Source: Candidatus Eiseniibacteriota bacterium (lineage in GTDB: Bacteria; Eisenbacteria; RBG-16-71-46). Taken from it: a stretch of DNA of 64,000 nucleotides. Shown here one piece after another: positions 1 through 64,000 of this stretch. A program made the position numbers and the translations under genes. Where the stretch lies: positions 32,001-96,000 of the forward strand of contig JBBRLX010000012.1 in the NCBI GenBank assembly GCA_038231135.1, given 5' to 3'. The notes below the pieces were generated by a model that was not told the DNA's origin, did no database searches, and worked only from the letters and a program-made list of their open reading frames with translations. Numbering within the stretch: position 1 is the first letter of the stretch; every line of letters begins with the position of its first letter.

Positions 1-1
1 G

Positions 2-163
2 TGGCACCCCAACGCGGCCGCGGAGGAGCTGTTCCCCGGGTGGTGGAACTGCTGGATGGCGACGCTCGACTGGCTCGCGACGCGCAAGGCGTGGGTCACG
101 AGTGCTGCGGCGGTGGCGGAGTGGTGGCGGGAGCGGGAGGGGCGGCAGGGGATGGGAGGCTGA
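2..163 (+). CDS. 3' end of a gene running in from the left edge, probably polysaccharide deacetylase-like (partial)
   Basis: Frame +2 (absent from the ORF track) reads WHPNAAAEELFPGWWNCWMATLDWLATRKAWVTSAAAVAEWWRER...* with stop at 161-163. The WHPN...AW.T..E..EWW pattern resembles C-termini of NodB-type deacetylase-like proteins. Confidence 0.45.
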   Translation, partial: WHPNAAAEELFPGWWNCWMATLDWLATRKAWVTSAAAVAEWWREREGRQGMGG

Positions 164-171
164 GAGGCATT

Positions 172-1200
172 ATGTTGAATGTGCCGACCCAGGGAACCAT
201 TGATCTCAGTCGTCTACCGCATGGCAGCCCATTCTTGCGCAGCTCCGGCGCCATTCTGCCATTCGTGATCTTGCTGCTCACATCCGGCTGTTCACAATCC
301 ACCAAGCCGAGGACGTGTCCTCCATACTACGCACGCGGCTCGGTGGACATCAGCCCCACGTGGTCCCCCGATGCGAAGTTCATCGCGTACGACCGCGGCG
401 TTCACAATGCCCCAGACACCACGGGCGTCTACGTCATCAGCTCGGCCGGTGGAACGCCGACCCTGCTCACGGCGATGCTCTTTTCGACGACCCCCGAACT
501 CGCATGGTCGCCTGACGGCACTCGAATCGCGTTCTACGCCGGAGACATCTGGACGGTGACCGTTCCCGATGCAGCTTTGCGGCGGTGGACATTCAACGCG
601 CCCTACGCCGTCCACCCTGCATGGTCACCGGATGGCCGCTACCTCGCTTATGTCGTCAACGCCAGGGATCCAGCACGGCCGGACAGTGCGTCCGGGCTCC
701 ACATGATCGATACGCGCGATGGAAGCCAGCGTGCGTTGTTGCACAATGGTGTCGCAACGACATGCGAGCGGGTAGCCTGGTCGCCGCTCGGTCACACGAT
801 CGCGTTTGCCGGCTACTCGGCGGGCAAGTCCACGACCGACATCTACACCGTGGCCGTCGATGGAACACAGTTTCATCGTCTGACCGACGTGAACGGGACC
901 GCCAGCGATCCTCAATGGAATTCCGACAGTTCGCTCATTCTTTTCGACTTCGCTCCTGCGCCATGCATTCCATCGCTTTCGACCGATCGTACGACACTGA
1001 GCATTCACTCGGACGGAACCGGCCTCCGCCGATGGCCGGTAAATTTGGGCGACCCGCGCGTTACGTTCGCCTTCCCCTTCGTTCTGAGCCCCGACGGCCA
1101 ACGGGTGGCATTTGTGGGACTCGACGTCACCAAACGCATCGGGGTCATCTGGACGAAGGGCCTTGATGGCAGCGGCCCGAGGCAGATCACGCAGCCGTAG
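172..1200 (+). CDS. TolB-like/PD40 beta-propeller lipoprotein
   Basis: Repeated PxWSPDG motifs (PTWSPDA, LAWSPDG, PAWSPDG, VAWSPLG, LSPDG) and a lipobox-like LLTSGC. Start placed at ATG 172, after the upstream stop; the true start may be later. Confidence 0.75.
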   Translation: MLNVPTQGTIDLSRLPHGSPFLRSSGAILPFVILLLTSGCSQSTKPRTCPPYYARGSVDISPTWSPDAKFIAYDRGVHNAPDTTGVYVISSAGGTPTLLTAMLFSTTPELAWSPDGTRIAFYAGDIWTVTVPDAALRRWTFNAPYAVHPAWSPDGRYLAYVVNARDPARPDSASGLHMIDTRDGSQRALLHNGVATTCERVAWSPLGHTIAFAGYSAGKSTTDIYTVAVDGTQFHRLTDVNGTASDPQWNSDSSLILFDFAPAPCIPSLSTDRTTLSIHSDGTGLRRWPVNLGDPRVTFAFPFVLSPDGQRVAFVGLDVTKRIGVIWTKGLDGSGPRQITQP

Positions 1201-1263
1201 CCACCGTGGACTGGATTGCAACTCGATCTGGACGAAACGTCAATCGCGCCGCAGAATTGAGTC

Positions 1264-2172
1264 ATGAAGGCAACGGGAGCGCCCAAATGGGGGCGCATGC
1301 GATTGTGGTCGGTGCTCGTTTCGGCACTCGCGGCGCTCACGGCGTTCGGAGCCGAAGAGTCCAGGTCATGCTCCTGCGTGGAATCCGATTACGGGTTCCT
1401 GCTGGCAGACAGCACGGAAGTACCCTCCAACCTGGGCGGTGTGCCGTGGTATGGGCCACCGGATGGCACCCCGGACACGTTCCTCCGCCAGGGTCTCGAA
1501 TTCTCGGTGGAACGCAGAGACGGAGCGGAATGGAATCGAGTGGCGTTTAACGTCCGATATCTCGAGGTTTCGCCTGTCGGCTCCCTGCGATCACCTTACG
1601 AGAGCAGCCGGGGCAGTCTGTGGCTCGTCGAGCCTGAACAGGGATTCACACCGGGTTTGGAATATCGCTTTCGCTACCGAGCCAGCAGCCTGACGCAGCG
1701 GGAGAACATCGTGGTTCACGTCGCAGTGTCGTCGCTCACCCCGTTTCGAGGGGAACTCAGGCTTGGATCGAGCGAGTCTCGGGTCGGGCCATTGGGCGTA
1801 TCCTCGCCCAATGGGATGTGCGCTGCGGGCATCTCGGCAGCCAGGAGCGATCTGGAGTTTCAATTGCCTGCAGCCTGGGCGCCGTTTCGGCAATCTTTGC
1901 TGTTCGCAACCAGAGTCGATGACCAATTCTGGCGGCCTGCGGCCGGAATGTGCAAGCTCGTTCCACCCGGGCTGAGCTGGTGCGGAGCTGCTCATGATCG
2001 CGTCTACACGGATTGTGGCGCCACCGATGGAATCATCTACAAGGCGATATTCTCGGAGGCGAGCGTAAAGCTGGACCCTGGACTGCATCGCGTCGAGATG
2101 GTCGCCTGGTTGCCCGGGACCAACCTGGAGATCAGAGAGCATGCGGTCGTGGATCTCGAATGCTCAAGATGA
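1264..2172 (+). CDS. Secreted hypothetical protein
   Basis: 302-aa ORF with an N-terminal hydrophobic signal followed by SCSC and several Cys; no family recognised. Confidence 0.55.
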   Translation: MKATGAPKWGRMRLWSVLVSALAALTAFGAEESRSCSCVESDYGFLLADSTEVPSNLGGVPWYGPPDGTPDTFLRQGLEFSVERRDGAEWNRVAFNVRYLEVSPVGSLRSPYESSRGSLWLVEPEQGFTPGLEYRFRYRASSLTQRENIVVHVAVSSLTPFRGELRLGSSESRVGPLGVSSPNGMCAAGISAARSDLEFQLPAAWAPFRQSLLFATRVDDQFWRPAAGMCKLVPPGLSWCGAAHDRVYTDCGATDGIIYKAIFSEASVKLDPGLHRVEMVAWLPGTNLEIREHAVVDLECSR

Positions 2173-2188
2173 TGAAAAGCTCCGCGCC

Positions 2189-2644
2189 TCACACCCGATG
2201 CATCAGCTGCCGAATCGCCCCCAGGTGATACGCGAGGTGCGCGATCGCGCCCATGCCGGCGCCTTCGTTGACGAACGTCTGCTCCGGCAGCGCCCGCATC
2301 ACTCTCAGGAATTCGATCCGCCCCGCTTCCAGCTCGCGCTGCAGTGCCGCCCATTCCTCGTCGTTGACCTGTTGCGGCGAGAAACTTCCGGGCCAGTCGC
2401 GGGGTCCGCGCACGCCCTGCACCCATTCGGCGCCCACGCGCAGGTGGAAACTCATGTGACGCGCGTGGCCGGCAATGCTGGGATGGCTGTCGAACGACCG
2501 CGAGGCCTGCGCGGCGGTGAGCGAGCGCAGTGTGCTCCGTACGCCCGAGGAGTGATCCAGGTACCGCGTGCCTTCACCGGGGCGCCCGCCGTCGAACGTC
2601 TCCCGGATCAATTCCTCCATCTCGGCGAATACGGCCACGTACAT
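2189..2644 (-). CDS. DinB/YfiT-like four-helix metal-binding protein
   Basis: SIAGHARHM and IAHLAYHLGAIRQ His motifs; GAGG RBS before ATG 2644; 14 nt downstream of the receptor gene. Confidence 0.75.
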   Translation of the reverse strand: MYVAVFAEMEELIRETFDGGRPGEGTRYLDHSSGVRSTLRSLTAAQASRSFDSHPSIAGHARHMSFHLRVGAEWVQGVRGPRDWPGSFSPQQVNDEEWAALQRELEAGRIEFLRVMRALPEQTFVNEGAGMGAIAHLAYHLGAIRQLMHRV

Positions 2645-2658
2645 GGGTTACCTCACAA

Positions 2659-5600
2659 TCAGAATTCCACCCGCACTTCCGCGAGAGCGTTGCGCGTGGC
2701 GGCTGGGATGAACTGCGGGGCGAGGTTCCCCGCCGCATCGTAGTCCATGTAGCCGCCGGTTTCGTAGCGGCGGTCGAACGCATTGAACATCCGCAACGTA
2801 AATTCCACGCGCGCGCCGTTGACCCGCATGCCGTACCCGCCGTTCAGGTCGAGCACGGAATGCGGCGCGATGCTCGCCGCGTCGGTCGCGGTGTTGTCGA
2901 GGAACATGCGGCCGATGCAGCGCCCATCCGCCCCCAAGCGTACTCCGTGGCTCGTCAAGGCTATGGAAAGATTGCCCAACGCGGCGGGAAAGAAGCCGAT
3001 CGTGTTGCCGTCGTAGCGGACCTCGTCGGCGGCGGTGGTGCCGTAGCGCTCCCGGTACTCCACGAAATGGTTGTCGGACAGGGTTGCGTTGGCGTTCACG
3101 GCCAGCGAGATGCCGCCCGCCAGCGCGTGTTGCCCTCGGGCCGCCAGCTCCACGCCCTGGTGCACGGAGCGGGCGGCGTTGCCGAGAATCGGATAGCCGA
3201 GGTCGGTGTCGAACTGCCCCGCGTACACGAGCTCGTCGCGGAACACCATGCGGAACAGGTTGACGGTAAGCGCGGCGCCGGCCGTTTGCCACGCGCCGCC
3301 GAGCTCCCAGTCCTGCACGTGCTCCGGGTGTACGAGCGGAACACGGTACGACTGCCGCAGCGGATCGTGCTGGGCATACAGCGGCACGTTGCCGACGCCC
3401 TCGCCGTCGTACAGATCGCGCAGCGCGGGTTCACGCGCGGCGCTCGACCACGCGGCGAACGCGCTCACGCGCGGCGTTGGGCTCCAGGTCACGCCGAGGC
3501 GCGGCAGCGCGAAGTCGTAGGTCTGATCGAACCGCACACCGTCGAAGCGATCGTCGCGCATCGAGTAGCGCTGATGCCGCCACGCGAGGTCGCCGGTGAC
3601 GCGCACGTCGCTCCGCGCGTTCCATTCCTCGCGAACGTAGGCGCCCGCCGCGAGCGTGCGCGGATGGAAGTCGTAATAGGTGAGGTCGGCCTCGGTCCCG
3701 GGTGGCAGCCCGTTGCCCGATACCACCTGCCCGAAGTGGCGCCCGTCGTGCGCGCGCAACTCGCCGCCCAGCGTGAGTGCCCCGCCCGCGTGCTCCAGCC
3801 GCACGCGCGGCACCCAGCCGTAGTGCTGGTTCTGCACAGTGCGGCGCCGCACGATGTCGGTGCGTTCCAGCAGTCGGCGGCCCTGCGCGTCGGTGACGTA
3901 GGCGCCGGTCGAATCGCGCGCGAAGTAGTCCCCGGGATGTGCAGTGGTGTCGGCGGTGAACCATGGCGCCAGCCGGTAGCCCGCCAGGTCCTGGCCGAAA
4001 CGCTGCTCGTCGTAGTAGCCGCGACCGTCGAACCAGAACAGCGTCTGTGTGAACGCGACCCGGTCGCGCGGCGACCACGAGTGGATCAGCTCGTAGTGCG
4101 GCTCGAAGAAGTGATCGCGCTCGCCGGCGTAGCCGAGCGGATTGAACCTGCGGTCGTCCGACGCGTTACCGGTGAGGCCGCCGTCGAGGTCTTCGCGCGG
4201 GATGCCGAGGTAGGCGAGGTGGGTCTCCTCGGGGCCGCCGTAGAGATTCATGCGCAGCGACTGCCGGCCCTGGAGCCGGCGCACGGACACGGCGTACGAC
4301 CACAGGCGCGTGTCGGACTGGTCGCGATAACCGTTCGTCTCGATACGCGAATAGCGGGCATAGGTGCTCCAGCCGTGCGCGAGCGGGCCCGAGTTCATCT
4401 CGAGCATCAGCCGCCGCGTGTCGTAGGACCCGCCGGACACGCTCGCGGTCATGGCGGGCGTATCCGACATGGGCGCCGTGTCGAGGTTCACGCTGCCGCC
4501 GACCGACGCGGCACCGTACAGCGACGAGCCGACGCCGCGCTGGAGCTGCACCTCGGCGGTCGACGCCAGCAGGTCGGGATGATCGATCCAGTACACCTCG
4601 TGCGACTCGGGGTCGTTGAGCGGCACGCCGTTGATGAGCACGCTGATGCGGCGCTGCGGGAAGCCGCGGATCGAGAGATAGGAGTAGCCGATGCCGTTGC
4701 CGGCATCGGAATAGGCGTAGGCGCCGGGCAGCATCGCGAGCGCCATCGGCGTGTCCTGGCCCCAGTTCGCCGACTTGAGCGCCGCGCGATCGAGCGTGGT
4801 GCGCGCGATCGGCGCCTGCGCGTCGGCGCGCGCGGTGTTCACCACCACCTCGGGCAGCGTGACCACGTGCGACAACGTGTCCGAGGCTGCCGCGCCGCCG
4901 CCCGCGACTGCCGGTGACGTGGAGTCCGCCGCCGCTCGGCTCGCCATGGACGGTGACGCGGAGTCGGCGGCGCGTGCGATGGCGAGCGCCCCGCTCAACG
5001 GTGTCGCGGCCAGCGCGAACGCCACCGCCGCGAGTGCCAGCGGTGCGCCCGACTCCGCGCCCCCGCCGCGACGGCGCTTGTTCACCGCCCAGCCCGCGGC
5101 GAACATCGCGACCGACGCCGCGAGCCCGGGGTAGATCGGCTCCATCCCCAACGGGTACGCCTGCTGCGGATGGAGGTGCTTCGCTACGACCCACGCCAGC
5201 GCGGTCGCGAACGGCACCAGCATCGTGGCGAGCGCCCACGCGCCGCCGCGGCTGCCCACTCCCAGCAGCGCCGAGGCCACCGGCACGAGCAGCGTCGGCG
5301 TGACGACCGACCCGATGTCGTGCCACAGGTCGATCACGCTATGGTTCATCAGCGCCAGACCGGTCGCGAACACGGTCGAGATCGCGAGCCCCAGGCGCGA
5401 GTAGAACGGCACGCGCGAATCGTCGGGGTCGCGGCGCAGGCGCCAGATGAAATCGCGGCCGATCGTGGTCGCAGCGATGAAACCGTAGGAATCGATCGTG
5501 CTCATCACCGTCGCGATCATGCCGAGATAGAAGATCCCCAGCGCCACGTGCGGCAGAGCGACGCGTGCCAGCTCCGGGAACGCATACACCGGGTCCTCGA

Positions 5601-6456
5601 GATGCGGCAGCAGGGCGCGCGCGTACAGGCCGCACGTCGTGGTCATGAAGTCGAACAGCGCCCACCACGCGATCGACCACAGCACGCCGTCGCGCGCCAC
5701 ACGCGGATCGCGCGCGGCGTAGGCGCGCTGCCAGAACCCGGGATCGACGAGCGTCGACAGCGCGATGAAGTACCACACGAAGATCGCCTGCGGCGGGTTG
5801 CCGCCGTTCCAGGTGAAATGCGAGGCGGGCAGTGCACCCGGCGTGAACGGCAACAGCCCGTGACGCGCGACGAGGAACGCCAGCATCATGGCGAAGCCGA
5901 GGAACATCAGCGCGAACTGCACCTGGTCGGTGAACACCACGGTGCGCAGCCCGCCCTTGTCGATGTAGAACATCGACAGCCCCGCAGCCATCACGATGCA
6001 CGGCGCCAGCGCCCAGCCGGTCATCGCCGAGAACAGCGTGCCCAGCACGAGCACGTATGCCGCCGGCGCCGACGACACGAATACCGTGAACGCGCCGAAC
6101 AGCGCGGCGCCGCGCCCGTAGCGGCGGTCGAGCAGGTCGGGCAGCGTGTAGAGCGACGCCACGCGCGCGCGCCGCGCGAACAGCAGCGCGAACAGCAGCG
6201 CACCCACGTAGTACGGCACGCCGAACACGATCCAGTTCGCCACGCCGTAGCGCCACGAATACTCGCCGACGCCCAGGATCCCGCCGTACCACGTGGCCAC
6301 GAGCGTGGCGACGAACGCCGGCAGCGTGACTGCGCGGCCTGCCACCATGTAGTCGAGCGTTCCCGCCCGGCGTCCGCGACCGCGCCACCACACCACGCCG
6401 AGGAACGCGAAATACGCGGCGACCAGACCCCAGTCGAGCATGCTGTTGCTGAACAT
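2659..6456 (-). CDS. Fusion of a sodium:solute symporter (SSS) and a TonB-dependent receptor; putative thiamine or precursor uptake
   Basis: N-terminal ~460 aa carry SSS motifs (DYMVAGR, ATWYGG, TLPDLLDRRYG, GGLRTVVFTDQVQ, FWQRAYAA, ATVMSTIDS). C-terminal ~800 aa carry a TonB box (LPEVVV), plug motifs (LSIRGF, VLINGVPLND, RGVGSSLYGAASVGGSVN) and a terminal VRVEF. No stop between the two parts. AAGGA RBS before ATG 6456. Confidence 0.9.
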   Translation of the reverse strand: MFSNSMLDWGLVAAYFAFLGVVWWRGRGRRAGTLDYMVAGRAVTLPAFVATLVATWYGGILGVGEYSWRYGVANWIVFGVPYYVGALLFALLFARRARVASLYTLPDLLDRRYGRGAALFGAFTVFVSSAPAAYVLVLGTLFSAMTGWALAPCIVMAAGLSMFYIDKGGLRTVVFTDQVQFALMFLGFAMMLAFLVARHGLLPFTPGALPASHFTWNGGNPPQAIFVWYFIALSTLVDPGFWQRAYAARDPRVARDGVLWSIAWWALFDFMTTTCGLYARALLPHLEDPVYAFPELARVALPHVALGIFYLGMIATVMSTIDSYGFIAATTIGRDFIWRLRRDPDDSRVPFYSRLGLAISTVFATGLALMNHSVIDLWHDIGSVVTPTLLVPVASALLGVGSRGGAWALATMLVPFATALAWVVAKHLHPQQAYPLGMEPIYPGLAASVAMFAAGWAVNKRRRGGGAESGAPLALAAVAFALAATPLSGALAIARAADSASPSMASRAAADSTSPAVAGGGAAASDTLSHVVTLPEVVVNTARADAQAPIARTTLDRAALKSANWGQDTPMALAMLPGAYAYSDAGNGIGYSYLSIRGFPQRRISVLINGVPLNDPESHEVYWIDHPDLLASTAEVQLQRGVGSSLYGAASVGGSVNLDTAPMSDTPAMTASVSGGSYDTRRLMLEMNSGPLAHGWSTYARYSRIETNGYRDQSDTRLWSYAVSVRRLQGRQSLRMNLYGGPEETHLAYLGIPREDLDGGLTGNASDDRRFNPLGYAGERDHFFEPHYELIHSWSPRDRVAFTQTLFWFDGRGYYDEQRFGQDLAGYRLAPWFTADTTAHPGDYFARDSTGAYVTDAQGRRLLERTDIVRRRTVQNQHYGWVPRVRLEHAGGALTLGGELRAHDGRHFGQVVSGNGLPPGTEADLTYYDFHPRTLAAGAYVREEWNARSDVRVTGDLAWRHQRYSMRDDRFDGVRFDQTYDFALPRLGVTWSPTPRVSAFAAWSSAAREPALRDLYDGEGVGNVPLYAQHDPLRQSYRVPLVHPEHVQDWELGGAWQTAGAALTVNLFRMVFRDELVYAGQFDTDLGYPILGNAARSVHQGVELAARGQHALAGGISLAVNANATLSDNHFVEYRERYGTTAADEVRYDGNTIGFFPAALGNLSIALTSHGVRLGADGRCIGRMFLDNTATDAASIAPHSVLDLNGGYGMRVNGARVEFTLRMFNAFDRRYETGGYMDYDAAGNLAPQFIPAATRNALAEVRVEF

Positions 6457-6593
6457 GAGCGATCCTTGCGGGAGCGTCTCGTGCGGGAGCGCCGAAGCTC
6501 GATCCGCGTGCCGCGGCGCGTGAGACGCGCCCGCAACGAGACGCCGTCCACGCAGGGACGGCATGAAAACACAGCGGAGAGCTCGTCGGTTTT

Positions 6594-6678
6594 CGCCGTT
6601 TCCCTACGCTGGCTTTATCCAGTTCAGGTTCGAAGGGTGTGCTCTCAGGCCGGCACTTCGCCGACCACCCCTAACGAC
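6594..6678 (-). ncRNA. TPP (thiamine pyrophosphate) riboswitch
   Basis: Minus strand reads CGTCGTTAGGGGTG...CTGAGAGCACACCCTTCGAACCTGAACTGGATAAAGCCAGCGTAGGGAAACGGCG, with the THI-box elements GGGG, CTGAGA, ACCCT, GAACCTGA, GGATAA, CCAGCGTAGGGAA and a P1 helix CGTCGTT/AACGGCG. Confidence 0.93.
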
Positions 6679-6791
6679 GCGTGTTCGCCGTGGAGGCGAA
6701 CGGGCGGCAGCATGCGCTCACGGAGGGATGTGGCGCAAGTCGGCGCGGGATCATCATTGCCGCCGAGGCCCCCGTCGCCTACGGTCCCGCA

Positions 6792-8354
6792 ATGCCGGTC
6801 GCCGACTCGCACCCGCCTGCCTCGCCGCTCGCCGCGCCGCCCCGCACGTACACGCTGCTCCTGACGCTCCTCGGCCTCGCGACACTCGCGCTCCATCTCG
6901 CGAACGCCACCCGCTACGGCTGGTTCCGGGACGAGTTCTATTACCTCATGTGCGGGCGGCGACTCGCCTGGGGTTATGTCGATCATCCGCCGGTCATCGC
7001 GGCGATCGCCGCGTTCACCGAGCGCGTGCTCGGCGGCTCGATCGCCGCCGTGCGACTGCCGGTGGCGCTCGCGCACGCATTGCTGGTCGTGGTCGCCGGG
7101 CTGATGGCGCGCCAGTTCGGCGGTGGCCGCGGGGCGCAGGTGCTGGCCGCGCTCGCGGTGCTGGCGGGGCCGGTCTATCTGGGCGGCGCATCGACGCTCA
7201 ACATGAATCCCATCGACCAGCTGCTGTGGAGCCTGTGCCTGCTCCTGATGGTGCGCGCGTTCGCGACGGACCGTTCGCCGAATTGGCTGCTGTTCGGCCT
7301 GATCGCGGGCATCGGGCTCATGACCAAGCACTCGACGGCGTTCTTTCTCGCCGCCACGCTCGCCGGCATCGTGGTCTCGCCGCAACGCCGGCTGTTGTTC
7401 CGGCGCGGGCCGTGGATGGCGGCTGCGGTCGCGGCGCTCGTCGTGTCGCCGAATATCTACTGGGAAATCCGGCAGCACTGGCCCACGCTCGAGTTCCTGC
7501 GCAACGCGTCGGCACATAAGAACTATGCCGCGTCGCCGCTCGAGTTTCTTTCGGCTCAGGCGCTGATCATCGGGCCGCTCAGCGTGCCGCTCGTGGTCGC
7601 CGGCGTGATCTGGCTGCTGGTGGCGTCGGGGGCGCGGGTGTTCCGCGCGATCGGCTGGGGGTTCGTCGCGATCTTCGCGTTGCTGTTCGCGATGAAGGCC
7701 AAGCACTACTACATGGCGCCGGCCTATCCGGTGGTGTTCGCCGCGGGCGCGGTGGCGCTCGAGCGCATGACGCGGCGACCGATGCTGCGCTGGCTGCTGC
7801 CGGCCTACGCGGTGCTCGTGGTCGCCGGCGGCGTGGCACTCGTTCCGTTCACCGTTCCCCTGCTGTCGCCGCAAGCGATCCACGACTACGCGATGTCGCT
7901 CGGTCTGCGTGAACCGCAGACCGAGCGACATCGCCCCGCGCGCCTGCCACAGACGTTCGCCGACATGTTCGGCTGGGAGGAGCTGGCGGCGACCGTGGGC
8001 CGCGTGTACCACGCGCTGCCCGATTCCGAGCGCCGTCACTGCGCGGTGTTCGCGAGCAACTACGGCGAGGCGGGCGCGCTCGAATGGTTCGGGCCGCGGT
8101 ACGGCCTGCCGCGGATCGTCAGCGGCCACAACAACTACTTTCTGTGGGGACCGCCAGACTCGCTGACGAATGTCGTGATTACGGTGGGGGAGGATTCGAG
8201 CGACGTCGCGAAATCATTGTTCAGCGTGACGCGGGCCGCGACGTTCAGCCATCCATGGAACATGCCCTATGAGAGCGATCTGCCCATCCTGGTCGCGCGC
8301 CGGATGCGCGCGCCGTGGCGCGTGATCTGGCCGCAGACGAAGAAGTACATCTGA
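6792..8354 (+). CDS. ArnT/PMT-like (GT39/GT83) integral membrane glycosyltransferase
   Basis: RYGWFRDEFYY, LAWGYVDHPP, GLMTKHS, KHYYMAPAYP, ADMFGWEE, SGHNNYFLWGP; multiple TM helices. Confidence 0.85.
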   Translation: MPVADSHPPASPLAAPPRTYTLLLTLLGLATLALHLANATRYGWFRDEFYYLMCGRRLAWGYVDHPPVIAAIAAFTERVLGGSIAAVRLPVALAHALLVVVAGLMARQFGGGRGAQVLAALAVLAGPVYLGGASTLNMNPIDQLLWSLCLLLMVRAFATDRSPNWLLFGLIAGIGLMTKHSTAFFLAATLAGIVVSPQRRLLFRRGPWMAAAVAALVVSPNIYWEIRQHWPTLEFLRNASAHKNYAASPLEFLSAQALIIGPLSVPLVVAGVIWLLVASGARVFRAIGWGFVAIFALLFAMKAKHYYMAPAYPVVFAAGAVALERMTRRPMLRWLLPAYAVLVVAGGVALVPFTVPLLSPQAIHDYAMSLGLREPQTERHRPARLPQTFADMFGWEELAATVGRVYHALPDSERRHCAVFASNYGEAGALEWFGPRYGLPRIVSGHNNYFLWGPPDSLTNVVITVGEDSSDVAKSLFSVTRAATFSHPWNMPYESDLPILVARRMRAPWRVIWPQTKKYI

Positions 8355-8365
8355 GTTCGAAACGC

Positions 8366-8395
8366 GAACGGGCCCCACAAATGCAGGGCCCGTTC
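8366..8395 (+). terminator. Stem-loop downstream of the glycosyltransferase (possible terminator)
   Basis: GAACGGGCCC...GGGCCCGTTC 10-bp inverted repeat 11 nt after the stop; no clear U-tract. Confidence 0.45.
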
Positions 8396-8679
8396 CGATG
8401 CTCGGCCGGCACAGGGTAGCCGGCCGTGGTTCAGGCTCCGCGACTCCCCCTTGACGCCCGGAACCCCTCCCACACCTTAGGCTACGGATCGAGCGCTCCC
8501 GACGGATGAGCGATCGATTCGACAGCAGACGCCCTTGTACCGCGCCGCTTCCGGGCGTAACGTCCGGCCGCCGCGTCTCGGTACGGGCCGCCGTGCGCCT
8601 CGCGTTACGAGGCCGGACACCGTCGCCAGGCGCCGGCGGGCTCGTCCAATCGCCCGCCCCGCACGTAGATCCATTGAAC

Positions 8680-9258
8680 ATGAGCGGCAACGAGGTTCAT
8701 GTGGCCCAGCAAGAACTGGACTTCCAGTGCCTGCAACGCACGCAGGCCGGAGACAGCCGGTCGTTGAGCGAGCTCTACGACCGGTATACGCCACTGCTAT
8801 ACCCGGTGGCGCTCCGGATCCTGCGCAGCCCGGCGGATGCCGAGGATGCGGTGCAGGATGCTTGGCTGCAGGTGTGGAAGCGGTCGGCGAGCTACGACCC
8901 GCGGCGCGGAACCGTCGCGGCCTGGCTGCTCACCGTGGTTCGCACCCGGGCGCTCGATCGATATCGCAGCATGGCATCGCGCAATCGAGCCGAGTCCCGC
9001 GTGGACCCGGAGCCGGTGACTCCCCCTGAAGATCCGACGAGTCAGGCGAGCCAGGTGCAGTTGAGTGCACGGGTTCGATCCGCCATGGCGTCGCTGGCTC
9101 CCCAGCAGCGCCAGGTGCTCGAAATCGCCTACTTCGAAGGGCTGTCGCAGAGCGAGATCGCGGAACGATTGAGCGCGCCGCTCGGCACGGTGAAATCGTG
9201 GACCCGGCAGGGCCTGATGCGCCTGCGGGAGCTGCTGCCTCAGGAGGAGTGGGTGTGA
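8680..9258 (+). CDS. ECF RNA polymerase sigma-70 factor (SigK-like)
   Basis: LYDRY, AEDAVQDAWLQVW, YDPRRGTVAAWL, LAPQQRQVLEIAYFEGLSQSEIAERLSAPLGTVKSW. Alternative start GTG 8701 has a GAGG RBS. Confidence 0.92.
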   Translation: MSGNEVHVAQQELDFQCLQRTQAGDSRSLSELYDRYTPLLYPVALRILRSPADAEDAVQDAWLQVWKRSASYDPRRGTVAAWLLTVVRTRALDRYRSMASRNRAESRVDPEPVTPPEDPTSQASQVQLSARVRSAMASLAPQQRQVLEIAYFEGLSQSEIAERLSAPLGTVKSWTRQGLMRLRELLPQEEWV

Positions 9259-10199
9259 GCGACCATCGTCCGGAATACATCGACCTGTGCGCCGCCTGGG
9301 CGCTGGGCTGCCTCGATCAGGGCGACGTGGTCCTGCTCGACGAGCACCTGGCGCAGGGTTGCGCCGAGTGCGGGACGGCGATGGCCGAGTTCTCCGCCGC
9401 CACCGTGCTGGTCGCCGCGTCGGCGCAGCGCGCGCCCGCGTCACCCGCACTTCGCGAACGCGTGATGGCGGCGGCCGTGCAGGCGGCCGGGCCCGCCGCC
9501 ATCGCGGCCGCCGCCATCGCTCCGGTCGCCGGGGCGGCGACGCCGGCCGCGCGACCGGGAGTGGCGCCGGGTTCCGCGCCGCGTGCGGCGCCCCCCGTGA
9601 CCGGCGGCGGCGCGACTGCCGGCGGGCGCGATGGTGCTCGCGACGCCGGCCCGGCGCGGGTGATCGAATTCCGGCAGCGCCCGGCGTGGACGATGTGGGT
9701 GCCGCTGGCCGCGGCGGCGGCGCTCGCGATCGCCTCGGGCGTGCTGTGGATGCGCGTCCACAAGCTCGATTCCGACCTGGCGGCGAGCAACACGGAGATC
9801 GCGCAGTTGCAGCGAACGGCCGAAGAGGGCGACAAGTGGCTGGCGGTGCTGCACTCGGCCGACGCGCGCGTGTCGGTACTCGAGCCGACGACCGACGGCG
9901 ACGCGCGCCTGCGTGCCCGCGCCACCTATGACCCGGCCACGAAGCGGGCCGTGATCGTATTCGAGAACTTCACGAAGCCGACGAATCGCGACTACCAGTT
10001 GTGGGTGATCCGTGACGGCGCGCCGGCGAGCCTCGGCGTCGTGCACGCCGACGACCAGGGCCGCGCGGTGCTGGAGCTCGAAGGTGTCGGCGATTCGTTC
10101 GCGCTGAGCGCGTTCGCCGTATCGCTCGAGCCCGAGGGCGGCTCTCCGAATCCCACGCCGTCCGGACCCGTCGTGATGCTCGGGAAGCTGAGCGGATGA
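9255..10199 (+). CDS. RskA-like anti-sigma factor
   Basis: GTGA overlap with the sigma stop; zinc-finger-like HLAQGCAEC; one TM helix; C-terminal DYQLW...PASLG...FAVSLEP.GGSP.PSG domain. Confidence 0.88.
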   Translation: MSDHRPEYIDLCAAWALGCLDQGDVVLLDEHLAQGCAECGTAMAEFSAATVLVAASAQRAPASPALRERVMAAAVQAAGPAAIAAAAIAPVAGAATPAARPGVAPGSAPRAAPPVTGGGATAGGRDGARDAGPARVIEFRQRPAWTMWVPLAAAAALAIASGVLWMRVHKLDSDLAASNTEIAQLQRTAEEGDKWLAVLHSADARVSVLEPTTDGDARLRARATYDPATKRAVIVFENFTKPTNRDYQLWVIRDGAPASLGVVHADDQGRAVLELEGVGDSFALSAFAVSLEPEGGSPNPTPSGPVVMLGKLSG

Positions 10200-10254
10200 C
10201 TCTGCCGCGCCGACCGGGCCACACCCGCCCCAGCGCCATCGAGCATTCGCCGGC

Positions 10255-11037
10255 ATGATCACCATCCGCCGCGAGAAGAGCACCGATCCCGCCTCGATCC
10301 GCCGCGTCATCGACGCCGCGTTCGGACGCCCGAACGAATCGGCGGCAGTGGAGGCGATGCGCCAGCGCGGCGCGATCGTGCTGTCGCTGGTGGCGATCCG
10401 GGCCGACACGATTATCGCTCAGTTGCTGTTCACCGCGGCACGATTCGATACTTCGACCGCTCCGGTCTGGCTCGACGGCGATCCCGACGCCCCCGCGGAT
10501 GCGGCCGGGAGCGCCGCTGCCGCAGCGCCGGTGGCGCGCCCGGTGCTCCAGCGCCGGACCGAGCCCGAAATCCAGTGGGTATCGCTTGAAGAGGAGTTCG
10601 AGAAGGAAGAGCGTCAACGTGAGATGGAGGAAGTCGCGGAAGCCGCCGCCGCGGTGGCCCGCGCGGCCAAGCGCAAGGCGCCAGCAGAGAAGGTCACGCG
10701 CGTTTCCACGCTCACGGGCGGCGGGATCCGCGTGCCGGAATTCGCGGTGATGGCGCCGGTCGCCGTGATCCCGAATCAGCAGCGCCGCGGCATCGGCAGC
10801 GAACTCGTCGAGGCGGGTCTCGAGCAGTTGTCACGCCTCCACGCTCGCGCCGTGTTCGTGCTCGGCGATTCCAGCTACTACAGCCGGTTCGGCTTCGTGT
10901 CGACGCGGCCGTTCGGCATCGGCTGCGACCCGCCGTCTAGGAGCGCTACGTTCCAGGTGCACGAGCTGCGTGCGGGCACGCTGGCCGGGTTGAACGGCGT
11001 CATACAGTTCGAGCCCGAGCTGAGGAACCTGGGCTGA
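10255..11037 (+). CDS. GNAT N-acetyltransferase (YhbS-like) with an internal insertion
   Basis: IRRE...AAFGRPNES..VE.MR..G..VLSLVA, then MAPVAVIPNQQRRGIGSELV and VFVLGDSSYYSRFGF. Confidence 0.85.
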   Translation: MITIRREKSTDPASIRRVIDAAFGRPNESAAVEAMRQRGAIVLSLVAIRADTIIAQLLFTAARFDTSTAPVWLDGDPDAPADAAGSAAAAAPVARPVLQRRTEPEIQWVSLEEEFEKEERQREMEEVAEAAAAVARAAKRKAPAEKVTRVSTLTGGGIRVPEFAVMAPVAVIPNQQRRGIGSELVEAGLEQLSRLHARAVFVLGDSSYYSRFGFVSTRPFGIGCDPPSRSATFQVHELRAGTLAGLNGVIQFEPELRNLG

Positions 11038-12251
11038 ACGCGCGGCCGCCGGGCCAGGATCTGCGCGATCGCCGGCTGCTCTACACCGCCGCGTTCCTGC
11101 GCGCCCTCGCCACCGGTATGGCGGGCGTGCTGCTCGGCATCTACCTGGCGCGCGTCGGCCTCGACGCCACCCACATTGGATTCGTAATCGCCGCCGGGCT
11201 CGCGGGCGGAGCCGTGGCGACGCTGCTCGCCACCCTGCACGGCGATCGCTTCGGACGCCGCCAGTTGCTGATGGTGATCGCGCTGCTCGGAGTCGCGGGG
11301 GGCGCGGTCGTGGCGTTCGCGACCGATCCCTGGGTGCTGGTCGCGGCGTCGTTCCTCGGGATGATGAACGGCATGGGCCGCGATCGCGGCGCGGCGCTGG
11401 CGATCGAGCAGTCGCTGCTGCCGTCGACCACCGGCGACGCGGGTCGCACGCGCGTCGTGGCGTGGTACAGCGTGTTGCAGGACTCGGGACATGCGCTCGG
11501 CAGCCTGTTCGCGGGATTGCCGCAATTGCTGAGAATGCGCGGCGTCGGCGACCTGACCGCGCTGCGGATGCCGTTCGCGTTCTATGGCCTGCTGATCCTG
11601 GCGACGCTGCTGCTCTACCTGAGGTTGTCGCCGGCGCTCGAGGCGGCCCCGCAGGCGCGCACCCTTTCGGTGTCGCCCGAGAGCCGCAAGGTGGTGCTCA
11701 AGATCAGCGCGCTGTTCACGATCGACGCGCTCGGCGGCGGCTTCCTGACGACTGCGCTGATTTCATATTTCTTCTTCAAGCGGTTCCACGTCGAGGAAGG
11801 TGTGATCGGGCTGCTGTTCTTCTTCGCGCGGGTGGCGAATGCGTTCTCGCACCTGGGCGCCGCGTGGCTGGCGCGCCGCATCGGCCTCGTGAACACGATG
11901 GTGTTCACCCACGTGCCGTCGAGCATCCTGCTCGCCACGGTGGCGTTCGCGCCGACCTTCCCGATCGCGGCGGTGCTGTTCCTGCTGCGCGAGGGCCTCG
12001 TCGAGATGGACGTGCCGACGCGCACGTCGTACGTCATGGCAGTCGTGAAGCCCGAGGAGCGGCTCTACGCCTCGGGTGTCACGAGCATCGTGCGCATGGG
12101 CGCGTGGGCCGTGGCCCCGTCGTTCGCGGGACTGTTCATGCAAGGCGTGTCGATGGGCATGCCGCTGTTCATCGGCTCCAGCCTCAAGATCCTCTACGAC
12201 GTGCTGCTGTTCCGCGCGTTCAAGCACGTGAAGCCGCCCGAAGAGCGGTAG
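11034..12251 (+). CDS. MFS transporter
   Basis: GDRFGRRQLL motif A, ARRIGLVNTMVFTH, EMDVPTRTSY and ~12 TM helices. The frame is open upstream of ATG 11118 (RDRRLLYTAAFLRALATG). Start inferred at CTG 11034. Confidence 0.85.
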   Translation: MNARPPGQDLRDRRLLYTAAFLRALATGMAGVLLGIYLARVGLDATHIGFVIAAGLAGGAVATLLATLHGDRFGRRQLLMVIALLGVAGGAVVAFATDPWVLVAASFLGMMNGMGRDRGAALAIEQSLLPSTTGDAGRTRVVAWYSVLQDSGHALGSLFAGLPQLLRMRGVGDLTALRMPFAFYGLLILATLLLYLRLSPALEAAPQARTLSVSPESRKVVLKISALFTIDALGGGFLTTALISYFFFKRFHVEEGVIGLLFFFARVANAFSHLGAAWLARRIGLVNTMVFTHVPSSILLATVAFAPTFPIAAVLFLLREGLVEMDVPTRTSYVMAVVKPEERLYASGVTSIVRMGAWAVAPSFAGLFMQGVSMGMPLFIGSSLKILYDVLLFRAFKHVKPPEER

Positions 12252-12900
12252 CGACCGGGGCGTAGGCCGCGGCGCTGCGGTTCAGAACGCCACGCGAACC
12301 GCCAGCTGCGGATCGCCATGTGCGGGGCACGTTGAGCGCGATCGCCGCACCCTCGAACGGCAGCACCGCGGCGTGGAACTCCCGCACCAGGCGACGCCGG
12401 GCCTCAATCGGATTGGGAGGATGGTAGCCGTAATCCGGCTGGACCCGCGCCGCCTCCTCGAGCGTCATGCCATTGCGCTCGAGCCAGCCTGCGAGTTCCG
12501 GATCGCCCGCCAGTTGGCGGACGTACGAGTGATTCGCGGTGGTGGCGACACGCTGCACGAGCGCGCCCCCGCCCGCCGCCTCGATCACGTATGCCATCGC
12601 GCAGCGCGTGCCGTGCTCGTCGACGAAGCTCGGGCGGCGGCCGGCGGGGAAGTCGTGGTTGTGCGGGAACACCCCGGCGGTCCAGTAGGCGTGGAGCACA
12701 TCGAGGACATGCCCGCGCGCGAGCCGTTGCGTGGGCCCGAGTCGAGAAACATCGCGTATGCGCAGGGCGCGTTCGGCGCGAGCGAGATGGGCGCGGACGC
12801 GGGCTCCGTCAGCAGCGGCGGGATCGCCGGGGACGGTAGCGGATTGGACGACGACGGCGACGGCCCACATACATAGTAATACTGCGGCGCACGGTTTCAT
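12220..12900 (-). CDS. Secreted conserved hypothetical protein, possibly frameshifted at its 3' end
   Basis: GGAGGA RBS, signal peptide, and VFPHNHDF..P.FVDEHGTRCAMAY...GMTLEEAARVQPDY. The C-terminus degrades and overlaps the convergent MFS gene. Confidence 0.6.
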   Translation of the reverse strand: MKPCAAVLLCMWAVAVVVQSATVPGDPAAADGARVRAHLARAERALRIRDVSRLGPTQRLARGHVLDVLHAYWTAGVFPHNHDFPAGRRPSFVDEHGTRCAMAYVIEAAGGGALVQRVATTANHSYVRQLAGDPELAGWLERNGMTLEEAARVQPDYGYHPPNPIEARRRLVREFHAAVLPFEGAAIALNVPRTWRSAAGGSRGVLNRSAAAYAPVATALRAASRA

Positions 12901-13034
12901 GGGAGCGTTCCTCCGGGCCCGGCTGCCCCGCGCCGGCCGGATCGGGTTCCCGATTTCCACACGACGAGCCGATCGGATCCTCCACACGCCCCGGCATCTT
13001 CGCCCCGCGCCCCGCCTTGCCGTATGTTCCGAGC

Positions 13035-13844
13035 ATGCGTCAGACCCAGGGCTCGATGATCTGTCCGTCGTGCGGCAAGCTGATCGGCGTCTCCGAGCAG
13101 GAGTGCCCGTTCTGCGGCGCCAAGAATCCGAGCCTGTTCGGCTACGCCCCCGTAATCCAGCGATGGTTCGGGCGCCGGCTCGATCTCATCTCGCTGATCG
13201 TGACGACGTGCGTGGTGCTCTACATCGTGGCGCTCGCGCTCGAGCCCGACGCCATCCTGCATCCGCAGGGCGGATTCTTCGGACTGCTGGCGCCGGGATC
13301 GCGGGCGCTCTACCAGCTGGGCATGACGGGTGGCCTCGCGTGGACGCAGCACTGGTGGTGGACGCTGCTCACCGCAATCTATCTGCACGGCGGGCTGCTG
13401 CACATTTTCTTCAACATCATGTGGATCCGGAACCTCGGCCCGACCGTGGACGAGGCCTACGGACCCGCGCGGGCGTTCGTGATCTTCAGCATCGCGGGCG
13501 CCGTCGGATTCCTGGTGTCGAACCTCGCCGCCGGCACGCCAACGATCGGTGCGTCCGGCAGCATCTTCGGTCTGCTCGCGGCGCTGATCGTCTACAACCG
13601 GCGCACAGGCTCGCATGCCATGACCCAGCAGCTCTGGCAGTGGGCGATCATCATGTTCGTGATGGGCTTCGTGATGAGCGCCGTGAACAACTGGGCGCAC
13701 GCCGGCGGGTTCGCCGGCGGCTGGGTCACCGCCCAATTCATGCGACTCGGCCACGAGAAGCGCGAGAGCATGGGTGTGCAGTTGCTGGCGCTCGCCCTGA
13801 TCGCCCTGACGGCCGTGGGGTTCGTGTTGTCGTTCGTGCGGTGA
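13035..13844 (+). CDS. Rhomboid intramembrane serine protease with N-terminal zinc ribbon
   Basis: CPSC...CPFC; WWTLLTAIYLHGGLLHIFFN; catalytic GASG; NWAHAGGFAGG. Confidence 0.93.
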   Translation: MRQTQGSMICPSCGKLIGVSEQECPFCGAKNPSLFGYAPVIQRWFGRRLDLISLIVTTCVVLYIVALALEPDAILHPQGGFFGLLAPGSRALYQLGMTGGLAWTQHWWWTLLTAIYLHGGLLHIFFNIMWIRNLGPTVDEAYGPARAFVIFSIAGAVGFLVSNLAAGTPTIGASGSIFGLLAALIVYNRRTGSHAMTQQLWQWAIIMFVMGFVMSAVNNWAHAGGFAGGWVTAQFMRLGHEKRESMGVQLLALALIALTAVGFVLSFVR

Positions 13845-14113
13845 CGTCGCTGCTGATGGGGCACTGAGCGCGGCGATTCCCGCCGAATGCCCGGCCCGAG
13901 CGGCGGTTTGCAGGTTCCGGACGCTCCCCACCGCGCAGTCATCAAGGACCGGGCTCCAGCCGCCGAAAACAACGAGGAATGATCCCGGCCGGTCGTGACC
14001 GCGGGGGAACACCTTGTGTACACTGCCGCCTTAGCGGCCCATGATAAGGCTCGCGAGCATCGAAGCACGGTGCGTAATCCCGGCTTCCGATGCGCGCATT
14101 CCCCAAGGTCGGG

Positions 14114-17050
14114 ATGTCGGAACCTTCCTACCTCGAACGCTTCTTCGTTCACTCACTTGACGAGTTCGTCGAACTCGCCCCCGAGGTCCGCGCCCAGAGC
14201 GTGCGGTCCGTGGTGCCCGACCTAAACTTCTTCCTCGACGAGGACCGGGCGCTCGGCGACCGCGACGCGCCGCCGCGGACGCGCACACTCGCGCGCTCGC
14301 TGTTCGAGGCGCTGGCGAAGGTCGCCACCCCCGACGGCGCCCGCACGCTGCGCGAGCGGGTGATCACCAACGCGCTGCTGCGCTCCGAGGCGGATCGCGA
14401 CCAGAACGTCTACCTGGGCCGGTTGTTCACTCGCTCGCTCACGCATGCGGTGCCCGACGTGATCCTCCAGCCTATGACGAGCGCCGAGACGGCGGCCGCA
14501 CTGCGCTGGGCGCGCGAGCACAAGGTGCCGGTGACGCTGCGCGGCGCCGCCACCACCGCCATGGGGGGCGCGGTGCCGAACGACGCCGGGCTGGTGCTCG
14601 ATCTGTCCCGGCTCGACTCGGTCGAGATCGACGCGGCCGCCGGCGTGTGCGTGCTCGGCGCGGGCGCGCGGCTGCGCACCGTGCACGCGGCGCTCGCGGC
14701 GCGTGGGCTGGCGTTACGCGCCTATCCCTCGAATCTCGGCGGCACGTTCGCCGGCTGGTTCGCCACCGGCGGCATCGGGCTCAACGCGGGGCTCGCGGGC
14801 CGGGCGCTCGACAACGTGCGCGCCGCCGACGTGCTGCTGCCGGGCGGGGACCACGTGCGGTTCCACGACGACGGCCGCATCGACGTTCCCGAGGGCAACA
14901 CGCGTGTCACGGTCACGGCCGAAGACGCGGCGCGCTGGTTCCACCGGCGCGGCAGCAAGCCGATGGCGCTCGCCGATCTCGCGGGCAGCGAGGGCGCGCT
15001 GGGCGCGATCCTCCACCTGACGGTCCGGATCGAGGCGCGGCCCGAGATCGCCCCGTTCCTGCTCGCGTTCGAGCGCGAGCAGGACGCCGTGGACGCCGCC
15101 GAATGGGTGGCGCGGCTCGAGTTGCCGGCCCGCCCGGCGAACGTGAAGTTCCTGTCGGGGACGCACGTCCATCATACGCTGCGGGTGTGGGACGACGAGG
15201 CGGCGCGGGTGTGGAAGCGGCATCCGGGCACCGGCTCGAACGATGCGGCGCTGCCGTGGACCCGCATCGTCGGGCCCGCCGAGATCGGCGCCGTGTGCAC
15301 GCCGATGACGGCGCATCCCGGCGCGTGCCTGTTCGTCGACTTCTTCGACCTGCGCGCGGCCCGGGAATTCGCGGCGCGCATCGCGGCATGTCCCGGCGCT
15401 CCGACGCTGCTCGAGGACAGCGTGCGGTTCGCGGCCGAGCGGTTCCGGCCGCAGCAGACCAAGCGCTTCGGTCCCGGCCTGCTGGCGGCGGAGATCTTCC
15501 TGCCGGCGCCCGAGGTGAAACGGTTCCTGCCGCGCGCGGCCGCGCTCGCGCGGCGCGCGGGATCGGCGCTCGATGCCGAGGTGTATTTCCTCGCCGACGG
15601 CTCGGCGCTGGTGATCGCGGGCTATCTCACCGATCACCGCAGCGGCGCGTTCGCGGTCGACCTGATGCTGGCGCCCGCGCTGCTCGACCTGGCGATGACC
15701 GACCACCAGGGCCGCCCGTACGTGCTCGGCCGCTGGCAGTCGGCGTGGTTCGAGAACAAGTTCGGACCCGCGGCCGCCGACCGGCTGCGCGGGTTCAAGC
15801 GGGCGCTCGACCCCGATGCGATCCTGAATCGCGGCGTGCTCCTCGAGCCGCGGCTCCACGGCGTGCTCGGCGCGATCGTGGCGGCGGCGTTCGCGCCCGG
15901 CGTCGGCATCGTGCGCCACGTGTTTCAGCTGCCGGCGCTGGCGTGGATGGCGCGCGGCGCCCGCAGCGTGCTGCGCGGCATGTCGGGGCCGGCGCATGGA
16001 CACGGCGAGCCGGCGGCGCCCGGCGCCCGGTTCCGCGTCGCCGCGCCGGAAGCCACGCGCAGTTCGAAGGCCCGGGCGGGCGAATCGCGTGCTGCCGCGG
16101 ACGAGACGCCGATCATGCTGGCGGTGCCGCCCTCGGCGGTTGCTGCGGGCGCGGGAACGGCGGGCGGCTCGAGCGGGCACGAGCCGCAGACGGCGTCCCA
16201 CGGCCACGGCGCCGACCGTGCCGCGGAGTTCGACCACCCGCCGGTACAACGCCCGGAGGATCGCGCGCTCCATTGTGTCAACTGCGGCGAGTGCAACAGC
16301 GTGTGCCCGGTGTTCCAGGACTCGAAAATCCGGCTGCCGCAGATGCTCACGCACCTCGGCGAATCGATGCGCGCGGGCGAGAAGTTGGGCGCCACGGGGG
16401 GCACGCTGCTCGACCTGTGCATGCGCTGCGGCAACTGCGAGCAGGTCTGCCAGGCCGGGATTCCGCACCTGCCGCTCTACGACGAGATGCAGCGGTCCGC
16501 CGATCGCGTCCATCCCCACGACGACGAGCGCCACACCGTGATCGTCGCCGCGGTCCGGTCCTCGCCGCACTACCTGCGCGAGTTCCTCGGCGTGCGCCCG
16601 GGCGGCTATCAGAAGCGCGCGCCGGTCGCGCTGCCGGGCCTGACGCGGTTCGTGGTGCTGCGATCCGAGAACGACGCAGGCCCGGCGGCCACGTGCATCC
16701 ATTGTGGCGCGTGCGTGCCGGTGTGCCCGACGCACGCCAACCGCGAGTTCCAGGGTGCGGACGCGCGGTGGATCACGACCGTGCAGAACCGCTGCATCGG
16801 CTGCGGCGCCTGCGTGGAAGTGTGCCCCAACAATCATCAGAATGGCGGCCAGACCCTGCGGGTGATGGAGGCGCCGACCCCCGACTGGTTCGCCGCGATC
16901 GCCGGGTTCCGTGGCGGGCGCGAGGGTGCGGGCGATATCCCCGGGTCCGGGTCGCCGCCGCGCGCCAGCGCTACATCGATGACACGAACGCCGGAAGCGG
17001 ATTCGCCGCTCCCGGTGGCAACGCAGGTTCACCGGGCTTCGCGCGGGTAA
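14114..17050 (+). CDS. FAD-binding (VAO/GlcD-type) oxidoreductase with four [4Fe-4S] motifs
   Basis: PDVILQP, VTLRGAATTAMGGAVP, LDLSRLD, YPSN..GTFAGWFATGGIG, GSEGALG, KRALDPDAILNRG; four CxxCxxCxxxC motifs (CVNCGECNSVCP, CMRCGNCEQVCQ, CIHCGACVPVCP, CIGCGACVEVCP). Confidence 0.88.
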   Translation: MSEPSYLERFFVHSLDEFVELAPEVRAQSVRSVVPDLNFFLDEDRALGDRDAPPRTRTLARSLFEALAKVATPDGARTLRERVITNALLRSEADRDQNVYLGRLFTRSLTHAVPDVILQPMTSAETAAALRWAREHKVPVTLRGAATTAMGGAVPNDAGLVLDLSRLDSVEIDAAAGVCVLGAGARLRTVHAALAARGLALRAYPSNLGGTFAGWFATGGIGLNAGLAGRALDNVRAADVLLPGGDHVRFHDDGRIDVPEGNTRVTVTAEDAARWFHRRGSKPMALADLAGSEGALGAILHLTVRIEARPEIAPFLLAFEREQDAVDAAEWVARLELPARPANVKFLSGTHVHHTLRVWDDEAARVWKRHPGTGSNDAALPWTRIVGPAEIGAVCTPMTAHPGACLFVDFFDLRAAREFAARIAACPGAPTLLEDSVRFAAERFRPQQTKRFGPGLLAAEIFLPAPEVKRFLPRAAALARRAGSALDAEVYFLADGSALVIAGYLTDHRSGAFAVDLMLAPALLDLAMTDHQGRPYVLGRWQSAWFENKFGPAAADRLRGFKRALDPDAILNRGVLLEPRLHGVLGAIVAAAFAPGVGIVRHVFQLPALAWMARGARSVLRGMSGPAHGHGEPAAPGARFRVAAPEATRSSKARAGESRAAADETPIMLAVPPSAVAAGAGTAGGSSGHEPQTASHGHGADRAAEFDHPPVQRPEDRALHCVNCGECNSVCPVFQDSKIRLPQMLTHLGESMRAGEKLGATGGTLLDLCMRCGNCEQVCQAGIPHLPLYDEMQRSADRVHPHDDERHTVIVAAVRSSPHYLREFLGVRPGGYQKRAPVALPGLTRFVVLRSENDAGPAATCIHCGACVPVCPTHANREFQGADARWITTVQNRCIGCGACVEVCPNNHQNGGQTLRVMEAPTPDWFAAIAGFRGGREGAGDIPGSGSPPRASATSMTRTPEADSPLPVATQVHRASRG

Positions 17051-17081
17051 CCGCTCGCGCCGAGGCTCACGTTCCGGAATG

Positions 17082-17105
17082 CCGCGGGGCTTTCGAGCTC
17101 CGCGG
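17082..17105 (+). promoter_or_regulatory. GC-rich hairpin with UUCG loop just upstream of the glutamine synthetase RBS
   Basis: CCGCGGGGCT-TTCG-AGCTCCGCGG, about 9 nt before the GGAG RBS; function unknown. Confidence 0.4.
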
Positions 17106-17124
17106 GGTTCGATTGGAGACCGCA

Positions 17125-19326
17125 ATGACTTCCACGTCGCATCGCATGCACCGCCTGTCCACGAACCAGCGCCAGCCGCGCGTGTTCGATCCGCCGCGCC
17201 AGCCAGATGGCCACCGTTCGCCCGTCAGCGCCTACTTCGGCCGCCACGTGCTGGACCTGATCAAGCTCAAGGAGCGGCTGCCGCGCGAGGTGTACCAGCA
17301 ACTGCTCACCACGCTGCGCAACGCCACGCCGCTCACCGCCGACGCCGCCGAGACGATCGCGTCGGTGGCGCGCGAATGGGCGACGTCGCACGGCGCCACC
17401 CATTTCACGCACTGGTTCCAGCCGATGACGGGGCTCACGGCCGAGAAGCACGACAGCTTCATCGACCTCAACGTCACGATGTCGGGAGAGTTCAAGGTGC
17501 TCGAGCGGTTCTCGGGCGCGCAGCTAACGCAGAGCGAGCCCGACGCCAGCTCGTTCCCGTCGGGCGGCATGCGTAGCACGTTCGAGGCGCGCGGCTACAC
17601 GGCGTGGGACCCCAGCTCGCCGATGTTCCTCGTCGAGAGCGTGAACGGGCGCACGCTGTGCGTGCCGTCGGTGTTCGTGAGCTATCACGGCGAGAGCCTC
17701 GATCACAAGACGCCGCTGCTGCGGGCGCTCGACGCGCTGAGCCGCACCGCGGTGCCGTTCCTCAAGCTGCTCGGCGACGTCGACGTGCGGTCCGTCAACG
17801 CGACGCTGGGCTGCGAGCAGGAGTATTTCCTGATCGACCGCGACCAGTACACCACGCGCCCGGACCTCGTGCTGTGCGACCGCACGCTGGTTGGCGCGGC
17901 GTCGGCGCGCGGCCAGCAGTTCGAGGACCATTACTTCGGGTCGATCCCGCCGCGCGTGCTCGCCTACATGGAGGAGCTGGAGTTCGAGCTGCACCGCCTC
18001 GGCATTCCGGTGAAGACGCGCCACAACGAGGTGGCGCCGATGCAGTTCGAGATGGCGCCGATCTTCGAGGACGCGAATCTAGCGAACGACCACAACGCGC
18101 TGTCGATGGACATCGCGCGCAAGGTCGCGCTGCGCCACGACTTCGTGTGCGTGTTCCACGAGAAGCCGTTCTGGGGCTTGAACGGCAGCGGCAAGCACTG
18201 CAACTGGAGCCTCGTGACCGATCGCGGCGAGAACCTGCTCGATCCGGGCCGGACGCCGCACCAGAACCTGAGGTTCCTGGCGTTCGTAGCGGTGTGCATC
18301 AAGGCCGTGCACGACCACGCGGACGCGATCCGGTTCTCGGTGTCGGGGCCGAACAACGACCTGCGGCTCGGCGCCAACGAGGCGCCGCCCGCGATCATGA
18401 GCGTGTTCGTCGGCGACCTGCTCACGAAGATCATCGAGCGCATCATGTCGGGCGCCGCGTCCGGCGACCCCGAGCACTTCGTAATGGAGGTTGGCGTGGC
18501 GCGGCTGCCGCAGCTCGCGCGCGACAACACCGACCGCAACCGCACCTCGCCGTTCGCGTTCACCGGCAACAAGTTCGAGTTCCGCGCCGTCGGCAGCAGT
18601 GCCAACTGCGCGGGCCCGATGACGATGCTGATCGCCGCGGTCGCGGACGCGATCGCCACCATGACGCCACGGCTCGAGTCCAAGATCAAGGCCGGCACCG
18701 CGCGCGACCAGGCCGTGCTCGACCTGCTGCGCGAGGTATTCAAGGAGACGTCGGCGGTGCGGTTCGAAGGCAATGGCTACAGCGCCGAATGGAAGGACGA
18801 GGCGGCCCGCCGCGGGCTGCCGAACCTGACCGACACGCCGGCGTCGATCGCAGCGCTGGCCGATGACCCCAAACGCACCGCATTCCTGCGCGAGCAGGCG
18901 ATCTTCACCGAGCGCGAGCTGGCGAGCCGGTTCAGCGTGGCGCTCGAGCGCTACATCAAGACGGTGATGCTCGAGGCGGAGACGCTGATCGAGATCCTCG
19001 GCACGTTCGTGATTCCATCGGCCGAGAAGCAGCTCGCGGTGTCGGCGAATGCGCTGCGGGACGCCCCAGGCGGCGTGACCGGGCTCGACAAGCGGCTGCG
19101 GGCGATCGCGCTCGCGCTCGCCGACGGCCTCGCGGGCGTCGATCGGCTGCAGGAGTTGATCGCGGGAGATGGCGGCCACGACGAGGCGGCATTCGCGCGC
19201 AAGCTGGCCTCCGAGGTGCGGCCGGCGATGGAGGCGGCGCGCGCGGCGTGCGACCGGCTCGAGCGGCTTGTCGATCACGACCTGTGGACGATGCCCAAGT
19301 ACCGGGAGATGCTGTTCGTCCGCTGA
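17125..19326 (+). CDS. glnA: Glutamine synthetase type III
   Basis: GATHFTHWFQPMTGLTAEKHDSF, EPDASSFPSGGMRSTFEARGYTAWD, GCEQEYFL, KTRHNEVAP, HEKPF.GLNGSGKHCNWS, RLGANEAPPAI, DRNRTSPFAFTGNKFEFRAVG; GGAG RBS; 733 aa. Confidence 0.96.
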   Translation: MTSTSHRMHRLSTNQRQPRVFDPPRQPDGHRSPVSAYFGRHVLDLIKLKERLPREVYQQLLTTLRNATPLTADAAETIASVAREWATSHGATHFTHWFQPMTGLTAEKHDSFIDLNVTMSGEFKVLERFSGAQLTQSEPDASSFPSGGMRSTFEARGYTAWDPSSPMFLVESVNGRTLCVPSVFVSYHGESLDHKTPLLRALDALSRTAVPFLKLLGDVDVRSVNATLGCEQEYFLIDRDQYTTRPDLVLCDRTLVGAASARGQQFEDHYFGSIPPRVLAYMEELEFELHRLGIPVKTRHNEVAPMQFEMAPIFEDANLANDHNALSMDIARKVALRHDFVCVFHEKPFWGLNGSGKHCNWSLVTDRGENLLDPGRTPHQNLRFLAFVAVCIKAVHDHADAIRFSVSGPNNDLRLGANEAPPAIMSVFVGDLLTKIIERIMSGAASGDPEHFVMEVGVARLPQLARDNTDRNRTSPFAFTGNKFEFRAVGSSANCAGPMTMLIAAVADAIATMTPRLESKIKAGTARDQAVLDLLREVFKETSAVRFEGNGYSAEWKDEAARRGLPNLTDTPASIAALADDPKRTAFLREQAIFTERELASRFSVALERYIKTVMLEAETLIEILGTFVIPSAEKQLAVSANALRDAPGGVTGLDKRLRAIALALADGLAGVDRLQELIAGDGGHDEAAFARKLASEVRPAMEAARAACDRLERLVDHDLWTMPKYREMLFVR

Positions 19327-19337
19327 CGAGGGCCGCG

Positions 19338-22300
19338 ATGACCACCGAATCGCATCACCCGCCGGACGGCCTGCTGTTGGCCTTTGACCGAACCCAGCGC
19401 GGAGCCGCGGAGCTCATGCCGCAGCTCGCGCTGTGGGAGGACCTGCTCGCGCTGGTGGTCGATCCCGACAGCCCGCGCGTGGCGGATCGCGCCCGCAAGC
19501 GGGAGTTGCTGTCGTTCCTGCTCGAGCGCGGCGGCATCGACGAGGCGGCGTTCTGGAACCTGGGACGCGGCCGCCGCGGCCGCATGTTCCTCGCGCGCTG
19601 GTCGCGGGTGTCGCGCGAGATCCCGCAACTCGAGCTGACGTCGTTCGATCTCGACAAGGTGCTGAAGGAACGGCACCGCCACGAGCCGCTCACGGTGGGA
19701 GCGGCGTGGCACCACGGCTTCTGGCGTTCGTATTTCTCGCACGCCGCGATCACGCATCCCGCGAACGACGGGCTGCGCGAGGAGTTCTCGACGGCGTGGG
19801 ACATCGGCCGCCGCCATCCGGCGGTGATGTTCCGCACCGGAGCGGGCATCGAATTCCAGCCGCTGCGCTCGATCCGGCTCGCGTTGCCGATGATCGTCGG
19901 GCCGTTCCGCCACACGGACGGCATCACGCTCGAGCGCGCCTGGCTCGAAGCCGTGGCGGGCCCGCAGCCGGCGGACGGGCCTTCGGGCGGGTCGCTGGTG
20001 GTCGTCGACGGCATGAGGTTCATGGAGAACGTTGCGGAACTGCTGCCGCACGCCCGGCATCTGGTCGTGCGCGTTCGCCACGCGCAGCTCGCGGCGATCG
20101 ATGCGGCGTGGCCGTCGTCGGCTGCGCTGCGCGACCTGCTGGCGGTGGCGCGCATGATCGAAGTGGTGTGGAGTCCGGGCATCGCCACCGATGTCGCCGC
20201 GCTGCGCGAACGCCATCCGGAGCTGCTGGTGTCCGTATTCATGAAGTACGAGGCGGGCGGGCGGATCGAGGCGGGCCAGGGAACGACGCAGGACTTCTGG
20301 CGCGCGCTCGAGGACACGGTGCGCCTCGAATCCGTGGCGATGATCCACTACCACGCGGGGCCCGAGAAGTCCTACCGGCTGACGCCTCGCATCGACGCGT
20401 ATCTCAAGGCGCGATTCCTGCGCGCGCGCGTGCAACTCGTGTCCGCGGGCGGTGACACCGACACGCAGGCGTCGGCGGCGACGGTGTACGAATCGGTGCT
20501 GCTGGGCGCCAACGGCGGCGCGATGACCGACGTGGCGGCGATCGCGCTCCTGCCGGGGCTGATCGAGGTGTATCACGGTGCCGATCCAGCGCCGGTGCTC
20601 GAGGAGCTGAAGTCGCTCCCGAAGCGGGAGCTGCGCGAGCTGGCGGCGAATTCGCTCGACTGCTGGCAGCACAGCATCCTCGATTTCCTGTCGTGCATGG
20701 GCATCGACGACATCCAGAAGACCTCGGGCAACACCATGGCGATCACCATGACCGAGGACTGGATCCGCGAGGTGGACGCGCTCGCCACGCCGGCGTTCGG
20801 CGCCGTCAATCGCGAGCTGAACGCCGCGCGCATCGCCGCCGAGCCGGTGCCGGCGGACGTGCGTGAGCGCTACCGCGTGTCGTCGCTGCTGACGGAGCGC
20901 GTGGCGGAGCTGCCGCTGGTGGCGGCGGCGAAGATCCTCGCCCACGACAACGCGAACTTCCATCTCGAGAACACCAACCGGAACCTGAGCGCCGACTTCC
21001 TCGAGGTGATTTACCGCATGGCGGCGGGCGAGCTGCCGACCGCGGACGAGTTCCTGATCGACAGCGACATGGGCGAGCTGTCGCTCGACTCGGTGGGCGT
21101 GCAAGTGTCGCGCGAGTCGATCGCCTGGTCGCTGGCCCGGCTGGCGCGCGATCCGGCGCTGCTGGACTACGTGTCGCTCGCGGTGCCGCGCGGCTTCATG
21201 CGGCCGGGCGCAGTGGCGGCAGGCGCCCGGGTCGAGATCCGCGCGGCGTCGGACGGCCCGGCGCTGGTGGCGTTCACCGCCGATGCCCGCGGCGGATTCG
21301 AGCACCCGCTCGCCGCCGGGCATCCGCTGGATGCCGCGCTCGCGGGCGATTCACCGCTGTGGCTGGTCGTGCGCGACGCCGCGGGCGCGGAGCGGCGCAC
21401 CGAGCTGCAGGCGCTGGCGCATGGCGGGCACGGCCTCGGCGTGGCGCGGGCCTCGCGCGACGGCGCGGTCACGCTGCGGCGTGATCCGCGCGGCGGCGTG
21501 GTGATCGCCGGATTCGGGTTCCGCGAGCCGATCTGGCACGGGCCCGTCGCCCACGCCAGCATCTCGCTGGGGGCCGCGTCGGAGGACTTCCTCACCGCGC
21601 GCATCGAGGGCAACGCCGGGCTGGCGATGACGTCGTCCGGCGAAGGCGGCCCGATCCGCTTCGCCGGCGGCGAGATGGCGTGGGAGAGCATGCAGGCCGC
21701 GAGCGGGCACTTTGGCATCCACGCCGCCGACCTCCGGCGCGTGCGCGACGTCGAGATCAAGATCAACCAGGGCGCCAAGCCCGGCAAGGGCGGCCGGCTG
21801 TCGGGCGCCAAGGTCACGTCGACCGTGAGCCGGGCGCGCAACATCCCGATCGGCACCGACGCGCTGTCGCCCGATCCCAAGCACGACATCTATTCGATCG
21901 AGGACATGCCGGCCGAGGTGTGGCTGTGGCTGCTGTACCACAACCATTGCGGCATCAAGATCACCGGCTCCAACTACACGCGGTTCGTGGCCGCGGGCAT
22001 GTGGTCGAACTTCGTCGTCGACTATCTGCTCGTCGACGCCGGCCTCGGCGGCTCGGGCAACTACCACGCCGACAGCTCGCACGTCGGCTGGCCCGACATC
22101 TTCCGCACGATCCTGCACACCCACCACGCGCTGGTGTCCGAAAAGGTCGACCTCGACCGCTCGGGCCGGCTCCAGTCGCTGCGCGACTCGAACGGCGCGC
22201 CGTTCGGCGCCACGGGCGGCACGCGGCTGCTGGCGTCGGGCGGCCTGCGCGGCGAACTCGACATGATCAAGGTGCTGATCGCCGGCGCCGACGCGCTCGT

Positions 22301-25300
22301 CGAGGCCAGCATCGGCAAGGCGGTGGCGTTCGGCTGCAACCAGTGCGGTAACTGCCATCTCGACTGCCCGCGGGGCGGCATCACCACCAAGCCCGAGCTG
22401 ACGGTGCAGAACGACCGCGTGCTGATGCGCCAGCGGTTCCGCAACTGGACCGTGCTCAATATGGTGAAGCTGGCGGTGCTGATCGACGCGATGAACCGCG
22501 AGAGCGGCGCGCTCGACGAGGCCGGCCAGGTGGCGGTGGCGTCCATGCTGCTGAGCGACATCCGCCAGCTCCGCGGCCGCACGGATCTGCTCGCGATGCC
22601 GGTGCGCCCGCGCCCGGCGGACGGCTCGGTGCACGGGACTGTCGCCACGCCGTCCGCGATGACCGCGCGCGCCGCCGATGCCTCGGGGGCGCCCGCGATC
22701 GTCACGAGCGGGGCGGGCGCGGGGACCCGGCTCGAGCCCGAACGCGATTCGTGCCGCGTCGGCTCGCTCGCGGTGTCGGAGCCGGTCACGGTGCACGCGA
22801 TCTGGGAGTCGGCGCGGCTGTCGTACAACGGCGGCAACAATCGCGGCGGCGGCATCGATTTCGCCGGGTTCGCGCCGGCCGCGGTGCGCGAGAAGACCTG
22901 CGTGATCGTGAACACGATCGGCCCCGACCGCGCCGACACGATGCGCGAGATGCTGGATCACTTCGCCGGCTGCCGGTTCTTCGACGCCGCGGGCGCGAAG
23001 CTGACGCTCGACCAGGTGCGGTCGCGGCTGCCGGAGTTCCGCGTGCCGGTGCGCGGGCAGTGCGCGGCCGAGGACGGCTGGCGGCTCGCCGACCTGCGCG
23101 AGAATCCCGGCGACTTCACCGTGCTGTTCGTGGACCTGCGCGATGACGTGCTCGACCGCTACGGCCGCATGCTGCTCGCGAGCGAGCACTGGCTGCAGCG
23201 CCTCACGAAGTACGGCGAATTCGCCGCCGAGCCGGCGCCCGATCAGCTCGAGGACTTCACCGCCGACGTGCGCGAGGAGTACTTCACGGCGCTCGCCCAT
23301 CTGCTGGATTCCCGCTACTACCGCACGCACGCGCCCGCCGGCAGCACGCCGCCCGCCGGCAAGTACGCGGCGAAGCGCCGCGGCTTCGTGGTGTCGATGG
23401 GCGAGGACCTGGGCGCGATCAAGATCTCGGGCTGGACGCACACGATCCCCGAGTACTTCGACTTCGACCGGTTCTGGGCGGGTTACCCCGGCGCCGCGCC
23501 GGACGGCGTGGACATGCGCATCAAGGGCCGTCCGCTAAGGACCACCGCGCTGCACGCCCACGTGTGGGGCATGCACCATCGCTACCCCACGAACTCGCCG
23601 GCGATCGATGCCGAGGGCCGCGGCAACCCGGCGGGCGCGCATCCATTCAAGGCGTACAACGTGCTGCTGATGCACAACGGCGAGCAGGTGGCGGTGGATT
23701 CGACCGCGCCGTTCCTGATGGAGTACGGCTACGTGCACGCCGATCCGACGATGGGCCCGGGCCACGCCGACTATCACGGCGACTCGGTGTACGAACGCAA
23801 GGCGCTGACCGACACCGAATACGCGGCGTATCTCGTCGACTTCACGCGCCGCGTGCTGGGACTGACCACCGAGGAGGCGAGCCAGATCATCTCGCCGATC
23901 ACGGGCTTCGATCTCGCGAACATGGATCCGGTACGCCGTACCAAATTCGAGCTGCTGATGCGCAACTACGTGCAGCTCACGCCGACCGGTCCCTACAAGT
24001 TCACGATCGTGGAATCGCGCCGGCATCACGCGCCGTCCGCGAATGGCGGCGCCCGCTCGGCGCGGGTGGTGGGATTCCGCGAGAACATGGACATCAAGTT
24101 CCTGCGCCCGCACGAGATCGTGGTCAGCACCGACACCGGCAAGGGCGGCGTGCACGTGGTGGCGAACGGCAGCGAGGCCAAGATCGCCGACAGCATGCTG
24201 CGGGCGCTGCACGTGCAGGGCGTGCTGCCGGACGCCGCGCACGACCTGCGCTTCAACATGCGCCCCGGCGGCACGCCGGAGCGGCGCGACTACGGCGGCG
24301 TGTTCGAGGCGTTCACCGTTCCCGGCAGCGGCCGGCTCGACCTGAGCAACCGGTTCGGCGAGCCCGTCGAGGTGGCGCGGCGCGGCGCCAAGGTCGATTT
24401 CGCGGTGCCGCTCGACCAGGCGGTGGCGCGCGCGAACGGGCCGTGGAAGCAGCAGATCGACGCGCGCCTGCGGCAGCTCGCCGCGGCCGTCGACCCGCTC
24501 GCGGACGCGGCCGGCCGCCGACGGCGGTTCGGGCCCGACGACGACCTGCCGGCGCCGGCGTCGGAGTTGCTCGAGAGCCTGCTCGATCACACGCGCTCGG
24601 TGACGTTCGAGGACTATCGTTGTTTGGTGGAGCACGCGCTGCCCGAATGGGCGCGCGGCGGCGCGACGCCCGAGCCGGTGAAGGACGTGCGCACCGCCGT
24701 GGCGCTGCGCATCCTCACCGAGCTGCGCAAGCGCGTGAGCCTCGGCGACCTCGGCGGGAAGTCGCTGTCGAGCATGGAATATCTCACCGACGGCGGTCGC
24801 TCCGCCGACGGCAGCCCGGAGGGCGGCGTGTACCGGCTGCTCGATCGCGTCACGCCGCTGCACGCGGCGCTCGCGCCGCCGGCGCCGTCCGGACGCTGGG
24901 GCCGGCTCACGCTCGGCACCCGCGACGACCTGCTGCCGCCCACCGATCCCGAACGCGACGTGCTGGTGATCGACTTCCGCGGCTTCGAGAGCGAATCGTT
25001 CCGCATGGACTCGGCGTCGCGCACCGTGAGCGAGGCCGTGCGCATGGGCTGGCGGCAGTTCGTGGGCTACGACTTCATCGGCGGGCCGCGCTACATCGGC
25101 ACCAATCTACCGGCCGCGGACGGGCTTGCGGCGGTGGGCGTGACGCTCGAGCTCTACGGCCGCGAGTTCGGCGACTTCATTGGCGCGCTGCTCGAGGGCG
25201 CGCGCGTGTTCGTGTACGGCCAGGGCGAGAGCCACGTCGGCATGAAGGCCGATTCGGGCTACCTGTTCGTGCTGCAGGACATGCTCAACACCGGCATGTA

Positions 25301-25886
25301 CGCGGCGCACGGGGGCACGGTGAACGTGTGGGATTCGGGCTCGCGGTTCGCGGTCGCCGGTCAGAACAAGGTGCTGCTCGCCGACGGCAAGACCCCCGCG
25401 CCGGGTTTCAAGTCGATCCATTTCGGATCGCCCAACGAATACGCGTTCGAGTACCTGATGTCGGGCGGCGATAACTCGTTCCACGTCGTGATGGGACTCC
25501 AGAAGCCCGACGCGCGCGGCAACCTGTCGCTCAAGCCGCGGCCGTATTCCGGAAAGTTCTTCATGTCGGGCGCCGCGGCCGGCCGCGTGTTCGTATTCGA
25601 CCCGCTCGTGAAGCTCGATCCTGCGCAGTACACGGGCAACGTGCTGTCGGCGGTCACGCCCGAGGAGTGGGCCCGGGAGATCGGCCCGTTCATTGCGGAC
25701 GAGGCGGGGCGGCGCGGGCTGCCGATCCGCATCGAGGGGGACGCGATCCGCATCCGGCTCGACGGCGAGTGGCAGCGCTGGCACCGGGACGAGGCGTTCG
25801 CGAAGCTGATCCCGGTCAGGATCGCGAAGGCCGCGCAGCAGCAGGGCATCGCCCCGCCGGCGCTGACCCAGATCGTCGGGGAATAG
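19338..25886 (+). CDS. Domain-permuted glutamate synthase large-subunit-like protein (FMN-like, FMN/FeS, Ntn amidotransferase, GXGXG)
   Basis: SSGEGG, QAASGHFG, EIKINQGAKPGKGGRLSGAKV, SPDPKHDIYSIED and CNQCGNCHLDCPRGGITT (FMN domain) come before ERDSC, HHRYPTNS, AHPF, HNGE and TDTE (class II GATase). A C-terminal GXGXG beta-helix follows (GPRYIG, GDFIGALLEG, YAAHGG, YAFEYLMSGG). 2182 aa. Confidence 0.88.
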   Translation: MTTESHHPPDGLLLAFDRTQRGAAELMPQLALWEDLLALVVDPDSPRVADRARKRELLSFLLERGGIDEAAFWNLGRGRRGRMFLARWSRVSREIPQLELTSFDLDKVLKERHRHEPLTVGAAWHHGFWRSYFSHAAITHPANDGLREEFSTAWDIGRRHPAVMFRTGAGIEFQPLRSIRLALPMIVGPFRHTDGITLERAWLEAVAGPQPADGPSGGSLVVVDGMRFMENVAELLPHARHLVVRVRHAQLAAIDAAWPSSAALRDLLAVARMIEVVWSPGIATDVAALRERHPELLVSVFMKYEAGGRIEAGQGTTQDFWRALEDTVRLESVAMIHYHAGPEKSYRLTPRIDAYLKARFLRARVQLVSAGGDTDTQASAATVYESVLLGANGGAMTDVAAIALLPGLIEVYHGADPAPVLEELKSLPKRELRELAANSLDCWQHSILDFLSCMGIDDIQKTSGNTMAITMTEDWIREVDALATPAFGAVNRELNAARIAAEPVPADVRERYRVSSLLTERVAELPLVAAAKILAHDNANFHLENTNRNLSADFLEVIYRMAAGELPTADEFLIDSDMGELSLDSVGVQVSRESIAWSLARLARDPALLDYVSLAVPRGFMRPGAVAAGARVEIRAASDGPALVAFTADARGGFEHPLAAGHPLDAALAGDSPLWLVVRDAAGAERRTELQALAHGGHGLGVARASRDGAVTLRRDPRGGVVIAGFGFREPIWHGPVAHASISLGAASEDFLTARIEGNAGLAMTSSGEGGPIRFAGGEMAWESMQAASGHFGIHAADLRRVRDVEIKINQGAKPGKGGRLSGAKVTSTVSRARNIPIGTDALSPDPKHDIYSIEDMPAEVWLWLLYHNHCGIKITGSNYTRFVAAGMWSNFVVDYLLVDAGLGGSGNYHADSSHVGWPDIFRTILHTHHALVSEKVDLDRSGRLQSLRDSNGAPFGATGGTRLLASGGLRGELDMIKVLIAGADALVEASIGKAVAFGCNQCGNCHLDCPRGGITTKPELTVQNDRVLMRQRFRNWTVLNMVKLAVLIDAMNRESGALDEAGQVAVASMLLSDIRQLRGRTDLLAMPVRPRPADGSVHGTVATPSAMTARAADASGAPAIVTSGAGAGTRLEPERDSCRVGSLAVSEPVTVHAIWESARLSYNGGNNRGGGIDFAGFAPAAVREKTCVIVNTIGPDRADTMREMLDHFAGCRFFDAAGAKLTLDQVRSRLPEFRVPVRGQCAAEDGWRLADLRENPGDFTVLFVDLRDDVLDRYGRMLLASEHWLQRLTKYGEFAAEPAPDQLEDFTADVREEYFTALAHLLDSRYYRTHAPAGSTPPAGKYAAKRRGFVVSMGEDLGAIKISGWTHTIPEYFDFDRFWAGYPGAAPDGVDMRIKGRPLRTTALHAHVWGMHHRYPTNSPAIDAEGRGNPAGAHPFKAYNVLLMHNGEQVAVDSTAPFLMEYGYVHADPTMGPGHADYHGDSVYERKALTDTEYAAYLVDFTRRVLGLTTEEASQIISPITGFDLANMDPVRRTKFELLMRNYVQLTPTGPYKFTIVESRRHHAPSANGGARSARVVGFRENMDIKFLRPHEIVVSTDTGKGGVHVVANGSEAKIADSMLRALHVQGVLPDAAHDLRFNMRPGGTPERRDYGGVFEAFTVPGSGRLDLSNRFGEPVEVARRGAKVDFAVPLDQAVARANGPWKQQIDARLRQLAAAVDPLADAAGRRRRFGPDDDLPAPASELLESLLDHTRSVTFEDYRCLVEHALPEWARGGATPEPVKDVRTAVALRILTELRKRVSLGDLGGKSLSSMEYLTDGGRSADGSPEGGVYRLLDRVTPLHAALAPPAPSGRWGRLTLGTRDDLLPPTDPERDVLVIDFRGFESESFRMDSASRTVSEAVRMGWRQFVGYDFIGGPRYIGTNLPAADGLAAVGVTLELYGREFGDFIGALLEGARVFVYGQGESHVGMKADSGYLFVLQDMLNTGMYAAHGGTVNVWDSGSRFAVAGQNKVLLADGKTPAPGFKSIHFGSPNEYAFEYLMSGGDNSFHVVMGLQKPDARGNLSLKPRPYSGKFFMSGAAAGRVFVFDPLVKLDPAQYTGNVLSAVTPEEWAREIGPFIADEAGRRGLPIRIEGDAIRIRLDGEWQRWHRDEAFAKLIPVRIAKAAQQQGIAPPALTQIVGE

Positions 25887-25964
25887 ACCCGGCTCGATTT
25901 CGTGGCCGGTCTTGGCTAGGTTCTCCGGGTTGCCCGCCTGCGCGGGCGGCACCGGAGGCCGACG

Positions 25965-26468
25965 ATGACCGAGATTCCCGCGGACGATCCCACCACCCGG
26001 CTGTTCCTGCGTCACGCGCTCGCGACGCTCGCCTACCGCGCCGGGAAGACCGTGCGCGGGACGCCGGCGGAGTTCGGCGCGTATCGCGCGACGCCGGACG
26101 CGCCGTCGTGCGTCGAGATCCTGGCGCACATGGGCGACCTCATGGAGTGGGTGCTGCGGATGGTGCAGGGCGAGCCGCGCTGGACCACGGCGACGCCGCT
26201 CGCGTGGTCCGGCGAGATCGCGCGGTTCTTCGCCGCGCTCGGCGCGCTGGACGCGCAGCTCGCGTCGAACGCGCCGATCCGGTTCGAGCCGGCGCGGCTG
26301 TTCCAGGGCGGCATCGCGGACGCATTCACCCACACCGGGCAGCTCGCGATGCTGCGCCGCATGTCGGGGCACAAGATGCCGGGCGAGAACTACGCGCGGG
26401 CCGACATCGTGGCCGGGCGCGTAGGGCTCGACCAGATACCGCCCGAGCCGAAGTACGAGTTCGATTGA
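25965..26468 (+). CDS. DinB-like protein
   Basis: LRHALATLAYR, EILAHMGDL, ADAFTHTGQLAMLRR; GGAGG RBS. Confidence 0.7.
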   Translation: MTEIPADDPTTRLFLRHALATLAYRAGKTVRGTPAEFGAYRATPDAPSCVEILAHMGDLMEWVLRMVQGEPRWTTATPLAWSGEIARFFAALGALDAQLASNAPIRFEPARLFQGGIADAFTHTGQLAMLRRMSGHKMPGENYARADIVAGRVGLDQIPPEPKYEFD

Positions 26469-26496
26469 GCCCGCCGAGCCGGGAACTGGAGCACTG

Positions 26497-27219
26497 ATGA
26501 GTGCCGGAGATATGCAGGACCGGGTCCAGGCGCTGGACGTGCGCTTCGCCGTGCCCGCTGCGGGCGACGTGTCGGGCCTGTGGCTGCGGCCGACCACGGC
26601 GCACGCGGCATTCGTGTTCGCCCATGGCGCGGGCGCCGGCATGCGGCACGAATTCATGGAGGACCTGTCGCAGCGGCTGGCATTGCGCGGGGTCGCGACG
26701 TTGCGCTACGCGTTTCCCTACAGCGATCGCGGCAGCCGGCGCATCGATCCGCAGCCGGTGCTGCTCGCGACCGTGCGGGCCGCCGTAGCCCGGGCCCGCG
26801 AGCTGGCGGGAGGTCTGCCGCTGGTGGCGGGCGGCAAGTCGATGGGAGGGCGCATGACGACGCTCGCGGCTTCGGCGGCGCCGCTCGACGGCGTGCGAGG
26901 CATCGTGCTCACGGGGTTTCCGCTGCACGCGGCCGGCGCGCCGCCCAATGTGACGCGCGCCCAGCACCTCACGACGGTCGGCGTGCCGATGCTGTTCCTC
27001 CAGGGCACCCGCGATTCGCTCGCCGATCTCGAGCTGATGCGCGGGGTGTGCGACGGCCTCGGCGCACGCGCCACGCTGCACGTGGTGGACGGTGCCGACC
27101 ATGGCTTCCACGTGCTCAAGCGCTCGGGACGCGACGACGACGCGGTGCTCGACGAGCTGGCCGATACGATCGACCACTGGGTGCGCGTACTGGCGCCCGT
27201 CGCCGGGGAGGCACCGTGA
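26497..27219 (+). CDS. Alpha/beta hydrolase (KANL3/Tex30-like)
   Basis: AHGAGAGM, nucleophile GGKSMGGR, GFPLH, FLQGTRD, GADHGF. Confidence 0.88.
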   Translation: MSAGDMQDRVQALDVRFAVPAAGDVSGLWLRPTTAHAAFVFAHGAGAGMRHEFMEDLSQRLALRGVATLRYAFPYSDRGSRRIDPQPVLLATVRAAVARARELAGGLPLVAGGKSMGGRMTTLAASAAPLDGVRGIVLTGFPLHAAGAPPNVTRAQHLTTVGVPMLFLQGTRDSLADLELMRGVCDGLGARATLHVVDGADHGFHVLKRSGRDDDAVLDELADTIDHWVRVLAPVAGEAP

Positions 27220-27914
27220 TCTTTCGCGTCGGCACCAGCGGGTTCTCCTATCCCGAGTGGAAGGGCAGCTTCTATCCCGAGAAGATCAAGGCCGCCGACA
27301 TGCTGGCGTTCTACGCGCAGCGGTTCGACACCGTCGAGATCAACGCGTCGTTCTACCGCATGCCGACCGTCGCGACCGTTGAGGCATGGGCGTCGCAGGT
27401 GCCGCCGGAGTTCCGGTTCGTGATGAAGGCGTCGCGGCGCATCACCCACGACCGACGGTTGAACGAAGTCTCGGACACACTGACGTTCTTCCTCAACGTC
27501 GCGCTGGCGCTCGGCGAGCGGCGCGGGCCGCTGCTGTTCCAGCTCCCGCCCAACTTCAAGCAGGACCTGCCGCGGCTCGAGGCGTTCCTCGCGCTGCTGC
27601 CCGCTACCGTGCAGGCCGCGATGGAGTTCCGCCACGCGTCGTGGTTCGAGGACCCGGTGTTCGACGCGCTGCGCGCCCGCGGCGTGGCCCTGTGCATCGC
27701 CGACACCGAGGATGGCGTCGACGCGCCGTTCGTGGCCACGGCGCCCTGGGGGTATCTGCGGCTGCGCGACGTCGATTATTCGGACGAGCAACTCGCGGCG
27801 TTCATCGAACGCGCGCGGTCGCAGAACTGGTCGGAGGCGTTCGTGTTCTTCAAGCACGAGGATGCGGGCCGTGGGCCGCAGTTCGCGGAGCGGTTTGTGA
27901 AGCTGGCGGGGTAG
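27216..27914 (+). CDS. DUF72 (YecE-like) protein
   Basis: GTGA overlap; GTSGFSYPEWKGSFYP, TVEINASFYRMP, LFQLPPNF, EFRHASW, FFKHED. Confidence 0.9.
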   Translation: MIFRVGTSGFSYPEWKGSFYPEKIKAADMLAFYAQRFDTVEINASFYRMPTVATVEAWASQVPPEFRFVMKASRRITHDRRLNEVSDTLTFFLNVALALGERRGPLLFQLPPNFKQDLPRLEAFLALLPATVQAAMEFRHASWFEDPVFDALRARGVALCIADTEDGVDAPFVATAPWGYLRLRDVDYSDEQLAAFIERARSQNWSEAFVFFKHEDAGRGPQFAERFVKLAG

Positions 27915-28115
27915 AGGGGCCGGCGGCGCAAGGGTCCGATTCTTCGCTGGAGTGGAGCGCCGGTGTTTGTCCGCCCGAATGGCGGGCGTGTATCCTGTTC
28001 GTGAAATCGGACACGCTGCAGCGTATGTCGATCGGCTCTTCTATCGACGGCAACACGCGCGCCACATCAACAGATCAGGCACCTAATAGCCGTCGCACAC
28101 TGGAAAGGCTCGACC

Positions 28116-28931
28116 ATGGCTTTCGTTACCCGTCTCTTCAACGAGCCCTATCCCATTCGCAAGGCATGCCGCATCGCGATACGCAAATTGAATCTGGGCA
28201 GCTATGCGTTTCGTTACGGCATTGGCGCGATTGATCGGCCGCACTATGCCTATTTGGTCTGGCAGGCCGCTAAAATGGCGGCGGGCCTTGGGCTTCCACG
28301 CGTATCTATTCTGGAATTCGGCGTTGCCGGGGGCACGGGATTGCTTTCGCTGGAGTATCACGCGGAGCAGGTCGAGAAGCTATTCCCCGTCAAGATCGAG
28401 ATATATGGGTTCGACACTGGGGAAGGATTGCCGCCGCCGGACGACTATCGAGACCTGCCCTATCATTGGAAGGCGGGTTTCTTCAAGATGGATGTCCCGG
28501 CGCTGCAGGCGAGGCTCAGGCGATCAAAGCTCGTTCTGGGTAATGTCGCCGAGACCTTCGGATCGTTCTTCGAAAACTATGCTCCGGCGCCGATCGGCGC
28601 CGTTTCACAGGACCTTGATTTCTACTCCTCCACGGTTGCCGCCTTGAAGCTGTTTGACGCCGACCACAATCGTTTCCTTCCGCGTATTGCGTGTTATTTC
28701 GACGACACGGTCGGCAATGATATCGAGTTCTACAATGACTATACGGGTGAACGTCTGGCGATTCATGAATTCAACGCAACTCACGCCGACGCGAAGTTCT
28801 CCCCGGCATATTATCTACTGGCCGCGCCGAACATGTCGGTCTGGCATCACCAGATATGGTCGCTGCATTATTTTGACCACCCGCAATACAACACCTTTGT
28901 CAGCGACAAGGATCAACAGCTGGCCCTCTAG
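28116..28931 (+). CDS. TylF/MycF-like SAM-dependent methyltransferase-fold protein
   Basis: LEFGVAGG, YGFDTGEGLP, DLDFYSST, YFDD, GERLAIHEFN; visibly lower GC than the flanks. Confidence 0.7.
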   Translation: MAFVTRLFNEPYPIRKACRIAIRKLNLGSYAFRYGIGAIDRPHYAYLVWQAAKMAAGLGLPRVSILEFGVAGGTGLLSLEYHAEQVEKLFPVKIEIYGFDTGEGLPPPDDYRDLPYHWKAGFFKMDVPALQARLRRSKLVLGNVAETFGSFFENYAPAPIGAVSQDLDFYSSTVAALKLFDADHNRFLPRIACYFDDTVGNDIEFYNDYTGERLAIHEFNATHADAKFSPAYYLLAAPNMSVWHHQIWSLHYFDHPQYNTFVSDKDQQLAL

Positions 28932-28966
28932 CGCAACAGCGGCTGCGGGAGTGGGCGCCCCGGCGC

Positions 28967-29761
28967 TCAAGGCTTCTGCGCCGCTCCGCCCGGTCGAAAT
29001 ATCTGCGCCGCCTCCGCCGCGCCCATGTCCTCCGCGGCATAATACGCCGCCGCCGCCTCGCGCATGCCGGCGCGGGTGTAGGCGTCGGCCCGCGGATGTT
29101 CGATGACGTCCCAGATCACCGCGGCCACCTCCTCGACGGGCTGGGCCGAGGGGAATGCGCGCGAATCGGGGCCGCCGCCGAGCGCGTTCACGCCGAACTC
29201 GGTCGCGACGACGCCCGGCGACACTGTCGACACGTGAATGTTCGGGAACTCCTCCCGCAATTCCATGCGCAGGCTCGCGGTCAGTGCGTTGAGCGCGTGC
29301 TTGGCGGCGCTGTAGGCCGAGCGTGGTGGGAACAGCGGAATGCGGCCCAGCATCGAGGAGATATTGATGATGTGGCCGTGGCCGCGCTCCTTGAAGTGCG
29401 GCAGCACCGCCTGCATGCCGTAGAGCGCCGACTTCACGTTGACGAGCATCATCTCGTCGAAGTCGCGATCAGTGAGCTGGGACACGGCCCGGGTGATGCC
29501 GCGGCCCGCGTTATTCACCCACACGTCCACATGGCCGAACCGCGATCGGGCGGCATTCAGCACGTGTTCGACGTCGGCGCGAACCGTGACGTCGGCCACC
29601 ACCGCCAGCGCCTCGGCGCCACAGCGCGCCGCCGCCTCCTGCAGCTCGGGTTCGCGCCGTGCCGCGAGCACGACCTGGGCGCCGTGTGCCGCGGCGAGGC
29701 GGGCAAACGCCGCACCGATGCCGCTGCTGGCGCCGGTGATCACCACCACTCGCTCGCTCAT
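28967..29761 (-). CDS. Short-chain dehydrogenase/reductase
   Basis: ITGASSGIG, NNAG, NISS, YSAAK. Confidence 0.93.
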   Translation of the reverse strand: MSERVVVITGASSGIGAAFARLAAAHGAQVVLAARREPELQEAAARCGAEALAVVADVTVRADVEHVLNAARSRFGHVDVWVNNAGRGITRAVSQLTDRDFDEMMLVNVKSALYGMQAVLPHFKERGHGHIINISSMLGRIPLFPPRSAYSAAKHALNALTASLRMELREEFPNIHVSTVSPGVVATEFGVNALGGGPDSRAFPSAQPVEEVAAVIWDVIEHPRADAYTRAGMREAAAAYYAAEDMGAAEAAQIFRPGGAAQKP

Positions 29762-29850
29762 GAGCGGAGACTAACGTATCGCCTGCGGCGCCGCGACAGG
29801 ATTGCGGTATGGTCGCCTGTGGAACGTCCCGGGAATCGACGGAGGAGCCA

Positions 29851-30978
29851 ATGATTCGAGCGGCCATGCGCGGACTGCTGCTGCTGTGCCTCGTGTCGCA
29901 TGCGGGATTCGCCGTCTCCACAAGCCACGCCGCGAAGCTCCCGCCCCCGCCGGCCCGCGGCGCCCAACGGGGCACCGCGGCGCGGGAGGGCGATTTCGTC
30001 ATTCCCAACTTCCGATTCGACTCGGGCGAGTCGCTGCCCGAGCTGCGTGTGCATTACCTAACGCTCGGGCAGCCGGCCCGCGACGCGCGCAACAGGATCA
30101 CGAACGCCGTGCTGATCCTGCATGGCACCGGCGGCACCGGGCGGCAGTTCATGTCGCCGCTGTTCGCGAACGTGCTGTATGGCGAGGGGGCGCTGCTCGA
30201 CACCACGCGCTACTACGTCATCCTGCCCGACGGCATCGGGCACGGCCGCTCGAGCAAGCCGAGCGACGGGCTGCGCGCAAAATTCCCGCATTACAACTAC
30301 GACGACATGGTCGCCGCGCAATACCGGCTCGTCACCGAGTATCTCGGCGTCCGACATCTGCGACTGGTGATGGGCACATCGATGGGTGGCATGCAGACGT
30401 GGGTGTGGGGCGAATCGCATCCGGACGCCATGGACGCTCTGATGCCGCTCGCGTGCCAGCCGGTGCGAATCGCCGGCCGCAACCGGCTGTGGCGCGAGAT
30501 GGTGAAGGACGCGATTCGCAGCGATCCCGCCTGGCAGGGCGGGGACTACACGGCGGAGCCCATGGACGGTCTGCGCGCCGCCGCCGATCTGCTCATCATC
30601 GCGGGCAGCGCGCCGCTGCGGATGCAGAAGGCGCTGGCGAACGCCGACAGCGTCGGGATCTGGCTCACGAACACGCTGGCCACCCGGTTGACGACGTACG
30701 ACGCGAACGACCTGATCTATCAGGTCGACGCGTCCCGCGACTACGACCCGTCGCCGAAGCTCGAGTCGATCACGGCGCCGGTGATGTTCGTGAACTCCGC
30801 GGACGATTTCATCAACCCGCCCGAGCTCGGCAACGCCGAGCGCGAGATCCAGCGCGTGAAGCACGGGAAGTTCGTGCTGATCCCGATCGGTGAGAATACG
30901 CGGGGTCACGGCACCCACACCGCGGCCGCGGTGTGGAGCAATTATCTGGATGAATTGCTGAAGGAATCCACGCACTGA
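29851..30978 (+). CDS. Secreted alpha/beta hydrolase of the homoserine O-acetyltransferase (MetX)-like fold
   Basis: GGAGG RBS; signal peptide; FDSGESL, LHGTGG, GTSMGGM, DANDLIY, NSADD, GHGTH. Confidence 0.85.
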   Translation: MIRAAMRGLLLLCLVSHAGFAVSTSHAAKLPPPPARGAQRGTAAREGDFVIPNFRFDSGESLPELRVHYLTLGQPARDARNRITNAVLILHGTGGTGRQFMSPLFANVLYGEGALLDTTRYYVILPDGIGHGRSSKPSDGLRAKFPHYNYDDMVAAQYRLVTEYLGVRHLRLVMGTSMGGMQTWVWGESHPDAMDALMPLACQPVRIAGRNRLWREMVKDAIRSDPAWQGGDYTAEPMDGLRAAADLLIIAGSAPLRMQKALANADSVGIWLTNTLATRLTTYDANDLIYQVDASRDYDPSPKLESITAPVMFVNSADDFINPPELGNAEREIQRVKHGKFVLIPIGENTRGHGTHTAAAVWSNYLDELLKESTH

Positions 30979-31044
30979 CAGGCATGACCGCGCGGAGTCT
31001 GCGCGGAATCGGATGACGCGATGACACAGGAGGCCGACGTGCCG

Positions 31045-31602
31045 ATGACGGTGGCGGACGCCCAGCGCGAAGTGCGGACGGTGTATCTCGGAGGCTTTCC
31101 CGGTCAGATCGTTTCGGGGCTGCTGTGGCTGGGATCGGCCGCGCTCGGCACGTGGAGTTCGCCGCGTCAGGCGATCCTGCTGCTCGTGATCGGTGGTGTG
31201 TTCATCTTTCCGCTCACGATGCTGATGCTCCGGCTGATGGGCCGCCGGGCCACGCTGAGTTCCGGCAATCCGCTCAACGGGCTCGCCATGCAGGTCGCGT
31301 TCACGGTGCCCATGAGCCTGCCGCTGGTCGGCGCCGCCACGCTGCACCATCTTACGTGGTTCTACCCGGCGCTCATGATCGTGGTGGGCGCCCATTACCT
31401 GCCGTTCATGTTCCTCTACGGCATGTGGACGTTCGCTCCGCTGTGCGCCCTGCTGGTGGCCGGTGGGTTCGTCATCGGCACGTCCGCCCAGCCGTTCACG
31501 CTGGGAGGCTGGGTCACCGGCGCGCTGCTGCTGGTGTTTGCCGTGCTTGGCCTGGTGCTGGCGCGGCGGGAGGACACTCCGGTTCGGGCACCCGCACGTT
31601 GA
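31045..31602 (+). CDS. Small multi-pass membrane protein (DUF7010-like)
   Basis: AGGAGG RBS before ATG 31045; ~6 TM helices; NPLNGL, VGAHYLPFMFLYG. Confidence 0.7.
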   Translation: MTVADAQREVRTVYLGGFPGQIVSGLLWLGSAALGTWSSPRQAILLLVIGGVFIFPLTMLMLRLMGRRATLSSGNPLNGLAMQVAFTVPMSLPLVGAATLHHLTWFYPALMIVVGAHYLPFMFLYGMWTFAPLCALLVAGGFVIGTSAQPFTLGGWVTGALLLVFAVLGLVLARREDTPVRAPAR

Positions 31603-31800
31603 GCGTTCGGCATCGACCGATGTCGAAACTCCCGGTCAATGTACCTTCTGCAGAGACGGGGATTGGAGATTCAGGAACGGAATCTCCCGTTTCAAAGGGG
31701 TTTCGGGTCGCGAGTCGAATCGTCCTTCTAGCACGATACTTGCGAGATCGAAGTGCCCAACGGACCCTTCCAGATCCCCCCGACGCGGAGAACGTTTGTC

Positions 31801-32223
31801 ATGATGAGACTCAAGAAGTGGCATGGCCTGCTCGTGGTGGTTGTCAGTCTCGCGGTGTTCGGTTGTGCCGCGGGCACCATGCAGATGGGCAGCAACTCGG
31901 AGATTCCCGGCGCCGCCGGGGCCGCGAAGCTGCACCGCACCAAGAACGGCAATACCCAGATCACGCTGAGCGTGAAGCACCTCGCGCCGCCCGACAAGGT
32001 TACGACCGGGACTTCGGTGTACGTCGTGTGGGTGCAGGGTCTCGAGTCCGGCGCCCAGGCACAGAACATGGGTGCCCTGCGGGTGAACGACAACCTGACC
32101 GGCACCATGGAGGCCGTGACACCCCTCCACGGCTTCGAGCTGTTCCTCACCGCGGAGGCGGCGCAGACCGTCACCTATCCGTCCGGCAATCATCTGCTGC
32201 CTCTGCACTACTCGGGGTCGTGA
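31801..32223 (+). CDS. Lipoprotein with RskA-C-like domain
   Basis: MMRLKK followed by a hydrophobic stretch and lipobox VFGC; YVVWVQ...NMGAL...FELFLTAE...PSG. Confidence 0.7.
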   Translation: MMRLKKWHGLLVVVVSLAVFGCAAGTMQMGSNSEIPGAAGAAKLHRTKNGNTQITLSVKHLAPPDKVTTGTSVYVVWVQGLESGAQAQNMGALRVNDNLTGTMEAVTPLHGFELFLTAEAAQTVTYPSGNHLLPLHYSGS

Positions 32224-32259
32224 GGCAGGCCGCACGTCGGGTCGTTCCGCGTTTCATCT

Positions 32260-32302
32260 CGATCCCCTTGCCTGAGCGCACCGGCGAGGGGATCGTTTCT
32301 TG
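32260..32302 (+). terminator. Intrinsic terminator between the convergent lipoprotein and ligD genes
   Basis: CGATCCCCTTGCC...GGCGAGGGGATCG stem followed by TTTCTT. Confidence 0.6.
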
Positions 32303-32351
32303 AAGTCGCGACGTCGCCAGCAGTGTCCCATTCTGAAACGACCGGCCCAGC

Positions 32352-35141
32352 CTACTCCGCTGCCCGCGCCGCCAACCGCTTGAGCGCCTCGTCCATCCGG
32401 ATCCCCTCGCCGAGGACGGCGGTCAGGGGATCGTCCATTCCGGCGAAGCGCTCGAGCACGGTGCGGATATTGAATCGCGCGGGCACGAGCCCCGGTGCGA
32501 CCTCGTCCCACAGCAGCGGGCACGACACGGTCGCCCCGGGCAGCGCGCGCACGCAGAACGGCGACACGATCGACTGGCCGTGGCCGTTCTGGCCGAAGTC
32601 GACGTACACCTTGCCGCCGCGGCCCTGGATGTGGCGCACGATGGTCGAGATCTTCGGCAGCCGCTGCACCACCAGTGTGGCGATCAGCTTCGCGAACGCG
32701 CGTGAGTGCTCGTAGGAGTACCTGGCGCCGAGCGGGATCAGGATGTGCAGGCCGCTCGCGCCCGATGTCTTCGGATGCCCCGGGATCTCGAGTTCGTCGA
32801 GGATGCCCTTGAGCGTGCGTGCCACCTCGATCACGTCCGCGAACGGCGCGCCCTTGGGGTCGAGATCCAGGATCGACCAGTCGGGCCGATCGATCGCGCC
32901 GAGCCGCGAACTCCACATGTGAATCGGGATCGTGCCCAGGTTCGCGAGATAGCGCAGCGTGTCGGTGTCGTTCACGATGAAGAACCGGTTCGAGACGCTG
33001 CCGTCGCTCGATGGCACCATCTCGGTATGCACCCAGTCGGGCGTGAACACCGGCGCGTCCTTCTGGTAGAACGACTTCCCGGTGATGCCGTCGGGATAGC
33101 GCGTGAGGAACACCGGCCGGTCGCGCAGGTAGGTGAGGATGCGCGGCGCGATCGCCTCGTAGTAGCCGATCAGGTCGGACTTGGTATAGCCGTCGGCGGG
33201 CCAGAAGACCTTCTTCGGATTCGTGATCGGGACCCGCTCGGTGTGCGCCGGGCGCTCGCGGACCTTCGGCGCGGGAACCGCGGTATCAGCGTCGCCATCG
33301 TATGTGGCGTCCGTGGATCCGGCGCCGGACGTGGGGTCCGCGACCGCCGCGTCCTCGCGCACCACGTCCTCGGGCTTGCGATCGTCGCGCAGCCCCATGA
33401 ACGTCGGATGCCGCAGCCCGCCCTCGTGAGTCCACTCCGTATAGCGCACCTCGCACACCAGCCGCGGCTCGACCCAGTGATGTCCTTTGCCCTTGGGCGA
33501 GCGCCTCGCGAACGGCGATGCGTCGCGCGCCAGCGGCTCGAGCCGCTGCCAGAGCGCCTCGATGCCGCGCGCGTCGAAACCGGTGCCGACGGCGGTGACA
33601 TACACGAGCTGGCGGACGGGCGCGGTTTCATACACACCCACGTGCAGCGCGCCGAACCGGCCGCGCGAACCCTGCGGGTCGGTCCAGCCGCCGATCACGA
33701 ATTCCTGGCGGCGCTGGCACTTGAGCTTGATCCAGTCGCGGGACCGCGCGCTCACGTACGGGCTCGCCGCCCGCTTCGCGACGATGCCCTCGAGCCGCAT
33801 GGCGTCCGCCGCCGCGAAGAACTTGAGACCGTGCTTCGCGACGTGATCGCCATAGCGCACCGTGCCCAGCGTCGGCAGGATCGCGCGCAGGCAGTCCTTG
33901 CGATCCGTCAGCGCCAGCCGGCGCAGGTCGTGCCCGAACAGCGACACGCAGTCGAAGAACATCGCCACCACCGGCGACGCGGCGCGCGCGCGCGCGATGT
34001 CGTGCTGATTCACAAGGTGCATGCGGTGCTGCAGCTGCTGGAAGCTGGGCTGGCCGGTCGCGTCGGGCGCCACGATCTCGCCGTCGAGCACGAACGCGTC
34101 GTACGGCAGGCCCTTCAGCGCCTCGACGACCTCCGGGTAGCGGCCCGTCACGTCGGTGCCGCTGCGCGCGAACAGCGTCACACGGGCCCCGGCGCGTTCG
34201 GCGATCACGCGCACGCCGTCGTACTTGATCTCGAAGATCCAGCCGTCGCGGTCGAACGGTTCCGTTTCGAGCGTGGCCAGCATTGGCGACAGCTTCTTCA
34301 CGTCGATCGCCGCCACCGGCGCGCCGAGCGCCTCGACCCGTGTACGGACCTTCGCCACGTGGCCGGGCAGATCCGCCATCTCCTCCACGGTGACCCCGGT
34401 CACCACCGATTGCGGATAGCGGTCGACCAGCTCCACGTCCGACGCGCCCGCGCCGGCCTTCTTGAGCAACAGCCACTCCTTGTCCTTATTGCCCATGCGG
34501 ACGAGCGTCCAGCGGCCGCGCAGCTTGGTGCCGAACAGCTCCAGCTCGAGCTTGCCGCGTTGATATTGTTCGAGCAGTGGCTCGGGTTTGAACGACCGGT
34601 ACCAGCCGCGATCCCAGATGATCACGCTGCCCGCTCCGTAATTGCCGGCGGGGATCGTGCCTTCGAAGCTGCCGTATTCCAGTGGATGGTCCTCGACGTG
34701 CACCGCGAGGCGTTTCTCCTCGACATGGGTCGACGGCCCCTTCGGCACCGCCCAGCTCTTGAGCGTGCCATCGAGCTCGAGCCGCAGGTCGTAGTGGAGG
34801 TGCGTGGCGGCGTGCTTGTGGACGAGGAACGTCAGCCGTCCGGCGTGGCGCTGGCCGGGAGCGGCGGCGGATTCGCCGCCGAACGGCTCGGGAGTGCTGC
34901 CGGGATCGCGCTTGAGCCGGTACGCTTCGAGGTTGGAAGTCACTGTGGAATCGTCAACTGATTCCACTGGCGGTTTGGCCCGTTTCGCCGGCGCGCGCTT
35001 GCCGGCCGCCGGAACACGATCCGGCACCGGTCCTGCCCCCGGCCGGGCTTTGGGTTCGGTGTCCGCCTTCGGTTTGCGTGCGCCCATGGTGCTCCCTGAC
35101 AACGGGGTGACGGCCCCGGCCCGCAACACGTTTCGCGCCAT
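32352..35141 (-). CDS. ligD: DNA ligase D (phosphoesterase, ATP-dependent ligase and polymerase domains)
   Basis: TPEP, HAATHLHYDLRLE, KSWAVPKGPS, EDHPLEY; EIKYDG, LDGEIV, EGIVAK, WIKLK; RYPDGI, DLDP, KTSGASGLH. Start may be ATG 35087. Confidence 0.97.
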   Translation of the reverse strand: MARNVLRAGAVTPLSGSTMGARKPKADTEPKARPGAGPVPDRVPAAGKRAPAKRAKPPVESVDDSTVTSNLEAYRLKRDPGSTPEPFGGESAAAPGQRHAGRLTFLVHKHAATHLHYDLRLELDGTLKSWAVPKGPSTHVEEKRLAVHVEDHPLEYGSFEGTIPAGNYGAGSVIIWDRGWYRSFKPEPLLEQYQRGKLELELFGTKLRGRWTLVRMGNKDKEWLLLKKAGAGASDVELVDRYPQSVVTGVTVEEMADLPGHVAKVRTRVEALGAPVAAIDVKKLSPMLATLETEPFDRDGWIFEIKYDGVRVIAERAGARVTLFARSGTDVTGRYPEVVEALKGLPYDAFVLDGEIVAPDATGQPSFQQLQHRMHLVNQHDIARARAASPVVAMFFDCVSLFGHDLRRLALTDRKDCLRAILPTLGTVRYGDHVAKHGLKFFAAADAMRLEGIVAKRAASPYVSARSRDWIKLKCQRRQEFVIGGWTDPQGSRGRFGALHVGVYETAPVRQLVYVTAVGTGFDARGIEALWQRLEPLARDASPFARRSPKGKGHHWVEPRLVCEVRYTEWTHEGGLRHPTFMGLRDDRKPEDVVREDAAVADPTSGAGSTDATYDGDADTAVPAPKVRERPAHTERVPITNPKKVFWPADGYTKSDLIGYYEAIAPRILTYLRDRPVFLTRYPDGITGKSFYQKDAPVFTPDWVHTEMVPSSDGSVSNRFFIVNDTDTLRYLANLGTIPIHMWSSRLGAIDRPDWSILDLDPKGAPFADVIEVARTLKGILDELEIPGHPKTSGASGLHILIPLGARYSYEHSRAFAKLIATLVVQRLPKISTIVRHIQGRGGKVYVDFGQNGHGQSIVSPFCVRALPGATVSCPLLWDEVAPGLVPARFNIRTVLERFAGMDDPLTAVLGEGIRMDEALKRLAARAAE

Positions 35142-35212
35142 AGGCTAGCACGCGGCGGGCGTGGGGCGTGTGATAGGCTCATGCCTCGTTCGGCCACCTG
35201 GAGGATTCACCA

Positions 35213-36085
35213 ATGCCGCCTCATTCCATGGGCTCGGGCACGATCTCGTTCGGGCTCGTATCGATTCCGGTGCGCATGTATACGGCCGCCAGCGGCACCG
35301 GCGTGTCGTTCAACCTGCTCCACGAGAAGTGCGGCAGCCGGATCAAGCAGCAGCAAACCTGCCCGGTGTGCAACGAGGTCGTCGATCGCACCCATCTGGT
35401 CAAGGGCTTCGAATTCGCCAAGGACCAGTACGTGCGGTTCACGGAGGAAGAGCTGAAGCAGCTCGAGCAGGAGAACTCGAAGCTGATCGAGATCGAGGAA
35501 TTCGTCCCGCTCGACAAGGTCGATCCGATCTACTTCGAGAAGACCTATTACCTGGGCCCGGACAGCGGTGGCGAGAAGCCGTACCGCCTGCTCACCGACG
35601 CCATGAGCAAGACGAATCGCGTCGCGCTCGCGAAGTTCGTGATGCGCGGCAAGGAGAACCTGGTGCTGATCCGCGCGGCGCAGGGCGGCCTGATGCTGCA
35701 CGGCATGTATTTCGCCGACGAGGTGCGCGACTTCAGCGAGGTCGACAAGGGTGAATCGGCCAAGCTCAAGGCCGGCGAGCTGGAGCTGGCGGAACGGCTG
35801 ATCAAGGAACTCGCGAACGACAAGTTCCAGCCCGAGAAGTATCATGACGAGTATCGCGGGAAGGTGCTCGAGGTCGTGAACATGAAGGTCGAGGGCAAGG
35901 AGATCACCACCGCCGCGCCGCAGTCCGAGCGCGCGCAGGTGATCGACCTGATGGACGCGCTGAAGCAAAGTCTCGAGGAACGCGGCGCGAGCGACAAGGG
36001 CACGAAACCCGCGCGCAAGCCGGCCGCCAAGGCCACGCGCGTGGTGGAAGCGGCGCCGAAGAAGAAGACCGCATCGAAGCGGTGA
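35213..36085 (+). CDS. ku: Ku protein (NHEJ)
   Basis: GTISFGLVSIPV, LVKGFE, IEIEEFV, YFEKTYYLGP, VIDLMDALKQSL and a basic tail; GGAGG RBS. Confidence 0.97.
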   Translation: MPPHSMGSGTISFGLVSIPVRMYTAASGTGVSFNLLHEKCGSRIKQQQTCPVCNEVVDRTHLVKGFEFAKDQYVRFTEEELKQLEQENSKLIEIEEFVPLDKVDPIYFEKTYYLGPDSGGEKPYRLLTDAMSKTNRVALAKFVMRGKENLVLIRAAQGGLMLHGMYFADEVRDFSEVDKGESAKLKAGELELAERLIKELANDKFQPEKYHDEYRGKVLEVVNMKVEGKEITTAAPQSERAQVIDLMDALKQSLEERGASDKGTKPARKPAAKATRVVEAAPKKKTASKR

Positions 36086-36092
36086 TCGCAGG

Positions 36093-36863
36093 ATGACACC
36101 CGCGAGCGCCGGCAAGGGAAGCAGGACCATGGACGGAGACATCACCAGCCGCCGCGCGGCCCGCAGGGTCGCGAACCGGCAGGCACGGGAACAGGCGGAG
36201 CGGGACGCGCGCCAGATGACGCTCGATTTCGCCGCGCCCGACGGCGCCGGGTTCCAGGACGACGCGGCCGGGATCGAAGTCGCGCGGCCGGCACGCGGCG
36301 CCAATGTGCTCGATGGCACCGGCGTGTTCGCGCGCGCTGCTGAAGAGCGCGCCCGGGCCGCCACGGCGCGCGCCCGGACGCACGGCGAGCCGGCCGGCGC
36401 GGCTGCGGTCGGCCGCCCGACCCCGGAGCTGCCCGACACCGGCACCGCCGACCAGTGGTTCGAGATCGCCTGCGAGCTCGAAGCCGAATCGCCGGTCGAG
36501 GCGCGCCGCGCGTATCACCGGGCGCTCGAGCTGTTCCCGAAGATGGCGGAGGCGCACATCAACCTCGGCCGCTCGTACCACGAGGCGAAGCAGTGGGACG
36601 AGGCGGAGGCGCATTACCGCACGGCTGCCGAATGCGATCCCGAAGATCCCATCGTGTGGTTCAACCTCGGCGTGCTGCTCGAAGACCGCGGCCGCTCGCA
36701 CGAGGCGATCATCGCCTATCGCCACGCGATCCAGCGCGACTTAGGCTACGGCGATGCCCACTACAATCTCGGGCTGCTGCTCGACACGCTGGGCCGGCGC
36801 TCCGAAGCGATCACGCACCTGATGCGCGCCCGCGAGATCACCGGGAGCGACGCCCAGGGCTGA
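36093..36863 (+). CDS. Tetratricopeptide repeat protein
   Basis: AYHRALEL, AHINLG, VWFNLGVLLED, DAHYNLG. Start may be ATG 36129. Confidence 0.85.
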   Translation: MTPASAGKGSRTMDGDITSRRAARRVANRQAREQAERDARQMTLDFAAPDGAGFQDDAAGIEVARPARGANVLDGTGVFARAAEERARAATARARTHGEPAGAAAVGRPTPELPDTGTADQWFEIACELEAESPVEARRAYHRALELFPKMAEAHINLGRSYHEAKQWDEAEAHYRTAAECDPEDPIVWFNLGVLLEDRGRSHEAIIAYRHAIQRDLGYGDAHYNLGLLLDTLGRRSEAITHLMRAREITGSDAQG

Positions 36864-36946
36864 CCGGGGCGTCCGCCGCACCCTCCACTGAGTGGTGACC
36901 TCTCAGGGCGTTCGAGGCGTTGGAGGAGGGGTCAGTGCGATGTCGT

Positions 36947-38434
36947 CTATTCGGGTCTCAGTAGGAGAGATGGCGCCGACCCCTCCCCCCTGACCGCCGC
37001 CTTCGCGATGCCGCGCAGCATGCCGTCGAAGATCAGGCGGTGGAACGGGTAAACCAGGTACCAATAGAGCAATCCCCAGACACCGAGCGGGTCGAACATG
37101 GCCGTCTGGCGGATGGTGGCGCCGCCCGGGCGCGGGGACACTTCGAACTCGAGCCACGCGCGCCCCGGCAGCCGCATCTCCGCGCTCAGCCGCAGCAGGC
37201 GGCCCGGTTCATACGCCTCCACCCGCCAGAAATCCACCGCGACACCGGGCCGCAGGCGCGCGGCGCCCGGGTGGCCGCGCCGCATTCCCACGCCGCCGAT
37301 CAGCAGGTCGGCGAAACCGCGCAATTGCCAGAGCGCGTTCCACGCATACCATCCGCGGCGCCCGCCGATTGCCGCGATGGGTGCGAATGCCCGCTCGGGC
37401 GGCACGTTGATGTCGATCGATCGCGCGTCGAGCAGGCGATTCCCGAGCCGCACACCCGCCCAGTTCCGACGTGCGCTCGACGACGACACCGAGTCGTACC
37501 AGCTCGTCAGCGCGAACTCGCGATGTTCATTTCGCAGCGCGGCGGCGATTGCCTCGCGCATTCCCATGGGCCGTACCGGGAATTCGCGCCGCGCGGCGTC
37601 GTCCCGGACGATGCTTGGCGAGGTCATGCTGTCGATCAGCCGGCGGCCGGTGCGGGCATAGAGGGGCGTCACGAGGCCGAGCCACAGGCTCGACAGCCGC
37701 GGCGTCAGAAACGGCACCGCGATCATCAGGCGGCGCAGGCCGCGCTGGCGGGCGTATTCGAGCATCAACTCGCGGTACGATACGACGTCGGCGCCGCCTA
37801 TCTCGAACACCCGGCTGGCGGTGAGCGGCAGATCGAGCGCCGCGAGCAGGTACTGGACGAGGTCGCCGATCGCAATCGGCTGCGCCTGCACGCGCACCCA
37901 GCGCGGCGTGATCATCGCGGGCAGCCGTTCGACCAGCGCGCGGATCATCTCGAACGACAAGCTGCCCGATCCGATCACGATCGAGGCGCGCAACTCGATC
38001 GTCGGCACCCCCGAGCGCTGCAGGATGGCACCCACCTCGCGTCGGCTGCGCAGGTGAGGGGACAGCGCAACGTCGTTTCCGCCGAGGCCGCCGAGGTAGA
38101 TGATGCGTTTCACGCCCGCGGCGACGGCGGCGCTCGCGAAGTTCTCTGCGCCCCGCTGCTCTTCGGCCTCGAAGTCGGCGCTCGAACCCAGCGCGTGGAT
38201 CAGGTAGTACGCGGTATCCACGCCGGTGAAGGCACGCTTCAGCGACTCGAAATCGAGCACGTCGCCGGGCACGACTTCGACGCCGACGCCCTCGACATTC
38301 GGGACGAATGCGGGATTGCGAGCCAGGCAACGTACCCGCAGTCCGCGCGCGACCAGTGCCGGCAGCAGCCGGCCGCCGATGTAGCCCGTGGCGCCCGTGA
38401 GGAGCGCGACGCGCGTCGCGGCCGGAGTGCTCAC
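36947..38434 (-). CDS. YbjT-like NAD(P)-binding SDR with C-terminal DUF2867 domain
   Basis: LTGATGYIGGRL, YYLIHAL, SPHLRSR, QPIAIGD; IGGRRGWY, DFWRVE, AEMRLPGRAWLEF, GLLYWY. Confidence 0.9.
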   Translation of the reverse strand: MSTPAATRVALLTGATGYIGGRLLPALVARGLRVRCLARNPAFVPNVEGVGVEVVPGDVLDFESLKRAFTGVDTAYYLIHALGSSADFEAEEQRGAENFASAAVAAGVKRIIYLGGLGGNDVALSPHLRSRREVGAILQRSGVPTIELRASIVIGSGSLSFEMIRALVERLPAMITPRWVRVQAQPIAIGDLVQYLLAALDLPLTASRVFEIGGADVVSYRELMLEYARQRGLRRLMIAVPFLTPRLSSLWLGLVTPLYARTGRRLIDSMTSPSIVRDDAARREFPVRPMGMREAIAAALRNEHREFALTSWYDSVSSSSARRNWAGVRLGNRLLDARSIDINVPPERAFAPIAAIGGRRGWYAWNALWQLRGFADLLIGGVGMRRGHPGAARLRPGVAVDFWRVEAYEPGRLLRLSAEMRLPGRAWLEFEVSPRPGGATIRQTAMFDPLGVWGLLYWYLVYPFHRLIFDGMLRGIAKAAVRGEGSAPSLLLRPE

Positions 38435-38664
38435 AAACGCCCCGGGCGGGGTCGAATCGAGCGTCGAGGGGTCGGCATCAGTGAAGTCCTGAAAGGAGAG
38501 TGAAACAGGAGGGTGCCCAGCGGTCCCTGCTTTGGATGATTCGAACCCGCGACAGGATCACTCCGGCTCGTCTCGTGATGGGCACGTTGGGTAGGCTAAG
38601 ACATCGCGACGCCCGGAATCTCCGCGGCGCCGCCGCAGCAATCCCGCTCCCGGGGAGTCGTTCC

Positions 38665-39276
38665 ATGCCGATCCGCACCAAGACGCCGCCGGCGCCGAAA
38701 GCCGATCGCCGCGTTCGCTGCAGCTGGGCGCGCCCCACGAATCCGCTCTACGTCGCCTACCACGACACCGAATGGGGCGTGCCGTCGCGCGACGATCGCC
38801 ATCTGTTCGAGATGTTGATCCTGGAAGGCGCGCAGGCGGGTTTGAGCTGGGAGACCATTCTCAATCGGCGCGAGTCGTACCGGCGCGCGTTCGCGGGCTT
38901 CGACCCACGGAAGGTGGCGAAGTTCGACGCGGCGAAGCGGCGGGCGCTGCTCGCCGATGCCGGCATCATCCGCAACCGGCTCAAGATCGACGCCGCGATC
39001 GGCAACGCCCAGGCGTTCCTCGAGGTTCAGCGGGAACATGGCAGCTTCGCGAATTGGCTGTGGGAATTCGTGGACGGCAAGCCGCTCCGCAACCGCCCGA
39101 AGGTTCTGCGCGACGTCCGACCCGAGACCGACGTATCGCGCGAGGTCTGCAAGCAGCTTCGCAAGCGCGGCTTCCGGTTCGTGGGACCGACGATCATCTA
39201 CGCCTACATGCAGGCCGTGGGGCTGGTGAACGACCACGTGGTCGGCTGTTTCCGCGAGCGCCAGGTCGGGCGCTGA
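38665..39276 (+). CDS. tag: DNA-3-methyladenine glycosylase I
   Basis: [61 protein letters not shown]. Confidence 0.96.
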
Positions 39277-39334
39277 CCGGGGTGACCGGCGGCGGGCTGC
39301 CTTCGGCCTGCCGTTACGGTACGATGCCACCACC

Positions 39335-40063
39335 ATGACCGCACCCACTCCGCACATATCGGCTCAGCCCGGCGACTTCGCCGAGGCCGTATTGATGCCC
39401 GGCGACCCGTTGCGCGCCGAGCACATCGCGAACAAGTTCCTGACCAAGCCCAGGCGTGTCACCGACGTCCGCAACATGTACGGCTACACCGGCGAGTTCC
39501 GCGGCAAGCGGGTATCGGTGATGGCGCACGGCATGGGCATCCCGTCGTGCTCGATCTACGCGACCGAACTGATCAAGGAGTACGGCGTCAAGACCTTGAT
39601 CCGTGTCGGCAGTTGTGGCGCGCTCGCCGACGACGTGAAGCTGGGCGACGTGATCATCGCGCTCGGCGGCTCGACCGACTCCAAGGTCAACCGGATCCGG
39701 TTCATGGATCACGATTTTGCGGCGATCGCGGATTTCGATCTGGTCGCAGCGTCCGTGAAGGCCGCGGCCACCCACGGCACCCGGGTGCGCGTCGGCAACG
39801 TGTTTTCGTCGGATCTGTTCTACACGCCGCAGGAGGGCATCTTCGACAAGCTCGAAGCGATGGGCGTGCTGGCCGTGGAGATGGAGATCGCCGGGTTGTA
39901 CGGCCTGGCCGCGGAGTTCGCGTCAAAGTACCACTGCCGCGCGCTTGGCATCCTCACCGTGTCCGACCACATCCGCCGCCACGAGAGCCTGTCCGCGGAA
40001 CAACGCCGCAGCGGGTTCGACGCGATGGCGGAGATCGCACTGGAGACCGCGATCGCGGTGTGA
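39335..40063 (+). CDS. deoD: Purine nucleoside phosphorylase (DeoD type)
   Basis: [50 protein letters not shown]. Confidence 0.97.
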
Positions 40064-40105
40064 TCTTTGCGGTGCACCGCATCCGACCCGAGCAGCCAGG
40101 CAGGC

Positions 40106-40498
40106 ATGATTCGCACCAAGTCCGTGAAGTCGCCCATCGAGCCGGCCAGGGACGGACTGCGAGTGCTCGCCACCCGCTTCCGCGGGCGCGGATTGCCCAA
40201 TTCGAGATTCGATGTATGGATGCCGAACCTGGGCCCGAGCGAGGATCTCCTGCGCAGTGTCCTCGACGGCGATGTGAGCTGGGCCGAGTTTCGGCGCCGC
40301 TATTCCCGCGAGCTGTTCGAGTCCGGCTCGATCGACGAGCGCAACGCCACGATCAAGAACCACGGCCAGAAGTTCACGCTGCGGCTGCTGCAGGAACTGG
40401 CCGCGCGCGGCCCGGTGACGCTGCTGTGTCACTGCGACGAGGACGAGCAGCACTGCCATAGGCACGTGCTGAAGGCGATTCTGGAGCGGAACGTGTAG
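40106..40498 (+). CDS. DUF488/YeaO-like protein
   Basis: DGLRVLATRFRGRG, WMPNLGPS, FRRRY..EL, VTLLCHC...CHRHVL. Confidence 0.8.
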   Translation: MIRTKSVKSPIEPARDGLRVLATRFRGRGLPNSRFDVWMPNLGPSEDLLRSVLDGDVSWAEFRRRYSRELFESGSIDERNATIKNHGQKFTLRLLQELAARGPVTLLCHCDEDEQHCHRHVLKAILERNV

Positions 40499-40519
40499 CT
40501 GATACGCGGCCGACCCCAC

Positions 40520-42097
40520 TCACTCCGCCCCGGCGATCGCCTCCAGAAACGCATCGCCATATCGCTCCAGCTTGACCGGCCCCACGCCCGAGATCTGCGC
40601 CATGTCATTGCGCGACTTCGGCGCGTGCGCGGCCATCGCGCGCAGCACGGTGTCGCTGAACACGATGTACGCGGGAACGCCTTCGGCGTCGGCCAGGCGC
40701 TTGCGCACCACGCGCAGCCGCTCGAACAGCTCGGGGTTCTCGATCGCCATGTCGCGGCCGGCGCGCAGGCGCGGTCCGCCCGAGGCTTCGTGGGCGCCCA
40801 CGTGCGCGACCAGGTCGGCGATCGTGGTGCCGCGGCACACGTCGCAGGAGCCGCCGCACGCCTCGATCTCCTCGTCGAAGCACCGCACCAGGCCCTGGTG
40901 CCGGCAGCCCCCGCGGTCGACCAGGCGGAACATGTCGACGGTCTTCTTCTTGGTCTCCTCGCGCACCTCGAAGTCGTCGATGTCGCGCAGGAACGCCTCG
41001 TAGCCGATCACGTCGGCCCACGAGTAGAGCAGTACGCAGTCGCTGTCGAGTCCGTCGCGGCCGGCGCGGCCGATCTCCTGGTACCAGGCCTCCACGCTCT
41101 TCGGCATGTCGCGATGGATCACGAACCGCACGTTGCTCTTGTCGATGCCCATGCCGAACGCGACGGTGGCGACGATCACGTCGACCTCGTCGCGCGCGAA
41201 CGCGTCCTGGCTGCGGGTGCGCTCGGCATCGGGCAGGCCGGCGTGATAGGGCGCGGCCTTCACGCCGCGCTCGCCGAGGAACGTGGTGAGCGAATCCACG
41301 GCGCGGCGGCTCATGCAGTAGACGATGCCGCTCTCGCCCTTGTGCGTCCGGATGATGCCGAGGATGTCGCGCCGCGAATCGCGCTTGGCGGCGCCCTCGC
41401 CGCCCTTGCGGTGGGCGGTGATGTGCAGGTTGGGGCGGTAGAACGAGCCTTTGAAGCCGTCGGGCTTCTGCATACCGAGCTGGCGGATGATGTCACCGAC
41501 CACGCGGCGCGTGGCGGTGGCGGTTAACGCCAGCACCGGAATGTGGCCGCACTCGGACTTGAGGCCCTGGAGCCGCCGGTACGCGGGCCGGAAGTCGTGC
41601 CCCCAATGGCTGATGCAATGTGCTTCGTCCACCACCACGAGGCTGGGCCGGCAGTCGGCGATGATCGAGCGCAGCGAGCCCTCGAGGCCTTCGGGCGCCA
41701 CGTACAGCAGCTCGATCTCGCCGCGGCGCAACGCGGCGAGCCGGCGCTTGCGCTCCTCGAAATCGATCGACGAGTTGAGCACCGTGGCCTTGAACCCGAG
41801 CCGCGTGAGCCCGTCGACCTGGTCCTTCATCAACGAGATCAATGGCGAGATCACGAGCACCGGGCCCGACATCAGCTTGGCCGGGATCTGGAACGTGAGT
41901 GACTTGCCGGCGCCCGTGGGCATCACGCCGATGCAGTCGCGGCCCGCGAGCACGGCATCGATGATCCGGCGCTGTCCGGGGCGGAACTCCGGGTAGCCGA
42001 ACACGGACTCGAGCACCTGCTGGGGGTCATCGAACTTGCGGTCGGCGAGGCTCGCGAACAGCGGCGTGTCGTTCAGCGCGGACAACGGTCCCTCCAT
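40520..42097 (-). CDS. recQ: RecQ family ATP-dependent DNA helicase
   Basis: FGYPEFRPGQ, MPTGAGKS, VDEAHCISHWGHDFRPAY, TATAT, ATVAFGMGIDK, QEIGRAGRDG, Zn-binding CRH..CGGSCDVC and HRDC (VPAYIVFSD). Confidence 0.95.
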   Translation of the reverse strand: MEGPLSALNDTPLFASLADRKFDDPQQVLESVFGYPEFRPGQRRIIDAVLAGRDCIGVMPTGAGKSLTFQIPAKLMSGPVLVISPLISLMKDQVDGLTRLGFKATVLNSSIDFEERKRRLAALRRGEIELLYVAPEGLEGSLRSIIADCRPSLVVVDEAHCISHWGHDFRPAYRRLQGLKSECGHIPVLALTATATRRVVGDIIRQLGMQKPDGFKGSFYRPNLHITAHRKGGEGAAKRDSRRDILGIIRTHKGESGIVYCMSRRAVDSLTTFLGERGVKAAPYHAGLPDAERTRSQDAFARDEVDVIVATVAFGMGIDKSNVRFVIHRDMPKSVEAWYQEIGRAGRDGLDSDCVLLYSWADVIGYEAFLRDIDDFEVREETKKKTVDMFRLVDRGGCRHQGLVRCFDEEIEACGGSCDVCRGTTIADLVAHVGAHEASGGPRLRAGRDMAIENPELFERLRVVRKRLADAEGVPAYIVFSDTVLRAMAAHAPKSRNDMAQISGVGPVKLERYGDAFLEAIAGAE

Positions 42098-42110
42098 GGA
42101 CGGGGCGGCA

Positions 42111-42146
42111 AAGGAAGTGGCCCGCGCGAGGAGCTCGCACGGGCCA
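42111..42146 (-). terminator. Intrinsic terminator after the peptidase gene
   Basis: Minus strand TGGCCCGTGCGAG-CTC-CTCGCGCGGGCCA followed by CTTCCTT. Confidence 0.55.
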
Positions 42147-42174
42147 TCATCCTATCGCAGCGGGCGGGCCGCGC

Positions 42175-45105
42175 CTACCTCACGATCGTAATCTTCCGCG
42201 CCAGCTCCCGGGCGCCGTTCGACAGCCGCACGAAGTACGGCCCCGCGGCCACGCGGTGGCCGCCGTCATCGAGGCCGTTCCACTGGATCGCATGCAATCC
42301 GGCTTCGAGCGCGCCATCCGCGAGCGTTCGCACGGAACGGCCCGACAGGTCGTAGACGCGCAGCGCCACGCGACCCGGGGCGGGCAGCGTAAAGCGCAGT
42401 GTCGTGCGGCCGAACGCGGGGTTCGGCATCGGGGCCGAGAACTCCAGCCCGGCAGCCGCATTCCCGTCGCCGACAGCCAGCGTCGCCGGGAAGTGCAGCA
42501 GCCGGAAGTCGTCGATGCCGGCCTCGACCAGCGAGCCGCCGGCCGAGTCCTGCGCCACGAACCGCATCTTCATGTTCGCGGTGGGCGTGACGTAGTCGTC
42601 GATGAAGAACAGGATGCGCTGCCACGAGCTCGCCGACTCGAGCGTGTTCTCGACCACCACCCAGCTCGCGCCGCCGTTGTTCGAGATGTACGTGCGCCAG
42701 TAGTCGGCGTTGGGTTCGCCACCGAGGGCGTTCGTGTACCAGCGGTAGTACTCGAGCATGGGGTGCTGACCGGCGGTGGCGTCGAACGTGTTCGTGGTCA
42801 GCGTCGTCCTTCCGCCGTCGACGTCGTTGGCCCCCGCGTCATCGCCCACGGTGCCGATGCCGGTGACCCAGCAGAAGATTCCCGGCGCGGGGGTGTGATC
42901 GTCCTCTGGAGCGCACTGCACGCCACCCACGTTCGTTCCGTTGGGGTTCCCGCGCTCCCAGGTCCCGGTGACCGCATTGTCGCCGGGCGCTCCCACCGTC
43001 CAGTGTGGATCGGCGTCCATGTCCTGCAGGAACACGGTCGATGCCGGTCCGGCCAGGAACGTGTACACCGCCCGCGTCGGCGCCACGGCGGGATCGGTCG
43101 TGCCGGCGCCGTAGGTATCCTTCGCCGAGATCCAGTAGTGGACGATGCCGAACTGGAGAAACGGGATCTGCGCGCGGAACTCGTTCGGATTGCCGGTCGG
43201 AGTCATCGTGAGGGTCGTGTAGCCGCCGTTGTTGATCGAGTAGTGCAGCGTCGGTGAATTCGGATCGAGCGTGCCCACGGGGCCCGAATACTGGAACGTT
43301 GCGACCACTGGATATGGGGACGTCCCGTTCTGGTCCGCGAGCGGGGTGTGCGTGATGTGGATGAAGAAGCCGGTGCCGATGCCGTGCGCGTTGAACGCCG
43401 CGACGATCTGCGAGAAGTGTGGCGTGCCGTTGCCGAGGTTCGCATCGTTGTCGTCCACGACCAGCGTCTCTACAAAATAGTCGCTGAACGCGACGCCGTC
43501 GTCGGGGTCGTCGGGCTTGCCGTACTTGGCGAAGTGTTCGAGGTGCGTCGCGAGCGTTATGCCGATCGACTGGCGCAGGTCCCAGAACGCGCCGCCGATG
43601 ATGAGGCCGGTGGCGTGCGGGTCGCCGCTCTCGTTGTCGGGCCAGCGGGCGGTGTTGACGAGGTGGCGCAGCGTGGTGCCGGGGCCGAAGAATCCCTTGC
43701 CGATGTTGGGGTCGTCCTGCAAGAACGCCGCATTCACGTCGGCCATGCCCTCGTGGAGGGCGGCGTTCAGCATGCCGTTCGGCGAGCCCGCGGCCACGTA
43801 CATGTTGTCGTTGATGCCGTGCCCGTACTCGTGATAGATCACGTCGGCGATGGTGCCGGTGTTCACGCAGCCGGCGCCGGCACGAAAGAAGTTGACGCCG
43901 ACGCCGTCCCAGAACGCGTTGCAGGTGGAGTTCACGTTGACCCGCGTGGGCACCGCGTAGTCCATGCCGGTAAATGTGGGGTCCACGCCCTTGATGAACG
44001 CGTGCACGCGGTTCACGTGGTAGTAGGCGTCCCGCTCGGCGTCGTTGGCCTTCGTTCCGTCCCATAGCAGGTTGACGTTGTTCTGGAAATTCGACGCCGA
44101 GGTGGAGATGACACCCGGCGGCGGCAGGTCGTCGTTGATGTCGCAGTAGGTGCCGACCAGGCTGTCGGTCACGATCACGACGCCGGTGGCGGCCGCGGAA
44201 TAGTTGCCCACGGAATCGGTGACGGCGATATTGGGCCCCACGAACACCTTGAGATTCGGCAGATTGACCGTCTCGAGCAGATCGGTGGGCGTGATCGGAT
44301 GGATCGTCGCCGTGACTTTTCCCGAGATGTTGTGGCGCACGCGATCCTGCCGCCACAGCACCTCGCCGGTGTTGGCGTCGACGAGCGTCCACCAGTTGCC
44401 GGGCGGATCCTGCACGAGGACGTGCTCCTCGTAGACCAGCCTGTATTCGGCGGCGCCTTCGCTGCCGTCATTCCAAGGCAGGATCCACGTGCCGCCGTCC
44501 TCGACCTTATCCCGGCCGTCGACGAAATCGAGGCCGGTGTGCGCCGCTTCGCGCGCGGCCGCCCGCACCAGCGCGGGGGTGGTGCGCACCGCGGTGGCCG
44601 GCGAATGCCGGTCGGCGCCGAACATCATGAGGCGGCCGTTCGTGCCGACGCGGAACTCCCAATCCGAGAACAGCACCGGCACACCGTTCAGTGTCTGGCG
44701 ATACCGCGCGTACCACACGTGGCCGTGCTGCCCGACGTTCACCGCCGCGAGTTCCGGCGCGCCGAACAGGTCCGGATTCCCGCGCACGAACGCCCGCACC
44801 GCGCGATCCACAGAATTCGAGTCGTTGGCTGCGCCGGGCAGCGGGATCGATGGCCCGAATGCGCGATGCGGCGATGCCGTACGCCCGTTCCAGTTTGCGA
44901 TCCAGTCACCGTGCTGCGAGCGAAAGCTCTGCCACGCCGGCGACGCATCGAGCAACGCCTGGCGTGCTCCGCCGATCGCCACGGGATGGACGGCCGCCGG
45001 CATCACTTCGCCGCGCGGCACCCGATCGGACAGCGTCGCCGCTCCGGCCGGAACCGCGATCAACGCGAATGCACACAGCGAGGCCAGGCGCATGAATCGG
45101 TGCAC
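42175..45105 (-). CDS. Secreted M4/M36-type zinc metallopeptidase with FTP/PepSY propeptide and C-terminal FlgD-like Ig domain
   Basis: Signal peptide; YRQTLNGVPV; VDANTGEVL; CNAFWDG; VIYHEYGH; ALHEGMAD; C-terminal PNP..RVYDLSGR.VRTL..WNGLDD.G..GPYFVRL. Confidence 0.88.
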   Translation of the reverse strand: MHRFMRLASLCAFALIAVPAGAATLSDRVPRGEVMPAAVHPVAIGGARQALLDASPAWQSFRSQHGDWIANWNGRTASPHRAFGPSIPLPGAANDSNSVDRAVRAFVRGNPDLFGAPELAAVNVGQHGHVWYARYRQTLNGVPVLFSDWEFRVGTNGRLMMFGADRHSPATAVRTTPALVRAAAREAAHTGLDFVDGRDKVEDGGTWILPWNDGSEGAAEYRLVYEEHVLVQDPPGNWWTLVDANTGEVLWRQDRVRHNISGKVTATIHPITPTDLLETVNLPNLKVFVGPNIAVTDSVGNYSAAATGVVIVTDSLVGTYCDINDDLPPPGVISTSASNFQNNVNLLWDGTKANDAERDAYYHVNRVHAFIKGVDPTFTGMDYAVPTRVNVNSTCNAFWDGVGVNFFRAGAGCVNTGTIADVIYHEYGHGINDNMYVAAGSPNGMLNAALHEGMADVNAAFLQDDPNIGKGFFGPGTTLRHLVNTARWPDNESGDPHATGLIIGGAFWDLRQSIGITLATHLEHFAKYGKPDDPDDGVAFSDYFVETLVVDDNDANLGNGTPHFSQIVAAFNAHGIGTGFFIHITHTPLADQNGTSPYPVVATFQYSGPVGTLDPNSPTLHYSINNGGYTTLTMTPTGNPNEFRAQIPFLQFGIVHYWISAKDTYGAGTTDPAVAPTRAVYTFLAGPASTVFLQDMDADPHWTVGAPGDNAVTGTWERGNPNGTNVGGVQCAPEDDHTPAPGIFCWVTGIGTVGDDAGANDVDGGRTTLTTNTFDATAGQHPMLEYYRWYTNALGGEPNADYWRTYISNNGGASWVVVENTLESASSWQRILFFIDDYVTPTANMKMRFVAQDSAGGSLVEAGIDDFRLLHFPATLAVGDGNAAAGLEFSAPMPNPAFGRTTLRFTLPAPGRVALRVYDLSGRSVRTLADGALEAGLHAIQWNGLDDGGHRVAAGPYFVRLSNGARELARKITIVR

Positions 45106-45259
45106 GGGAATCCTCCATGAACTGGAATCGGCGGCGGCGGGTTGCCGCTGCGGATTCGACGCGGCGGATTATCACGCGGGTACGCAGGGGGGCGCCCGGA
45201 GACGGCTGCGTACACAAGTGTGACAGAGGAGGATGGCAGCCTCAACCGTTACCTCTGCG

Positions 45260-45691
45260 TCAGGCCTTGTTGGCGGTTTTGCGGCCCCAGGCGTGGGCGT
45301 CGACGAACGCCTGCACCCGTGCCCGAACCTCATCGCGAATGCGGCGAACAGTGGCCAGCTCCTGCTCGTGAGGGTCCTGGATCGGCCAGTCGTCGCGCTG
45401 GGCGCCCGGCACCACCGGGCACGATTCACCGCAACCCATCGTGATGATCCATGCCGCGCGATAGGCGATCTCGTCGGTCAGGATGCGCGGCCGCTCGCGC
45501 GTGAGATCGAAGCCGATCTCCTTCATCGCCGCCACGACTTCGGGGTGCACTTTCGATCCGGGGTCGGTGCCGGCGCTCACGGCATAGGCGAGCGACGGGT
45601 CGGCCACGCGGTTGAAGAACGCCCCCGCCATGGGGGAGCGCCCACTATTGCGGATGCAGGCGAACACGACTTTGACGGGTCCCATAGGCAT
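45260..45691 (-). CDS. arsC: Arsenate reductase / LMW protein-tyrosine phosphatase family
   Basis: FACIRNSGRS P-loop, SAGTDP, ITMGCGESCPVVPG, DWPIQDP, RRIRDEV. Confidence 0.88.
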   Translation of the reverse strand: MPMGPVKVVFACIRNSGRSPMAGAFFNRVADPSLAYAVSAGTDPGSKVHPEVVAAMKEIGFDLTRERPRILTDEIAYRAAWIITMGCGESCPVVPGAQRDDWPIQDPHEQELATVRRIRDEVRARVQAFVDAHAWGRKTANKA

Positions 45692-45719
45692 GTGGAAAAC
45701 CTACCAGTATGCTGCTCGA

Positions 45720-46640
45720 ATGACCATGCCCGCGGATCACGTGATGTTCGTGGTGCTGGCGATCGTGGGCCCGGTGTGGGCCGCGACCGTCGGCTACCGG
45801 CGGCTCACCGGCGCCGCGCCGGCCGACGCGCCGCGGGTGCGTCGGTCGGTGTACCGCGCCGCGATCCTGCTGCAATGGACCCTCACCGCCGCGGTGGCGG
45901 CGTTGTGGCTCGTGACGGGCAGGCCGTGGGCATCGCTGGGGCTCGTGCCGCGGCCCACGTGGGGACTGTTCGGGGTCGCGCTGGGTACGGCGTTCGTGAT
46001 CGTGTTCGTCGCGCGCCAGCGCGGGCAGGTGCTCGACGACGACGACGCGCTGGCCGAGGTGCGCGAGCGCATGCGGCACGTGGAGCCCATGCTGCCGCGC
46101 ACGACGAGCGAGATGCGCACGTTCGCCCGGCTCGCCATCACTGCGGGCATCTGCGAAGAGGTGCTCTACCGCGGATTCATGATCTTCTACCTCGCCCAGT
46201 TCACCGGCGTGATCACCGCCGCCGTCATCGCCTCGGTGCTGTTCGGCGTCGGGCATGCCTACCAGGGCTGGCGTGGCGTGCTGCTCACCGGCATGGTCGG
46301 GGGGTTCCTGTCCGCGGTGTACCTGGTGTCGGGCTCGCTGTTCGTGCCCATGGTGCTGCACGCGCTGATGGACCTGCATTCCGGGCAACTGGCGCACGTG
46401 GCCCTGGTGCGCGAAGCCGAGCTGCAGGCGGAATGGGAACACGAGTGGCAGGAGCGACAGCGCGCGATGGAGCTGGAGCGGGCGCAAGCACAGGAGCTCG
46501 AGCATGCGGATGACGCAGGCTGGCAGGGGCGTCTGGATTCGGATCCGCAGCACGCTCCACTCACGGAACCGCGCCCGGCCGATGACACTGACACTGACCG
46601 CGGGCTCGATCGCGCCGCCGAAGGAGGGCCGTCCACGTGA
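45720..46640 (+). CDS. CPBP (CAAX protease/Abi) family intramembrane glutamic endopeptidase
   Basis: TAGICEEVLYRG, FGVGHAYQG, LHALMD; charged C-terminal tail. Confidence 0.9.
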   Translation: MTMPADHVMFVVLAIVGPVWAATVGYRRLTGAAPADAPRVRRSVYRAAILLQWTLTAAVAALWLVTGRPWASLGLVPRPTWGLFGVALGTAFVIVFVARQRGQVLDDDDALAEVRERMRHVEPMLPRTTSEMRTFARLAITAGICEEVLYRGFMIFYLAQFTGVITAAVIASVLFGVGHAYQGWRGVLLTGMVGGFLSAVYLVSGSLFVPMVLHALMDLHSGQLAHVALVREAELQAEWEHEWQERQRAMELERAQAQELEHADDAGWQGRLDSDPQHAPLTEPRPADDTDTDRGLDRAAEGGPST

Positions 46641-47776
46641 GCCGCACCTACGACGTCGCCGTGCTCGGGTTGGGCGCGATGGGCAGCGCCGCGCTGTGCC
46701 ACCTCGCGCGCGCGGGCCTGTCGGTGGTGGGGCTCGAGCAATTCGTGAGCCCCCACGCGCAGGGCTCGTCGCACGGCGGCAGTCGCATCATTCGCGAGGC
46801 CTACTTCGAGGATCCCCGTTATGTGCCGCTGGTGCATCGCGCCTACGAGGAATGGGACCGCCTCGAGCGCGACACCGGGCAGCAGCTGCGACGGACGACA
46901 GGCGGAGTGATGATCGGGCCGGAGGCGGGCGTGCTGGTCGCGGGGGCGCTGGCCAGCGCGCGCACCCACGGTCTCCAGTACGAGCTGCTCGGCGCGGCGG
47001 AGTTGCAGCGCCGGTTTCCGGCGTTCCACCCGGCGGACGACATGGTGGGAGTGTGGGAGCCGCGCGCCGGCGTGCTGTTCCCCGAGCGCTGCATCACGAC
47101 GCACCTCGAACTGGCCACGCGCGCGGGCGCCGCGGTGCGGTCGCTCGAGACCGTCCGGTCATGGCGCGCGCGCTCGGGCGCGGTCGAGATCTCGACCGCG
47201 CGCGGCACCGTGCGCGCCGGCCAGCTCGTGCTCGCGTGTGGCGCTTGGATGCCGGGGTTTCTCGATGGCGCCGAGCTGCCGCTCGCGGTCGAGCGCGTGG
47301 TGCAGGCGTGGTTCGAGCCGGTGTCGCCCGAAGCGCTCGTGCCCGAGCGCTGTCCGGTCACGATCTGGGAATACGCCCCCGGCCGGTTCTACTACGCATT
47401 CCCGCTGCTCGACGGCGCGGTGAAGGCGGCGCTGCACCATCAGGGCACGCCTGCCGACCCGGAGCGCGTGCGGAGCGAACCTGAGCCGGCGGAGCTCGAG
47501 CGCATCCGCGAGCCGCTGCGGCGCCACATGCCCGACGCCGACGGACCGCTGCGCGAGGCGCGCGTCTGCCTCTACACGAACACGCCCGACGAGCACTTCG
47601 TGATCGATCGCCATCCCGCGCACAATCAGGTGCTGATCGTGAGCGCCTGCTCGGGCCACGGCTTCAAATTCTCGAGCGCGATCGGCGCGATCGTGACGGA
47701 ATTGGTGCGGGATGGGACGACGTCGGCGGATCTGGCGATGTTCGGGGCGGGGCGGTTTTTGAAGCCCGTTCCTTAA
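46637..47776 (+). CDS. solA: Monomeric sarcosine oxidase / N-methyl-L-tryptophan oxidase
   Basis: GLGAMGSAA, GSSHGGSRIIREAYFE, CLYTNTPDEHFVID, CSGHGFKF; GTGA overlap. Confidence 0.92.
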   Translation: MSRTYDVAVLGLGAMGSAALCHLARAGLSVVGLEQFVSPHAQGSSHGGSRIIREAYFEDPRYVPLVHRAYEEWDRLERDTGQQLRRTTGGVMIGPEAGVLVAGALASARTHGLQYELLGAAELQRRFPAFHPADDMVGVWEPRAGVLFPERCITTHLELATRAGAAVRSLETVRSWRARSGAVEISTARGTVRAGQLVLACGAWMPGFLDGAELPLAVERVVQAWFEPVSPEALVPERCPVTIWEYAPGRFYYAFPLLDGAVKAALHHQGTPADPERVRSEPEPAELERIREPLRRHMPDADGPLREARVCLYTNTPDEHFVIDRHPAHNQVLIVSACSGHGFKFSSAIGAIVTELVRDGTTSADLAMFGAGRFLKPVP

Positions 47777-49161
47777 GGCCGCGATTCCCCGTTCCCTGCC
47801 GCGACCTCACTCCCCAGCCACCGCGCCACGATCTTGTCGCGCCGCTCCTCGAGGATCTTCACCAGGTATTCGACCGCGCGGGGATCGGAGTAGTCTCCGG
47901 CCTCGACGGCGGCGCGGATCAGCTCGTCGGTGAATCCGGCGACGATGCGGGCGCCCCACTTCACGTCGGCGTCGGTGCGCGCGTCGAACGCCGGGTTGGG
48001 AATGAACGGCCGCCAGCTCTGCGGGCGAAACGTATCGGCTTCGAAGTAGCCGACGCTGGGCAGGTTTGGGTCGACGCCGTGTTCCCAGCGGTATGGCGGC
48101 AGCGCGAGCGTCCCGAGCGATCGCGTGACCGTGCCGTAGTCCACGAGGTACTCGTGGCCGTTGCGCGGCGTCTGCGACACCACCGACGCCGACCCGAGGC
48201 AGCCGTTGAAGTCGATCAGATGGTGCCGCACGAACGAGCGGCCGCCGTCGGTGACGTACATGTCGATCGTGTTGCGGGCGCTGCAATCGGTGTGCTGTGT
48301 CCAGGAATTGATCGTCCACAATCCGCGGATCTCACGGCGCAGTTCGTGCGGGATCCGGTCCTCGACATCGTCCTTGCGGCGGCCTTCGTAATGCCATTCG
48401 CCGAGCGGTTTGCCCTTGAGGAACCGGCTGGCGACCACGCGATACGCACTGTCCGCGGCAACCGGCACATCGCGCAGCAGGTCGTCGAGGAACGCCTTCG
48501 TGATCGGATACTTCTTCCCGGCGATGTCGTAGGTGGCGCCAGCGCCGACCACCAAATCGTCGCGGCGGAACCGGGCGATGGTGTTGTCGGGCACGTTGTA
48601 ACCGGCGGCCCAATACAACTTGGACACGACGACGTCGGCCGAGGTCGTGAGTTCCGGCGATGCGGGCGGGTCGAACTTGATCGCGAACCGCACGCCGTTC
48701 GCGTCCTTGATCTGGAATCCCTTCGAGACGCCTTCCGTCTTCGCTCGTACCACCGACCACTTCCCCGGCGCGGGGCCGGTGCCGGGGCCGGCGCCGGTGA
48801 GCATGTCGTGGACGGTCACCGTGCGGTAGCCGACGCGCGGCTGCCACCAGGTGCTCGGCAGGCGCACGCGGCCCTGCTCGTCCACGTTCGCGGCCTCGCG
48901 GCGTCCGACGCCCAGCTTGCGCACCAGCAGCGCCGGGTCGAGCGCGCGCGTCGCCGGCCGTACGAAGCTCTGATGAATCGCGTCGTAATAGTAGGAGATG
49001 CTGGTTGCGCGCGGCATGGGGATGGTGTCGGGCGGAGCGCCGTCGGCATGTGACGCCGGCGCGACGACCAGCGCCGACAACACGGCCGCGAACGCGCACG
49101 ACGTGCGCACGGGCGCGCAGCCAGGCGCCCGCCCGGCCGAACGCGCGAAACCGCGCGTCAT
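47773..49161 (-). CDS. Secreted protein with atypical protein-kinase-like motifs
   Basis: Signal peptide (ASHA/DG); KTEGVSKGF..FAIKFDP..ELTTSADVV; HTDCSARN; HLIDFNG; ATGA overlap with the upstream barrel gene. Confidence 0.65.
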   Translation of the reverse strand: MTRGFARSAGRAPGCAPVRTSCAFAAVLSALVVAPASHADGAPPDTIPMPRATSISYYYDAIHQSFVRPATRALDPALLVRKLGVGRREAANVDEQGRVRLPSTWWQPRVGYRTVTVHDMLTGAGPGTGPAPGKWSVVRAKTEGVSKGFQIKDANGVRFAIKFDPPASPELTTSADVVVSKLYWAAGYNVPDNTIARFRRDDLVVGAGATYDIAGKKYPITKAFLDDLLRDVPVAADSAYRVVASRFLKGKPLGEWHYEGRRKDDVEDRIPHELRREIRGLWTINSWTQHTDCSARNTIDMYVTDGGRSFVRHHLIDFNGCLGSASVVSQTPRNGHEYLVDYGTVTRSLGTLALPPYRWEHGVDPNLPSVGYFEADTFRPQSWRPFIPNPAFDARTDADVKWGARIVAGFTDELIRAAVEAGDYSDPRAVEYLVKILEERRDKIVARWLGSEVAAGNGESRP

Positions 49162-50549
49162 TCCACACCTCCGAGCGAGAACCGGATGCGGACGGACTCG
49201 GGGCCAGCGTCGACACCCGCCATGGCGATCACCTGGTGGAGGTCGCGCAATCGAATCGCGAGGCCACACGAGTGCCGCAAGTCCGTCACGCGCGCGGCCG
49301 CAAATCGCGGGAACACAGTGCCCGTCTCCGCGTGCAGATCACCTTCCAGATGGAGCCCGAGCGGAAAGATGTAACTGAGCTTCGCGGCGGCCTTGTCGAG
49401 GTCGCGGAAGCGTCCGGGTTCCCAGCCCGCGAGGCCGGCGCTGCCGCCGAGGCTCGCGAGATCGGCGATCAGGAACCGGCCGCCGCCCTGGTCTGGACGC
49501 TGATCCGTCGCATCGACCGCGAGCCGCAGCGAGCGCGGATCGTGTCCGAACGAGGCGCCCACCTCGGCTGCGGCGTTGAAGCGGGTGAACGACCTCGCAT
49601 CGGGATGGCCGTCGGAGAACGCGAACGCAGCGCGCGCGCGATCGAACCGCTCGGCGCTCGCCGATGCGCGCCAGCCGTGCGACCAGTGGGGCTGGCCGCC
49701 GCGCGAGTCGCGAGTGAGCGAGCCGCCATAGATGAAATGCTCGACCGGCCGCCCGAGGTTCGCGGCGTCGGCGGGGTACAGCACGTCGAACGACGGCCGG
49801 CGCGGGTCACGCCCGGTAGCCAGCACGGCCTCGCGCGAACCGACCCACAGCAATGCATTGGCGCGCGAACGTTCCGGCCCGCGTATGACCACGGGACTCG
49901 ACGCGGTGGCGCCGGACGGTGTCGGTTCGGGCAGTCTCCGCCACGGTATCGAAACCGTGAGCCGCACGGATTGCAGCCGTTCCGCGAACGCCGCCGCGCC
50001 CGCCTTGGGCGCCGACATTCCGACGCCGTAGTAGAGGTCGCGAGCGCGCCATTCAGAACTCCAGTTCCCGCGCCACGGGCCGAACGTCACCGACATGCGC
50101 TCACGATTGTAGTGATTCGTACTGCCGCTCACGTCCGCAAGGACATGCCCGCGCGTGAACGGGGGTGACCACAGCACCGCGCCGCCGAATCCGGTGCGGT
50201 CGCCCAGCGATGCTGGGGTGACCGCGAACTGGACGCGGCGTTGGAACGCGAAGGCTTCCTTCACCCGGATGTCCAGACGATCCTGCTCCACGTGCAGCAG
50301 GCCGAGATCGGCCGCGCGGCCCAGCGCCGACAGCGGCAGAGAAACGATGCGCCCCGGAAAGCGCAGCACGGATTCCCATCGCTCGGCGGCCGGCACCGCG
50401 GCGGGAGGGTTCCAGGGCCGCTCGGTGCTGGCACGCAGGTCGGTCCCCACGTACGTCGAATCGACGGATCCCGACAACGCCGGGGTCGCGATGCACGCCA
50501 CCATCGACAGCAGCAGCGTGAGTCCGAGGAGCGGCACATGGACGCGCAT
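49158..50549 (-). CDS. Omp85/BamA-TamA-like outer-membrane beta-barrel protein without evident POTRA domains
   Basis: Signal peptide; LYYGVG; LTRDSRG..P..GW; SLGGSAGLAGWEPGRFRD (variant of the LRGY..RF loop-6 motif); alternating beta-strand pattern; IRFSLG near the C-terminus. Confidence 0.65.
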   Translation of the reverse strand: MRVHVPLLGLTLLLSMVACIATPALSGSVDSTYVGTDLRASTERPWNPPAAVPAAERWESVLRFPGRIVSLPLSALGRAADLGLLHVEQDRLDIRVKEAFAFQRRVQFAVTPASLGDRTGFGGAVLWSPPFTRGHVLADVSGSTNHYNRERMSVTFGPWRGNWSSEWRARDLYYGVGMSAPKAGAAAFAERLQSVRLTVSIPWRRLPEPTPSGATASSPVVIRGPERSRANALLWVGSREAVLATGRDPRRPSFDVLYPADAANLGRPVEHFIYGGSLTRDSRGGQPHWSHGWRASASAERFDRARAAFAFSDGHPDARSFTRFNAAAEVGASFGHDPRSLRLAVDATDQRPDQGGGRFLIADLASLGGSAGLAGWEPGRFRDLDKAAAKLSYIFPLGLHLEGDLHAETGTVFPRFAAARVTDLRHSCGLAIRLRDLHQVIAMAGVDAGPESVRIRFSLGGVE

Positions 50550-50628
50550 GAGGAATGCGGAATATGAACCATTCCCCCGCCAAGTCAACGTCCTTGGACG
50601 GCCGCGCCCGCCGGGCTACCCTTTGGGC

Positions 50629-53346
50629 ATGATCGCCCGTCTGGCACGCCTGCTAAAGCTCGAACCCGAGGAAACCCGGCTTGCGCTGGCGTTCGGGGCG
50701 GTGCTGTTCGTGCTCACGGCGTCCTACACGCTCGTCAAGACCGCGCGCGACGCGCTGTTCCTGGCCCACATGCCCGCGAACCGGCTGCCCTACGTCTATC
50801 TGGCCGTGGGCGTGCTCACGACGATCGCGGCCGTGGCGTATGCCCGCGTCACTCGCGGTCGCCGTGCGCTGCAGGCGCTCGAATGGGCGACCTGGTTCTC
50901 GGCCGCGGTCCTCGGCTGGTTCGCCTGGGGCATTCGCGGCGGGGCACACGTCACGGTGGTGGCGTTCTACCTGTGGGTCAACATCTATGGACTTATCTTG
51001 TTTTCGCAGTTCTGGCTGTACGCGAATGCAGCGTCCGATCCGCGGGAAGCGAAGCGCACGTTCGGCATGATCGGCACCGGGGGCATCATCGGCGGACTGG
51101 TGGGCGGCATCGTCGCTCCCGTGCTCGTCGGTCCGGGTGGCCTCCACTCGCTCGTGCTGCTGGCCGCGGTGTTGCTGCTGCTGGCGGCGGCGGCGTTGCG
51201 GTTCGCGTCGGAACGCCGCCGCTCGGCGATGCCTCAGGAGCCGCTGCCGGTCGACGACGCGGCCGGACCGTTCCGGAGTCGCTACGTGCGGTGGCTCGCG
51301 CTCGGGGCATTGTGTTCGGTGCTGGTGGGCACGCTGCTCGACTACCAGTTCAAGGTCGAGCTCCAGCACCGCAACCCCTCGCCGAAGACGATCGCGTCGA
51401 TGTTCGGATTGTTCTACACGTTCACGAATCTCGCCGCGATCGCCGTGCAGTTGTTCGTGTCGCGCTGGTCATTGCGCCGCCTCGGCGCCGGCTGGTCGGC
51501 GGGTCTGCTGCCCGCGGGGCTCACGGTGGGTGCGGCTGCCATGGCATTCGTCCCCGGGTTCGGCGCCGTGGTCGGAGCGCGGACCTGGGATCAGGTGCTG
51601 CGCATCTCGATCAACAAGCCCGCGAACGAGCTGCTGTTCTTCCCGCTGCCGGCCGGCGTGCGGCGCCGCGCCAAGGCGTGGATCGAATCGGGTCTCGAGC
51701 GGCTCGGCGACGCGTTCGCCGGCATCGTGATCCTCGCCACCGGCATGATGTTCGGATCGTCGGTGCGGGTGGTCGCGACGCTGATGCTGCTGCTGATCCT
51801 GGTGTGGGCGGTGGCGTGGATTCGCATCCGCCGCGGCTATGTGCGCGAGCTGGGACGCAACCTGCGGCGCCTGAATCTCGACCCGCGCGGCAGCCGGATC
51901 TCGCTGCGCGAATCCCACGTGCTCGAGGAGATGGCGCGGCTGGTCGACAGCCCTCACGAACGAATCGTGCTGCATGGCATCGAGCTGCTCGAGGAGTCCG
52001 CTCCGGAGCAACTGCGCGAGCGGGTGCCCGAGCTGCTGGATCATCCGGTGGCCGCCGTGCGCGCGCGTGCGCTGCGCGCGATCGGGGCGAACGCCACGCC
52101 GGAGGTCGCGCTGCGCGTCGCGGCGATGCTCCACGATCCGGATCCCGAGGTGCGCATGGCGGCGCTGCGGGTGCAATGCATGGTGGGTGGCGCGCCGTCG
52201 CTCGACACGGCGGAGGCGTTCCTCGGGTCCGACGACCCGCACCTGCGGCGCAGTGCGCTCGAGTGCATGGTCGAGGCGCGCGGCGCGGTGGAGGAGGACC
52301 GCGTCCGGCGCGTCATCGAACGCCGGCTCGACGGGGCGGACACGGCCGACCGTGTGGCGATCGCCGAGGCGCTGGGCCGCCGCGAGCCGCCGACCCGCCT
52401 GCATGAGCTGCTGCCCCCGCTGGCGGACGATGCCGAGCTCACGGTGCGCAATGCCGCGATGGTGAGTGCCGGGCGCGCGGGATTGCGCATACTGGTGCCG
52501 CGGATGATCGCGTCACTGACCCAGCGCCACAGCCGCACGCCGGCGCGCACCGCGCTGGCGTCGTTTGGCGACCGCATCACGGGGACGCTCGGCGACTATC
52601 TCGCCGATCCGAGCTCGGATCTGGCGTTGCGCCGCGAACTGCCCCGCGTGCTCGGCGACATCGCGACTCCCGATGCCGTGATCGCGCTGATGCGCTACCG
52701 CGAGCGCGACGACGTGCGACTGTCGTACCGGGTGCTCAAGGCGATGAACAAGATCCGCGCCCGCACCCGACAGGCGCGATTCCCGCGCGATCTGGTGAGC
52801 GCGGATCTCGAGCACGACGTGCGGAACTTCCTGTTCGCGTTCGTCCACTACCGCAGCTGTCCGATCGGCAACGTGCGGAGCGCCGAGCGCCTGCTGTGCA
52901 TCGCTCTCAACGAGCGCATGGACCAGGCGCTCAATCGCATCTTCCGCCGCCTCGCGCTGATCTACCCGGCGGACGAGACCTACGCCGGCTACCGTGGCAT
53001 CGTGTCCGACAACCCGCGACTGCGCGGCAACGCGCTCGAATACATCGAGAACGTGCTATCGGCGGAACACGCGGCACTGGTGCTGCCGCTGGTCGATGAC
53101 TCCGGTGACGCGGGCCGGCTGCGGTTCGCGGATTCGCGATTCGGCATTCGGTTCGCCGGCTATCTGGAATCGCTGGGGGCGATCCTCGACCACGACGACG
53201 CCTGGCTCGCCATCTGCGCCCTGTACGTCGCCGGCTCGCAACGCGAGGGTTCGCTGCTGGACCACGTGGAACGGCAGACCGCATCGAACCACCCGCATGT
53301 CCGCGCAACCGCGCTGTGGGCGCAGGCGGCACTGGTGACGGCATGA
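50629..53346 (+). CDS. NTT/TLC (Npt1/Npt2-like) nucleotide transporter fused to HEAT repeats
   Basis: YTLVKTARDALFL, FYLWVNIY..SQFW..AN..DPREAKR.F..IG.GG..GG, LDYQF, RISINKPANELLFFPLP..RRRAKAWIE..R.GD; then HEAT repeats (LLDHP..VRARAL, LHDPDPEVRMAAL, LRGNALEYIEN). Confidence 0.85.
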   Translation: MIARLARLLKLEPEETRLALAFGAVLFVLTASYTLVKTARDALFLAHMPANRLPYVYLAVGVLTTIAAVAYARVTRGRRALQALEWATWFSAAVLGWFAWGIRGGAHVTVVAFYLWVNIYGLILFSQFWLYANAASDPREAKRTFGMIGTGGIIGGLVGGIVAPVLVGPGGLHSLVLLAAVLLLLAAAALRFASERRRSAMPQEPLPVDDAAGPFRSRYVRWLALGALCSVLVGTLLDYQFKVELQHRNPSPKTIASMFGLFYTFTNLAAIAVQLFVSRWSLRRLGAGWSAGLLPAGLTVGAAAMAFVPGFGAVVGARTWDQVLRISINKPANELLFFPLPAGVRRRAKAWIESGLERLGDAFAGIVILATGMMFGSSVRVVATLMLLLILVWAVAWIRIRRGYVRELGRNLRRLNLDPRGSRISLRESHVLEEMARLVDSPHERIVLHGIELLEESAPEQLRERVPELLDHPVAAVRARALRAIGANATPEVALRVAAMLHDPDPEVRMAALRVQCMVGGAPSLDTAEAFLGSDDPHLRRSALECMVEARGAVEEDRVRRVIERRLDGADTADRVAIAEALGRREPPTRLHELLPPLADDAELTVRNAAMVSAGRAGLRILVPRMIASLTQRHSRTPARTALASFGDRITGTLGDYLADPSSDLALRRELPRVLGDIATPDAVIALMRYRERDDVRLSYRVLKAMNKIRARTRQARFPRDLVSADLEHDVRNFLFAFVHYRSCPIGNVRSAERLLCIALNERMDQALNRIFRRLALIYPADETYAGYRGIVSDNPRLRGNALEYIENVLSAEHAALVLPLVDDSGDAGRLRFADSRFGIRFAGYLESLGAILDHDDAWLAICALYVAGSQREGSLLDHVERQTASNHPHVRATALWAQAALVTA

Positions 53347-54020
53347 TCGAAGACACTCTGACCCTGGTCGAGAAGACCGCGTTCCTCAAGAGCGTGCCGG
53401 TGCTGGCGTCGATCCCCACCGAGCCGCTCGCGGAGCTGGCGAGCCGCGCTCGTGAGATCTCGCTGGAACCGGGCGAGGTTGCGTTCCACGCCGGCGACGC
53501 GAATACCGGCTCGTACCTGATCATGGACGGGCTGCTGCAGTTGAAGCGCGGTGATGCCGTGGTCCGCGTGTTACGAAGCGGCATGGCGTTCGGCGAGCTG
53601 TGGCGTTCCGATCGCGAACCGCACCAATATCAGTTGATCGCGATCGAGACCTCGCACGCGCTCAACTTCACCAGCGACGACGTGTTCGAGGCCATGAACG
53701 AGTACCCCGAGTTCGGCGTGGCGATGGTGCAGGCATTCGCCCTGCGCATTCACGAAGTGACGAGCCGCGTCCTGGACCTCGAGAGCGTCATCGCGCGATT
53801 GACCGAGGAGCTGGTGCGCCACGGCATCGAGCTGCCCGAGCTGCCGGCGTCGTTGATCGAGCCCATCACGCCGGGCGAGCAGTTGCTCGGAGGCACGTCG
53901 GCGCCGTGGCCCGGGTTGCCGACGGCTGCGGCAACGAAGGCTTCGGCCGGCGGGGCACCCGCCGCCGGACCCGTCGCGCCCGCGCCGTCCGGCACGCCCG
54001 GTACCGAACCCACTTCGTGA
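53343..54020 (+). CDS. Cyclic nucleotide-binding domain protein
   Basis: LTLVEKTAFLKSVP, GEVAFHAGD, YLIMDG, GMAFGEL; ATGA overlap. Confidence 0.8.
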   Translation: MIEDTLTLVEKTAFLKSVPVLASIPTEPLAELASRAREISLEPGEVAFHAGDANTGSYLIMDGLLQLKRGDAVVRVLRSGMAFGELWRSDREPHQYQLIAIETSHALNFTSDDVFEAMNEYPEFGVAMVQAFALRIHEVTSRVLDLESVIARLTEELVRHGIELPELPASLIEPITPGEQLLGGTSAPWPGLPTAAATKASAGGAPAAGPVAPAPSGTPGTEPTS

Positions 54021-55423
54021 CCAAGCCGGACCCGGCGGCCGGACCGGAGGTTCCCGTGCCGGGCGTGGTCGTCCGCCCGATCGGGCCGGAGTTGCTGCGG
54101 CTCGCGCTGCCGGTGCTCGCCTCGCAGCTACTGCGCGTCGGGTATCAATGGGTGGACGCGCTGTGGGTCAAGGGCCTCGGCGTCGATGCCACCGCCGCCG
54201 TGACCACGTCCGTGTTCGTGATGTGGTCGGTCTATTCGCTGCACGACGTGATCGGCCTCGGCGTGTCGCCGTTCGTGAGCCAGCTGCTGGGCGCCGGGGA
54301 TCGGGACCGCGCGGGCGTCGCCGCGTTCAAAGGCGTGCGCGCGTCGGCGCTGCTCGGGCTCATCGGGACGTTCGCCGGCCTGTTCCTGGCGCGCCCGATC
54401 TATCACCTGATGCACGCCGATCCCGGCGTGGTCGATCAGGGCGGCCGGTACCTGTCGGTCGTGCTGTCGGCGGCGCCGCTGCCGATGATCGGCCTCACCT
54501 GCGAGGTGATCATGCGCGCCGCGGGCGACACGCGCACGCCGTTGATGATCGACCTGTTCGCGATCGGCCTCAACGCCGCGCTCGACCCGTTCCTGATCTA
54601 CGGCTGGGGCCCGTTCCCGCGCATGGGCGTCGCCGGCGCCGCGTGGGCCACCGTGATCGCCCAGGCGGTGATGGTGGCGTGCTACCTGACCGTCGCGGCG
54701 CGCGGGCATCGCGCGTTCCCGTTCCGGCGCCGGGCGGCGGGGCCGCCGGTGCGCGTCGCGAGCATGGCGAAGGTCGGGTTCCCCGGGGCGATGATCGGGT
54801 TCCTGTTCTCCGTGGTGTACATCGCGTTTGCGCGGGCAGCCGGAGCGTTCGGTCCGGCCGCACTGGCCGTGGTCGGAGTGGCCAATCGCATCGAGGCGCT
54901 GCATTTCGTGAACTCGGTGGCGCTCGGCGGCGCGGGCGCGACGCTGGTCGGCCAGAACCTCGGCGCCCGCCGCCCCGATCGCGCGGTGCAGACGATCATG
55001 ACCGCGAATCTGTGGAACCTGTGGATCTCGCTCGCGCTCATGACCGCATTTCTGACGTGGCCCGAGATGTTCCTGCACCTGTTCTCGCGCGATCCCGGCG
55101 TGATCGCGCTCGGCGTCCCGTATCTGAGGGTGCTGGCGCTGTGCCTGCCGTTCGTGGGACTCGAGATCGTCACCGCGGAGTGCATCATCGGCTCCGGCCA
55201 CACCGTCGCGATGTCGGTGATCTTCACCAGCGTCTCGATCCTGCGAATTCCGCTGGCGTTCCTCGTGCCGGGGTGGACCGGCACCGGGGTCGTGGGGATC
55301 GCGTGGCTGATCGTGGTGAGCGCCATTTTGCGCTCGAGCCTGATCGTCGGCTGGGCTGCGCGCGGCACTTGGAAAGGCGGGCTGGCGAAGGAGCTGGGGA
55401 GTGGGGTGGATGTGACCGGCTGA
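54017..55423 (+). CDS. MATE family efflux transporter
   Basis: RLALPV, VDALWV..LG, RAAGDTRTP, NAALDPFLIYGWGPFPRMGVAGAAWAT, VGQNLGA; GTGA overlap. Confidence 0.92.
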   Translation: MTKPDPAAGPEVPVPGVVVRPIGPELLRLALPVLASQLLRVGYQWVDALWVKGLGVDATAAVTTSVFVMWSVYSLHDVIGLGVSPFVSQLLGAGDRDRAGVAAFKGVRASALLGLIGTFAGLFLARPIYHLMHADPGVVDQGGRYLSVVLSAAPLPMIGLTCEVIMRAAGDTRTPLMIDLFAIGLNAALDPFLIYGWGPFPRMGVAGAAWATVIAQAVMVACYLTVAARGHRAFPFRRRAAGPPVRVASMAKVGFPGAMIGFLFSVVYIAFARAAGAFGPAALAVVGVANRIEALHFVNSVALGGAGATLVGQNLGARRPDRAVQTIMTANLWNLWISLALMTAFLTWPEMFLHLFSRDPGVIALGVPYLRVLALCLPFVGLEIVTAECIIGSGHTVAMSVIFTSVSILRIPLAFLVPGWTGTGVVGIAWLIVVSAILRSSLIVGWAARGTWKGGLAKELGSGVDVTG

Positions 55424-55458
55424 CGTCGGTGCCAGACGCGCGCCGGCGGCCGCCCCGT

Positions 55459-57747
55459 CTACTCCGCCGCCATCACGCGCCGCTCGAGGCTCCGGAACCG
55501 TTCGTCGCCGCGAAGCGGGTCGAGGCGCGGGTGCACGCGGACCCACACCAGCGCGCGATCGCGCTCGCGGAACGCGCGTTCCAGCCACTCGATTGCCTGG
55601 TCGTTGTCTCCGAGACCCAGCAGGATCGCCGCGATCGCGTAAGCCGACACGAACCGGCGCGACGACTCGGCCTGCAGGTGCTCGAGGACGCGGCGCGCCT
55701 CGGCCGTGCGTCCGGCGCGGGCCAGCGTGTAGCCGATGCCGACCGACGCCAGCGGGTTCGCGCCGCTGATCAGCCGCGCGCGCTCGAACGCCTCCAGCGC
55801 CTCGTCGTACTGGCCCGCCTGCGACAGCACCCGGCCCACATCGTTGATCGCCTGATAGAACGCGGGATCGATCTCGATCGTGTGGCGCAGCACTGCCAGC
55901 GCCTCGTCGTAGCGTCGCGCGAAGAAGTACGAGTCGCCGAGCGTAGTACCCATGATCGGGGCCTGAGGGTCCATCTCGTAGGCGCGACGCGCCTCGTCGA
56001 TGCCGCGGTCGAACTCGCCGAGCGCGGACAGCAGCTCTGCGTACCATTGGTGCGCGGTGGGATAGCCGGGCTGGAGTGCCAGCGCCTTGTCGTACGACTT
56101 CCGCGCCGCCTTCCAGTCCCAGTCGTAGAACATCTGCAGGGATCCGAGCGATGTGTGGGCCTCACCGAGCTCGGGGTCGAGCTCCAGTGCACGCGCAAGG
56201 GCCGCCTTCGATTTCGCCGCGGCCTCGTGCGGCAGCATCGCGTTCATGTCGCCGAGCAGGTTGTAGGAATCCGCGATGCCCACGTACGGCTGCGGATAGT
56301 CGGGGTCGATCGCGATCGCCTGCTCGAACTGCGCGATGCCGCGGCGCATCTCGGTCTCGGTGCGGCGATTCCAATGGAACCGGCCCCGCAGATAGGCCTC
56401 GTACGCGCGCGGGTCGATCACCCGCGGCCCCCGCAGCCGAGATTCCTCGCGGGGCGTGAGCTGCACACTCACTTCCTTTGCCACGCTGCACGCTGCCTCC
56501 GCCTGCAGCTCGAGCACGCCAGCCGTGGTGCCTTCGTACTGCTGTGCCCACAGCAGCCGGTCCGCGACCGCGTCGATGAGCTGGACGCTGATGCGCACGT
56601 TGTCCGCCGAGCGCTGGACGGAGCCTTCGATCACGCCCTGCACTCCCAGCTCGCGCGCGATGTCCCGCACCGGCAGCGCCGTGTCCTTGTAGCGCATCGC
56701 CGTGGTACGCGAGATCACGCGCAGCGCTCCGATGCCGGCGAGGCTCGCGATCAGCGCCTCGGTCATGCCGTCGGCGAAGAACTCCTGCGCAGGATCGCCC
56801 GACAGGTTGACGAGCGGGAGCACGGCGAGCGATGTGATGGCGGCGCGTGCGCCCGGCACTGCCCCGGCCTCGTGGCGCGGCGGCACGGCGCTGCCGCCGC
56901 TGGTCGCGCGGGGCGCCCCGGCCATCTTGTCTTCGTTCCGCAGCTCCTCGGCGAGCTCCCTCGCGCTCGCGTGACGCTGCGCCGGATCCTTCGCGAGCGC
57001 ACACAACACGGTCGAGGCGAACGCCTCGGACAATTCCTGGTGGGACTTTCGCGGCGACACCGGCGGCCGGTTGGCGATCGCATAGAGCAGCGCGGCCACG
57101 GTGTCGCCGGAATAGGGCCGGCCTCCGGTCGCGAGCTCGTAGAGGATCAGGCCAAGCGCATGGAGGTCCGCGGCCGGCCCTATGTCGCCGCCCGCGATCT
57201 GTTCCGGCGCCATGTACGCCAGCGTGCCCACCAAGGCGAGCGGCGCGGTCGCCGAGCGGGTCGCGTCGAAGTCGGCCGTGGTGACGCGGGCGAGCCCGAA
57301 GTCGAGCACCTTGGCGCGACCGTCGGGCGTCACGACCACGTTTCCCGGTTTCAAGTCGCGATGCACGACGCCGTGCGCGTGGGCGGCAGCGAGCGCGTCG
57401 GCGATCTGGGCGCCCAGCTCGCGAACGCGCGCTTCGGACAGCGGTCCGGCGGCGGCGACCGTCGCCAGCGTGTCCCCCGGCACGTACTCCATGACCATGA
57501 AGTCGGCGCCGTTCTCGTGATCGAACTCGTACACCGTCGCGATGCCGGGATGATTGAGCCGCGACAGCGCGAGCGCCTCGGTCCGGAACCGGCCGCGGGT
57601 GGCCGCGTTCACGAGTGCGTCGGCATTGAGCATCTTGATCGCCACCTCGCGCTCGAGCCGCTCGTCCCGGGCCAGGTACACCACCCCCATGCCTCCCGCG
57701 CCGAGGCGCCGCAGGACGCGATAGTGCGAGATCACCGTGTCGATCAT
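55459..57747 (-). CDS. Hanks-type Ser/Thr protein kinase with TolB-N/FlgO-like domain and TPRs
   Basis: LGAGGMGVVY, VAIK, HRDLKPGN, DFG, YMAPE; SLAVLPLVNLSGDPAQEFFADGMTE; AYEAYLRG followed by TPRs. Confidence 0.93.
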   Translation of the reverse strand: MIDTVISHYRVLRRLGAGGMGVVYLARDERLEREVAIKMLNADALVNAATRGRFRTEALALSRLNHPGIATVYEFDHENGADFMVMEYVPGDTLATVAAAGPLSEARVRELGAQIADALAAAHAHGVVHRDLKPGNVVVTPDGRAKVLDFGLARVTTADFDATRSATAPLALVGTLAYMAPEQIAGGDIGPAADLHALGLILYELATGGRPYSGDTVAALLYAIANRPPVSPRKSHQELSEAFASTVLCALAKDPAQRHASARELAEELRNEDKMAGAPRATSGGSAVPPRHEAGAVPGARAAITSLAVLPLVNLSGDPAQEFFADGMTEALIASLAGIGALRVISRTTAMRYKDTALPVRDIARELGVQGVIEGSVQRSADNVRISVQLIDAVADRLLWAQQYEGTTAGVLELQAEAACSVAKEVSVQLTPREESRLRGPRVIDPRAYEAYLRGRFHWNRRTETEMRRGIAQFEQAIAIDPDYPQPYVGIADSYNLLGDMNAMLPHEAAAKSKAALARALELDPELGEAHTSLGSLQMFYDWDWKAARKSYDKALALQPGYPTAHQWYAELLSALGEFDRGIDEARRAYEMDPQAPIMGTTLGDSYFFARRYDEALAVLRHTIEIDPAFYQAINDVGRVLSQAGQYDEALEAFERARLISGANPLASVGIGYTLARAGRTAEARRVLEHLQAESSRRFVSAYAIAAILLGLGDNDQAIEWLERAFRERDRALVWVRVHPRLDPLRGDERFRSLERRVMAAE

Positions 57748-57814
57748 GGAGTGCAGGTTATCACCGCGGCGGCCCCGCTTCACGACGCGCGGCTTTGAGC
57801 GTAATCTCCCGCTC

Positions 57815-59014
57815 ATGGCCAAGTCCTACATCATCATCGGCGGCGGCAATGCCGCGGCTTCCGCAATCGAAGGCATTCGCGAGCACGATACCGACGGCTC
57901 GATCCTGTTGGTGTCGCGCGAGAACCATCTGCCGTACGAGCGTCCGCCGCTGTCCAAGGAGTTGTGGTTCGGCAAGAAGACGCTCGACGCGATCTCGCTG
58001 CACGACGAGGCGTGGTATCGCGAGCGCAGCGTCGAGGTCGCGCTGCGGCGCGAGGTCGTCGAAATCGATCCGGCACAGCATGCGGTGTGGGACGATCGCG
58101 GTGATCGCCACGACTACGACGCGTTGCTGATGGCCACGGGAAGCCGGCCGCGGCTGATGGGCGGAGCGGGAGTCGGAGTGGAAGGCATCCACTACTACCG
58201 GTCGCTCGAAGACTATCTGGTGCTCAGGGACCGGCTGCGCACGGTGCAGCACGTGCTGGTGGTGGGCGGCGGGTTCATCACGATCGAGATTGCCGCGGCC
58301 CTGCGCCACAACGGAGTCGAGGTCACGTTCGTCTACCCGCACGAGTATCCGCTGCAGCGCGTGCTGCCGCGCGAGCTCGGGCTGCACGTCGCCGAGTACT
58401 ACCGGGAGAAGGGCATCGAGACACTGTCGGGCGACGCCATCACCGGATTCGAGAATCGTCAGGGGCTGATCGAGGCGCAGACGCGCGGCGGGAATACGAT
58501 CACCACCCAGCTCGTGCTCGTCGGCATCGGCGTGGAGCCGTCGGTCGAGCTGGCCGAGGCGTGCGGCCTCGAGGTCGGCAACGGCATCGAGGTCGACGAA
58601 TTCGCGCGCACCTCGGACGCGAGCATCTGGGCCGCCGGCGACGTGGCCGGGTTCCCGTACCTGGCACTCGGCGAACGCACGCGCATCGAGCACTGGGACC
58701 ACGCGGAGCATCATGGGCGTGCGGCCGGGGCCAACATGGCCGGCGCGAACAAGCCGTACGACCACCTGCCGTTCTTCTGGTCGGACTTCTTCGACATGGG
58801 CTGGGAGGCGGTCGGCGACACCGATTCGAGCCTCGAGATGGACGTGATCTGGAACGAGCCGTTCAAGGAAGGCATGCTGTTCTACCTGCGCGAGGACGTC
58901 ATCCGCGGGGTACTGATGTGGAACATGTGGGAGAAGGTCGAGTGGGCGCGCGACCGGATTCGCGAGGCCCGGCCCAGCACTCATGCCGAACGCGAAGCCT
59001 GGGTGCACGGCTGA
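57815..59014 (+). CDS. FAD-dependent pyridine nucleotide oxidoreductase (ferredoxin/MDHAR-type reductase)
   Basis: IIGGGNAA, PYERPPLSKEL, ATGSRP, VGGGFI..E, IWAAGDVA, RIEHWDHA, PFFWSD. Confidence 0.9.
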   Translation: MAKSYIIIGGGNAAASAIEGIREHDTDGSILLVSRENHLPYERPPLSKELWFGKKTLDAISLHDEAWYRERSVEVALRREVVEIDPAQHAVWDDRGDRHDYDALLMATGSRPRLMGGAGVGVEGIHYYRSLEDYLVLRDRLRTVQHVLVVGGGFITIEIAAALRHNGVEVTFVYPHEYPLQRVLPRELGLHVAEYYREKGIETLSGDAITGFENRQGLIEAQTRGGNTITTQLVLVGIGVEPSVELAEACGLEVGNGIEVDEFARTSDASIWAAGDVAGFPYLALGERTRIEHWDHAEHHGRAAGANMAGANKPYDHLPFFWSDFFDMGWEAVGDTDSSLEMDVIWNEPFKEGMLFYLREDVIRGVLMWNMWEKVEWARDRIREARPSTHAEREAWVHG

Positions 59015-59036
59015 CGCGCGGAATGCGAGGTTCGTC

Positions 59037-59396
59037 GTGAGACACGTGTTGATTCTGACGCTGCTGATGGTGCTCGTTCCCGGCCCTGCGCCGGCGGGCG
59101 AGACGTTCGCGTGCAACCTCAGGGCGCTGACGCCCCGGGAGCGCGCCCGGCATGAAGAGCTGTCACGCATCCTGCTCGGAGCCGTACGAGAGCAGCAGGA
59201 GTTGCCGAACGGGTACGCGTTCCGCGTCGATCCGGGCCAGCTCGTGACTGCGGCGCGGTGGGTGTCGTTCGAGCGCCGCTGTTGCCCGTTCTTTTCGTTC
59301 GCGCTGGAACAGACCCGGGACGAGGGACCGCTGTGGGTGAAGGTCACGGGCCCGGCCGGCGTGAAACCGTTCATCCGCGCGGAATTCGGGATCTGA
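59037..59396 (+). CDS. Small exported Cys-motif protein (possible metal binding)
   Basis: GAGG RBS before GTG; signal peptide; FACNL..LT; ERRCCPFFSF. Confidence 0.65.
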   Translation: MRHVLILTLLMVLVPGPAPAGETFACNLRALTPRERARHEELSRILLGAVREQQELPNGYAFRVDPGQLVTAARWVSFERRCCPFFSFALEQTRDEGPLWVKVTGPAGVKPFIRAEFGI

Positions 59397-59400
59397 CGCG

Positions 59401-59835
59401 ATTCTTACCCGCGTTCCAGTTCTCGCCGCCCGAGTCGCCACGGTGCTGTTGTTCGCCGCCACGGCCGCGTTCGCCAGCACGACATGACGTCGATGACTGC
59501 CCCCGCGCACCCGATGAAGTTCGCCGGCCTTGGCCCGCATCACCGCGCGATCACCACTGCGTCGGAGCCGGCGCAGGGCTGGTTCGACCAGGGCCTGCGG
59601 CTGGTCTATGCGTTCAATCACGATGAAGCGCAGGCGCATCCGCAGGGCATGTATCAGATGTACGTGGCGCACAACCATCAGTTCCTGTGGGCGACGGCGA
59701 TGATGCAGGGGCGCAGCGCCGAGGCAATCTCCGCCGCCCAGGCCGCCGTCGAGCCGCTGTCGCTCGACCTGCTGGGAATGATCCCGGGCATGGACATGGT
59801 GCGCCGACGTGAAACTGACAGCCACCGACTACTAG
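59401..59835 (+). pseudogene. Collapsed remnant of a secreted TPR-family protein
   Basis: Signal-like segment out of frame; GLGPHHRAITT..AQGWFDQGLRLVYAFNHDEA joined directly to YVAHNHQFLWATAMMQGRS; plausible C-terminus ADVKLTATDY* in another frame. Confidence 0.65.
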
Positions 59836-61265
59836 CTGCCGCTCATGCCGCCGCCGGCCGTGGCGCCCTGCGTCGCGCCGGTTGCGGCACTCGCGGCCGC
59901 AAGCCGCCGCAGCGTGTCGCCCGCCTTGAGCCGCAGCCACGCGACCTGCGTGACGTTGCCGAGCGTGCTCGCCGCGATGCCGACGTAGAGGCCGATCCAG
60001 CGCTGCGACACCACGCCGAGCAGCAGCACGGCGAACACCGTGGCGAGGTAGACAACCATCGATTCCGTGATCCCGCGGGTCCGGCGGCCGTGGACGATGG
60101 CGCCCTGGTAGAGACTCATCAGCGCGCTGAGGCCGGGCAGCGGCACCGCGAACCACAGTCCGATCGACGCCAGCACGACGAGCGTCGCCGGCAGCGCCGA
60201 TACCGTGCCGAACCACACGTGTCCCAGCGGCGTCGCGGCCACGGCGAGCAACAGCGCCGAGGTCGTCGCCGCGAGGGCGAACGCGAACCTGGCGAGCGCG
60301 GGGCGGGCGCCAGGGCGTTCGAGCAGCGCCACCACCACCTCGTTGAACGCGAACCCCCCGCTGCGCACCGTGAACACGATGCCGTTGAGCACGGGCCACA
60401 CCGCCAGCGATTCGATGGCGCGCGGCATGCGGCTCATCGCGCCCGAGGTGAGCGGCATCGCGAGGAACATGCACATCGGCGTGATCGCGAGCGGCACGTA
60501 GAACCTCAGGAATCGCGCGAAGGTGAGCGGCTCGTCCGCGACGCCCCGGGCCGGCAGCTCGTGGCGCACCACCGGGCGCACGGCGAGCCCGGCGAACACC
60601 GCCTCGGCCATCACGCCGCACGTTACGGCGAGCGTGCCGACGACGATGCCGGGAATCGTGCGCACGGCGATGCCCGCGCCGAGCACCACCAGGTTGGCGG
60701 CGAGCCGGACGCCGGTGCCGATGCCCACCATCCGCGAGCGGCCGAAGCGGATCAGCACGCCCTGTTGAAATCTGCGATACGCGATCGACAGCGTCCACGG
60801 CAGCATGATGCGCAGCCCCAGCCGCGCCGGCTCCAGCACCTGGGGCGGTGGCGCGATCAGGCGACCGACGACCAGATCGTAGAGCGGAGTGAACGCGAGC
60901 AGCGCGTGGATCACGGTGGTGGCGCCGGCGGCGAGGAACATGAACCGGCGCACGAGGCGGTACGATTCGCGATCTCGCGACAGCGCGGTGGACGTCATGA
61001 GCAGCATGATGATCGGCGATTCGAGCAGCAGCGCGAGCGGGAACACCACGCCCCCGTAAGCTGCGAGGCTCACGGTCGGCTGCGCGAGGCGCGCCATGAT
61101 GGCGCTGACCGCCGGTAGCTCGAGGCCCATCAGCAGCCAGCTCGCGGCGAGCGGCCACCACGTCGCGACCACGGTGCGCTGCGTGACGGGTGCGGACGAG
61201 CCGGCGTGAGTCGACTCGCGGGCGGGCTGCGGAGCGGGCGCCGGCGGGCTTTCTCTGCGGCTCAC
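59832..61265 (-). CDS. MATE-superfamily / ANKH-like membrane protein
   Basis: WWPLAASWLLMGLELP, LAAYGGVVFPLALLLESPIIMLL, RRFQQGVLIRFG, FYVPLAIT; internal two-fold repeat; GTGA overlap with the DUF423 gene stop. Confidence 0.75.
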   Translation of the reverse strand: MSRRESPPAPAPQPARESTHAGSSAPVTQRTVVATWWPLAASWLLMGLELPAVSAIMARLAQPTVSLAAYGGVVFPLALLLESPIIMLLMTSTALSRDRESYRLVRRFMFLAAGATTVIHALLAFTPLYDLVVGRLIAPPPQVLEPARLGLRIMLPWTLSIAYRRFQQGVLIRFGRSRMVGIGTGVRLAANLVVLGAGIAVRTIPGIVVGTLAVTCGVMAEAVFAGLAVRPVVRHELPARGVADEPLTFARFLRFYVPLAITPMCMFLAMPLTSGAMSRMPRAIESLAVWPVLNGIVFTVRSGGFAFNEVVVALLERPGARPALARFAFALAATTSALLLAVAATPLGHVWFGTVSALPATLVVLASIGLWFAVPLPGLSALMSLYQGAIVHGRRTRGITESMVVYLATVFAVLLLGVVSQRWIGLYVGIAASTLGNVTQVAWLRLKAGDTLRRLAAASAATGATQGATAGGGMSGS

Positions 61266-61636
61266 GGCGCCGTGCGCCGGGCGCCGATCGCGAACGCGAT
61301 CCACCCCGCGAGCAACGCGAGCCCGCCGACCGGCGTGACGGCGCCCCACGCCGGCGTGCCCGTGATCGCGAGGATGTAGAGGCTGCCCGAGAACACCACG
61401 ATGCCCACTACGAACGCGGTGCCGGCGAACGCGAGCGCCGCGCTAGGCTCCCGCTCCCCGCGGCGCGTGAGGCCGAGTCCGATCAGTGCCAGCGAGTGGT
61501 ACATCTGGTAGCGCACGGCGGTCTCGAACGTCTGGGACAGCGCCGGATCGAGCCGGCCGCGCAGGAAGTGCGCGCCGAACGCGCCGAGCAGCACGCCGAG
61601 GAACGCGAACACGGCGCCGATGCGAATCGGGTTCAT
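61262..61636 (-). CDS. DUF423 (YgdD/TMEM256) membrane protein
   Basis: LGAFGAH, FETAVRYQMYHSLAL, FSGSLY, GAVTPVGG. Confidence 0.92.
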   Translation of the reverse strand: MNPIRIGAVFAFLGVLLGAFGAHFLRGRLDPALSQTFETAVRYQMYHSLALIGLGLTRRGEREPSAALAFAGTAFVVGIVVFSGSLYILAITGTPAWGAVTPVGGLALLAGWIAFAIGARRTAP

Positions 61637-61670
61637 CGTGGGTGTCCATTAGAAAGCGAGCACGTCGTCA

Positions 61671-61961
61671 TCAGGTCCGCTCCACCTCATCGAGGATCCG
61701 TGCCTGCACGCCCTGGGCGCTGCCGAATCCGAGCCCGCCGCCGACGCGGTCCCACATCTGCCTCAGCATCGGTAGAAATCGATCGGCCTGTTCGCGTGTC
61801 GCGAATTCCAGATTCACGATAACGAGGTCGGGATCGTCGGCCGCCCGATAGATCGCATGGCGCATCACGCCATGCTTCGCGCGCCCAAGCGGGTCGTTGT
61901 CGAACGCCTGCTTCCAAGCCTGGAAATCCTTGATTGGATGCTGAATGACGATCATTGCCAT
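61671..61961 (-). CDS. Small dimeric alpha/beta-barrel (ABM/cyclase-like) protein
   Basis: AGGAGG RBS; HPIKDFQAWKQAFDNDP, IYRAADDP, LEF. Confidence 0.7.
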   Translation of the reverse strand: MAMIVIQHPIKDFQAWKQAFDNDPLGRAKHGVMRHAIYRAADDPDLVIVNLEFATREQADRFLPMLRQMWDRVGGGLGFGSAQGVQARILDEVERT

Positions 61962-62166
61962 GTTAAGCCTCCTGAAGCGTTGCGTGCCGGGAGTCAAGAC
62001 GACACGATTGCTCAGGCTACTGCACGGGACAGCCTGCTCCAACCAGTTGTAAGAGAGCACCTGCTGCTTGCGTTCGAACGGCGAAGTGACCCAATGCATG
62101 CGAATAGTTCGTGGAGTGCCGACAACATCGGAGGATGCGATGCTAAGCTTCTACAGAAGATGACAC

Positions 62167-62685
62167 ATGGCTCGCCCCGGGTTGAATCTGACGGGGCCGC
62201 CCGCATGGACCGACATCCATCCCACGAACGACCCCGGCTCGAGCACGGAGAGCTTTGCTGAAGCGTACGACCCGCGCCGGGACCGCATGATCCTGTTCGG
62301 ATTCGCCTCCTGCGGCACGCACGACAATTGCGACCCGTTCACCAATCTTACGTACATGCTGACGTGGGAAACGCCTGTGACTGCCATCGCGCCGGCGATC
62401 GAGACGCGCATCGGGAGTGCAATCACGTTTGCTGCCGAATCCCGCCCGCGGTCGTCATGTGATCGAGTTCCGAATCGCGCCGAGCGACGCGGGGCGCTCG
62501 ATGGAAGTGTTCGCCGTCGGCGGCCGCAGGGTGTGGGGACGGACGATCACCGCGGGGCCCGGAGTCCAGCGTCTGGTGTGGGACGGCCGTGGAACGGGCG
62601 GTCGCCGGGCGCTCCCGGAGTCTATTTCGCGCGGCTCGTCACGGCCCGCGGTACGGCAACCACGCGATTCGTGCGCATCGACTGA
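62167..62685 (+). pseudogene. Truncated, frameshifted remnant of a Kelch-like plus FlgD-Ig secreted protein
   Basis: AYDPRRDRMILFG in one frame, LPNPARG..EVFAVGGRRV..LVWDGR in another, then PGVYFARL...RFVRID* back in the first frame. Confidence 0.65.
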
Positions 62686-62703
62686 TGCGCACGGCCCGGC
62701 CGG

Positions 62704-63606
62704 TCAGCTCACGTCGCGCCGCCCCTGCGGGTCGAGCGCGTCGCGCAGGCCGTCACCCAGGAAGTTGAAGCACAACAGCGTCGTCGACAGCGCGAGGCCG
62801 GGGAAGATCACCAGCCACGGGAACAAAGCGAGCAGTCGCGCGCCGTCCGACACCAGTGTGCCCCACGACGCTGCAGGCGGCTGGACGCCGAGCCCCAGGA
62901 ACGACAGGAACGCCTCCTGCAGAATCACCGCGGGCACCGTGAGCGTGGTATAGACGATCACCGGGCCCAGCGTGTTCGGCACGATGTGCTGGAAGATGAT
63001 GCGCCGGTCGCTGGCGCCCAGCGCGCGCGCGGCTTCGACGAACGTCTGGTTCTTGAGCGACAGCACCTGCCCGCGGACGATGCGTGCCATGGTGAGCCAC
63101 TGCACGAGCCCCAGCGCCACGAACAGCATGATCAGGCTGCGGCTGAAGAACACCAGCAGCAGGATCACGAGGAAGATGTACGGCAGCGAGTACAAAATAT
63201 CGACAAACCGCATCATCGCCTCGTCGATGCGCCCGCCGCGGTAGCCGGCGATCGCACCGTACGCCACGCCGATCAGCAGGCTCACCAGTGTTCCCACCAC
63301 GCCGACCAGCAGCGAGATGCGGCCGCCGTGGATCGTGCGTGAGAACATGTCGCGGCCGAGTTCGTCGGTGCCGAACCAGTGCGCGGCCGCCGGCGGCGTG
63401 GCGCTGAGCTTGAGGTCCTGCGCGGTCGGATCCTGAAGTCCCGGCAGCCACGGCGCGGTGATCGACAACGACGCCATGACCACGAGCAACACGGCGCCCA
63501 CGAGTGATGCGCGGTTGCGCCGCAGCCGCCGCCAGGCGTCCGACCACAACCCCGACGCGCGTTCGGGCAGCACGGCGACCGGCGCGGGGGCGAGCGCGGC
63601 ACTCAC
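62704..63606 (-). CDS. oppC: Oligo/dipeptide ABC transporter permease, OppC/DppC type
   Basis: WSDAWRRLRRNR, HWFGTDELGRD, ARIVRGQVLSLK..FVEAARALGA, EAFLSFLGLG, FNFLGDGLRDALDP. Confidence 0.93.
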   Translation of the reverse strand: MSAALAPAPVAVLPERASGLWSDAWRRLRRNRASLVGAVLLVVMASLSITAPWLPGLQDPTAQDLKLSATPPAAAHWFGTDELGRDMFSRTIHGGRISLLVGVVGTLVSLLIGVAYGAIAGYRGGRIDEAMMRFVDILYSLPYIFLVILLLVFFSRSLIMLFVALGLVQWLTMARIVRGQVLSLKNQTFVEAARALGASDRRIIFQHIVPNTLGPVIVYTTLTVPAVILQEAFLSFLGLGVQPPAASWGTLVSDGARLLALFPWLVIFPGLALSTTLLCFNFLGDGLRDALDPQGRRDVS

Positions 63607-64000
63607 GCCAGCTCCACTCGCGGGTCGAGCCAGGTGTACGCCAGGTCGACGAGCAGGTTCAGCGTCATGAGAAAGGCCGCATAGAACAGCACGACCCCCA
63701 TCACCAGCGTGTAGTCGCGGTTGAACGCGCCGTTCACCAGGTGGCGGCCGAGTCCGGGGATCGCGAAGATCGTCTCGACCACGATCGAGCCCATGATCAC
63801 CCGCGCCGCCGCCGGCCCGAGATACGACACCACCGGCAGGATGCCCAGCTTGAGCGCGTGCTTGAAGATCACCACGCGGTCCGACAGCCCCTTGGCGAAC
63901 GCGGTGCGAATGAAGTCCTGGCGCAGCACCTCGAGCATGCCGGCGCGCGTGAGCCGCGCGATGTAGGCGACGTAGGCGGTCGACAGCGTGAGCACCGGCA
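63603..64000 (-). CDS. oppB: Oligo/dipeptide ABC transporter permease, OppB/DppB type (3' part; gene begins beyond the window)
   Basis: IARLTRAGMLEVL, FIRTAFAKGL, VETIFAIPGLG, RDYTLV, NLLVDLAYTWLDPR. Confidence 0.92.
   Translation of the reverse strand, partial: PVLTLSTAYVAYIARLTRAGMLEVLRQDFIRTAFAKGLSDRVVIFKHALKLGILPVVSYLGPAAARVIMGSIVVETIFAIPGLGRHLVNGAFNRDYTLVMGVVLFYAAFLMTLNLLVDLAYTWLDPRVELA

Follow-up and report, generated by a model that had tools for sequence, protein, structure and literature searches.

A TPP riboswitch-associated gene of Candidatus Eisenbacteria encodes a sodium-solute symporter fused to a TonB-dependent receptor: recurrent fusion and a predicted internal signal peptidase site

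The DNA analyzed here (the window) is a stretch of 64,000 nucleotides from a Candidatus Eiseniibacteriota bacterium. On its minus strand one stop-free frame of 1265 codons was found (6456-2659; P0001). The original prediction had described it as one open frame for a complete SSS-family symporter followed by a complete TonB-dependent receptor (TBDR), and both translation and Pfam agree with this. The features are listed in Table 1. A TPP riboswitch aptamer is present upstream on the coding strand, as had been predicted, and its bit score exceeds the Rfam gathering threshold of 54.3; the spacing to the ATG is, however, 127 nt and not about 140 nt. It is the sole TPP riboswitch found in the genome (G000). 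Neither a promoter nor a terminator-like site was found between riboswitch and ATG. TPP riboswitches were detected at 11 of the 20 related loci scanned, the upstream flanks being short at several of them.

Table 1. Positions of the fused gene, its riboswitch and its parts in the window.
Feature	Position	Strand	Evidence
TPP riboswitch aptamer	6584..6682	-	Rfam RF00059, 66.7 bits, E 6.6e-11
Fused ORF, 1265 aa (P0001)	2659..6456	-	translation, Pfam, assembly contigs
SSS-family symporter, residues 1-462	5071..6456	-	Pfam SSF, AlphaFold model, fold matches
Basic cluster K460-R463	5068..5079	-	sequence
Hydrophobic helix L473-I493, receptor's former signal peptide h-region	4978..5040	-	hydropathy, low-confidence model helix
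A494-R495-A496, predicted signal peptidase I site (cut after 496)	4969..4977	-	sequence, AXA rule
Ser/Ala/Pro-rich A497-S525, predicted N-terminus of mature receptor	4882..4968	-	sequence
DTL..VV.LPEVVV segment, candidate TonB box	4834..4881	-	conserved in fused and split receptors
Plug domain, residues 547-654	4495..4818	-	Pfam PF07715
TonB-dependent beta-barrel, last residue Phe1265	2662..4455	-	Pfam PF00593, model, fold matches

The SSF domain of the symporter (residues 36-349) scored 84.8 bits in Pfam at a cut-off of 22.8. The symporter stayed below the cut-off of the NCBIfam model TIGR00813 (100.5 bits vs. 184), which suggests a divergent SSS subfamily. On the AlphaFold model (pTM 0.76) 13 membrane helices were counted, and the model fits the SGLT/CHT-type fold with 13-14 helices. 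The best fold matches were CHT1, SGLT2, SMCT1 and NIS (TM 0.65-0.75; Foldseek E 2.4e-13 for CHT1).

In the receptor half a plug precedes a barrel, as in TonB-dependent transporters, according to Pfam (barrel at residues 758-1218), the model and the fold matches. The barrel model had a pLDDT of 88 and a pTM of 0.87, and its best fold matches were PqqU/YncD, Fiu, FhuA and FecA (TM 0.72-0.74). The conserved segment ahead of the plug, residues 526-541, is a candidate TonB box. The C-terminus reads EVRVEF, and a terminal F or W was found in all 11 fused forms. All NCBIfam TBDR models stayed below their cut-offs on the receptor. Only generic TBDR/SSS matches, and no substrate, came from PDB sequence searches or from the Atlas, where the homologue P0007 reached at best a score of 0.88.

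Re-reading of the junction gave the same letters as originally quoted. A signal-like series of a basic, a hydrophobic and an AXA segment lies at residues 460-496, not at the N-terminus as usual for TonB-dependent transporters, and sequence and model suggest an N-in/C-out position for it. K460-R463 likely represents the symporter's cytoplasmic tail and, at once, the internal signal's n-region. In a diverged relative, known from a 325-nt contig of run X6 of another study that spans 4826-5149 with 39 substitutions and no gaps versus the window, R461 and R462 are retained via synonymous changes. L473-I493 has a best 10-residue hydropathy of 2.74, which is also the median for 96 split signal peptides. 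A494-R495-A496 conforms to the AXA rule for signal peptidase I sites (PMC13067283), and the segment that follows is of the same kind as a variable segment of split receptors.

The extra helix had been proposed to be an internal signal peptide, and the split relatives bear this out: the receptor start overlaps the symporter stop as NTGA at 136 of 150 split loci, and there the signal peptide of the receptor sits at exactly this position. A native 14th SSS helix was rejected, because split symporters end 5-23 codons past helix 13. In 11/11 fused lineages the h-region falls within the 5-95% range of the 96 split ones, a range that none of 731 off-frame controls reached. AxA was found in 7/11 fused lineages vs. 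79/96 split signal peptides; the small-residue site rule is lenient, as 96/96 split signal peptides pass it. Six of the 11 fused lineages have no Met before the helix, a count that leaves GTG and TTG starts outside its scope for P0004, P0005, P0006, P0008, P0010 and P0021 (protein only).

The relatives of the fused gene are annotated as Ca. Eisenbacteria. The original prediction had named a split arrangement in all close relatives as the finding that would speak against it. Most are indeed split: only 3 of the 94 genomes of the order carry the fusion, and a pair of genes whose stop and start overlap as ATGA is the usual arrangement. Fusions recur, however, in 11 lineages and require 8 changes on the tree. 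The fusion is a recurrent variant and not the norm of the family. A single ancestral fusion was rejected (AU p 6e-32). Most fused forms occupy single tree tips; three fused proteins, about 71% identical, form a clade (99/98 support), which indicates that the fusion persisted for long. A lone in-frame join could be due to chance in a GC-rich genome, but recurrence and conservation in relatives argue for more than chance.

G001, a member of the window's own clade, is split, and L031 differs from it by one inserted base at the overlap. L031 and L032/L033 retain a Shine-Dalgarno (SD) sequence and ATG (-7.6 and -8.0 kcal/mol), whereas the window and L002 do not. G014/L003 shares the frame but has one TAG; it is split and has an SD of its own. 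G149, G153 and G122 were likewise rejected as fusions, all being split. With the reverse gene order, fusions were found in 0 of 37 genomes, which compared with 3/94 is not significant alone and makes this a weak control; a profile of the reverse-order loci gave no fusion among 10 long matches. The fusion may have originated in a translationally coupled operon whose ATGA overlap gained one base; the internal ribosome-binding site and ATG would then survive for a time before decaying. Because the ATGA overlap already couples translation, a 1:1 stoichiometry is not established as the benefit of the fusion. We lean towards the reading that bacteria can make an outer-membrane beta-barrel attached behind a polytopic inner-membrane transporter and free it by signal peptidase I. 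In Eisenbacteria such a polyprotein would have had at least seven origins, through one-base slips in ATGA-coupled operons and only with the receptor second, and decay of the internal start would have made it obligatory; the stages seen would be those of a ratchet leading from operon to polyprotein.

As to the substrate, ThiC was found in 1 of 102 genomes. Neither thiamine kinase nor pyrophosphokinase (TPK) was found in G000, and TPK was found in 0 of the 88 family genomes; in sister families TPK adjoins the receptor gene. Uptake of thiamine, in one form or another, is the likely role of the fused gene product.

Signal peptidase I probably cuts after Ala496, a site predicted from the sequence. 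The products would be a carrier in the inner membrane and a receptor freed for BAM and bound for the outer membrane, and these would likely import thiamine or a phosphorylated form of it. The 13 helices of the symporter would end in the cytoplasm, and helix 14 would insert N-in/C-out like a signal peptide, so that SecYEG could thread the receptor into the periplasm. Cleavage would leave a stub attached to the symporter and hand the receptor to chaperones and then, via the C-terminal Phe, to BAM. Two genes for signal peptidase I are present in G000, along with TonB homologues and 13 further TBDR matches.

It is rather unlikely that the receptor stems mainly from internal initiation, at GTG V458 or CTG L473, with the fusion as a tolerated read-through and the two proteins in effect separate. 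SD plus in-frame ATG are kept in L031 and L032/L033, and Met is kept in P0008, P0010 and P0007. Initiation at V458 would give MNKRRR..., a normal-looking signal peptide, and a change of V458 is not among the differences listed for the X6 relative, but V458 scores -2.6, like 42% of ordinary internal NTG codons, and Val occurs at this position in split symporters, too. The SD score is not decisive, the symporter's own start reaching only -4.7. V458 was rejected as a former receptor start: in the clade the ATG is found some eight codons further on, and Val is frequent at the V458 position. L473 has a GGAG 12 nt upstream (-6.1), and CTG is found at the stop overlap in several reverse-order loci; E468G and L473P in the X6 relative, however, abolish both GGAG and CTG. 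L002 has no ATG, GTG or TTG ahead of the helix, and in any case each symporter chain would still bear a barrel and would have to be processed or degraded.

That the fusion is a slightly harmful mutation, the receptor half being stuck or degraded and thiamine entering via porins, is very unlikely. The fused forms are a minority, mostly on single tips, and Bacteroides with biosynthesis intact grew no differently after single loss of the outer-membrane transporter, but the same source reports that OMthi mutants without biosynthesis lost in competition at 0-10 nM thiamine (PMC5613172), and the rarity of ThiC speaks against this explanation, too. Moreover, 740 codons are free of stops and frameshifts, the fusion persists over 27-29% protein divergence, and conservation and dN/dS (0.24-0.33 in fused pairs with the window) resemble those of split forms. 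Fused barrels keep conserved sites like split barrels (p 0.49). In the symporter, fused rows showed the lower conservation (p 0.0008), but no longer once the comparison was matched for rows lacking close neighbours (p 0.31).

An uncut chain that spans the periplasm and keeps barrel and symporter tethered, the alternative in the original prediction, is highly improbable. The linker of the window is low-confidence or disordered in the model and, with 43 residues from the best hydrophobic window to DTL, the longest of 11 (split 95th percentile 28.5). The other fusions have only 10-28 residues between helix and DTL (median 17 vs. 16 for split forms), so fused linkers are not longer than split ones, no periplasm-spanning domain was gained, and the cleavage-site motifs were retained. 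The periplasm measures roughly 20 nm in E. coli, a value that may not hold for this phylum.

A sequencing or assembly error is practically negligible as the cause of the join: fusions do arise from one-base indels at the stop/start overlap, where L032/L033 contain a run of A, long-read genomes of the set contain frameshifts and some single-record fusions may be errors, but unbroken contigs of runs X1 and X2 (possibly the source of the window DNA and then not independent evidence) match 2400-6900 without a single difference or gap, the X6 relative is gap-free over the junction, the window sequence restores no hidden ATGA, and clusters 2, 4, 8 and 10 each contain several distinct fused members from differing sources. 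Runs X3, X4, X5 and X12 provided short pieces only, none bridging the junction. The indel restoring a stop at the junction, originally proposed as a test, was absent from X1, X2 and X6, and for the window the error reading is largely refuted.

According to PMC13067283, outer-membrane proteins enter Sec via an N-terminal signal peptide. If release by signal peptidase I is true, a 740-residue barrel trails a 13-helix protein through the translocon, which raises the question of how co-translational insertion gives way to export while a long barrel is still unfolded, and how BAM then takes over. The natural series of split genes, fused genes with the start kept and fused genes with the start lost is a clear case of polyprotein origin and offers ready-made constructs for testing. 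Fused genes of this kind get annotated as just one half. For this uncultured, auxotrophic group the locus points to the probable route of vitamin B1 uptake.

A partial precedent is FbcH of Bradyrhizobium, where one gene encodes a cytochrome b/c1 precursor that is cut at an internal signal-like spacer into two membrane proteins; both remain in the inner membrane in one complex, and neither is a BAM substrate. In Staphylococcus aureus SpsB, a signal peptidase of type I, cuts the polytopic LtaS from its exported domain (PMC12260438). That cut, however, inactivates one enzyme in a monoderm host, and no second transporter or beta-barrel is released by it. In Bacteroides thetaiotaomicron OMthi (BT2390) and PnuT are genetically tested thiamine transporters under TPP riboswitch control (PMC5613172). 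They resemble the window as a riboswitch-controlled pair of outer- and inner-membrane transporters, but the inner carrier is PnuT and the genes are separate. Caldithrix abyssi Cabys_3975-3977 combines a TPP riboswitch with a TonB-dependent receptor, a sodium-solute symporter and thiamine pyrophosphokinase (PMC5317091). It shares with the window riboswitch, TBDR and SSS, for predicted thiamine uptake in an auxotroph; its genes are separate with the receptor first, whereas in the window the symporter comes first and is fused, and the two were compared by gene content. A literature search, with subscription journals and preprint supplements outside its coverage, returned no paper in which a TBDR is fused to an inner-membrane transporter. 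The split operon is already published for Caldithrix; the SSS/thiamine fusion and the visible stages of its origin are new.

The frame was proposed to be one uninterrupted gene of 1265 codons, and this was borne out, because the minus-strand frame 6456-2659 encodes 1265 residues without a stop. Pfam verified that a symporter is followed by a TonB-dependent receptor in one chain, and Rfam confirmed the proposed TPP riboswitch, the sole one in the genome (93% complete). A structure model of residues 1-585 contained 13 membrane helices up to residue 462 by our count, followed by a low-confidence helix at 471-497 (helix 14), and its fold matches were CHT1, SGLT and NIS. The receptor part was modelled as plug and barrel (pLDDT 88), with PqqU/YncD, Fiu, FhuA and FecA as nearest folds. 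Directly after the fusion, on the same strand, lies a 151-aa ORF (2189-2644) without a Pfam or NCBIfam match. On the plus strand, 6681-10199 holds ordinary genes, i.e., a divergent PMT_2 glycosyltransferase followed by a pair of ECF sigma factor and RskA-type anti-sigma factor.

Features of the fused gene and its leader
Feature	Position	Strand	Source
SSF domain	residues 36-349 of fused protein	minus	Pfam, above cut-off
Plug domain	residues 547-654 of fused protein	minus	Pfam, above cut-off
TonB barrel	residues 758-1218 of fused protein	minus	Pfam, above cut-off
TPP riboswitch	6682-6584	minus	Rfam; one in window

The join is real and recurrent. Contiguity across the junction was verified with contigs from three sequencing runs. 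Two of these, X1 and X2, showed zero differences across the fusion region, and both may be the source of this DNA. The third, soil run X6 from a separate study, yielded a 325-nt contig over 4826-5149 with 39 substitutions and no gaps. The 34 of them that are listed fall into 30 codons (17 synonymous, 13 nonsynonymous, no stops). Among these, R461 and R462 (both basic), A492, A494 and A497 carry synonymous changes, and replacements within the helix are hydrophobic, apart from L473P at the helix edge.

The symporter was present in 94 of the 102 genomes of the order, and its frame was continuous through the receptor in three of these 94 (G000, which carries the window, G015 and G006). Thus, not all close relatives have two genes. 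G149 was considered as a fourth because of a long frame, which turned out to be split. The named homologues are Candidatus Eisenbacteria. All 190 loci then at hand, not dereplicated, comprised 150 split, 7 fused and 15 receptor-first loci and 18 without one partner; in 136 of the 150 split loci the receptor start overlaps the symporter stop as NTGA. Three of 73 scorable metagenome loci (80 in all) were fused. Long-protein searches, each scoring 8000 candidates, revealed the predicted SSF-Plug-barrel chain in at least 10 clusters, the window's included, and 4 of 10 had more than one distinct fused member.

After 11 short or frameshifted rows had been dropped, 155 rows were dereplicated at 95% to 117, including 11 fused ones, a proportion that is no frequency because fused proteins were deliberately sought. 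An IQ-TREE of 56 rows (all 11 fused and 45 split ones picked by us; bootstrap incompletely settled) required 8 changes of state. A single clade of all fused rows was rejected (28 rows, p 6e-32). P0003, P0004 and P0005 form an all-fused clade (support 99/98, mutual identity about 71%), and the window clusters with L032 and L031, both fused, and L004, which is split (100/99); this grouping fits either one gain plus reversion or several gains. A single inserted base separates L031 from L004 at the overlap, showing the route of fusion. A good Shine-Dalgarno (SD) sequence and ATG are retained in L031 and L032/L033, and gone in the window and L002. SD scores were -2.6 (GTG) and -6.1 kcal/mol (CTG) for the window's candidate internal starts, -4.7 kcal/mol for the symporter's own start, and -8.1 kcal/mol as median of 97 split loci. 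In locus L003, sister of fused P0021, one TAG interrupts the frame that symporter and receptor share; an SD and ATG are out of frame there, probably through an indel error affecting the n-region of the signal.

Each of the 11 fused linkers has 2-5 basic residues followed by a hydrophobic stretch that lies in the 5-95% range of 96 split signal peptides. Of 731 off-frame segments, none attained the lowest value; shuffle tests of individual linkers gave p 0.004 to 0.24. AxA occurred in 7/11 fused versus 79/96 split sequences, and Met was absent ahead of the helix in 6/11 fused linkers. The distance from helix to the conserved DTL of the candidate TonB box was 10-43 (median 17) in fused and 5-67 (median 16) in split proteins, so fusion added no spacer; the window's is the longest of the 11. 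Its linker carries a repeat (4912-4968; ADSASP/ADSTSP, 13 residues apart), which yields a second AxA-like site, A508-A510, with A510 being Lys in the X6 relative. By the positive-inside rule together with the model, 13 helices and a basic tail would place the symporter end in the cytoplasm, so that helix 14 would orient the receptor outward. The genome has two signal peptidase I and nine TonB_C matches, and none of its 13 other receptor frames has more than two hydrophobic segments.

The fusion is under purifying selection. In 79 complete loci, fused and split barrels retained conserved sites similarly (p 0.49), and all fused barrels end in Phe or Trp. Pairs with the window had dN/dS of 0.24-0.33, versus 0.25-0.51 in three split-split pairs. 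Fused symporters scored lower in conservation (p 0.0008), a difference that was gone against 22 split rows without close neighbour (p 0.31). As a direction control with small numbers, no fusion was found among the 37 of 41 other-family genomes with the receptor first and adjacent. With a profile of 14 receptor-first symporters, only symporter-first fusions and one hydrolase fusion were found among long proteins. Both results agree with fusion requiring an internal signal and an unblocked C-terminal Phe. The symporter C-terminus may accept fusion to any exported neighbour. P0009 (916 aa) joins the same symporter subfamily to an alpha/beta hydrolase via a basic, hydrophobic, LAIGC segment, LAIGC presumably being lipobox-like; P0022 and P0023 (about 925 aa) are distant SSF proteins whose second half has no annotation. 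In reverse-order loci L173, L176-L179 and L181-L183 the symporter frame starts at a CTGA overlap with the receptor stop, which suggests CTG as a coupled start codon; L030 and L187 have TTGA.

ThiC, ThiE, TPK and ThiB had no match in the genome, ThiG and ThiK none above cut-off, and ThiL was present. Within the order, ThiC was detected in 1 of 102 genomes; TPK was found in none of the 88 genomes of the window's family and in 12 of 13 genomes of two sister families, several times beside the receptor gene. From this pattern, uptake of thiamine is likely, as thiamine, TMP or TPP. ThiL in this genome, with no ThiK above cut-off there and no TPK in the family, points to an unknown thiamine kinase or import of phosphorylated thiamine.

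Taken together, the fused gene probably encodes a signal-peptidase-processed polyprotein serving both membranes. The literature search found no description of an inner-membrane transporter/TonB-dependent receptor fusion, nor, in print, an outer-membrane product of such processing. In the present fusions, intermediate stages are visible. FbcH is reportedly another chain that is cut into two membrane proteins. According to excerpts of the respective papers, Caldithrix abyssi provides a published case of the split arrangement (PMC5317091), thiamine uptake across two membranes under riboswitch control has been tested in Bacteroides (PMC5613172), and outer-membrane precursors are cleaved at AXA (PMC13067283). 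The kind of processing is already known, as a polytopic protein, LtaS, was shown to be cut by signal peptidase, again in an excerpt (PMC12260438).

Follow-up and report, generated by a model that had tools for sequence, protein, structure and literature searches.

Introduction

Class II (Ntn) glutamine amidotransferases are thought to require Cys1 at or near the start of the chain. Processing into two chains is textbook knowledge for other Ntn families, such as penicillin acylase and gamma-glutamyl transpeptidase; to our knowledge no class II amidotransferase is processed in this way, and a literature search for one found none. Among the PurF-type enzymes, propeptides are removed by autocatalytic cleavage, and Arabidopsis GPRAT2 made in E. 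coli started at Cys87, with 86 residues removed (available text of PMC7056826). In the glutamate synthase large subunit GltB, the central domain is a truncated barrel that lines the ammonia tunnel (accessible part of PMC8097209). The only other arrangements mentioned in the available portions of PMC5775586 and PMC8097209 are archaeal single-domain ORFs and the eukaryotic alpha-beta fusion.

The locus described here lies in a 64,000 nt stretch of a Candidatus Eiseniibacteriota genome (contig JBBRLX010000012.1; hereafter the window), and all features are on the + strand. It specifies a real, previously undescribed variant of glutamate synthase that falls outside canonical GltB. A literature search covering few subscription journals turned up no account of such a fusion, of a glutamate synthase with an internal Cys1, or of one working in reverse.

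Results

The fused glutamate-synthase-like gene (P0001, nt 19338–25886) is a single uninterrupted ORF that runs from an ATG at 19338, preceded by a Shine-Dalgarno-like site, to the stop at 25886, and codes for 2,182 aa. In each of two sequencing runs, one contig spans nt 18565–26500 without differences, although the window may itself derive from these runs, which are therefore not independent support. A search with residues 1000–2182 matched 141 proteins, and the best 120 of these were used for comparison. They are 57–76% identical, their most frequent taxon label, where named, is Candidatus Eisenbacteria, and 109 of them are single chains of more than 2,000 aa. An assembly join or frameshift is ruled out by the run contigs and the long single-chain homologues, which also bears on the concern of an earlier note on this DNA that reads might reveal separate ORFs. 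A search of the genome found no second GltB-type gene. The protein scores 80 bits against the NCBIfam gltB model NF008730 (cut-off 1047), and the PDB matches of the whole chain are glutamate synthases, at the FMN barrel (E 2e-19). A promoter and terminator scan was uninformative (0 promoters; 2 terminators versus 4.7 expected).

The domain order is degenerate barrel, FMN barrel, linker, ERDS-C1139, class II amidotransferase and GXGXG. The degenerate barrel (residues 136–466, nt 19743–20735) is a homologue of the first subunit of a split, three-gene system described below, minus the ferredoxin of that subunit (hhalign 98.6%, E 1e-15 against the split subunit profile), and the barrel of the split subunit is in turn a degenerate copy of the FMN barrel. 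Pfam finds no PF04898 central domain in the fused protein and there is a degenerate FMN-like barrel instead, which is probably a stand-in for the central domain of GltB. The FMN/synthase barrel (nt 21540–22454) was delimited by a Pfam domain-order scan (Glu_synthase, residues 735–1039, E 2e-43), and lies N-terminal to Cys1139. It carries SISLGA, GEGG, QAASG, KINQGAKPGKGG and SGGLRG, and the FMN- and 2-oxoglutarate-site motifs of canonical GltB are present in the protein. The glutamine-site motifs and most FMN-site motifs are kept in 102–109 of the 109 full-length members (SISLGA in 90/109). A CxxCxxCxxxC iron-sulfur motif (residues 1000–1010, nt 22335–22367) occurs in 109/109; aligned to 1ea0, three of its cysteines match the three of the [3Fe-4S] motif of canonical GltB and the fourth is extra. 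The GXGXG beta-helix domain (about residues 1870–2100, nt 24945–25637) was delimited with a family profile. Pfam GXGXG on the fused protein alone stays below the cut-off (E 0.039), while the C-terminal family profile matches the beta-helix of 1ea0 (residues 1209–1361, E 3e-6) and FwdC.

The amidotransferase domain extends from residue 1139 to about 1690 (nt 22752–24407). Pfam matched no GATase family on the fused protein alone, and the amidotransferase part as a single-sequence query gave no match in Pfam or the PDB, so the GATase and GXGXG assignments rest on profiles and alignments of relatives. A search of 50%-cluster representatives gave 110 matches, including stand-alone proteins of ~880 aa and two giant ones. 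Residues 1135–2167 align end to end with one stand-alone protein (P0205, 878 aa; 24% identity, E 1e-41), cysteine on cysteine. A profile of 29 such domains matches the amidotransferases of GFAT, GlmS, PurF and GltB (E 3e-7 to 9e-4), and 23 of the 29 members match GATase_6, the window's own domain not being among them. The domain can likewise be aligned over its full length with an archaeal-type GltB1 (hhalign, E 8e-44), and Cys1139 is aligned with the Cys1 of both GltB1 and the split forms. As regards the expected Ntn alpha-beta-beta-alpha fold, language-model features place the domain at 0.92 to GATase clusters, which is a lead only. The motifs that the earlier note had listed downstream of the cysteine are all present 3' of it (HHRYPT 1413, within HHRYPTNS; AHPF 1434–1437; HNGE 1446; TDTE 1491). 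HHRYPT, HNGE and TDTE align with the corresponding motifs of GFAT, GlmS and PurF, and HHRYPT, HNGEQ and TDTE are kept in 109/109 full-length members. We take them to be the equivalents of Arg73/Thr76, the Asn-Gly oxyanion hole and the Asp, respectively (GlmS/PurF numbering).

The Cys1139 codon (TGC, nt 22752–22754) lies within ERDS-C-RVG, behind an Ala/Gly/Pro-rich linker (about residues 1085–1134, nt 22590–22739), so that the mid-chain cysteine first noticed in the earlier note is confirmed at residue 1139. The predicted processing site, ERDS/C (nt 22740–22754), reads [ED]-[H 112, R 7, L 1]-D-[S 119, A 1]-C, followed by RV, among the best 120 of 141 homologues; the Asp, the Ser/Ala and the Cys are thus each kept in 120 of 120, and the site aligns with EEGG/C of the split forms. 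The chance expectation of [ED][HKR]D[SA]C is 0.0025 matches per protein of the same composition. In contrast to the site, the linker is unconserved in sequence and varies from 20 to 66 residues (median 25; 118 of the 120 listed homologues measurable). The Ser/Cys bond looks like a processing site because both sides of it are conserved while the preceding linker varies freely. The product is very probably cut before Cys1139 into two chains, and a cut at Ser1138/Cys1139 would give fragments of 122.7 and 114.4 kDa. By analogy with the class, the cut would be self-catalysed. The PurF of this genome carries a leader of its own (WREE/CG), and the GltB sequences of 6s6s and 1ea0 are offset by 36 residues. 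The proposal of the earlier note that the FMN half acts as a propeptide survives in part: the cysteine does correspond to Cys1, is conserved and is most likely activated by cleavage, but the N-terminal half consists of two barrels and not of the FMN part alone.

Residue 2 after the predicted cut is Arg1140, and the position equivalent to Arg26 is Gly1165; the two occur together in 120/120 of the best 120 of 141 homologues. Across groups (the split forms and two further fused groups described below), the pairing is Gly2/Arg26 in 45/45 proteins of the other three and Arg2/Gly26 in 23/23 of the fused family compared, where the Gly occupies the position of the Arg of NRG. We read this as a compensating swap that would leave the site active. 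An inactive glutaminase, raised earlier on account of the G-to-R change, is unlikely because the Arg26 equivalent is lost together with that Gly and the other glutamine-site motifs are kept. Cys-Arg N-termini presumably occur in active gamma-glutamyl hydrolases such as EgtC and Dug3, and look-ups for a known Cys-Arg amidotransferase, literature included, gave none. The amidotransferase branch of the family is very long (2.46 changes per site) and the most divergent of the groups; given this branch and the Gly at the Arg26 equivalent, cleavage or substrate may differ from those of relatives.

A genome scan with P0205 gave 582 confirmed stretches, from which 80 loci were kept. In 56 of these 80 split loci a degenerate barrel gene is followed by an FMN gene and an amidotransferase-GXGXG gene; of the remainder, 10 show part of this order, 12 begin at a contig end and 2 differ. 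A leader precedes GG/CG[VI] in 74/80, with the Cys at median position 39, which resembles the 36-residue offset of 6s6s from 1ea0. The split operon was found in Desulfobacterota, Dehalococcoidia, Planctomycetota and others, and the literature search found no biochemical study of this three-gene type. The domain order of the fused protein equals the gene order of the split operon, and partial fusions of the first two split genes occur (loci L036 and L096). The fused gene is best read as an operon-order fusion of the three split subunits. A circular permutation of gltB was rejected as the origin of the order, which the earlier note had called permuted, since it is not a rotation of GATase/central/FMN/GXGXG and matches the split operon. 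Among the 120 shorter matches listed, no split member of the fused family with its own leader was recognised.

A second search for fused relatives returned 25 matches, which resolved into two further fused groups and P0244, a fragment without the Cys start. Group two comprises 18 proteins with [DG]A/CGVV, labelled KSB1 where named, three of which read literally ERDA/CG; group three comprises six with [ND]/CGVA. In both groups the internal Cys stands behind a linker of 46–85 residues, and a FAD protein is part of the same chain. A tree built from 68 amidotransferase-GXGXG sequences sets apart the split group and each of the three fused groups by a fully supported branch. The tree is unrooted with long stems, and is compatible both with one to three fusions and with fission from a fused ancestor. 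The C-terminal end of the window's FAD protein is the ferredoxin with which the first split subunit starts, which suggests that a former four-part fusion was re-cut at a different place.

That FAD-linked oxidase-fold protein, with four CxxCxxC motifs, is encoded upstream (nt 14114–17050; the ORF opens at 14090 and the start at 14114 was placed from homologues). Between it and the fused gene lies a type III glutamine synthetase gene (GSIII, nt 17125–19326), the sole glutamine synthetase (GS) found in the genome by Pfam and genome search, 11 bases 5' of the fused gene. A rhomboid gene (nt 13017–13844; Pfam) served as synteny anchor for locus comparison and is not claimed as part of the enzyme. 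The FAD gene is 5' of the fused gene in 13/15 family loci, the contigs of the other two ending first, and upstream in 4/4 additional family loci; no GltD was found among the neighbouring genes scanned. The FAD/Fe-S protein is the probable electron partner of the fused enzyme. It has an FAD-binding PCMH fold and best matches LctD, GlcD and D-2-hydroxyacid dehydrogenases (E 1e-37 to 5e-32), but the His/His/Glu-His metal ligands of LctD (alignment to 7qh2) are absent, which counts against the reading as a forward glutamate synthase.

The distribution of GS was surveyed with PF00120 in 172 genomes of the phylum that were at least 80% complete, comprising 26 carriers of the fused gene, nine of split or distant forms and 137 non-carriers. 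GS was not found in 19/26 fused-family carriers and 3/9 carriers of split or distant forms, versus 4/137 non-carriers, six of the misses (three of them among the 19) being deduced from tallies; G033, whose PF00120 match (4e-37) is not GSIII, was counted as GS-positive. Absence was repeated with a GSIII query in 14/14 GS-less carriers (13 fused, 1 split) and with PF03951 in 5/5. Non-carriers in a 41-genome sample had no PF01645 match better than 4e-10. The GS-positive carriers have an in-operon GSIII in five genomes and GS elsewhere in two. The GSIII tree is compatible with the in-operon copies being ancestral or not. Behind the rhomboid gene the locus is found in three states: GSIII plus the fused gene, GSIII only (6/10 same-family non-carrier loci), and the FAD and fused genes only (seven loci). 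At 12 loci the FAD and fused genes lie directly side by side, and GSIII is therefore missing from the locus itself and not merely unassembled.

The fused enzyme and GS thus come near to mutual exclusion within the phylum, a pattern that, like the FAD/Fe-S partner, the earlier note had not picked up. Outside it, GS is present in 46/48 split-form carriers. In an RpoB tree of 40 genomes, where G126 (split form) was labelled a non-carrier, the GS and fused-gene traits each change six times, and support for independence amounts to one independent pair on well-supported branches. The assemblies are gappy, rpoB not being found in 25/71. Among five GS-less carriers tested for related functions, all retain PurF, GatB and GDH-type genes (the last also occur in this genome), one carries GlnRS, and two carry AsnA, considered as an alternative amide source.

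Discussion

The reading we favour, which we consider somewhat better than evenly balanced, is that three split subunits were fused in operon order, and that the product is likely cut at Ser1138/Cys1139 into two chains that together constitute a glutamate synthase. The folded amidotransferase would free Cys1 by an N-to-S acyl shift, as for the short propeptides of the class, the variable linker would supply slack for cleavage, and the two chains are predicted to remain together. The freed Cys1139 would hydrolyse glutamine, and ammonia would reach 2-oxoglutarate at the FMN by way of a tunnel that the FMN and degenerate barrels line. Electrons would come from the upstream FAD/Fe-S protein through the four-Cys cluster, replacing GltD, and in this genome the in-operon GSIII and the fused enzyme would form a GS-GOGAT cycle.

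The absence of GS from 19 of 26 carriers, and from the 12 loci with abutting genes, tells against a forward enzyme because a consumer of glutamine should depend on GS. A reverse enzyme with the same architecture and cleavage would account for it: glutamate would be oxidised at the FMN and the ammonia carried to the Cys1 site, so that glutamine is made without ATP (2 Glu -> Gln + 2-oxoglutarate + 2 electrons, the electrons being handed by the FAD/Fe-S partner to an acceptor of higher potential), and such an enzyme could stand in for GS. The three states behind the rhomboid gene form the pattern expected of functional redundancy, and the GS-less carriers tested retain PurF, GatB and GDH-type genes, and one GlnRS. 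An estimate from reaction energies and typical pools puts the couple near −0.075 V under standard conditions and −0.18 V in vivo, so that a quinone-level acceptor would suffice. However, GS is retained by split relatives whose FAD partner is of the same kind and by 7/26 carriers, and the RpoB tree gives a single independent pair on well-supported branches. Some absences could reflect the gappy assemblies, glutamine import by peptide feeders could account for GS loss, and the chain of four-Cys clusters would suggest low potentials. We know of no amidotransferase that runs in the glutamine-forming direction. A reverse enzyme is accordingly the main rival, though a rather doubtful one, and the fuller proposal, that a self-cleaving, two-chain, redox-driven reverse glutamate synthase has replaced GS in many family members, is unlikely.

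The enzyme would also be independent of GS if the cleaved, active Cys-Arg N-terminus hydrolysed, in place of glutamine, another gamma-glutamyl amide or asparagine and passed the amine to 2-oxoglutarate, as proposed for N-methylglutamate synthase. The Arg2/Gly26 swap, confined to the family with the most divergent amidotransferase, the Cys-Arg starts that EgtC and Dug3 presumably have, and the assembly of MgsABC from GltB1/GltB3/GltB2-type subunits (available text of PMC6237917) all fit. Yet GSIII sits inside the operon in five of the GS-positive genomes, the locus shows no methylamine or peptide genes, and the near-universal GS of non-carriers is left unexplained, which makes this substrate quite improbable. 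It is very improbable that the chain stays whole, with the amidotransferase an inert scaffold and the FMN barrel taking free ammonia. The departures Gly2-to-Arg and Arg26-to-Gly and the failure of Pfam to recognise the domain agree with a scaffold, and GS-less carriers would then lack glutamine of their own making. Against it, Cys1, the P2 Asp, the P1 Ser/Ala, HHRYPT, HNGE and TDTE are invariant across proteins (best 120 of 141) that are 57–76% identical, both other fused groups keep the internal Cys, and GDH-type genes are found in all five GS-less carriers tested and in this genome. Least of all do we expect an internal start codon in the linker to give rise to an amidotransferase-GXGXG chain of its own, behind a short leader, for which no cut would be needed. 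A linker Met, three residues after RGRTDL, does stand 20–60 residues N-terminal to the Cys in 111/118 homologues, and resembles the leaders of split forms. There is no Shine-Dalgarno signal at this point, however (mean −1.5 kcal/mol for 16 linker ATGs; 702 further internal ATGs average −2.4, and four unambiguous gene starts lie between −5.6 and −9.5), CTG replaces the ATG in 3/19 loci, and 15/18 linkers of the second fused group ([DG]A/CGV) have no Met.

In the three fused groups, Cys1 lies 950 to about 2,000 residues inside the chain, a position that predicts an internal maturation in which the other enzyme half takes the part of the 'propeptide', and the fused family offers a clean test case for GltB-type processing. 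The modules of glutamate synthase can evidently be put together in a second order, with a probable electron partner other than GltD. If causal, the exclusion of GS points to an unknown route to glutamine.

Compared with GltB (A. brasilense 1ea0/2vdc/6s6s; Synechocystis Fd-GltS 1llw), the fused protein shares the FMN barrel motifs, the class II amidotransferase, the GXGXG helix and a second, truncated barrel, as well as a Cys1 behind an extension ending in E-x-D-[SA], which is cleaved in GltB and predicted to be cleaved here. It differs in its order (barrel/FMN/GATase/GXGXG, as against GATase(1–422)/central/FMN/beta-helix in the accessible part of PMC8097209), in the 1,138 residues, including a catalytic domain, that precede Cys1, in the four cluster cysteines and Arg2/Gly26, and in having a FAD-oxidase-fold protein as probable partner instead of GltD or ferredoxin. 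Activation by a cut before the nucleophile, as predicted here, is described for the propeptide PurF enzymes of B. subtilis and Arabidopsis (GPRAT2; available text of PMC7056826), but PurF leaders are short and discarded, whereas the N-terminal half of the fused protein is large and predicted to be retained. N-methylglutamate synthase MgsABC likewise uses split GltB1/3/2 modules adjoining a GS-family ligase (accessible part of PMC6237917), although as three small subunits with a GmaS-type ligase, and without the degenerate barrel or FAD partner of the fused system. The partner protein has the FAD-binding PCMH fold in common with LctD, GlcD and D-2-hydroxyacid dehydrogenases (7qh2, 9qgz, 8jdb), but their HAGDGNLH and GEHG metal ligands are replaced and four CxxCxxC motifs are appended. 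In archaea and anaerobic bacteria, split GltB1/GltB2/GltB3 systems have the same modules and order, with a GltB1-type amidotransferase, and in 6/81 loci a FAD-oxidase gene lies upstream as it does for the fused gene. By comparison, the fused form is one chain, the first-subunit ferredoxin is located on the FAD protein, the ferredoxin of the FMN subunit is gone, and GS, kept by nearly all split carriers, is mostly missing.

Gene neighbourhood of the fused enzyme

The gene for a rhomboid protease (window 13017-13844), which carries a zinc ribbon at its N-terminus, is a conserved upstream neighbour of the locus whether the enzyme genes are present or absent, and no ground was found for linking this protease to the predicted cleavage of the fused glutamate-synthase-like enzyme. 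Downstream, at window 25965-27914, lie a DinB-like gene, an alpha/beta-hydrolase gene and one further gene, presumably of a DUF72-like type; the latter two are also found downstream in genomes G001 and G013. An ORF of 929 aa on the reverse strand (window 32352-35141) resembles DNA ligase D, with putative phosphoesterase, ligase and polymerase parts. A search of the 93%-complete G000 assembly for rpoB did not find the gene.

Split and fused arrangements

The insert between the two barrels of the fused protein (residues ~520-735, window 20900-21540) gave no match in a Pfam scan, and it lacks the ferredoxin that the FMN subunit has in the split form. Many split operons that lack the FAD gene have as their immediate upstream neighbour a MetF-like (PF02219), MetV-like (PF12225) or MvhD-like (PF02662) gene (for example, L079:859-1770, L110:6052-6957, L048:6076-6762, L052:6307-6777 and L088:1882-2388), and these genes possibly represent an interchangeable electron-input module. 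One genome carries a classical GltB1/GltB2/GltB3 set directly 3' of the three-gene split operon (L071:1-10884). A genome of the same family is without the fused gene, and its split-type FAD/barrel/amidotransferase cluster (L122, G126:C112) adjoins a type III glutamine synthetase gene (GSIII) in divergent orientation.

Two further groups (P0196, P0198, P0228-P0243 and P0245-P0250) consist of giant chains that reach 3,345 aa, in which an FAD oxidase and ferredoxins are joined to both barrels, the amidotransferase and the GXGXG domain. In full-length members the Cys equivalent to the Ntn Cys1 lies ~1,660-2,030 residues from the start. The last of these groups, P0245-P0250, resembles canonical GltB in having a three-Cys cluster motif.

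Follow-up and report, generated by a model that had tools for sequence, protein, structure and literature searches.

A predicted Omp85 barrel-bound periplasmic kinase-fold enzyme that a neighbouring NTT-HEAT carrier may well supply with ATP

The window analysed here, 64,000 nucleotides of a Candidatus Eiseniibacteriota contig (JBBRLX010000012.1), holds two gene pairs diverging from a short intergenic region (Table 1). An ATGA overlap joins each pair, barrel with kinase and NTT-HEAT with cNMP-fold gene, and the four reading frames, both overlaps and the gap are real, as an earlier note on this DNA had described them. A weak sigma70-like match (9/12) on the minus strand of the gap is not significant, with 0.4 expected by shuffling, and promoter and terminator scans of the locus gave matches at chance level only. 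The head-to-head layout is also found in 23 of the 55 loci of the phylum in which NTT-HEAT is encoded close to the kinase, which argues that the arrangement is not due to chance; gene order and orientation are variable, with five layouts in a set of 55 loci. The MATE gene that follows is only a local neighbour, since its family is present in 5 of the 40 other loci clustered. It was rejected as a module part together with the FAD oxidoreductases and the Ser/Thr kinase-TPR gene of the window, likewise local neighbours (at most 7/40 loci).

Table 1. Features of the divergent locus (positions in the window)
Feature	Position	Strand	Remarks
Exported atypical kinase (predicted), P0001	47773..49161	-	462 aa; signal-peptide-like N-terminus to about residue 39
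Omp85 barrel without POTRA, P0002	49158..50549	-	463 aa; signal peptide
Divergent intergenic region	50550..50628		79 nt
NTT/TLC carrier with HEAT repeats, P0003	50629..53346	+	905 aa
Stand-alone cNMP-binding-fold protein, P0004	53343..54020	+	225 aa
MATE gene, P0005	54017..55423	+	Pfam MatE

P0001 gave no match in Pfam or NCBIfam at E<=0.1 and none in a sequence search of the PDB; it has no family-level score for Fam20C (PF06702), CotH or HipA_2, and its Atlas neighbours with a family score reach only 0.83-0.84. Its AF2 model (pLDDT 91.8) matched CtkA (E 2e-4) and also Fam20C in Foldseek, the check proposed for this kinase-like secreted protein, and revealed a bilobed fold of the HipA/CtkA/Fam20/PI4KII type. 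In the VIA structural comparison the matches were CtkA (Z 13.8, rmsd 3.8, 219 aligned), Fam20 (13.1), PI4KII (12.6), CotH (12.1) and HipA (10.9), and of the 14 chains at Z of at least 8 all those listed are kinases of this type. Among 137 homologues, K162 is kept in 134, D292 in 133, N297 in 131 and D317 in 136; their roles as beta-3 lysine, catalytic aspartate and, for the last two, Mg-binding residues are assigned from motif order, not from superposition. P0001 also has K141, listed with these four, and in the homologue alignment the lysines of its glycine loop and beta-3 strand, like both Mg-binding positions, match those of ATP-using kinases. These comparisons show that P0001, a putative enzyme, has an atypical kinase fold with intact catalytic residues. 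The fold neighbours are tied (Z 10.9-13.8) at 7-13% identity and span protein, lipid and sugar kinases, thus the fold does not name the substrate. By regular expression, not SignalP, a hydrophobic N-terminal 10-mer (mean at least 1.6) was found in 134 of the 137 homologues and a lipobox pattern in 56. PAP2 is fused to the kinase in 6 among the 120 homologues listed. The fusion of kinase and barrel that the earlier note had wanted looked for was not seen with a kinase alignment at 1067-3045 aa, a weak negative for this length range, and a search for phosphoesterase-kinase or phosphoesterase-barrel fusions of the P0001 family was weakly negative at 896-2555 aa.

The partner P0002, correctly recognised before as Omp85-like, is modelled by AF2 (pLDDT 84.3) as a 16-stranded Omp85 barrel with only an N-terminal segment, with helices 57-105, ahead of strand 1. 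Foldseek matched it to TamA (E 2.5e-11) and Atlas to Omp85 clusters (0.98), while Pfam, where DUF5982 was not matched, and NCBIfam gave nothing. The Omp85 loop-6 motif (V/I)RG(F/Y) appears degenerate in P0002 (LAGW...RFRD), and its C-terminus is GGVE in place of Phe. The loop-6 Arg occurs in 25 of 82 barrel partners of non-pseudo kinases and in 11 of 11 pseudokinase partners; G375, R380 and D383 are nearly invariant across partners. The model has none of the POTRA domains of which BamA, TamA and TpsB carry at least one, and it fits the noNterm definition of an Omp85 barrel without a periplasmic domain given in PMC4104836 and PMC11358297. Barrel S143 is Ser/Thr in 98% of the 82 non-pseudo kinase partners and in 0/11 pseudokinase partners. 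A role as phospho-acceptor was rejected, since the residue belongs to an extracellular turn at a distance from where the kinase is predicted to sit, and a single clade accounts for the contrast.

Where at least 1.6 kb of upstream sequence is present, 95 of 99 phylum loci have the barrel gene directly upstream of the kinase; in other loci, outside the Eisenbacteria-like group, the two are adjacent in 61 of 67. The view that the two proteins work together gained from their predicted binding: the co-fold reached an ipSAE of 0.78, a mark attained by 116/157 solved complexes and 2/215 mismatched pairs, against 0.00 for the best of three controls, and the runs agree in at least 94% of contacts with a partner pLDDT of 88. 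In this co-fold, kinase residues 56-119, 259-274, 305-312 and 331-360 form the docking surface, with the conserved amphipathic helix 342-354 at the membrane edge of the barrel, and the barrel contributes its N-terminal segment 29-88 and turns 335-339 and 393-405. We read both turns in the model as even-to-odd strand turns, which would be periplasmic by Omp85 topology. The kinase is thus predicted to sit on the periplasmic face of the barrel and not outside the cell, and its export through the barrel, as proposed previously, is not borne out by docking on periplasmic turns of a barrel that has no POTRA.

The carrier P0003 was assigned, as before, to the NTT/TLC family with a HEAT tail and a following cNMP-domain gene: Pfam TLC (PF03219) scored 38.7 bits against a cut-off of 21, MFS_1 and HEAT_2 were also matched, and the NTT family profile found the solved NTT1 structures 9j3n and 9j3j with E 2e-40 and 2e-31. 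The score against NCBIfam TIGR00769 is 35 bits with a cut-off of 387. P0003 keeps K37, R40, D238, K349 and R358. In AtNTT1 numbering (with a hand-counted chain-to-Q39002 offset of 84 that is consistent with all four residues) K155, E245 and K527 are replaced by Y57, N118 and D361, and E385 stays acidic as D238, so three of the four residues of the canonical ATP/ADP+Pi translocase set are missing. D361 aligns without gaps to K527, the ATP/Pi lysine; this site is Asp in 107 of 122 NTTs of the phylum, and the lysine is kept in 12 related NTTs, six of them adjoining a second kinase family. In PamNTT1 a K-to-E change at the same site lowered the Km for importing ADP against internal ATP from 1401 to 29 uM and raised the Km of ATP import from 8.6 to 552 uM (PMC2606016 Table 1), which together with D361 was counted for an ADP-in/ATP-out direction. 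The same mutant had a lower Vmax and no Pi transport (PMC2606016), and these losses, the three replaced residues and the low TIGR00769 score mean that ATP may not be the cargo.

Domains of the CNB type that bind cAMP or cGMP have both Glu and Arg in their phosphate-binding cassette. P0004 scores 41.5 bits for Pfam cNMP_binding (cut-off 27.5), and its cassette is degenerate, with E85 kept and the Arg replaced by H94. Positions 85/94 read TR in 27, EH in 11, ET in 1 and SR in 1 of 40 family rows, so none of these 40 members combines the Glu and Arg of a complete cAMP pocket, and gating of the carrier by cAMP is not supported.

The co-occurrence analysis across genomes that had been called for showed that the families do occur together. 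In the phylum, an NTT is present in 75/83 kinase-positive genomes, as against 16/68 kinase-negative ones at E<=1e-5 and 3/68 at E<=1e-15; in the Acidobacteriota sample the counts are 20/23 and 32/98. Linkage is looser outside the Eisenbacteria-like group, where only 24 of 67 kinases have an NTT within 8 kb; these 67 loci come from the best 80 of 570 matches to an 8-row alignment query, which are biased to close matches, after 13 Eisenbacteria-like rows at 54% identity or more were set aside. A locus scan with a single-protein query gave no matches. Among further genomes with an NTT-less kinase locus, 41 of 42 hold an NTT elsewhere. All 8 kinase-bearing genomes of the phylum without an NTT carry only pseudokinases that have lost K162, D292, N297 and D317; PF03219 is found in 0/8 of these pseudokinase-only genomes versus 4/4 relatives with an intact kinase in addition; the barrel is retained at 12/12 pseudokinase loci, and 0/12 have an NTT or phosphoesterase nearby. 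In Acidobacteriota, 2 of 3 NTT-less kinase-bearing genomes have a separately derived dead kinase. Catalysis and carrier were lost together in two separate lineages, as an ATP-supply link predicts, and the signal amounts to two evolutionary events; the related genomes counted are not independent. This joint loss and the gene linkage, like the fold, the catalytic residues and the signal peptides, are established from sequence and searches.

The two commonest further parts of the module, an exported metallophosphoesterase and a second NTT without HEAT repeats, are absent at the studied locus and present at the second copy in the same genome. A single NTT is found in 42 and an NTT-HEAT gene in 37 of 55 non-pseudokinase loci with flanks of at least 5 kb, and exported phosphatases and a second NTT usually belong to the module. 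Among 40 loci, a PiT phosphate transporter was seen in 6, a DAG-kinase-like gene in 4 and PPK2 in 3.

We hypothesize, with somewhat better than even confidence, that P0001 is a kinase-fold enzyme clamped in the periplasm by its barrel and fed with ATP by the neighbouring carrier. The kinase would clamp onto the periplasmic face of the POTRA-less barrel, an anchor comparable to the Omp85 barrel that holds the periplasmic lipase domain of PlpD. The NTT-HEAT carrier would likely export ATP to it in exchange for ADP, and we infer both this cargo and its outward direction. The substrate that the kinase would then phosphorylate would lie at the outer membrane's inner leaflet, and an exported metallophosphoesterase or PAP2 phosphatase, encoded at the other copy in the genome, would reverse the reaction. 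From the cytoplasmic side, the HEAT tail and the cNMP-fold subunit may regulate the carrier in response to a ligand, probably not cAMP in its usual binding mode. If this explanation holds, a lipid or glycolipid is the leading substrate, though at a little less than an even chance, as suggested by the PAP2-kinase fusions, the helix 342-354 at the membrane edge and the PlpD precedent; an envelope protein is a serious contender, and a solute entering via the barrel is rather unlikely. The barrel linkage, the NTT co-occurrence, the joint loss of catalysis and carrier and the second kinase family were counted for the explanation. Counted against it were intact kinases without an NTT in two genomes (G276 and G155, by two queries; one is a single 5.34 Mb contig), NTT-HEAT-cNMP genes that have no member of either kinase family near them (all 5 phylum loci of this sort and 2 of the 9 examined in Acidobacteriota), the 24/67 proximity and the absence of K162 from 4 of 20 Acidobacteriota kinases in NTT-positive genomes. 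The earlier interpretation is partly supported, by the co-occurrence, the kinase fold, the predicted barrel binding and the joint loss of catalysis and carrier; export through the barrel, cAMP gating and MATE as a part are not supported.

The carrier could serve the kinase and nevertheless move something else, either GTP or another donor outwards or only ADP, AMP or NAD back, with the donor reaching the periplasm otherwise. The replaced K155, E245 and K527 equivalents, the frequency of Asp at the last site and the two intact kinases without an NTT speak for this, as does the report that NAD or other purine nucleotides are the substrates of NTTs characterised outside the ATP/ADP clade (PMC5381601). 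However, the kinase has the lysines and Mg positions of the ATP-using type, the K527-site lysine persists in the 12 related NTTs, six beside the second kinase family, and the acidic change favours ADP-in/ATP-out in PamNTT1 (PMC2606016); we consider this cargo switch unlikely, if worth keeping in mind. A scavenging route, in which the barrel admits an outside solute such as a nucleoside, sugar or organophosphate, which is either trapped through phosphorylation by the kinase or stripped of its phosphate by the phosphoesterase, and an NTT imports the product, would fit the two different NTTs at most loci, the PiT, PPK2 and DAG-kinase-like genes and the SLC37A4 sugar-phosphate exchangers, the next structural relatives of the NTT profile. 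Trapping would still require periplasmic ATP, a kinase and a phosphatase sharing one solute would work to no effect, loop 6 forms a lid on Omp85 barrels, and the barrel-pseudokinase pair persists without the carrier, all of which makes scavenging distinctly unlikely.

Two-partner secretion, in which the barrel would export the kinase to the surface and the kinase would use released ATP there, by analogy with the extracellular action of CtkA- or CotH-like kinases, would account for the barrel-then-passenger gene order seen in type Vb, the Omp85 fold and a secreted kinase, CtkA, as top fold match. It is very improbable given that no POTRA is there to receive a passenger, the predicted contacts are periplasmic, 56 of 137 kinases are lipoprotein-like and an inner-membrane carrier would not reach the surface; type Vb systems are marked by two POTRA domains on the TpsB and a TPS domain on the passenger, and here the barrel has no POTRA and the kinase no Pfam domain. 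Least probable of all is a reverse flow, with the enzyme making periplasmic ATP from an outside high-energy phosphate such as polyphosphate for import by the NTT: NTTs normally import ATP and PPK2 and PiT genes lie near some loci, but the acidic K527-site change (K-to-E) cuts ATP import affinity 64-fold in PamNTT1 (PMC2606016) and the paired phosphatases would waste the donor. Finally, the barrel-kinase and NTT-HEAT-cNMP pairs may be separate, co-regulated or co-travelling without substrate flow between them, in line with the five layouts, the genes kept apart in many Acidobacteriota the occurrence of NTT-HEAT-cNMP alone, and its presence in Chlamydia, cyanobacteria and oomycetes (PMC5381601). 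Such mere neighbourhood appears improbable, as the linkage survives rearrangement and crosses phyla, the genome-level dependence holds for unlinked genes (41/42), carrier loss tracks catalytic loss twice and the second kinase family is similarly linked.

No description of the kinase-barrel-NTT module was found in searches of main texts of mostly open-access literature. Major, Embley and Williams (2017, PMC5381601) described an NTT-HEAT fusion followed by a cNBD gene and proposed cAMP-adjusted ATP uptake. P0003 and P0004 share this domain order and are coupled by a 4-nt overlap, whereas here the cNBD has no full cAMP pocket, the context points to export, and the available parts of that paper name no kinase, barrel or phosphatase partner. 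The carrier domain is homologous to AtNTT1, CpNTT1 and PamNTT1 (PDB 9j3j, 9j3n; PMC2606016, PMC3306366) and shares the E385-site acid and the TM1 basic pair; it differs by the three replaced residues, the HEAT tail, the free-living host and an apparently opposite direction. P0002 resembles noNterm and 'Metallo' Omp85 proteins (PMC4104836; PMC11358297 for Leptospira noNterm) in being a 16-stranded barrel without POTRA. Heinz and Lithgow (PMC4104836) noted that noNterm barrels resemble barrels fused to a PF00149 phosphoesterase, which in the kinase module is a separate gene; the predicted periplasmic partner of P0002 is a separate kinase chain, and the word kinase is absent from both papers. The patatin-Omp85 protein PlpD, proposed to act on inner-leaflet lipids (Hanson et al., PMC11116518), also holds a periplasmic enzyme on a barrel, but in PlpD the enzyme is a hydrolase fused to the barrel, a POTRA domain is present and ATP is not needed. 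P0001 shares its fold with Fam20C/Fam20B, CotH, CtkA, HipA and PI4K type II and differs from them in its lack of a Pfam match, its low identity and its predicted binding to a barrel.

Fam20 kinases act in a lumen outside the cytoplasm, into which ATP has to be imported, and we know of no dedicated carrier for CotH or CtkA. In the general view, proton-motive force or cytoplasmic ATPases drive the machines of the envelope, and to our knowledge no ATP supply line to the periplasm has been described. The route of ATP across the bacterial inner membrane into the periplasm is called open in the available text of PMC7432876. ATP export for a barrel-anchored kinase, if true, would supply this route, change the view of envelope energetics in that many bacteria would phosphorylate in the periplasm, and provide a bacterial counterpart of the Fam20 secretory-pathway kinases. 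It would also be the first function for free-living NTT-HEAT proteins and POTRA-less Omp85 barrels, and gives testable jobs to two orphan groups, NTT-HEAT/cNBD (also in Chlamydia and oomycetes) and noNterm Omp85.

Exported HipA-like kinases of the second family, different from P0001, flank 7 of 9 NTT-HEAT loci from genomes without a P0001-type kinase, and these loci also carry exported phosphoesterases. Tentatively, with confidence just short of even, we propose a dedicated periplasmic ATP economy in many diderm bacteria, in which NTT-HEAT carriers retuned to ATP-out/ADP-in could power several unrelated exported kinase families that are paired with exported phosphatases, the P0001 type from under its own Omp85 barrel. 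The module is large, with 2,427 clusters at 50% identity, and was found under the labels Eisenbacteria, Krumholzibacteria, Acidobacteriota, Zixibacteria, Calditrichota, Ignavibacteria, Gemmatimonadota, Latescibacterota, Poribacteria and Deltaproteobacteria.

Strong comparative evidence points to a type of system not described so far and relevant to an open question. Every part of the module falls in a known superfamily, and no described system matching the whole was found in the literature searched. The window's open reading frames confirm the placement of the four genes, i.e., two coupled pairs (kinase and barrel; NTT-HEAT carrier and cNMP-fold subunit) pointing away from a shared 79-nt gap. 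The co-occurrence of the four families, which the earlier note proposed as a check, also held. The 113 further kinase loci listed across the 151 genomes of the phylum were all fetched; the barrel lies directly upstream of the kinase at 95 of the 99 loci with enough sequence, and an NTT match is present in 75/83 kinase-positive genomes, compared with 16/68 (E<=1e-5) or 3/68 (E<=1e-15) of the kinase-negative ones. Neighbourhoods were counted at 55 phylum loci outside the clade of pseudokinases (homologues lacking the catalytic residues) and flanked by 5 kb or more on each side. Within 8 kb of the kinase, 45 have an NTT, 37 an NTT-HEAT and 42 a second NTT; a cNMP-fold gene is near the kinase at 27 and a metallophosphoesterase at 35. 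A signal-like stretch occurs in 55/58 module phosphoesterases. The head-to-head layout of the window, one among five, is seen at 23 of 55 phylum loci that have an NTT-HEAT gene near the kinase. Among 67 loci outside the Eisenbacteria-like group, the barrel is adjacent at 61, an NTT lies within 8 kb at 24 and a phosphoesterase at 21; 41 of 42 genomes whose kinase locus had no NTT encode one elsewhere. Across 121 evenly sampled Acidobacteriota genomes, an NTT is present in 20/23 kinase-positive versus 32/98 kinase-negative genomes. As kin are not independent, the P values were given no weight. Repeated neighbours of the module are genes for a PiT phosphate transporter with DUF47, PPK2 and DAG-kinase-like genes, and paired PAP2 genes (L045-L049, L053, L057, L059, L060, L062).

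The kinase sequence had zero matches in Pfam, NCBIfam and PDB sequence searches, and its family comprises 2,427 clusters at 50% identity (E<=0.001). The structure model from a 137-row alignment is confident (pLDDT 91.8) and matches CtkA, Fam20, PI4K type II, CotH, actin-fragmin kinase and HipA at Z 13.8 to 10.9, with the following structural group well below (Z 7.4); the kinase fold proposed for the secreted protein is thus borne out by modelling. These structural neighbours are nearly tied, hence they leave the substrate unnamed. K162, D292, N297 and D317 are retained in 134, 133, 131 and 136 of the 137 rows; another lysine, K141, is retained in 128. By regular expressions, 134/137 kinases have a signal-like hydrophobic stretch, 56 a lipobox pattern and five a twin-arginine pattern. 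A C-terminal PAP2 phosphatase with PSGH and RxxxxxHWxxD motifs is fused to 6/120 close homologues among those listed. In a single homologue (P0057), possibly a read-through, the kinase is joined to a peptidase S51 domain.

Thirty-two Acidobacteriota genomes encode an NTT and lack the window-type kinase; from 16 of them the best NTT locus was taken, of which nine were NTT-HEAT and seven single NTT. A different HipA-like kinase family flanks 7/9 of the NTT-HEAT loci, so that the carrier is tied to exported kinases twice over, though not always: one of the other two has a phosphoesterase only and one has neither, no kinase was found near the seven single NTTs, and in the phylum of the window five stand-alone NTT-HEAT-cNMP loci have neither kinase family nearby. 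Profile-profile probability between the two kinase families is just 2.4%, and several members of the second are fused to, or lie beside, exported phosphoesterases. At L247:11356-16878, five tandem signal-peptide-bearing kinases of this family and a phosphoesterase adjoin an NTT-HEAT gene. At five single-NTT loci (L237-L240, L242) the surrounding stretch is conserved and includes genes for UppS, myo-inositol-1-phosphate synthase and a HemN-like radical SAM protein.

Catalysis and carrier appear to have been lost together. The eight kinase-matching phylum genomes without NTT all have only a degenerate kinase, in which K141, K162, D292 and D317 are retained in just 0-9% of 11 rows, while D268, H272, R275, R276, S103 and W105, in or beside the predicted barrel interface, are kept. 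PF03219 is found in 0/8 of these genomes versus 4/4 same-family relatives also bearing an intact kinase. The barrel is kept at 12/12 pseudokinase loci, with an NTT or phosphoesterase nearby at 0/12. Moreover, two of the three NTT-less Acidobacteriota genomes (G220, G236) bear another dead form, which groups with an intact kinase (support 0.986) and separately from the phylum pseudokinase clade. These comparisons indicate that the barrel tracks the kinase fold and the carrier tracks catalysis, in two separate events. Counting against the latter link, 4/20 kinases of NTT-positive Acidobacteriota lack K162 with the other four residues kept, and in two genomes with intact kinases (G276, G155) two queries found no NTT; the clearest exception is G276, an Acidobacteriota genome on a single 5.34 Mb contig with an intact kinase and barrel (L234). 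All 12 pseudokinase loci (L130-L134, L136-L138, L141-L143, L145) adjoin genes for a UppS-like cis-prenyltransferase and for a polyprenyl synthetase, and ten have an HD-domain response regulator; they come from one family, so the prenyl-gene neighbourhood may be plain synteny.

In the barrel model, two helices (57-105) precede the first of 16 strands, loop 6 is long and there is no POTRA domain; Foldseek matches the model to TamA and BamA (E 2.5e-11). The barrel belongs to the type that Heinz and Lithgow call 'noNterm' Omp85 and liken to barrels fused to PF00149 phosphoesterases (PMC4104836). Barrel and kinase co-fold with a score of 0.78 (best control 0.00), a mark reached by 116/157 solved complexes versus 2/215 mismatched pairs, counts that are approximate here as our own alignments were supplied; runs share at least 94% of contacts, partner pLDDT is 88, and no similar solved complex was found. 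This supports binding, short of demonstration. The predicted interface joins barrel residues 29-88 and the barrel turns 335-339 and 393-405 to kinase residues 56-119, 259-274, 305-312 and 331-360. We read the two turns as those of strands 10-11 and 12-13, periplasmic by Omp85 topology; the catalytic residues are absent from the listed contacts, and a conserved amphipathic kinase helix (342-354) packs at the membrane edge of the barrel. The barrel thus looks like a seat for the kinase beneath the inner leaflet, neither an exit nor clearly a substrate. Of the suggestion that the kinase works with, or is exported by, the barrel, the predicted pairing is supported and the export is not.

The cNMP-fold subunit passes PF00027, and 0/40 members have both cassette residues, Glu and Arg: the window clade has His for Arg, the other clade Thr for Glu. 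Gating of the carrier by ordinary cAMP binding is unlikely; the subunit may bind another ligand or play a structural part. Major et al. 2017 describe NTT-HEAT genes with a cNBD gene next in line, and give the pair neither function nor further partners (PMC5381601).

The carrier family profile matches NTT1 of C. pneumoniae (E 2e-40) and Arabidopsis (E 2e-31). Of four residues named in AtNTT1 in work on that carrier (K155, E245, E385, K527; PMC4256464, PMC3306366), E385 alone is kept, as D238, with Y57, N118 and D361 at the K155, E245 and K527 sites. The last site is Asp in 107/122 phylum NTTs and Lys in 12/163 NTTs examined overall; six of these 12 adjoin the second kinase family. K446E of PamNTT1, one mutant at this site in a protein about 25-30% alike, is reported to block Pi transport and lower Vmax; its Km rose from 8.6 to 552 uM for ATP import and fell from 1401 to 29 uM for import of ADP in exchange for internal ATP (PMC2606016). 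By analogy, the acidic site would give the bias needed by an ATP exporter; the same facts allow a different cargo, which we consider rather unlikely overall. Reverse capture of ATP is the reading to which we give least credence.

We regard it as somewhat probable, and as the likeliest reading, that the carrier(s) would release ATP in exchange for ADP, that this ATP would reach the kinase seated under the barrel, and that the kinase would phosphorylate a substrate located at the outer membrane's inner leaflet, from which substrate exported phosphatases would later remove the phosphate. Three points tip us towards a lipid substrate: the PAP2 fusions, the membrane-edge helix and the precedent of PlpD, in which an Omp85 barrel keeps a lipid enzyme on the periplasmic side (PMC11116518). 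An envelope protein comes close behind in likelihood. Scavenging of an external substrate seems improbable. That the units are functionally unlinked runs against the repeated linkage and is quite improbable; surface export of the kinase, despite its barrel partner, is very unlikely given the predicted periplasmic contacts.

Module GC is at the level of the remainder of the window, and the nearest named relatives carry the label Candidatus Eisenbacteria. The 4.09 Mb host genome (93% complete) encodes kinase and barrel twice, NTT three times and two close cNMP-fold genes. Its contig C6 copy holds, on a single strand, two metallophosphoesterases, barrel, kinase, HEAT-less NTT, NTT-HEAT and a cNMP-fold gene; a third close phosphoesterase stands alone at the start of contig C16.

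Coordinates of the second module copy and of neighbouring features
Feature	Location	Strand	Remark
Second, fuller module copy	contig C6, about 106700-118750 = L032:4690-16748		own genome
TonB C-terminal-like gene	L032:6373-7164		directly upstream of the C6-copy barrel; sequence named by eye
976-aa exported protein, M4/M36 metalloprotease-like, HEYGH motif, C-terminal sorting-type domain	window:42175-45105	(-)	by eye only
Ser/Thr protein kinase with TolB_N-like and TPR regions	window:55459-57822	(-)	common type, unlinked to module
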